From: an uncultured virus (IMG/VR IMGVR_UViG_3300009432_000017) | Taxonomy: Duplodnaviria; Heunggongvirae; Uroviricota; Caudoviricetes; Schitoviridae | Length of the DNA stretch: 20,000 nucleotides | Strand: one strand, 5' to 3' | Virus record (IMG/VR): IMGVR_UViG_3300009432_000017 | Shown here: positions 1 to 20,000 of the stretch, one piece after another | Layout: the number at the start of each line of letters is the position of its first letter | Numbering within the stretch: position 1 is the first letter of the stretch | Notes under the pieces: model-generated | Databases searched by the model: none | What the model was told of the DNA's origin: nothing | The model's input: the letters and a program-made list of their open reading frames with translations, nothing else | Made by a program: the position numbers and the translations under genes

Positions 1-185
1 ACAGTTTTACCATCCTGAGTAGTAACTTCTACATTCAGTGCCATAGCACCTCCTGAAGAAACAGTAATATAAGCCAACTTAATAGTTAGGTTATAAATAG
101 CTGAAGGTAATATGCGGCTCCCACCTACATAGTCTGTGTCAATCGCTGCGATGTTTGCGTTAGTTTTTAAGCTGGATAAATCCAT
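1..185 (-). CDS. Single-stranded DNA-binding protein, N4 gp45-like (5' part only; runs off the window)
   Basis: Not in the ORF track. Hand translation from ATG at 185 gives MDLSSLKTNANIAAIDTDYVGGSRILPSAIYNLTIKLAYITVSSGGAMALNVEVTTQDGKT..., open to the window edge, with RBS AGGAG upstream. Position after primase and AAA ATPase matches N4 order gp43-gp44-gp45. Confidence 0.75.
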   Translation of the reverse strand, partial: MDLSSLKTNANIAAIDTDYVGGSRILPSAIYNLTIKLAYITVSSGGAMALNVEVTTQDGKT

Positions 186-198
186 GGTGTTGCTCCTG

Positions 199-927
199 TT
201 AAGCGTAATATTCGTGCAGACGGTTAAATACGTTCTGCAAGTTGTTATCAATAAATGTTTCGTTAATACCCCAACACTCATATGAGCTACGTAAACGTTC
301 GTTCACGGTTTCTTTAGTTAACTTGGTTTGGAATACATATTTGAAGCCGAGTGCTTCTTCTTCTTCGGTTACTTTAAGTAAGTCACTTTTAAACTTGTCT
401 ATGCTTTTGAGGGTTACTTTTTTAGATGCTATTACGCATGAGAAGTATGACTCTACACCATTGGCTTTAATTGAGCCTTTAACTGGTACCTTGGTTTCAG
501 ATACCATATCGGCCTCATTAACTGAGTCTGCTGTGTGGGCCGTAAAGACCACGTTTTTTGAAGATGCCGCAACGTGTTGTTGCATTAGTTTTTTAAAGAA
601 CTGGGCGAAATCACCCCATGCTGCCATGCTGTTGGTAGACTTGTAGACGTACACTGACTCAAACATGTCCATCATGTAAGTAAGTGAATCTACTACTATG
701 GTGTGTATCTCTGGCATATCCTCAGCACGCTGAAATGCTTCTTCCACCTGGTAAGGATCTGTAATAACAAATTCTCTAAACTTGCTTCTGAATGGTAATA
801 ATTTGCCCGCTTCACAGTTCAAATACATCACCCCTTCTGGATTCTTTAGACCCATTAGAGATGCTGATTTTCCTGTAGCAGATTTTCCACCTAGCAGAAC
901 TAAGTGATTGTTGACTGTTTGGGTCAT
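199..927 (-). CDS. AAA_24/Sak4-like P-loop ATPase (N4 gp44-like)
   Basis: Walker A GKSATGKS, YLNCEAGK, Walker B IVVDS, FTAH motif; lies between primase and SSB as in N4-like phages. Confidence 0.8.
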   Translation of the reverse strand: MTQTVNNHLVLLGGKSATGKSASLMGLKNPEGVMYLNCEAGKLLPFRSKFREFVITDPYQVEEAFQRAEDMPEIHTIVVDSLTYMMDMFESVYVYKSTNSMAAWGDFAQFFKKLMQQHVAASSKNVVFTAHTADSVNEADMVSETKVPVKGSIKANGVESYFSCVIASKKVTLKSIDKFKSDLLKVTEEEEALGFKYVFQTKLTKETVNERLRSSYECWGINETFIDNNLQNVFNRLHEYYA

Positions 928-952
928 TGGTTTACTCCACGTTATGATTCAT

Positions 953-973
953 AAAAAGGCAACGGACGTTGCC
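953..973 (-). terminator. Hairpin GGCAAC-GTCC-GTTGCC plus T-tract; probable intrinsic terminator after primase (member of a repeated hairpin family)
   Basis: Perfect 6-bp stem 958-963/968-973 followed on the minus strand by TTTTTAT, 7 nt after the primase stop. Confidence 0.55.
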
Positions 974-980
974 CTTAAAG

Positions 981-3146
981 TTATGCTGCTCGCTTGTTAT
1001 AAGCTTTGCGTACTGATTGCATAATGGTAGATAGGATCTCTTCCTCTGAGAGTTTGTCCGGTATCTTCTCGTTCAGAGCAAAGATTGCTTGCTCTGTTTG
1101 AGTCACTGTTTTGCCTGAGTCTACAAGTAGCAAACCAAACTTAATAAGTTGGTTCGACCTGTTACCTAGTCCAGTGTTATTTACAAACCAGCGTTCAAGG
1201 TTAGATAGAGATTGTTGGTCTACTAACTTATTTTTACGCTTCTCGTTTTTACTGGTCTTAGGGATGAACTCAAGAGGGTTAAACAGTATGCCATCATTCT
1301 CTACTAGTGTGCTCGACAGACTTAACCACTTGCGGCTACGCTGTCCCGTACCATCATCTACTGCAAATGGTAACCAGTCATAGATAGCCTGCATGAACTC
1401 TTTGTAGTCAGGGCCATCTAGTTTGAGGATGTATTGCATAGGCATGATAATGCGGTACCTATCTTCACCATCTAGCCCATGGCGCTTAGTAGTGTAGAAG
1501 AATGATTTGTAATCCTTCAACAACTCCTGTGCAGTTTGCATAGGCACATCACCATCCACATCGATAACCAGTAAACTAAAGCCAGGTTTACATTTGTCTT
1601 CACATCTGTGGTTATCTAATAAGTGGTGGGTAACCCAGTGCATATCAGGCATTTGAGTAAGCTTACCTACGTTATCCCAGCTAATGTTCTCGCTGAGGTA
1701 GTTGTAAGCCACATGGTTTGAATAAGATACGTTTAGGCTTTCCAAGTCAGTTTCTTTCAGGCTTTCACCTTTAAGGAACTCAATACCATCATTATAGATT
1801 TTCTTAATGATGATGTTGTTTTGGTAACCATAGGCTATGGCCATAGTAAGCATCTCTGCTTTTTGCTGTAGATTACCTTTATAGAAAGGTAAGTCCTCTA
1901 CCAGCTCAACCTGAGTTACTTGCCTTGGTATATCACCAAGATACTTGGCTAACTTAACGTAAGGTCTATCACGGGTGATTAACTTAGCAAAATCTTTACC
2001 AGAGTCCTCAACAACTGCTATGGCGTTGTACAAGTGGTCTTCAGTGACGATAGGGCTGTTATCAATGAAAGCATATGTAGCTGCAAGCTTAAGTGCTTTA
2101 AACCAACGGTGCTCCATTTCAATGCGCTTAACAACATCAAACTCAGACATCTCTGCTGCACGGTCTTGGCAGTACATGGTGTACTCAATACGCAGCATCT
2201 CCTCATCTTTGTTAAGGTTAATTTGCTTCTTGTAGTTAATTGGATCAGCCAGGTCTAATAGATGCTCTGCCAACTCTTCAATGAACTGAAAGGATTGCTG
2301 TGAAGCATTACGCTTCATAATATCCTCAGCAGTTAAATCAAGTGAACGGTGTACGTCTTTAGTAAATGCAAAAATACATCTACGAGCGTAGCCTTTTTCT
2401 AACATGGCATTAAATTCATCTTCTTTCTTAGAACCATCTAGCAATGAGCTAGGAGTACCAAACATAATCAGGTTACATGGCGTTTGGCCATTTATCTCAG
2501 ATAGTCTGGTATTCTCTTTGGTATTTTTAGTAAGAGATTCTTTAACTTTACCTTTGTCGTACAACTCAAGATATTTAGAGAAAGCTTCACTGTTACCAGT
2601 AAGGTTGTCTCCAATCTCATCTATCTCAAAGTTAAGTGAGCCAGCATCAGCTAGTAGAAGTTTATGTCTGAATTGCTTCAGTGCGGGTGCAGTGGCATTA
2701 TCAAATGAACTTAACCATTGTCCTGACGCTTTGAACTCAGTACACAAGGCCTGAAACTCTGCATCTGGATCTGTATTGTTCTTGGCTGCTCTTTCCACGG
2801 ATAACTTCGCTAAATGCAGCTCAGTGGCATAGGGGAGCAGCTCGTCTTTGAATCGCTCTGTATATAGAGCACAAACTTCCTCTTCTAAGAAGTTCATAGC
2901 TTTTGTCTTTCCGGCGCCTGATGGTGCCAACGCAACTGCATACATATTAATAGGTAAAAGCTTATTGGTGTGCGTTCTCACACTGGCTCTCATCTGAGCT
3001 GCAATCTTACCAAAGAAGTAAGATACCAACATTCTGAAGAACACTGGGCTGTCATTCTCACAGTGTCCTGATAAGTGCTGTGCTAATTTCTCAGCAACAG
3101 GGTGGTACTTTATTTTTGCTGGGTCAAATACGGTTAGTTGTCTCAC
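981..3146 (-). CDS. DNA primase (N4 gp43-like: N-terminal P-loop/helicase-like domain, C-terminal primase and PriCT-like domain)
   Basis: 721 aa; Walker A APSGAGKT, EIDE; C-terminal VIDVDG and YTTKRH primase-like motifs; GNRSNQL PriCT-like tail; N4-like synteny. Confidence 0.85.
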   Translation of the reverse strand: MRQLTVFDPAKIKYHPVAEKLAQHLSGHCENDSPVFFRMLVSYFFGKIAAQMRASVRTHTNKLLPINMYAVALAPSGAGKTKAMNFLEEEVCALYTERFKDELLPYATELHLAKLSVERAAKNNTDPDAEFQALCTEFKASGQWLSSFDNATAPALKQFRHKLLLADAGSLNFEIDEIGDNLTGNSEAFSKYLELYDKGKVKESLTKNTKENTRLSEINGQTPCNLIMFGTPSSLLDGSKKEDEFNAMLEKGYARRCIFAFTKDVHRSLDLTAEDIMKRNASQQSFQFIEELAEHLLDLADPINYKKQINLNKDEEMLRIEYTMYCQDRAAEMSEFDVVKRIEMEHRWFKALKLAATYAFIDNSPIVTEDHLYNAIAVVEDSGKDFAKLITRDRPYVKLAKYLGDIPRQVTQVELVEDLPFYKGNLQQKAEMLTMAIAYGYQNNIIIKKIYNDGIEFLKGESLKETDLESLNVSYSNHVAYNYLSENISWDNVGKLTQMPDMHWVTHHLLDNHRCEDKCKPGFSLLVIDVDGDVPMQTAQELLKDYKSFFYTTKRHGLDGEDRYRIIMPMQYILKLDGPDYKEFMQAIYDWLPFAVDDGTGQRSRKWLSLSSTLVENDGILFNPLEFIPKTSKNEKRKNKLVDQQSLSNLERWFVNNTGLGNRSNQLIKFGLLLVDSGKTVTQTEQAIFALNEKIPDKLSEEEILSTIMQSVRKAYNKRAA

Positions 3147-3147
3147 G

Positions 3148-4125
3148 TTAGCCTCTTAGTATAAGTTCACCACTAGCGATTAACCTGTCCTTTTGTTTAC
3201 AGACAGGAAATGCATCGCAGTATTTACATGCGGTTACGTCACCACCTTTTTTAACCACAACACCGCCTTTAAGTGAGGCTTCTAAATCAGCAGCCATTTG
3301 GGTGTCAAAGTTCTTAGTGGAACGTATCATTTTTTCTGGATTCTTGTAGTACTTCCAGACATCGGCTTTACGCCACAGATCTTTGTCTGAACACTCAGGA
3401 ATATCTGCTTCATCAGTATCGATATACTTTTTAATATCAGCTATTTTTCCTCTAATAAAAGATTCGGTAGCTGCTACAGTTTTAAGGGGTAGACGGTACT
3501 CAAGGGTGCTAGCATTAGGATACTTGGGTTCTTTGGTACGAGTAGCCTGCCAGTCTTTAAATATAAACTGTATCGCCATCTCGTCCCGAGTAATGATGTC
3601 AGGGTTAAGCCAACGATAAATACTCCCTTGCATGATGTATTTGTCATCATTGGTTTTATTAATATAGGTGTAGACTGATGTGTTTTTTAAATCTTCTACG
3701 CGTCCTTCACCTACAAAGTCAAACTTACCTGAGATAATAAAGCCATCTATTTCTTTCTCTGAGCGTAGCTCTAGATAGACTGGTATTGTGTCCTCAGTTA
3801 AGTCTTCAGGTGCTGGGTTTACTTTAACCTTGTCTATGACCCTATCAGGGATCCCTAAGTTACTTAGGCCTTGCTTGTAGTTATTTACCCAAGCATTCTC
3901 TAATCCATCGTGCACTGCTGTACCTGTTCTAGACGGTATGAGCGCAGCTACGTCTGGGACGTTAACGCTTTTGTCTACTCTTTTAGTGAGAACAAGCTGA
4001 CGTATTGGCTTAAGTAATGATGTAGCTGATATGTGGTTTTCACGGTTATCGTGGTCGTAGGTGTCATGAGCTAACCATACTGCTACAGACAGCGGTATGT
4101 TGCTATTATTGGTATAGGCAGGCAT
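3148..4125 (-). CDS. PD-(D/E)XK nuclease (N4 gp42-like exonuclease)
   Basis: ISATSLL, GTAVH, ISGKFD...EDLK nuclease motifs and C-terminal CKYCDAFPVC. Likely start is ATG 4125 (MPAYTNN); the track start at 4161 lies inside a hairpin. Confidence 0.75.
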   Translation of the reverse strand: MPAYTNNSNIPLSVAVWLAHDTYDHDNRENHISATSLLKPIRQLVLTKRVDKSVNVPDVAALIPSRTGTAVHDGLENAWVNNYKQGLSNLGIPDRVIDKVKVNPAPEDLTEDTIPVYLELRSEKEIDGFIISGKFDFVGEGRVEDLKNTSVYTYINKTNDDKYIMQGSIYRWLNPDIITRDEMAIQFIFKDWQATRTKEPKYPNASTLEYRLPLKTVAATESFIRGKIADIKKYIDTDEADIPECSDKDLWRKADVWKYYKNPEKMIRSTKNFDTQMAADLEASLKGGVVVKKGGDVTACKYCDAFPVCKQKDRLIASGELILRG

Positions 4126-4199
4126 ATATAGTTCTCTGTACATTGAAATCATTAAACCCAACGGACGTTGGGCTTATAAGTGGGTTTACGGGTAGGAGT

Positions 4200-4637
4200 T
4201 TACTTACTTAGTTCTTTCCACAATTCCTTGGCTTCATCTAAGTTGATACATTTTATTAGTGAAGGGTTAATCATAAAATATTTGTTATCAGGTACTAATT
4301 GGTATTTGCGTTGGTAACGCTTAATGACAGGTACAATAATCTTTGCATCTTTGAGTTGCTTAATGTACCTATAAAAAATTTGGTATGAAGAAGAAGATGT
4401 ATCTCTAATCCTATCTAAAATAGGGTAAGAGCAAATACCTACTTCTGATGTGTAATTATTCTTCAGCTCAATAAATAATACTTGAGCTGCAGGTGTAACT
4501 TTTACTAAGACATCGAGTAAGTCTTGTTTGTTGTATCCGTTGTTTAACGGCACAGTTAATTTAAAAGGTGGGGCAGGCGGTACTATCTTATCTAATGGTT
4601 TGAATAGAGTTTTAAACTTTTCATTAGGTATCAACAT
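4200..4637 (-). CDS. RepL-like winged-helix DNA-binding / replication-maintenance protein
   Basis: Helix 'YQIFYRYIKQLKDAKII' followed by a wing ending 'YFMINPSL', resembling the Y-M-(I/V)-N-P signature of RepL-family wHTH proteins; RBS GGAG upstream. Confidence 0.5.
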   Translation of the reverse strand: MLIPNEKFKTLFKPLDKIVPPAPPFKLTVPLNNGYNKQDLLDVLVKVTPAAQVLFIELKNNYTSEVGICSYPILDRIRDTSSSSYQIFYRYIKQLKDAKIIVPVIKRYQRKYQLVPDNKYFMINPSLIKCINLDEAKELWKELSK

Positions 4638-4771
4638 TATTAGTTACATCTCCAGAACGTTATAAATTACTTTAGCTATAACTATTGATCTTTACTGCTT
4701 TTTGCTTTACCGTAAAGACCTTCCCGACATATGCCCAGACCTACACCCCCCATATACTCTTATCAACTAAT

Positions 4772-4932
4772 ACTATATAAGTAAGTGCAAGTAAGCATAC
4801 TACGTATACTTACTTGCACAATGCGAGCGCAGCGGAAGCATTGTGCTTATTAAGTAATAACTATATAAGTAATAAAAGGGTAAACGTTTACGTAAGTAAA
4901 CCTAGTTAATTAAGCTTAACTAAATTTAATTA
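4772..4932. repeat. AT-rich cluster of inverted and direct repeats (putative origin or regulatory region)
   Basis: IR GTGCAAGTAAG 4785-4795 / CTTACTTGCAC 4809-4819; overlapping IR GCACAATGC 4816-4824 / GCATTGTGC 4838-4846; direct repeat ACTATATAAGTAA at 4772-4784 and 4860-4872; palindromes GTAAACGTTTAC (4880-4891) and TTAAGCTTAA (4910-4919). The repeats are certain, the function is inferred. Confidence 0.6.
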
Positions 4933-4933
4933 A

Positions 4934-4952
4934 TGGTACATATGTTGGTACA
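4934..4952 (+). repeat. Distal pair of integrase arm-type repeats
   Basis: TGGTACA-TA-TGTTGGTACA, same motif and 12-bp spacing as the pairs at 5451 and 5670. Confidence 0.6.
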
Positions 4953-5035
4953 TGATACCCAATTAGATTAATAATTCTACTAAAATCAGTCTAGTAAACT
5001 AACTTTAATAAGTCTGTCTGAGGAATCGAATTAGT

Positions 5036-5266
5036 TTAACTAGTTAAAACTCTTTCCTCAATCTCAATCATTTTATCTATAAAACGTTTAGCTTCTTCTC
5101 TGGTTTTAGAGTTAGGCAATTGCTCACCGGTAACTCTATGGGTAGATCTAAAAAAATCTATGTGTTCTGGTTTAGGGATTTTTTTAACTACGGCACGATG
5201 CTTATTAATATCAAAGTCTGAACCAGGAATGTACTGAGGAATTATGTCGTACTTTTTATATCTCAT
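5036..5266 (-). CDS. Hypothetical protein (76 aa)
   Basis: ATG-started ORF on the main coding strand with plausible composition; no recognisable motif. Confidence 0.55.
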   Translation of the reverse strand: MRYKKYDIIPQYIPGSDFDINKHRAVVKKIPKPEHIDFFRSTHRVTGEQLPNSKTREEAKRFIDKMIEIEERVLTS

Positions 5267-5450
5267 AAGTACTTATCTAATTTTTTCATGGCTATCAATG
5301 TACGGATTGTAAGTAGGGTAAAAACGGACATTTTTTTTCCTAATTGGTTAAATGATCTGCAGTCAGTCACTATATTGCAAAAAGATCTTGCACAGTGAAT
5401 GTCGATGTATATAATGCTGCCCACATCAAGAGGTGAGCAGGAATATCTCT

Positions 5451-5761
5451 TGTTGGTACATATGATGGTATCAGACTTAGTTAGAAAACATAAAGTCCAA
5501 TTAAAACATATGTTTAAGTAAGGTTTGTGCTGGCGGGTTCCGCCTCCAATCATTTATACGTGTAGTACCTTTAAAGTAGTTAAACCATTGTTTTACATAA
5601 TAAATCTACCATTTGAGTAGATTTTTTTATGTCTGGAATTCGTACGCATTCGCCTAAATCCGCAAAATGTGTTGGTATTTATGTTGGTACATTTCAGAAT
5701 TGTGGCGCATAGTGGTAAATGTACCAACAAACCTATAATTAAATGTACCAACAAAAGTACA
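5451..5761. other. Putative attP region: arm-type repeats, candidate core, IHF-like site and hairpin
   Basis: TGTTGGTACA-type repeats at 5451, 5463, 5670, 5682 (direct) and AAATGTACCAACAAA at 5717-5731 and 5741-5755 (inverted); IHF-like TAAACCATTGTTT 5581-5593 (1 mismatch to YAANNNNTTGATW); hairpin 5602-5624; lies immediately upstream of a P4-type integrase. Confidence 0.7.
5602..5628 (+). terminator. Terminator-like hairpin inside the att region
   Basis: AAATCTAC (5602-5609) / GTAGATTT (5617-5624) followed by a T-run. Confidence 0.45.
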
Positions 5762-5775
5762 TAAGGAATTGACCG

Positions 5776-7044
5776 ATGCCCTTAACTAACTTGGCTTTGG
5801 CTAACGCCACGCCAAGAGATAAAGATTATAAGCTGTCTGATGGGAAAGGACTGTATTTACTGGTTAAGAAGAATGGTAGTAAATACTGGAGATGGTCATA
5901 TCGACATGATGGTAAGCAACGGACTATGGCCTTGGGTGTTTATCCTGAAGTGGGTGCTAAGACAGTTCGTGAACGTCATACTGAATTAAGAGTAATTTTA
6001 GCTACTGGCTCAGATCCTCAGGAGCACTCTAAACAAGTAAAGTTAGATAAAGTCAAACAAAATGAAAAAGGTGTCATGTTCCATGATGTCTTAGACACTT
6101 GGTTTGAAGACTGGAAAACTGAGTACCACGGTAAGACTATTGTGCGTAACAGTGGGATCATAGATAACTGGATCAAACCATTCACCATAGACCTCCAAGC
6201 CAAGGATATGAACGGTACTATTGTCATTGGCTTGATACGTAGGTTAGAAGCCCTTGATAAGCGTCCTACAGCTCATAAGACTTACACTATTCTCAAGCAG
6301 ATGTTTGCTTGGTGTATTGCAGAGCCCACCATACCTATTGACCGTAATTGGGCCATGGACATTGGTGAACTGAGAAAGCCATTATTAGAGAGTCACTACG
6401 CAGCTATGGTGACACCTAAAGAGATAGGTGGCCTGTTGCACTCGATAGCAACAAGTAGCTCATTCTGGCTTACTAAGCTCGCTATGCGGTTATCATTACA
6501 TTGGTTTATCAGACCAGGAGAACTCCGTAATCTGAAGTGGAGTGATGTTAACTGGGACATGGAGTGTGTTCAGATTGATGCCGAAGATATGAAAAAGACT
6601 AAAACGGTTCAAGAGCACTGGGTACCTTTAACTAAACAAACTAAAGAAATGCTGTTATTCATCAAACACAACGGCTACGCCTCTGTGTTTGTGTTTCCTT
6701 CTGTTAGGACCCTTTGTAAACCAATAAGTGAAAATACAGTTAATACTGCATTAAAAAGTATGGGCTTCAAAGGTAAGCAAACTGCACACGGCCTCAGAGC
6801 CACAGCTAGGACACTATTAGAAGAAGAATTAGGTGAGAATGCTTTATATGTAGAGCATCAGCTAGCGCACGTAGTGCGTGACGCTAATGGTAGAGCTTAC
6901 AACCGTACTACTATGCTAGATGAGCGCAGAGAGATGCTACAACGTTGGTCTAACTACCTAGATGAGTTGGAGTATAAAGCTACTTACGGTATAGTTATCC
7001 AATCCAAGTATGAAACTGCATTAAATAAAAAGGAAGTCGAATGA
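5776..7044 (+). CDS. int: P4-family (IntA-like) tyrosine integrase
   Basis: N-terminal arm-binding domain (YKLSDGKGLYLLVKKNGSKYWRWSYR...MALGVYPEV); intact catalytic set R (FIRPGELR), HGLR, QLAH, Y (RAYNRT); RBS AAGGA. Confidence 0.95.
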   Translation: MPLTNLALANATPRDKDYKLSDGKGLYLLVKKNGSKYWRWSYRHDGKQRTMALGVYPEVGAKTVRERHTELRVILATGSDPQEHSKQVKLDKVKQNEKGVMFHDVLDTWFEDWKTEYHGKTIVRNSGIIDNWIKPFTIDLQAKDMNGTIVIGLIRRLEALDKRPTAHKTYTILKQMFAWCIAEPTIPIDRNWAMDIGELRKPLLESHYAAMVTPKEIGGLLHSIATSSSFWLTKLAMRLSLHWFIRPGELRNLKWSDVNWDMECVQIDAEDMKKTKTVQEHWVPLTKQTKEMLLFIKHNGYASVFVFPSVRTLCKPISENTVNTALKSMGFKGKQTAHGLRATARTLLEEELGENALYVEHQLAHVVRDANGRAYNRTTMLDERREMLQRWSNYLDELEYKATYGIVIQSKYETALNKKEVE

Positions 7045-7153
7045 AAAATTATTATTAAGCTTAGTTGTTATCGGTGCCACTGCTTGCAGCAGCGCACCTA
7101 AACGTGAAGTAATTCCTGGTACCGTTGTACAGGTTGTCACTCGTTGTAATTAA
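7041..7153 (+). pseudogene. Small lipoprotein gene with a 1-nt frameshift in an A-run (possible superinfection-exclusion lipoprotein)
   Basis: ATGA overlap with the int stop and RBS AAGGAAG. As written, ATG AAA AAT TAT TAT TAA stops after 5 codons. Adding one A to the A5 run (7044-7048) gives MKKLLLSLVVIGATACSSAPKREVIPGTVVQVVTRCN*, a signal peptide II with lipobox-like ATA|C. Confidence 0.65.
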
Positions 7154-7383
7154 TCCCTGGATTGAATACGAGCGTCGACCCATTTCTGTACTTCACTGTC
7201 TACCCATCCTACGGCTTTACCAGTTATAGGAACTGGCTTAGGGAATGAACCTTCCCTAATTAGTTTATGCAGTGTTGTGTGACCAATGCCGGTTACATGA
7301 AGTACTTCTGGTTTGCGTAGTAAGCGAGTGAGAGGAATTACCTTACCCTCTAAATTATTCTGTGATTCGATTGATTCAAACAT
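7150..7383 (-). CDS. alpA: AlpA-family regulator / recombination directionality factor (excisionase)
   Basis: RLLRKPEVLHVTGIGHTTLHKLIREGSFPKPVPITGKAVGWVDSEVQKWV is a typical AlpA pattern; convergent with the integrase; RBS GAGG. Confidence 0.9.
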   Translation of the reverse strand: MFESIESQNNLEGKVIPLTRLLRKPEVLHVTGIGHTTLHKLIREGSFPKPVPITGKAVGWVDSEVQKWVDARIQSRD

Positions 7384-7398
7384 TTTACGTCCTCAACG

Positions 7399-7427
7399 AA
7401 AAAAGCCACCTTATTAGGGTGGCTTTT
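7399..7427 (-). terminator. Intrinsic terminator (probably bidirectional) between thyX and alpA
   Basis: AAAAGCCACC (7401-7410) / GGTGGCTTTT (7418-7427) with T-runs on both strands. Confidence 0.75.
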
Positions 7428-7597
7428 ATTTATTAGTTAGTTTTACTGTTCAGGCATGTGTGTGGCCATTTGTAGTACATAGGTACACGATTAAACATGC
7501 TACTTTTGTATATTCTTATATAAAATTGATACGACCTGAAGGGGTCTTTAAGCACGGATGCAAGGGCTGGTATCACCGCCTATACTACGAGGAATCT

Positions 7598-8470
7598 TTA
7601 GCCTACCACAGTATGACCTGGAATAAGTTGTCTTTGTTGTACCCACTCACAGGCATTACCAGACCATACTTGTTTTGAAGCATCCACATGAGTAAATCCT
7701 AATTTAGCTGCCTTAGCTAAGGTTAGACCTTTAGAGTTAACTGCTTTGAATTGGTGCTCAAATGGTGATGCGTGAACTCGGTCACCTGAAGTAAGCATGT
7801 TTACTATTTTTTCTGCTTTTTCTAATGAGGTATCCAGTACCCTGTAACTGACCTGTGCACAACTGGATGTTGATATATAGTTCAATTCTTTTAAGGTGAA
7901 CTGGTCTTTTATAATATTAGGTATGTAAGGTAAATGCCATTCACCCCACTGTAATAATTTTGGTTTGTTAGTAAGAAGGGCTTTTGATACCAAATTACCT
8001 AACACCTGTAATTCGGGCTGAGCATCAATGTGGTTGCGTAACCATACAAAATTGTTCCACTCACTACCTGAGATAACAATCTTCATTAAAGCCCATGGTT
8101 CGAGGATCCGGTTAATGTATTGTTTGTGTAAGCCAAGCTTTTCTAAGCCCCAATGGAACATACAAGCTGTTCTAGCTGCACTTTTCCATAACCAACCTGC
8201 TACTTTACCTCTACGGCTGCTGAGGGTAGCTTTGGCAGACATACCAGCCTGGTTCTTAGACCATTCAACTGGCATTGCTGGGTTATCCCAAACTTGCTTA
8301 CGTACTTTCTTAGCAGGGATAGCACGACTACTTGCTGCATTCTTTGAAAGGGCTCTGTGAGTCATTACTTCACTGTGGATAAATCGTGGGTATTCCCACT
8401 CAAATGAAGCCACTGTTTTACCATTTGGGTTAACAGAATAGGCTAATAAACTTACTGTAATAAATGACAT
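7598..8470 (-). CDS. thyX: Flavin-dependent thymidylate synthase (ThyX/Thy1)
   Basis: PRFIHSEVMTHRALSKNAASSRAIP, HKQYINRILEPW, AQPELQ and HASPFEHQ motifs typical of phage ThyX-like proteins. Confidence 0.85.
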   Translation of the reverse strand: MSFITVSLLAYSVNPNGKTVASFEWEYPRFIHSEVMTHRALSKNAASSRAIPAKKVRKQVWDNPAMPVEWSKNQAGMSAKATLSSRRGKVAGWLWKSAARTACMFHWGLEKLGLHKQYINRILEPWALMKIVISGSEWNNFVWLRNHIDAQPELQVLGNLVSKALLTNKPKLLQWGEWHLPYIPNIIKDQFTLKELNYISTSSCAQVSYRVLDTSLEKAEKIVNMLTSGDRVHASPFEHQFKAVNSKGLTLAKAAKLGFTHVDASKQVWSGNACEWVQQRQLIPGHTVVG

Positions 8471-8979
8471 TAATTGTTTTCTCTTAATTCATTGAAAGTG
8501 CCATTAACTAGATCTTGGTATTGGTCGACAGGTACGAGTACCCATTTAGGTAACCGATTATGGTTTACCACCACTACACTGTCTTCTGTGATGTGGCCAT
8601 CTCCTACAGCCTGTCTTAACTCAGTAAGAGACATATTAGGTGCACGGATACCCAATCTAGGTAAGGAACGTATGTTGTATAGACGCATTTTTGTATAGAT
8701 AACTTGAAGGCTGTAACCAACTACTTCAGCTATTTCTTCTACGCTGTAACCGTTGATCCATAGTGCAGACATATCTGCTTGGAGTTTGGCTTTCCTAATT
8801 TCACAACCACTTACTAAGCCCCACCTGTTTCTTCTACACCAAATAGTGTCAGGAGTGACTTTGTAAATTTTTGCTATTTCCTGGTCTGAGGTACCATCAT
8901 TAACTAGAGTAGTGATGTGTTCTCTATCTGAATCGAAAGGTGCTTTCCTAAGCTCGATATTTGGGGAAGTTCTTGCCAT
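8470..8979 (-). CDS. Putative transcriptional regulator: two HTH motifs plus a C-terminal Phd/YefM-like domain
   Basis: HTH1 SDQEIAKIYKVTPDTIWCRR; HTH2 SVEEIAEVVGYSLQVIYTKM; C-terminus MSLTELRQ...VVVVNHNRLPKWVLVPVDQYQDL resembles the Phd/YefM antitoxin fold. Confidence 0.6.
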   Translation of the reverse strand: MARTSPNIELRKAPFDSDREHITTLVNDGTSDQEIAKIYKVTPDTIWCRRNRWGLVSGCEIRKAKLQADMSALWINGYSVEEIAEVVGYSLQVIYTKMRLYNIRSLPRLGIRAPNMSLTELRQAVGDGHITEDSVVVVNHNRLPKWVLVPVDQYQDLVNGTFNELRENN

Positions 8980-9083
8980 GTAATTGATCTACTTGAAAGG
9001 AACTTTTACTTATTAGTTGCAAACGCCCTAACAAGTAAGAGTCTTGTTTAGAAGGGATCAGTGTGTCTGCTAGAACAGGAAGG

Positions 9084-9299
9084 TTATTCTTGTATTTTAT
9101 TCTTATGGTAGTGGGCGTGATCATTGGCACAATCAACATCACAAAATAGTTTCTGAACATCCATTGGCTCATTACACCAGTAGCAATCACCTCTGGGTTT
9201 TAAACCCTGGGTAGTATTCCTAATGTTTTCTATGGCTTGGGCGTTCATGCGCTCTTGTTCTGCACAAGCTGCATCGATTAGGTCAGGGTAGCTATTCAC
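9084..9299 (-). CDS. TraR/DksA-like C4 zinc-finger protein
   Basis: Likely GTG start at 9299 after GGAGAGAGG; N-terminal PDLIDAA (DxxDxA), a helical segment, then CYWC...FCDVDC. Confidence 0.65.
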   Translation of the reverse strand: MNSYPDLIDAACAEQERMNAQAIENIRNTTQGLKPRGDCYWCNEPMDVQKLFCDVDCANDHAHYHKNKIQE

Positions 9300-9588
9300 C
9301 GCCTCTCTCCTTATATGCTGCCTCGGCGCCAAGAGCAAAGTAAGCTGAACCACCTTCATAGTTGTCAAGTTTGAAACCTCCTTGCTGGGTACGCACAGCT
9401 TTAAGTATTACCATAAATAACCAGCCTTGTTCTTCGCTAAGCTCAGAGCCTGTTATAGTGTTAAATGCTTTAACAGTATTGGCCATAGAGCGTTCACCCT
9501 TACCTTTACTGTCGTAGGTGGTGCCTTTATCTACTAAATGGCTTTGTGCGGTTTGTAGTACTTCTGCCGCAACTACAGGATTGCCCAT
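9292..9588 (-). CDS. Conserved phage protein (DUF6378-like)
   Basis: GERSM..TV.AFN.ITG..LSEEQGWLFM..LK.VR...DNY...AY pattern recalled from a widespread phage family. Confidence 0.65.
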   Translation of the reverse strand: MGNPVVAAEVLQTAQSHLVDKGTTYDSKGKGERSMANTVKAFNTITGSELSEEQGWLFMVILKAVRTQQGGFKLDNYEGGSAYFALGAEAAYKERGGE

Positions 9589-9761
9589 TCTATTACCCCT
9601 TTTATTGGTTTGTTATCTAGTGATCTGTAGTCAGGATCTGACGAGTAAGAAGTAGCGTAGTTAGGCCTTATGGCTACATACTCTCCGTCAACTGTCCTAA
9701 CAAGTAGCTTTATAAGTGGTGTCGGGAAAGTACTGGCAGGATGCCATTTACGTTTATTCAT
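9573..9761 (-). CDS. Hypothetical protein (62 aa)
   Basis: ATGA-coupled to the upstream gene; W...P...LL.R...W pattern common in small phage proteins. Confidence 0.65.
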   Translation of the reverse strand: MNKRKWHPASTFPTPLIKLLVRTVDGEYVAIRPNYATSYSSDPDYRSLDNKPIKGVIEWAIL

Positions 9762-10234
9762 GCTTCCACTATCTCGTTTGAACTGAGTTTTTTAAAATCA
9801 AATGCACCAAGTGATTCTAATATTTCAAAAGCCTCAGATTCTTTCCAATCCTTAAGATAAGGCGTAGCAAGCCAACCATAACTAAGTAAGTGTCTGTGGT
9901 TGAATTTCTTGCCTAAAGCCAAGTGATGGGTATTAAGTGCATCAATCATTTCTTCCTGTCGTACAGGGTGATTGACGGCAATTTCTTCTGACTTCATGTA
10001 CCGTTTGTTATTATCATCGATACCGAATACGGCTATGAACACAGACCACTGGTGTCGTAAGGTAGATAAAAGCCTTACTTTGTTTTCTGTGATAGGTACT
10101 TTGGTTACGCTACGTAAGTCGATGAGTTGGCACCCATCTTTACCAGCAATACATCCAATGGCTGAATTTTTTAATGCCACCTTAGCTACTAAGTCTAGTT
10201 GCTTTAGTGGGTTATACCTCTTGTTCTTACGCAT
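9758..10234 (-). CDS. Hypothetical protein (158 aa)
   Basis: RBS GAGG; basic N-terminus MRKNKRYNPLK; coupled to the next gene. Confidence 0.75.
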   Translation of the reverse strand: MRKNKRYNPLKQLDLVAKVALKNSAIGCIAGKDGCQLIDLRSVTKVPITENKVRLLSTLRHQWSVFIAVFGIDDNNKRYMKSEEIAVNHPVRQEEMIDALNTHHLALGKKFNHRHLLSYGWLATPYLKDWKESEAFEILESLGAFDFKKLSSNEIVEA

Positions 10235-10252
10235 AATAACGTAATACCTCTT

Positions 10253-10281
10253 AAAAGAAAAAGCCCTATGAAGTTAGGGCT
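10253..10281 (-). terminator. Intrinsic terminator overlapping the DNA polymerase stop
   Basis: AGCCCTA (10262-10268) / TAGGGCT (10275-10281) followed on the minus strand by TTTTCTTTT. Confidence 0.65.
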
Positions 10282-12833
10282 AATTTTATTGTTGCTCTTA
10301 TGGACTCTTGATCTGCACCATTAGGGATAACTATCTCTTCTTTCCAGCTTGGGTAGAACAAAGATAACTCACCTCCTAAACCAACTGTATCGTGCTGTAT
10401 TTCAGGCAACTCTTGCCATTCCATACATTGCACTAAGTTGATGTTTAACCATTCCACTACCTCAATATCATCTCTTACTATGAAGTACTGGGCATCATGT
10501 ATGTGAGCGACAGGTAGAATGTCATACCGGTAATCGGATTCCAGTGTTCTTTCTTGTAGGTCTATACCTGCACGGTTGTTGAGTAACCCATATGACTGAC
10601 CAAGTGCATTACCGCCAGTTCTTCCTTCAGCCTGGGCTTCATATGGAGTCTTGCGGCTATTCATTGCGGTTTGGTGGAGCAGAGGTGTTCTAACTCGTAG
10701 CCCAAAGGCCACTGTTAGGTAACCTACTTTAGCTGCGTCGTCTAACTTAGACTTTACCCACTCATCTGAGTGAACATACAAGGTGTGATAGTTAAGTTCT
10801 ATGGATAAGGATTCTTCCTTAGTCAATCCAACGTCATTCATTAACCCATGGTAAGTACCACCGTAGGTTAGTAAGAATGTAGGTTCTTTGGAGTCCTGCC
10901 TAAAATCTGGGTATAGAACTTTGATGCTGTTTATACTCACCACAGTATTTACTATGTCAGGCATCTGAGCACCGTAGTAACTATGTGCCCTTAAGCAATG
11001 TCCATCGAAACCATCTGTGTAGACTTTAAGTTTCATTGGATCTTGTGTGGTCAGTGCAGAGATTCTGTCTTCTAAAGAAGCAAAATCAGCTCCCATGAAT
11101 ACAAAACCAGGTGGAGCTACAAAACATGCCTTAATAATCTTGGCGTACTTTGAGCCAGTACTAGGAATGTTTTGTAAGTTGGGCCCAGATGAACTAAGTC
11201 GACCAGAGACTGTACCACCTAAGTTGAAATTACCGTGAAGGTAGTGGCAACCATCAGCCTTTAATACAGAGTTTTCAAGGGCAACAATAAAGGTGTTTAG
11301 TATCTTAGCTGCAGCAGAAAAGTCTTGTAGGGCACACATAAGTTCCTTAATAGCAGGATCATCAGTGTGGTTTACCAGCTTTTTGAGTGTCTTAGCTCCC
11401 ACGGCAGGTGCCTTGGCTTTAGTCTTATCAATAATAGGTAAGTCCAAGTAGTCATACAGTAGCTGTTGCATCTGGAGGTTAGAGTTAGGGTTAAAGACAT
11501 AGTCGTCAAAATGAGATAAGGGATGTACTTTTTTTACCAACTTAGCATTGGCTTTATTCATCTCTTGCTCACGCAGTATGTAACCGAACTGGTCAATTAT
11601 ATCACTGGACATAATTAGGTCAGTAGCAGCTTTAATAGCTGTTTCTAGTATAACCCTTGCTTCAGCAACCCTAGTCATATCGACAGGCATACCAGTAAGT
11701 TCCATCTGCAGTATAACTTTAACGGATGGCTTCATAATAGTGCTGTAAATGTCTAACTGCTTACCAGCTACCATTTCAGGATAGTGCTTATCAAATACAA
11801 ACCAGGTTGATAAACAATCTACCAGGTTGTACTTCATTAAGACTGCAGGATCCATTTTAGTAATATCAGTGATGCCATCTTCAGCGTAGTTACCCGCGAA
11901 CTCATGAGCTGCTGCTTTTAGACCAAGGACATTTCCGGCACATGAATTTGTAGCCAGATACCTAATAAGTTTAGTGTCATGAAAATTACGAGTAAGTAAC
12001 TCAATACCGTTCTGCTTACCTTTTTCATCTAGTAGGTGCTCCATAAATAATGTGTTAATTAGGATCTTCATATCGAAATTGGCATTGTGATAAAGCAGGG
12101 TGCCTATGTACGTGTAGAAGAAGTTCTTAAGTAATTCCCTTACTTTGGTATTGGATTCATTTTTATAGCTGTCACACCATATAACGATGCCGTTGTGTTT
12201 GTCCCAAGCAAAACCAATAGTGACAACCCCTGTTTCCCAGAAATTGAGGCTAAGTGTTTCTACATCTACAGAGAGTGCAGGGTGTTGCTTGATATCACTT
12301 AGATAACCATAAACATCTGCAGGTGTGTGGATGTACTTAGCTGACTTAATAATGTCTGCGCCAAGATCTTTGTGAGTACCTCTTACAAATTTAGATAACG
12401 TCTTAAGACCCATATCTAATTTGTCTTGTAAATCTGGGTTGTAGTAGAGCCCTTGGTAGTTAGGAACTAATACAACGTTCATGAACTCAAAGCCTTTTAT
12501 GGCACAAGGCAGGACGTATCCATAATGTACTTCTGCTTTGCGTTGATTAGTGATTGTCTTAAAGTAGTTGGCGTCTGCTACAAGAAGTATTTTGGTACCT
12601 AGATCTTTGAGGATAGGTAACAAGTCTTGTAAGTAAGCTTTCTGTAACGGAACTGCAGGCTTTTTAGATGGGCCATACACTAGGTCGAAAGCACATATAT
12701 TATTTGGCTTAATCCCTAGTGGTTTAAGTGGGTTTATATAAGCATTCTCTAAAGGTGCTTTGACTAACGAAGAAGGCTTAATAAGTAAGGCTACATCGTA
12801 AGTATCACTCTTATCGAAGACGATATGCTGCAT
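10266..12833 (-). CDS. polA: Family A DNA polymerase with 3'-5' exonuclease (N4 gp39-like)
   Basis: ExoI SVDVET, ExoII HNANFD, ExoIII YNLVD; TVSGRLSSSGPNLQNIP; motif A DFASLEDR, motif B RQDSKEPTFLLTYG, motif C HIHDA. Confidence 0.95.
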   Translation of the reverse strand: MQHIVFDKSDTYDVALLIKPSSLVKAPLENAYINPLKPLGIKPNNICAFDLVYGPSKKPAVPLQKAYLQDLLPILKDLGTKILLVADANYFKTITNQRKAEVHYGYVLPCAIKGFEFMNVVLVPNYQGLYYNPDLQDKLDMGLKTLSKFVRGTHKDLGADIIKSAKYIHTPADVYGYLSDIKQHPALSVDVETLSLNFWETGVVTIGFAWDKHNGIVIWCDSYKNESNTKVRELLKNFFYTYIGTLLYHNANFDMKILINTLFMEHLLDEKGKQNGIELLTRNFHDTKLIRYLATNSCAGNVLGLKAAAHEFAGNYAEDGITDITKMDPAVLMKYNLVDCLSTWFVFDKHYPEMVAGKQLDIYSTIMKPSVKVILQMELTGMPVDMTRVAEARVILETAIKAATDLIMSSDIIDQFGYILREQEMNKANAKLVKKVHPLSHFDDYVFNPNSNLQMQQLLYDYLDLPIIDKTKAKAPAVGAKTLKKLVNHTDDPAIKELMCALQDFSAAAKILNTFIVALENSVLKADGCHYLHGNFNLGGTVSGRLSSSGPNLQNIPSTGSKYAKIIKACFVAPPGFVFMGADFASLEDRISALTTQDPMKLKVYTDGFDGHCLRAHSYYGAQMPDIVNTVVSINSIKVLYPDFRQDSKEPTFLLTYGGTYHGLMNDVGLTKEESLSIELNYHTLYVHSDEWVKSKLDDAAKVGYLTVAFGLRVRTPLLHQTAMNSRKTPYEAQAEGRTGGNALGQSYGLLNNRAGIDLQERTLESDYRYDILPVAHIHDAQYFIVRDDIEVVEWLNINLVQCMEWQELPEIQHDTVGLGGELSLFYPSWKEEIVIPNGADQESIRATIKLALTS

Positions 12834-12837
12834 ATGA

Positions 12838-13356
12838 TTATCCTTTTATGGATTTGATAACCACCTGTACGCTAATAAGTTTAAGAGTTTCTTTATGGGT
12901 TTCTTTAAATTTATATATTTTCTCTTTTGAAAGAGAAGGGTAGCTAGAATCAGGTAGAGGTAATGTAGGGTGAATGCACTCAGGGAGTAATTCGCGTAGG
13001 TCATTGGTGTTGCCCATAAGATTAAAGGCAGAGACTAGTATGCTATCAACTCTGTGCTGTCTGTCAAGATGGACATCCCAGCTAGCAATGTGGTCTTTAA
13101 AGTCATCAACTAGTGATGAGTGTAGAGGCTTACATTGAAATGGCTGAGAATAAACTAACTGATGTTGGTAGTGCTTTAAACCTAACCTGAATGCCGCAAT
13201 GGATCTAGTTAGATTTCTATGCTTGAGTGCAAAGTCGTCTACCACTTTCTGCTTACTATTATTGAAAGAGATGAGTAGAAAGTCCTTTATGGTATTGAAA
13301 CAATTTACCTTAAAGTTACGCGGGTACTCACGTTTACTGTAGCTGGATTCCTCCAT
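12838..13356 (-). CDS. Hypothetical protein (position of N4 gp38)
   Basis: 172 aa ORF between helicase and polymerase; RBS AGGAG. Confidence 0.7.
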   Translation of the reverse strand: MEESSYSKREYPRNFKVNCFNTIKDFLLISFNNSKQKVVDDFALKHRNLTRSIAAFRLGLKHYQHQLVYSQPFQCKPLHSSLVDDFKDHIASWDVHLDRQHRVDSILVSAFNLMGNTNDLRELLPECIHPTLPLPDSSYPSLSKEKIYKFKETHKETLKLISVQVVIKSIKG

Positions 13357-14626
13357 TAGTTGCTCCTAGATATTTAGGGGGTAGGTCACCATACATGATG
13401 ACTTGATCTGAAGGTCTTGAAGAGGCCACATATAATAATCTGGCTGTATCGCTAGGCATGTTACATCTACCTATGTCAGATAAGTCTATGAAGACTTGGC
13501 CATAGGTAGAGCCCTGTGATTTGTGAACAGTTGAGGCATATGGCTGACGTAGATCACCCCATGTGTCCTTTATGTTGAAATACTTTTTCCAGTTTTTCTC
13601 TTTGGCGTAGTGCTTCATGAGAGCTTTGGCATCTTTTTGAGAGGTGGGAACAAAAATAACCCCTATATTTTCTAAGTAAACTTCATAGCCATCTATACCG
13701 AACATGGTAGTAGGTATAGAACTAACCACCTTAACAGGTGAATCAGTACTGGCCTCAATTTTACCATAGATCATTATTGGACTATTAGTTATCAGAGTCT
13801 CTCCCGAAGGGAAGGGCTCTGTGATACCGCGTAAATCAGCAATATAGTTGTTGTAGTCATTCACTCTTGTATTAGACCAAGCCAATACTTTAGCTGACTT
13901 ATCTGCTACGTAATCTTTGCTTAGAAATGCTGCATCTATTAAAGACTGAAACTCAGTTCCAGATACATGAGTAACCATGCTACTGGTACCAGTGATTATG
14001 TCTTTGAACATTGAGCTTGTAACTGATTCACGGAACTGAGCTGATAACTCTTGTATTGGGCCTTGATTACGCATAATGGTAGTCAAATGTACTGTGGGAA
14101 TTTTCCCATCAAACACAGGAGACTTAAAGGTACCCGGTTGTAGTAGCTGACATGGATCACCCATGAATACTATTTTACAAGATGTACTGGTCATTTCTCT
14201 TACTTTAAGTAAGAGCTCTGCATTCATGAAACTGGCTTCATCTATAAAGATAAGAGTATCTGATTTTACATATGCACCTTTGGCAAGCTTAAGGAAAGTC
14301 TCACCTGTGTCGTAATTATTTCTTAAAACTAAGCCAAGGTAACTATGTATAGTACTTGGCTCAGTATTAAGTGAGTGTGCTAATACATGCGCTGCTTTAC
14401 GTGTTGTAGCAGTAATCTGTACGTTCTGAGGGACAGTTTTAGTTTTACCTAGTGCTTTAGCTGCAGCTTCATACTTATCTAAGTTATCAATTAAGTATTT
14501 AACTAGAGTAGTTTTACCCGTACCAGCAAAGCCAGATATAACTAGCTCTGATTGGGCAGGGTGAAACAGAAATTCTACAAATGAGTCAACGGCAGCTAGT
14601 TGACAGGAATTTAAAGTGATAGTCAC
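13334..14626 (-). CDS. SF1 (Dda/RecD-like) DNA helicase (N4 gp37-like)
   Basis: GFAGTGKT, IDEASF, GDPCQL, YASTVHKSQGSTY, LLYVASSR. Likely start is GTG 14626 after AAGGAG. Confidence 0.9.
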   Translation of the reverse strand: MTITLNSCQLAAVDSFVEFLFHPAQSELVISGFAGTGKTTLVKYLIDNLDKYEAAAKALGKTKTVPQNVQITATTRKAAHVLAHSLNTEPSTIHSYLGLVLRNNYDTGETFLKLAKGAYVKSDTLIFIDEASFMNAELLLKVREMTSTSCKIVFMGDPCQLLQPGTFKSPVFDGKIPTVHLTTIMRNQGPIQELSAQFRESVTSSMFKDIITGTSSMVTHVSGTEFQSLIDAAFLSKDYVADKSAKVLAWSNTRVNDYNNYIADLRGITEPFPSGETLITNSPIMIYGKIEASTDSPVKVVSSIPTTMFGIDGYEVYLENIGVIFVPTSQKDAKALMKHYAKEKNWKKYFNIKDTWGDLRQPYASTVHKSQGSTYGQVFIDLSDIGRCNMPSDTARLLYVASSRPSDQVIMYGDLPPKYLGATNGGIQLQ

Positions 14627-14740
14627 TGTGTTGCTCCTTGGTTGTTTATTAAAAGAATAATTGATTGACGTATTGCGTAGGACAGGCACGTCATTCCTGT
14701 ATTATGTATAACTATATTCATCTACTGATTGGTGTTCTAC

Positions 14741-14836
14741 TTATGAAAAAGGTTCTGGGAGGGGCTTACCAGTAAGCGCTAATTTAGCAATGACTGTTTT
14801 ATTTAGTGCTATGACCACGTCTGAGCGATAGCCCAT
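14741..14836 (-). pseudogene. Short 31-aa ORF MGYRSDVVIALNK..., probable truncated remnant
   Basis: Strong RBS AGGAG; the MGYRSDV start is recalled from longer phage proteins; early TAA at 14741-14743. Confidence 0.4.
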
Positions 14837-14846
14837 AATATTTCTC

Positions 14847-15959
14847 CTAATAAGTTATGACCTTACCTTTCTTAACCTTAAAGCTTGAGTGACCGTGGAT
14901 GACCCAAAATATAGGTATACCTCTAGGTATCTCTTCATCAGCCGTATCAAAGTAACCATCTGTAAAGATGATTAGTATTTTTGGCTTGTGGGTTTTAGCC
15001 CATTCATACACTGGTTGGATTAACGTGCCCCCTCCACCTATGAATTTTAGCTTTAGTAAATCAGCACGGTTCTGTATGAAAGCTTCCATCGTTATCTCAG
15101 TATCAAAACCCACTACGTGAGTTTTGCTAGGCTTCACCATATTGTGTATGGAATGAATCTCTGATATGAATATGTCAGCTTCTGTTTGTGTTATTGAGCC
15201 AGATAGGTCAACTGCTACTGCAATCTCTCCTATGGCTGCTGAGTAGCGTGTAGGCATGTAATGGTCAGGCATGTACCTACGATTAGGTCTACTGAAGGTG
15301 TGGTCATCTTGTGCGAAGCTATTCAGACAATTGGCCAGTATTCTGTGCCAAGGTAACTTGGGTGACACTAGCTTATCCAAGAATATTTCTACTTCACCTG
15401 GGATAGTACCAGCCTGGTTTTCCAACTTAGCCTGGATAGATGCTTTTATTATTGTATCCTTTACTGCTTCAGCTATTGCTTTAGCTTGTTCGGGATCCGT
15501 AGGCATCTCTTCAAAGTCTTCTTCGAAGCCCTGTGGTAGTTCACTCTCTGGCTTCGGTACAAGCAAGTCATAGACTTCATAACTACTCATGGCTTTGTAC
15601 TGCTTATCGAGTAGGCCGCCTTTTATGAACTCAAAGCCACTGTCTACTAACATCTGATTAATCACATAGTCAGTAGCGAAGTTCCATATCCTGAAGATAC
15701 GCCCTTCTACTCTTGCCATGTGTTGGAATGCTACGTGGTATGACTCATGAGCCAGTAAGAATATTCTTTGTCCTTTCGTTAAGTCTATAAAGAACTTAGG
15801 GTTTACCTTTAGGTAAACACCGTTAGTACATGCAGTAGGTACAGTGCCATCCCACTCGAACCGCAAACTGAACAGTATAGTAGAAATGAATACACTGTCT
15901 GGTCTGCAGATCAGGTTAATCTTAGCCGAGTCCAATGCCTTATCATGTTCAGTTTGCAT
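14847..15959 (-). CDS. HEXXH metallopeptidase-like plus VWA domain protein (DUF2201-like; N4 gp25-like)
   Basis: PTACTNG, HESYH, WNFATDYVIN; MIDAS VAVDLSGSI, GGGGT, IFTDG. Confidence 0.85.
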   Translation of the reverse strand: MQTEHDKALDSAKINLICRPDSVFISTILFSLRFEWDGTVPTACTNGVYLKVNPKFFIDLTKGQRIFLLAHESYHVAFQHMARVEGRIFRIWNFATDYVINQMLVDSGFEFIKGGLLDKQYKAMSSYEVYDLLVPKPESELPQGFEEDFEEMPTDPEQAKAIAEAVKDTIIKASIQAKLENQAGTIPGEVEIFLDKLVSPKLPWHRILANCLNSFAQDDHTFSRPNRRYMPDHYMPTRYSAAIGEIAVAVDLSGSITQTEADIFISEIHSIHNMVKPSKTHVVGFDTEITMEAFIQNRADLLKLKFIGGGGTLIQPVYEWAKTHKPKILIIFTDGYFDTADEEIPRGIPIFWVIHGHSSFKVKKGKVITY

Positions 15960-15981
15960 AGTGGTTCCTTTTTAAACCTTT

Positions 15982-16998
15982 TTAAAGGTGTGTGGCTACT
16001 TCAGTAATCTTCTTAATGAATAGCTCATTGGTTTCTACGAAAGGACAACGTCTACTCATTTCCCTGATTGTAATAATCTGGAACTCTTTAGGCAGTCTGT
16101 CTACGTAGGTAAGTAACCTACTGACATTGTCTTTCTCAGTGTTATCTGCAATTACGGCCGACATTGCGTATAGCGTACTTGGTTCATCTGGTACCTGTGC
16201 ACTAGTAGGGCTCTCGATGATCTTTCTGATGTCAGGTAGTTGCTTAAATATCTTAGTAAATTGGTAGAACTCTCTGGCTACGCCTTCACTTAGTGCACCT
16301 GATAGTAGATTTACAAATTCAGGCTTTATCTCATCCCATAGGGAGATAAGCTTACTAGTAAACTCCCATGTTCTTGGGCAGGCGAAGGTCATATCAGAGT
16401 GGTCTGGATCAAACATTTGTAAACACGAGGGTCTGAAGTTGATGTAGGAAGTTATCCGATAGTCAATATCGTTAGCCTGTGCCCACTCAATCCAGTCTGC
16501 TGTGCTTGGGATTAATTTTATGTGGATCAATCTTGATTGGTTTGCTGTAGACATTTGGTCTACTAACGCACCATCAGTATCTAAGTTACCTGCACACACT
16601 ATGGCTACGTTCTTGTGTAGTTTGTGCTGACCTACCATTTTATCCAGTGTCAACTTATAAGCTGCTTTCTGTACTGCAATTGAGGCTGAGTTAAACTCGT
16701 CCAAGAAAAGTAACCAACCACCTTTATCTTTAGGAAGTGGGTCACCTTCTAGTGGAAACATATCCATAGGGCAGTAATGTGCTTTACCGTTATCTCCCAT
16801 AGTAGGGAATCCGTTTAAGTCTGTTGGGTCACACTGGCTTAACCTGATATCGATTAACTGTAGGTTAAACTCATCTGCTATCTGAGAAGTGATATCTGAT
16901 TTACCAATCCCTGGGCTGCCATGTAGCATAGGCACAAGTCGGGCTTTCAGTACTTCTCTTATATAACTGGTAGCCACACTCGGCTTTACTGCTTGCAT
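15982..16998 (-). CDS. MoxR-like AAA+ ATPase (N4 gp24-like)
   Basis: Walker A GSPGIGKS, DIRLSQCDPTDL, Walker B LFLDE, AGN, CPRTWE; adjacent to its VWA partner. Confidence 0.9.
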   Translation of the reverse strand: MQAVKPSVATSYIREVLKARLVPMLHGSPGIGKSDITSQIADEFNLQLIDIRLSQCDPTDLNGFPTMGDNGKAHYCPMDMFPLEGDPLPKDKGGWLLFLDEFNSASIAVQKAAYKLTLDKMVGQHKLHKNVAIVCAGNLDTDGALVDQMSTANQSRLIHIKLIPSTADWIEWAQANDIDYRITSYINFRPSCLQMFDPDHSDMTFACPRTWEFTSKLISLWDEIKPEFVNLLSGALSEGVAREFYQFTKIFKQLPDIRKIIESPTSAQVPDEPSTLYAMSAVIADNTEKDNVSRLLTYVDRLPKEFQIITIREMSRRCPFVETNELFIKKITEVATHL

Positions 16999-17049
16999 AG
17001 ACAGTCCTTATATTTTTTAAATTAATGGGTTAAAGCAAACGGAGTTTGC

Positions 17050-17226
17050 CTAGTAAGATGGGATTTTTTTGAAGGTTAATTCTTTGGCTAGCTCTATTAA
17101 CACTAGGTGTTCATCAAATAAATATTTATCGAACTGCGAATAGGCTTGGTTTACGGTTACTGCTGCGAGGGTTTGGAACTGGTAATTAGTTTGGTTTACT
17201 GTTGCTTCACAATAATATTCTGTCAT
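17050..17226 (-). CDS. Hypothetical protein (58 aa)
   Basis: Not in the track; MTEYYCEATVNQTNYQFQTL...KKIPSY* with strong RBS AAGGAGGAG. Confidence 0.7.
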   Translation of the reverse strand: MTEYYCEATVNQTNYQFQTLAAVTVNQAYSQFDKYLFDEHLVLIELAKELTFKKIPSY

Positions 17227-17236
17227 TTACTCCTCC

Positions 17237-17362
17237 TTATTCTTTTCCTATGTTCTCTGAACACAGAATTAGGCACACTCCTAGCATTATGGTCACATCA
17301 CCTATTACAGCCATGCCTAATATAAATAGGAAAGCTTTAATTACTATTAATCCCCAGCTCAT
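17237..17362 (-). CDS. Small hydrophobic (membrane) protein (41 aa)
   Basis: Not in the track; ATGA overlap with the ligase stop; MSWGLIVIKAFLFILGMAVIGDVTIMLGVCLILCSENIGKE*. Confidence 0.6.
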   Translation of the reverse strand: MSWGLIVIKAFLFILGMAVIGDVTIMLGVCLILCSENIGKE

Positions 17363-18537
17363 ATGTCCTCTCGGATACGAAGAGCAACAGGCAGATACGG
17401 CGCACCATCAGGTGTCATGTTGAAAAACTTGACTGTCATGTACTTGCCAACGTTGCCATACAGTGTTCGTGCGTGAGCGTCTTTCTCATGCATATCACCT
17501 GGGGCAAGTACATCGAAATCCTTACCATCTTTCGTGCGGCATTTGTACATACCTACCTTCAGGTCGTGGCGTAGATTAGGCTTGCCTTCAAAAGCATGAA
17601 TGATTTCAAACTCAGCATCTTGGAAGTCTTTCATTTTCATGAGGGACTTAGAACGTTTACCTTCTTCGTAGCCTGTGTCCCCGTGGCGAACCATGGTGCC
17701 TTCGTACCCGTCACCTATGTTTTTCGCGTGAAACGAATCTAGCTCTGTTTGATTATTAAGGGTGTGCTGAGGCAGACACACCAAGGTGGGCGTCTCCTTT
17801 CCCCATGGTATTGCTAGATCGTTCCGTACATAGCGAGCTAGGGTGCTTATGTAATGGCGTCGTTCGGAGTAATGTGAGGCTAAAAAGTGTCCGTCACTCT
17901 TTAGCCCTATGGCGTCGTACATGTAGTAGAGTAGCCCGGCACTCTCTGGTTGAGGCTTTTTCACTAACGAACTTATTTGCTGTAGGGTTTCACCATGTTT
18001 GTAAACTTCTCCGTCCAGCGTATGACCCCCCCAGTATCCTCTGTCGTAAGCTTTCTGGAGTGTTTCGCGTATGTGCTCTAAACATATAGGTTTCCCCTGC
18101 CGGGAATACAACGCAACCAAACCGTCCACCACTGTGGCGAGCATCCGGTGTCCGTCTAACTTCGCGGAGGCGTACACAGGGAACTCCCATTTCTTCACCT
18201 TCTCTATGCTGGTTGCAAGCATCGGCTTGGCAAAACCTAATGAATTAGTGGCCTTAACCTGAGCTTCTTCAAGGGTTTTTACATAGCCTTCATCGAGCTT
18301 TTTGTTGTACTTAGATTCGGCTTCGGAGACTGCTTGCTCATAATGTGTGGTCTCGTTGGCGCGTCCTATATTTTTGCCTTTTGTGAACGCCGTATCGGTA
18401 ACTACAACTTTGCCACCGATTATTTTAGCGGCTGTTCTGCGTAGGATAGATAATGTACTGCCGTCCACATGAAGTACTTCTACCTCCCATGTACCAACCG
18501 TGCCATTTGTGTGTCTTTTGAATAAAATTTTGTTCAT
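17359..18537 (-). CDS. ATP-dependent DNA ligase
   Basis: KPMLA, motif I SAKLDGHR, motif III LDGEVY, YYMYDA, motif IV YEGTMVR, motif V LMKMK, C-terminal OB fold (DGAPYLPV). Confidence 0.92.
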   Translation of the reverse strand: MNKILFKRHTNGTVGTWEVEVLHVDGSTLSILRRTAAKIIGGKVVVTDTAFTKGKNIGRANETTHYEQAVSEAESKYNKKLDEGYVKTLEEAQVKATNSLGFAKPMLATSIEKVKKWEFPVYASAKLDGHRMLATVVDGLVALYSRQGKPICLEHIRETLQKAYDRGYWGGHTLDGEVYKHGETLQQISSLVKKPQPESAGLLYYMYDAIGLKSDGHFLASHYSERRHYISTLARYVRNDLAIPWGKETPTLVCLPQHTLNNQTELDSFHAKNIGDGYEGTMVRHGDTGYEEGKRSKSLMKMKDFQDAEFEIIHAFEGKPNLRHDLKVGMYKCRTKDGKDFDVLAPGDMHEKDAHARTLYGNVGKYMTVKFFNMTPDGAPYLPVALRIREDI

Positions 18538-18671
18538 GACTTTTCCTGCATGTAAAGGTCCATACCTTCATTTGAATATCGAGTAAGTAAGGCACTTGCC
18601 TCATCTTGCGTTAAGTACTGAGCGTATACGTTGTCGAAGTCGTCCACAATTTGCCACATTTGGTCAGTCAT
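18534..18671 (-). CDS. Hypothetical protein (45 aa)
   Basis: Not in the track; MTDQMWQIVDDFDNVYAQYL...QEKS*; RBS AGGAGG; ATGA overlaps at both ends. Confidence 0.7.
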   Translation of the reverse strand: MTDQMWQIVDDFDNVYAQYLTQDEASALLTRYSNEGMDLYMQEKS

Positions 18672-18856
18672 TGAATCCTCCTTACATCTGCTATGTAAAG
18701 TTCGCTCTTTTCTTCAGCTTTTTGTGCTATTAAGTGGGCGTATACTTCTTGGAAAGGTGTAAAAATACTACATGTAACGTAAACAGAGCCACACACGATA
18801 CCAACCTTGTCATATACATTTGCTGTATAGGCACGTTTAAAGAATGTCATTCGCAT
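18668..18856 (-). CDS. Hypothetical protein (62 aa)
   Basis: Fits the tightly packed minus-strand operon. Confidence 0.6.
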   Translation of the reverse strand: MRMTFFKRAYTANVYDKVGIVCGSVYVTCSIFTPFQEVYAHLIAQKAEEKSELYIADVRRIQ

Positions 18857-18862
18857 TGCCGC

Positions 18863-19126
18863 TTACCCTGCGTTAAATGAAGAGCATATAACTGAGCGTT
18901 GTGTTTTTTCTGAAGCTACTCCAATGAGTTCTACTGTTACGTCACTTGGGTAAACAACCCAATCCCCCATACTAAAGTTAATAGGTGTTTTCCTACCTAA
19001 TCGTCTTGACTTAATCCCATTAGGATGCATTACACGGGCTTTATCCGCATCTGGTGCTGCTACGATTGCTGAGTCATACGTGTCCCAGCCGGTGTTTACT
19101 GATTGACTTATTCTGTATAAATTCAT
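18863..19126 (-). CDS. Hypothetical phage protein (87 aa)
   Basis: RBS AAGGAG; ATGA-coupled; DTYDSAIVAA...AR..HP...SSFNAG pattern recalled from other phages. Confidence 0.75.
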   Translation of the reverse strand: MNLYRISQSVNTGWDTYDSAIVAAPDADKARVMHPNGIKSRRLGRKTPINFSMGDWVVYPSDVTVELIGVASEKTQRSVICSSFNAG

Positions 19127-19500
19127 CGCTCTTGCTCCTTTAGTGTCATTTCACGTATGTTTGCGCAAGCTGAAGTAATAACATGCCCCATGGGGAAATA
19201 AAACCTACTAGATGGTTCATCATAAACACCAACTTGGCCTACCTTTATGCCAACATAATCAAACATGTAAGCGTTGCCATTAATCAGGAATAAAGGTGCA
19301 TGTTTTATTGTGCCTTCAGGTACTCTGGGTATTTCTTTAATAAATAACCATTCTTGGCTACCTGTACAAAAAGGTTTACCATAGTTAGAATCAATATCTC
19401 TTAAGATATCGTAAGTCCAGCTTTTGCCGAGCGCACTAAACAAATAAGGCGCGCCAATCTCATAAACATTACCTTTATGAACCACTGTTTTATTTTCCAT
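19123..19500 (-). CDS. Hypothetical protein, paralog B of a tandem pair
   Basis: Shares MENKTV, IGAPYLFS, GTIKHAPLFLINGNAYMFD and NIREMT with 19501..19872. Confidence 0.8.
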   Translation of the reverse strand: MENKTVVHKGNVYEIGAPYLFSALGKSWTYDILRDIDSNYGKPFCTGSQEWLFIKEIPRVPEGTIKHAPLFLINGNAYMFDYVGIKVGQVGVYDEPSSRFYFPMGHVITSACANIREMTLKEQER

Positions 19501-19872
19501 CTAAGCGCCCTTCTTTACTGTCATTTCACGTATGTTTAACGGTTTGCCTTCAGGATAGTGGCCGTGCGGAGTTAGCATCCTTTTTGTAGTCTGTTGATAA
19601 ACTCCAATGATATCCGTATTAGGATGGTGATCAAACATGTAAGCATTGCCATTAATCAGGAATAAAGGTGCATGTTTTATCGTTCCATTAGTGCCGCTGG
19701 GTACTTCTTTTATATGATCCCAGACTTGTTCATTTGTACAGAAAGCTTTTTTATAATTGCAATCGACATCCGTTAAGATTCCATAAACCCACTCTTTGTC
19801 GCGTTCGCTAAATAAATAAGGCGCACCAATTTGATAAACCTTACCTTTATAAATCACTGTTTTATTTTCCAT
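19501..19872 (-). CDS. Hypothetical protein, paralog A of a tandem pair
   Basis: Same shared blocks as 19123..19500; start codons are 372 bp apart. Confidence 0.8.
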   Translation of the reverse strand: MENKTVIYKGKVYQIGAPYLFSERDKEWVYGILTDVDCNYKKAFCTNEQVWDHIKEVPSGTNGTIKHAPLFLINGNAYMFDHHPNTDIIGVYQQTTKRMLTPHGHYPEGKPLNIREMTVKKGA

Positions 19873-20000
19873 GTTTGACTTCTATGTGTTGCTTATTAAT
19901 AGTGTATTTCTTTATCTGTTTTCTTTTTTTGATATAACTAGCTAAGGCGTTGTTAGCTATTTTGAAAGGCCAAACTACAAGAAAGACACAAAGGCCAATG

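Follow-up and report, generated by a model that had tools for sequence, protein, structure and literature searches.

Phages related to N4 are textbook lytic viruses and are favoured for phage therapy partly for being lytic. The locus described here raises the question of whether an N4-like phage carries, within its replication genes, an integration system of its own. The DNA analysed is a stretch of 20,000 nucleotides (nt) from an uncultured virus, hereafter called the window, and the first-pass annotation had proposed that it belongs to a candidate temperate N4-like phage; the checks that were run came out in favour of this proposal. Most probably, the locus serves the phage itself as a module for site-specific integration and excision, residing in a conserved lysogeny slot directly upstream of orf145, exonuclease and primase in a marine N4-like clade. 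The parts of the module, the identity of the tRNA-Cys, the conserved arrangement and the records of integrated relatives come from the computations of this work.

The genes around the locus gave profile matches to PHROG families: on one flank an AAA ATPase (15982-16998), a VWA/metallopeptidase (14847-15959), a Dda-like helicase (13334-14689) and PolA (10266-12833), and on the other the exonuclease (3148-4161; phrog_2139), the primase (981-3146; phrog_2135, E 2.9e-282), a Sak4-type AAA protein (199-927) and the start of the SSB gene (3-281). With these matches, and with a gene order equal to that of Vibrio phage D497, the N4-type order of the flanks was confirmed. The cassette had been placed between PolA and the nuclease. 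It does lie inside the replication module, but PolA is not adjacent to it and seven other ORFs intervene, among them thyX and a gene for a dual-HTH protein. The nearest cultured N4-like phages are D497 and its near-identical isolates (primase identity 49.6%), and D497 also carries a 10.6-kb gene for the giant virion RNA polymerase (vRNAP). Unlike the window, however, the 78,341 bp of D497 contain no integrase and no homologue of the dual-HTH protein, and only three small genes separate its polymerase from its exonuclease. The window stops short of vRNAP, the N4 hallmark, but in a relative with 92% identity in primase and 87% in exonuclease (G005) a vRNAP gene is found about 3 kb beyond the SSB gene (phrog_2206, E 2.7e-266), and vRNAP was present in 10 of the 10 related records tested versus none of the 14 control genomes. 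By these comparisons we read the lineage as N4-like, its vRNAP being known from relatives.

The integrase gene (5776-7044, plus strand) encodes a P4-type tyrosine integrase (Int) of 422 aa with three domains, PF13356 Arm-DNA-bind_3 (E 4e-23), PF22022 and PF00589 (E 3.6e-15), and matches phrog_1 (E 1.3e-56). Its N-terminus matches solved arm-binding domains of CP4-like integrases (3ju0, E 1e-21). The residues R246, H338, R341, H365 and Y375, which we take to have the roles of the R..HxxR..H..Y pattern, are invariant in all 12 integrase sequences aligned. The three domains and the invariant residues confirm that the P4-family integrase is intact, as had been claimed. Int of satellite P4 is of the same type and shows 30.5% identity over 97% of the length. 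In comparison with Int of contig L036 (74% identity), dN was 0.20 and synonymous sites were saturated; the GC content of int equals that of its flanks. When Int and primase matches on equal-sized contigs were compared, their identities ran parallel, at 81 and 78% (76,234 bp), 74 and 76% (74,574 bp), and 78 and 75% (11,890 bp).

The att-like region suspected at about 5530-5560 proved to be real, with a unique core that matches a tRNA 3′ end and arm-type 11-mers around it. The attP core, GGCGGGTTCCGCCTCCA (5532-5548, plus strand), is 17 nt long, mimics the 3′ end of tRNA-Cys, ends in CCA, and occurs once in the window versus 0 expected. In contig L037, ARAGORN finds a tRNA-Cys at L037:50-123, directly upstream of a 58%-identical Int that is followed by a 50% AlpA, and the last 15 nt of the core (5534-5548) are the same as the 3′ end of this tRNA (L037:109-123). 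In L036 all the 17 core nucleotides are identical and the left flank is non-tRNA. We therefore read the identity of the core from the contigs of relatives, and by this reading it corresponds to the 3′ end of tRNA-Cys. The 11-mer TGTTGGTACAT has five exact copies in the window, all within 4943-5753 and flanking the core, and a sixth match with one mismatch at 18489; the chance expectation is 0.65, and six matches were reached in none of 200 shuffles. The left (P) arm has a copy at 5451-5461 (plus strand), 71 nt left of the core and conserved in contig L071, and a distal arm-type motif pair at 4934-4953; the right (P′) arm has copies at 5682-5692 (plus), 5719-5729 (minus) and 5743-5753 (minus). 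Between the last two, upstream of int, there is an exact TATAAT (5733-5738), which was read by eye and not listed by the promoter scan. The same arm motif is found upstream of int in L036 (two copies) and L037 (three copies, none on the tRNA side). In P4 as well, attP lies upstream of int with arm-type repeats, annotated as 'attP arm sequence repeat' in the P4 record. P4 integrates at the 3′ end of a tRNA gene, leuX, whereas the target in the phage of the window would be tRNA-Cys. Just right of the core, a hairpin followed by a T-run (5603-5630, plus strand) has seven pairs, one of them kept through a two-sided change, and is conserved in the window, L036 and L037. It is likely to be a replacement terminator for the tRNA gene after integration, although the support is weak because there are only three sequences.

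Facing int on the minus strand is alpA (7150-7383), as the first-pass annotation had seen. It encodes an AlpA/Vis-type directionality factor of 77 aa (PF05930, E 1.6e-16) with 47.4% identity to P4 ORF88/Vis, annotated as an excisionase and transcriptional regulator. The int/alpA pairing is kept in L036, L037 and the N4-like genome G422, and by homology AlpA is the candidate excision factor for its partner Int. A two-way terminator hairpin (7401-7427; 12 pairs, the stem preceded by an A-run and followed by a T-run) stands between thyX and alpA, 18 nt upstream of the alpA start, and the thyX-like gene (7598-8470, minus strand; phrog_85, E 1.1e-66) marks the right border. thyX is also found in the same variable region of the relatives G002 and G003. 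The left border is marked by orf145 (4200-4637, minus strand). In L068, L069, L070 and L071, the gene immediately upstream of the exonuclease is a homologue of orf145 (29-39% identity), and therefore the cassette starts at about 4640. Thus, of the extent first given as 4200-7430, the right part stands, while orf145 is a backbone gene outside the cassette, which spans about 4640-7430.

Islands and satellite P4 typically integrate with a P4-type Int and AlpA, and the cassette might accordingly be an independent small integrative element for which the phage is only the vehicle. Identity to L071 is 96% in the left arm and 82% in the neighbouring genes, and short contigs such as L036 hold only the int-alpA block, both of which would fit such an element. 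However, the single core is accompanied by no direct repeats at the cassette borders, a point that had been raised as a possible refutation, and by no tRNA gene in the window. Replication, packaging and transfer genes are absent from the cassette, which consists of int, alpA and at most three small frames, and the gene adjoining int in L036 has 59-61% homologues in the N4-like genomes G003 and G004. Moreover, the same slot in relatives holds int-xis pairs of two other families, and the provirus G004 spans an entire 75-kb N4-like genome. P4 is an 11.6-kb satellite with genes for replication and helper exploitation; the window's module has none of these and sits in an N4-like virus of about 70-76 kb. 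An independent element is, on balance, very unlikely.

Several assemblies are interrupted close to the core: the end of L071 corresponds to window position 5513, and the first positions of L036 and L037 are 285 and 317 nt upstream of int. Such breaks could point to a chimera between a phage contig and a bacterial island, but at a core shared with a host tRNA they are the expected behaviour of an assembler. One contig of run X1 covers 3500-7925 with five differences, and contigs from two other studies (X2 and X3) bridge int-alpA-thyX, exonuclease-left arm and attP-int-alpA, so that int is joined to thyX, and the exonuclease to both int and the left arm. Record G001, which may come from the same sample, is identical over 2523-13468. 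With contigs from three studies bridging its borders, the cassette is not chimeric at its edges, and an assembly artefact is hardly credible.

The reading of the locus as the phage's own module is favoured by the relatives. Three complete genomes with primase identities of 60-71%, G002, G003 and G004, each with vRNAP, have an integrase and an excisionase at the same slot, and these modules belong to two families other than that of the window. G003 (free form) and G004 (provirus form) are IMG/VR records of a sister lineage that shares with the window the slot, its neighbours (ligase or thyX upstream, orf145-exonuclease downstream) and a homologue of the dual-HTH protein. In contrast to the window, they have an Arm-DNA-bind_2-type Int that bears no meaningful resemblance to that of the window, and a DUF1233-type excisionase, both encoded in the direction of the replication genes. 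Separately, a string directly after int in G003 resembles, by eye, a reverse-complemented tRNA 3′ end; there was no Rfam call for it. The capture of an island-type module by a lytic lineage, as initially suggested, would not have been a one-off event, since within the clade this slot is occupied by int-xis modules of three families. Three unrelated integration cassettes in one slot show how such phages switch their chromosomal target.

Candidate integrated forms are on record among the relatives. In G004 the record opens with the int stop codon and its last position is 139 nt upstream of orf145, its provirus label being that of the catalogue and the record having no host flank. Hence a prophage permuted exactly at the slot is on record for a relative, while none was seen for the phage of the window. 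The first bases of G422, a vRNAP-bearing record of 71,677 bp that is 97% complete, fall within a tRNA with anticodon GCA (Rfam RF00005, 5′ cut, E 0.0075), and behind it come a P4-type Int of 39% identity and, convergent with it, AlpA. Since the record boundary truncates the tRNA, this terminus could be a long attP rather than attL. Primase homologues of 68-72%, matched at the protein level only and with no junction sequence, are found in Salinimonas marina (3.77 Mb contig), Alteromonas sp. RKMC-009 (4.93 Mb contig) and records of Alteromonas alvinellae. No integrated copy matched among 400 scored genomes (from a sample of 401, all of one class), and the 489-kb Glaciecola contig holding the 58% Int was absent among the best 120 primase matches. 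The cargo of L037 beyond alpA did not match the N4-like genes compared, so the element integrated there may be something other than an N4-like phage. G006 (exonuclease 59%, 59% complete) has no integrase in the 10 kb covered upstream of the exonuclease, nor do three 5-kb fragments (primase 60-63%) that reach at most 1.6 kb upstream of the primase.

Integrase-bearing uncultured N4-like genomes and proviruses, from metagenomes and bacterial contigs, have already been reported (mSystems 2023; PMC10654107). In its main text, that report gives the number of genomes bearing lysogeny hallmark genes as 54, of which 14 are marine, and the number of integrated proviruses as 40. It draws on IMG/VR, the collection that includes G002-G004, stresses Moraxella and Enterococcus as hosts, and proposes lysogeny on genomic grounds. 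The words 'attP', 'Salinimonas' and 'Glaciecola' are absent from this main text, and 'tRNA' and 'Alteromonas' appear once each, although its tables may list the present lineage. Relative to that text, the att site, the tRNA-Cys target, the arm sites, the AlpA partner and module swapping at one slot are worked out here.

Even with an intact module, the phage might form no stable lysogens and be lytic in practice, the module being a recently acquired or decaying passenger or serving transient integration or pseudolysogeny. PMC10654107 notes in its main text that no experiment has yet shown N4-like lysogeny, and all the cultured N4-like relatives in the phage collection are below 60% in primase, and the nearest of them, D497, has no integrase. 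Some decay is hinted at by a lipoprotein-like open frame after int (7043-7151, plus strand) that has no start codon and is one base out of frame with an ATG at 7041; at the same place, L036 and L037 have ORFs of 161 and 183 aa with signal peptides. An immunity repressor, or any recognisable CI-like protein, was not found in the window by Pfam or PHROG. The only candidate seen for silencing the lytic programme is the dual helix-turn-helix protein HTH169 (8470-8979, minus strand; HTH_23, HTH_38 and HTH_7 matches), which may be a lysogeny-linked regulator. Its homologues (44-50%) are present in G002, G003 and G004, and none was found in D497, G006, G007, G011 or 50,697 phage records. HTH169 and integrase occur together in all four genomes, and HTH169 is missing from D497 and three fragments, which is a correlation only; its fold matches in the Atlas are weak (TM at most 0.40). 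Against a passenger without lysogeny, Int keeps its motif residues, core and arm sites are likewise intact, and all of these are conserved in relatives with Int identities as low as 58%; the divergence of Int parallels that of primase, and relatives are present as a provirus record and in bacterial chromosomes. We consider this alternative unlikely.

For the phage of the window itself we infer lysogeny by the following steps. The genome would circularise after entry. Of the domains of Int, the N-terminal arm-binding domain would contact the 11-mer arm sites, and the core-binding and catalytic domains would contact the 17-nt core. Recombination between attP and the 3′ end of the host tRNA-Cys gene would follow, with the core restoring the tRNA 3′ end and the hairpin at 5603-5630 supplying a terminator. 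In the predicted prophage, int would lie beside the tRNA, and orf76, orf145 and exonuclease at the far end. AlpA, as a Vis homologue, would turn the reaction towards excision, and the two inverted arm sites around TATAAT probably let Int repress its own gene. Base-level positions are given here for Int and AlpA, the attP core, the arm sites and the tRNA-Cys target, which opens the claim to direct test.

N4 biology adds an unusual question, namely how lysogeny is decided and how a prophage reawakens when early genes need an injected polymerase. A wider reading, which we offer tentatively and hold to be possible rather than probable, is that a whole Alteromonadaceae-infecting clade of N4-like phages is ancestrally temperate, with a dedicated slot upstream of exonuclease and primase where at least three unrelated cassettes of int, directionality factor and attP replaced one another, each re-aimed at a different tRNA gene. 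Silencing would then be peculiar to N4 biology: the prophage would be quiet by default because its early promoters need a polymerase injected only by the virion, and the dual-HTH protein might help. If true, this would be the first tractable model for entry into and exit from lysogeny in a virus dependent on a virion-injected RNA polymerase.

The remainder of the left arm contains two small frames. orf96 (5263-5553, minus strand) runs across the core and differs from L071 at 7 of 168 nt; it is probably not a gene, as dN/dS is 0.63 and the same in the other two frames, and it has no Pfam or PHROG family match. orf76 (5036-5266, minus strand) is 93% identical in L071 with a dN/dS of 0.26; it matched no Pfam or PHROG family, and in the Atlas only unnamed clusters below 0.9. 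The distal arm motifs lie in the AT-rich intergenic region next to it (4640-5035, GC 0.33), together with a minus-strand terminator-like match, a hairpin with a 16-bp stem (4785-4819), and a second hairpin (about 4816-4849) whose pairing is kept in L071 via a two-sided change, according to an alignment read by eye.

Nearly all long ORFs of the window lie on the minus strand and make up an N4-type replication module: an ATP-dependent ligase (17359-18537), an AAA ATPase (15982-16998), a VWA/metallopeptidase protein (14847-15959), a Dda-like helicase (13334-14689), PolA (10266-12833), a group of small genes with a dual-HTH protein and thyX (7598-10234), orf145 (4200-4637), an exonuclease (3148-4161), the primase (981-3146; phrog_2135, E = 2.9e-282), a Sak4-type ATPase (199-927) and the start only of SSB (3-281). 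Among cultured phages the nearest is Vibrio phage D497, which has the same gene order and a virion RNA polymerase gene of 10.6 kb, and whose primase is just 49.6% identical to that of the window. No cultured phage matched at the DNA level in a megablast search of the whole window or a blastn search of 4100-7600. One N4 hallmark that the first-pass annotation proposed to look for on the contig, the giant virion RNA polymerase (vRNAP), was found in relatives: downstream of SSB in G005, a virus record whose primase and exonuclease are 92% and 87% identical to those of the window, and in the three complete relatives described below. The G005 record stops at the equivalent of position 5513, 19 nt before the att core, and is 96% identical to the window in the left arm of the cassette and 82% in the replication genes.

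Between thyX and orf145, on the strand opposite to the module, lies an integrase gene (5776-7044, 422 aa), and convergent with it an AlpA gene (7150-7383, 77 aa). The integrase has an arm-binding domain of P4 type plus core-binding and catalytic domains, and its N-terminus matches solved CP4-like integrase domains; identity to the proteins of satellite phage P4 is 30.5% for Int and 47.4% for AlpA against ORF88/Vis. The initial observation of int, an att-like region and AlpA inside an N4-type replication module is confirmed.

An att site had been guessed at 5530-5560, correctly: when the region upstream of int was aligned with those of two metagenome contigs, L036 and L037 (integrases 74% and 58% identical to that of the window), a single invariant block was found there. 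In L037 the block forms the 3′ end of a gene for tRNA-Cys(GCA) (ARAGORN, 50-123). Directly after it come Int, an ORF of 183 aa and a homologue of AlpA, an arrangement that represents an integrated junction. The tRNA end of L037 has 15 nt (5534-5548) in common with the window, and L036, where the left flank of the core is not tRNA-like, has 17 nt (5532-5548). The core is present once in the window, and Rfam called no tRNA fragment at this short string. An 11-mer, TGTTGGTACAT, occurs in five exact copies, on the plus strand at 4943, 5451 and 5682 and on the minus strand at 5719 and 5743, with 0.65 matches expected by chance at up to one mismatch. Its 7-nt centre was found again upstream of int in L036 and L037 and is absent from the tRNA side of L037, which is how putative arm-type Int sites should be placed. 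All three sequences also conserve a T-run hairpin immediately to the right of the core, and one of its base pairs has changed on both sides. Once integrated, this hairpin would terminate transcription of the tRNA, a role for which three sequences give only a hint. An exact TATAAT upstream of int, noticed by eye and unlisted by the promoter scan, is located between two inverted arm sites, and this placement suggests autoregulation of int. The int gene of P4 is autoregulated.

The cassette contains int, alpA and small frames, nothing more. For orf76 a dN/dS of 0.26 is a weak indication of a gene, and it matched no family. Two further frames lack such support, orf96, which crosses the core and gains none from dN/dS, and orf53, which overlaps the arm sites. 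The AT-rich gap between orf76 and orf145 holds two adjacent hairpins (4785-4849) bracketed by a 13-nt direct repeat (4772 and 4860), one with a 16-bp stem and a 3-nt loop and the other with a 9-bp stem, whose pairing is kept in a related locus, L071, through two-sided changes (by eye, alignment A2); they may serve as a terminator, as an operator or as a hairpin promoter of N4 type.

The first-pass annotation had raised two readings under which the cassette would not belong to the phage, a chimeric assembly at its edges and an independent element marked by flanking direct repeats. On the first, a contig from sequencing run X1 spans 3500-7925 with five differences, and contigs of relatives from two other studies join int (93% identical protein) via a diverged alpA to thyX, the exonuclease to the left arm, and attP via int to alpA. 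Runs X1, X2 and X3 were compared as contigs, and parts of the window uncovered in X2 and X3 are uninformative; the virus record G001, which may share its sample with the window, is identical to it over 2523-13468. On the second, no direct repeats flank the cassette, no tRNA gene was found in the window, and int matches its flanks in GC content, the AT-rich part being the attP region only. Because of the bridging contigs, the lack of repeats and of a tRNA gene, the single core, the GC content and the bare cassette, both chimera and inserted island were rejected. Assemblies do break near the core, but we dropped this as a sign of active integration, since a core common to a host tRNA breaks the assembly graph with or without integration.

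The cassette occupies a slot that holds integrases elsewhere. Three complete relatives with primases 60-71% identical, G002 (71,350 bp, with terminal repeats), G003 (73,480 bp) and G004 (75,038 bp), all carry vRNAP and a tyrosine integrase, located as in the window between the ligase/thyX/HTH genes and orf145-exonuclease. Their integrases have no useful kinship to that of the window, and the partners differ too: the P4-type Arm-DNA-bind_3 integrase of the window is paired with AlpA, the Arm-DNA-bind_2 integrases of G003 and G004 with a DUF1233 excisionase, and the 328-aa integrase of G002 with an Exc/HTH_17 excisionase. The record of G004, a provirus according to the catalogue, runs from the stop codon of int to a point 139 nt upstream of orf145. 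This is exactly the permutation expected if recombination took place at an attP lying, as in the G003 layout, between these two genes. A catalogued provirus permuted at the slot, of the kind that had been proposed for searching, exists for a relative. In G003, the string directly after int appears by eye to be a tRNA 3′ end in reverse complement; Rfam called no tRNA at this short string. The variable region of G003 between thyX and ligase also encodes an SPFH/Band-7 domain protein (L069:3575-4429, E = 1.7e-31).

A primase alignment yielded 66 additional loci, of which 42 N4-like records were searched, the other 24 being mostly the shortest fragments. Six of the 42 have an integrase, as do two of the eight among them with a completeness of 90% or more, and vRNAP was found in all five tested of the six. 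The integrase is 2-4.5 kb upstream of the primase in four of them and approximately 10-11.5 kb in two, distances obtained by arithmetic with two records assumed to wrap round. One record, G422 (71,677 bp, 97% complete, exonuclease 62%), opens within a tRNA whose anticodon is GCA (positions 27-71 of the Rfam tRNA model, 5′ cut, 23.8 bits, E = 0.0075), followed by a P4-type Int (39% identical to that of the window) and a convergent AlpA, and its other end is 756 nt upstream of an orf145 homologue. As the record is cut within the tRNA, this end is either attL or a long attP, and in both cases a second N4-like lineage combines an Int of this type with tRNA-Cys. No integrase was found in the complete D497 genome, in G006 (59% complete, slot covered), in five fragments with 42-44% exonuclease identity, or in three 5-kb fragments with 60-63% primase identity that end short of the slot.

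The closest homologues of Int and primase fall into pairs on contigs of equal length: one pair (81% and 78%) on 76,234 bp, another (74% and 76%) on 74,574 bp and a third (78% and 75%) on 11,890 bp. We infer that the members of each pair share a contig; Int would then have kept pace with the phage backbone in its divergence. The 58% Int homologue is from Glaciecola punicea (WP_070111573.1), and below this value identities fall to approximately 40% and come from many bacteria. Primase homologues in Salinimonas marina (WP_195812060.1, 72%, 3.77-Mb contig), Alteromonas sp. RKMC-009 (WP_119501211.1, 70%, 4.93-Mb contig) and Alteromonas alvinellae (WP_458731933.1, 68%) point, at the protein level, to prophages in Alteromonadaceae. 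Against viral contigs, the integrase gave no match as a single query and two loci (30-32%) as an alignment. Against genome contigs it gave 30 loci, none from Alteromonadaceae, with full-length matches all at or below 39%, and against metagenome contigs just two close loci, both short. The primase had no match in the five genomes behind the loci or among 400 scored of 401 sampled genomes of one class.

Family searches of the window proteins found no recognisable repressor. The dual-HTH protein (8470-8979) has homologues in G002, G003 and G004 and none in D497, three integrase-free fragments or 50,697 phage records; its association with integrase is a correlation worth testing, nothing more, and leads to its fold are weak (Phd/YefM-like C-terminus, TM approximately 0.3). 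A strong two-way terminator located 18 nt upstream of alpA would shield this gene from the thyX transcript, and transcription from int could continue through alpA in antisense; a regulatory role for this arrangement is tentative.

Our literature search found one directly relevant study (PMC10654107). Its main text describes 40 integrated N4-like proviruses, chiefly in Moraxella, and lysogeny hallmark genes in 54 N4-like genomes, 14 of them marine, concentrated in particular subfamilies; its authors state that lysogeny was not demonstrated experimentally. The general claim of temperate N4-like phages is therefore already in print. In that main text, tables aside, "attP", "Salinimonas" and "Glaciecola" are absent, and "tRNA" and "Alteromonas" appear once each. 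The window contributes a fully resolved example and the pattern of slot swapping. The identity of the attP core with a tRNA-Cys end, the relatives with an integrase at the same slot and the provirus G004 support the first-pass interpretation as a candidate temperate N4-like phage.

Several minor features were observed in the window and its relatives. orf145 (4200-4637) is just 39% identical to its counterpart in the closest relative (L071:1179-1619), whereas the genes on both sides are 87-93% identical; it is hypervariable at a conserved position and might be a host-interaction or anti-defence gene. The left arm of L071 contains an inserted 120-aa ORF (L071:171-548, approximately 340 bp) that has no family match and is absent in the window. 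After the int stop, a frame at 7041-7151 resembles the signal peptide of a lipoprotein, short and with a lipobox cysteine. It lacks a start codon and is one base off the frame of ATG 7041, beside a run of five A. Complete ORFs with signal peptides occupy this place in L036 (161 aa) and L037 (183 aa), and the frame of the window may be a decayed or slippage-dependent gene for lysogenic conversion or exclusion. Three frames overlap at 9084-9588, a DksA-like zinc-finger ORF (phrog_54), a DUF6378 ORF and one of 80 aa, and gene calls there should be taken with care. In two related loci (L096:5075-6783 and L154:12181-13853), the Sak4-type ATPase gene is split between residues ~40 and 42 by an insert of approximately 1 kb, possibly an intron or a homing endonuclease.
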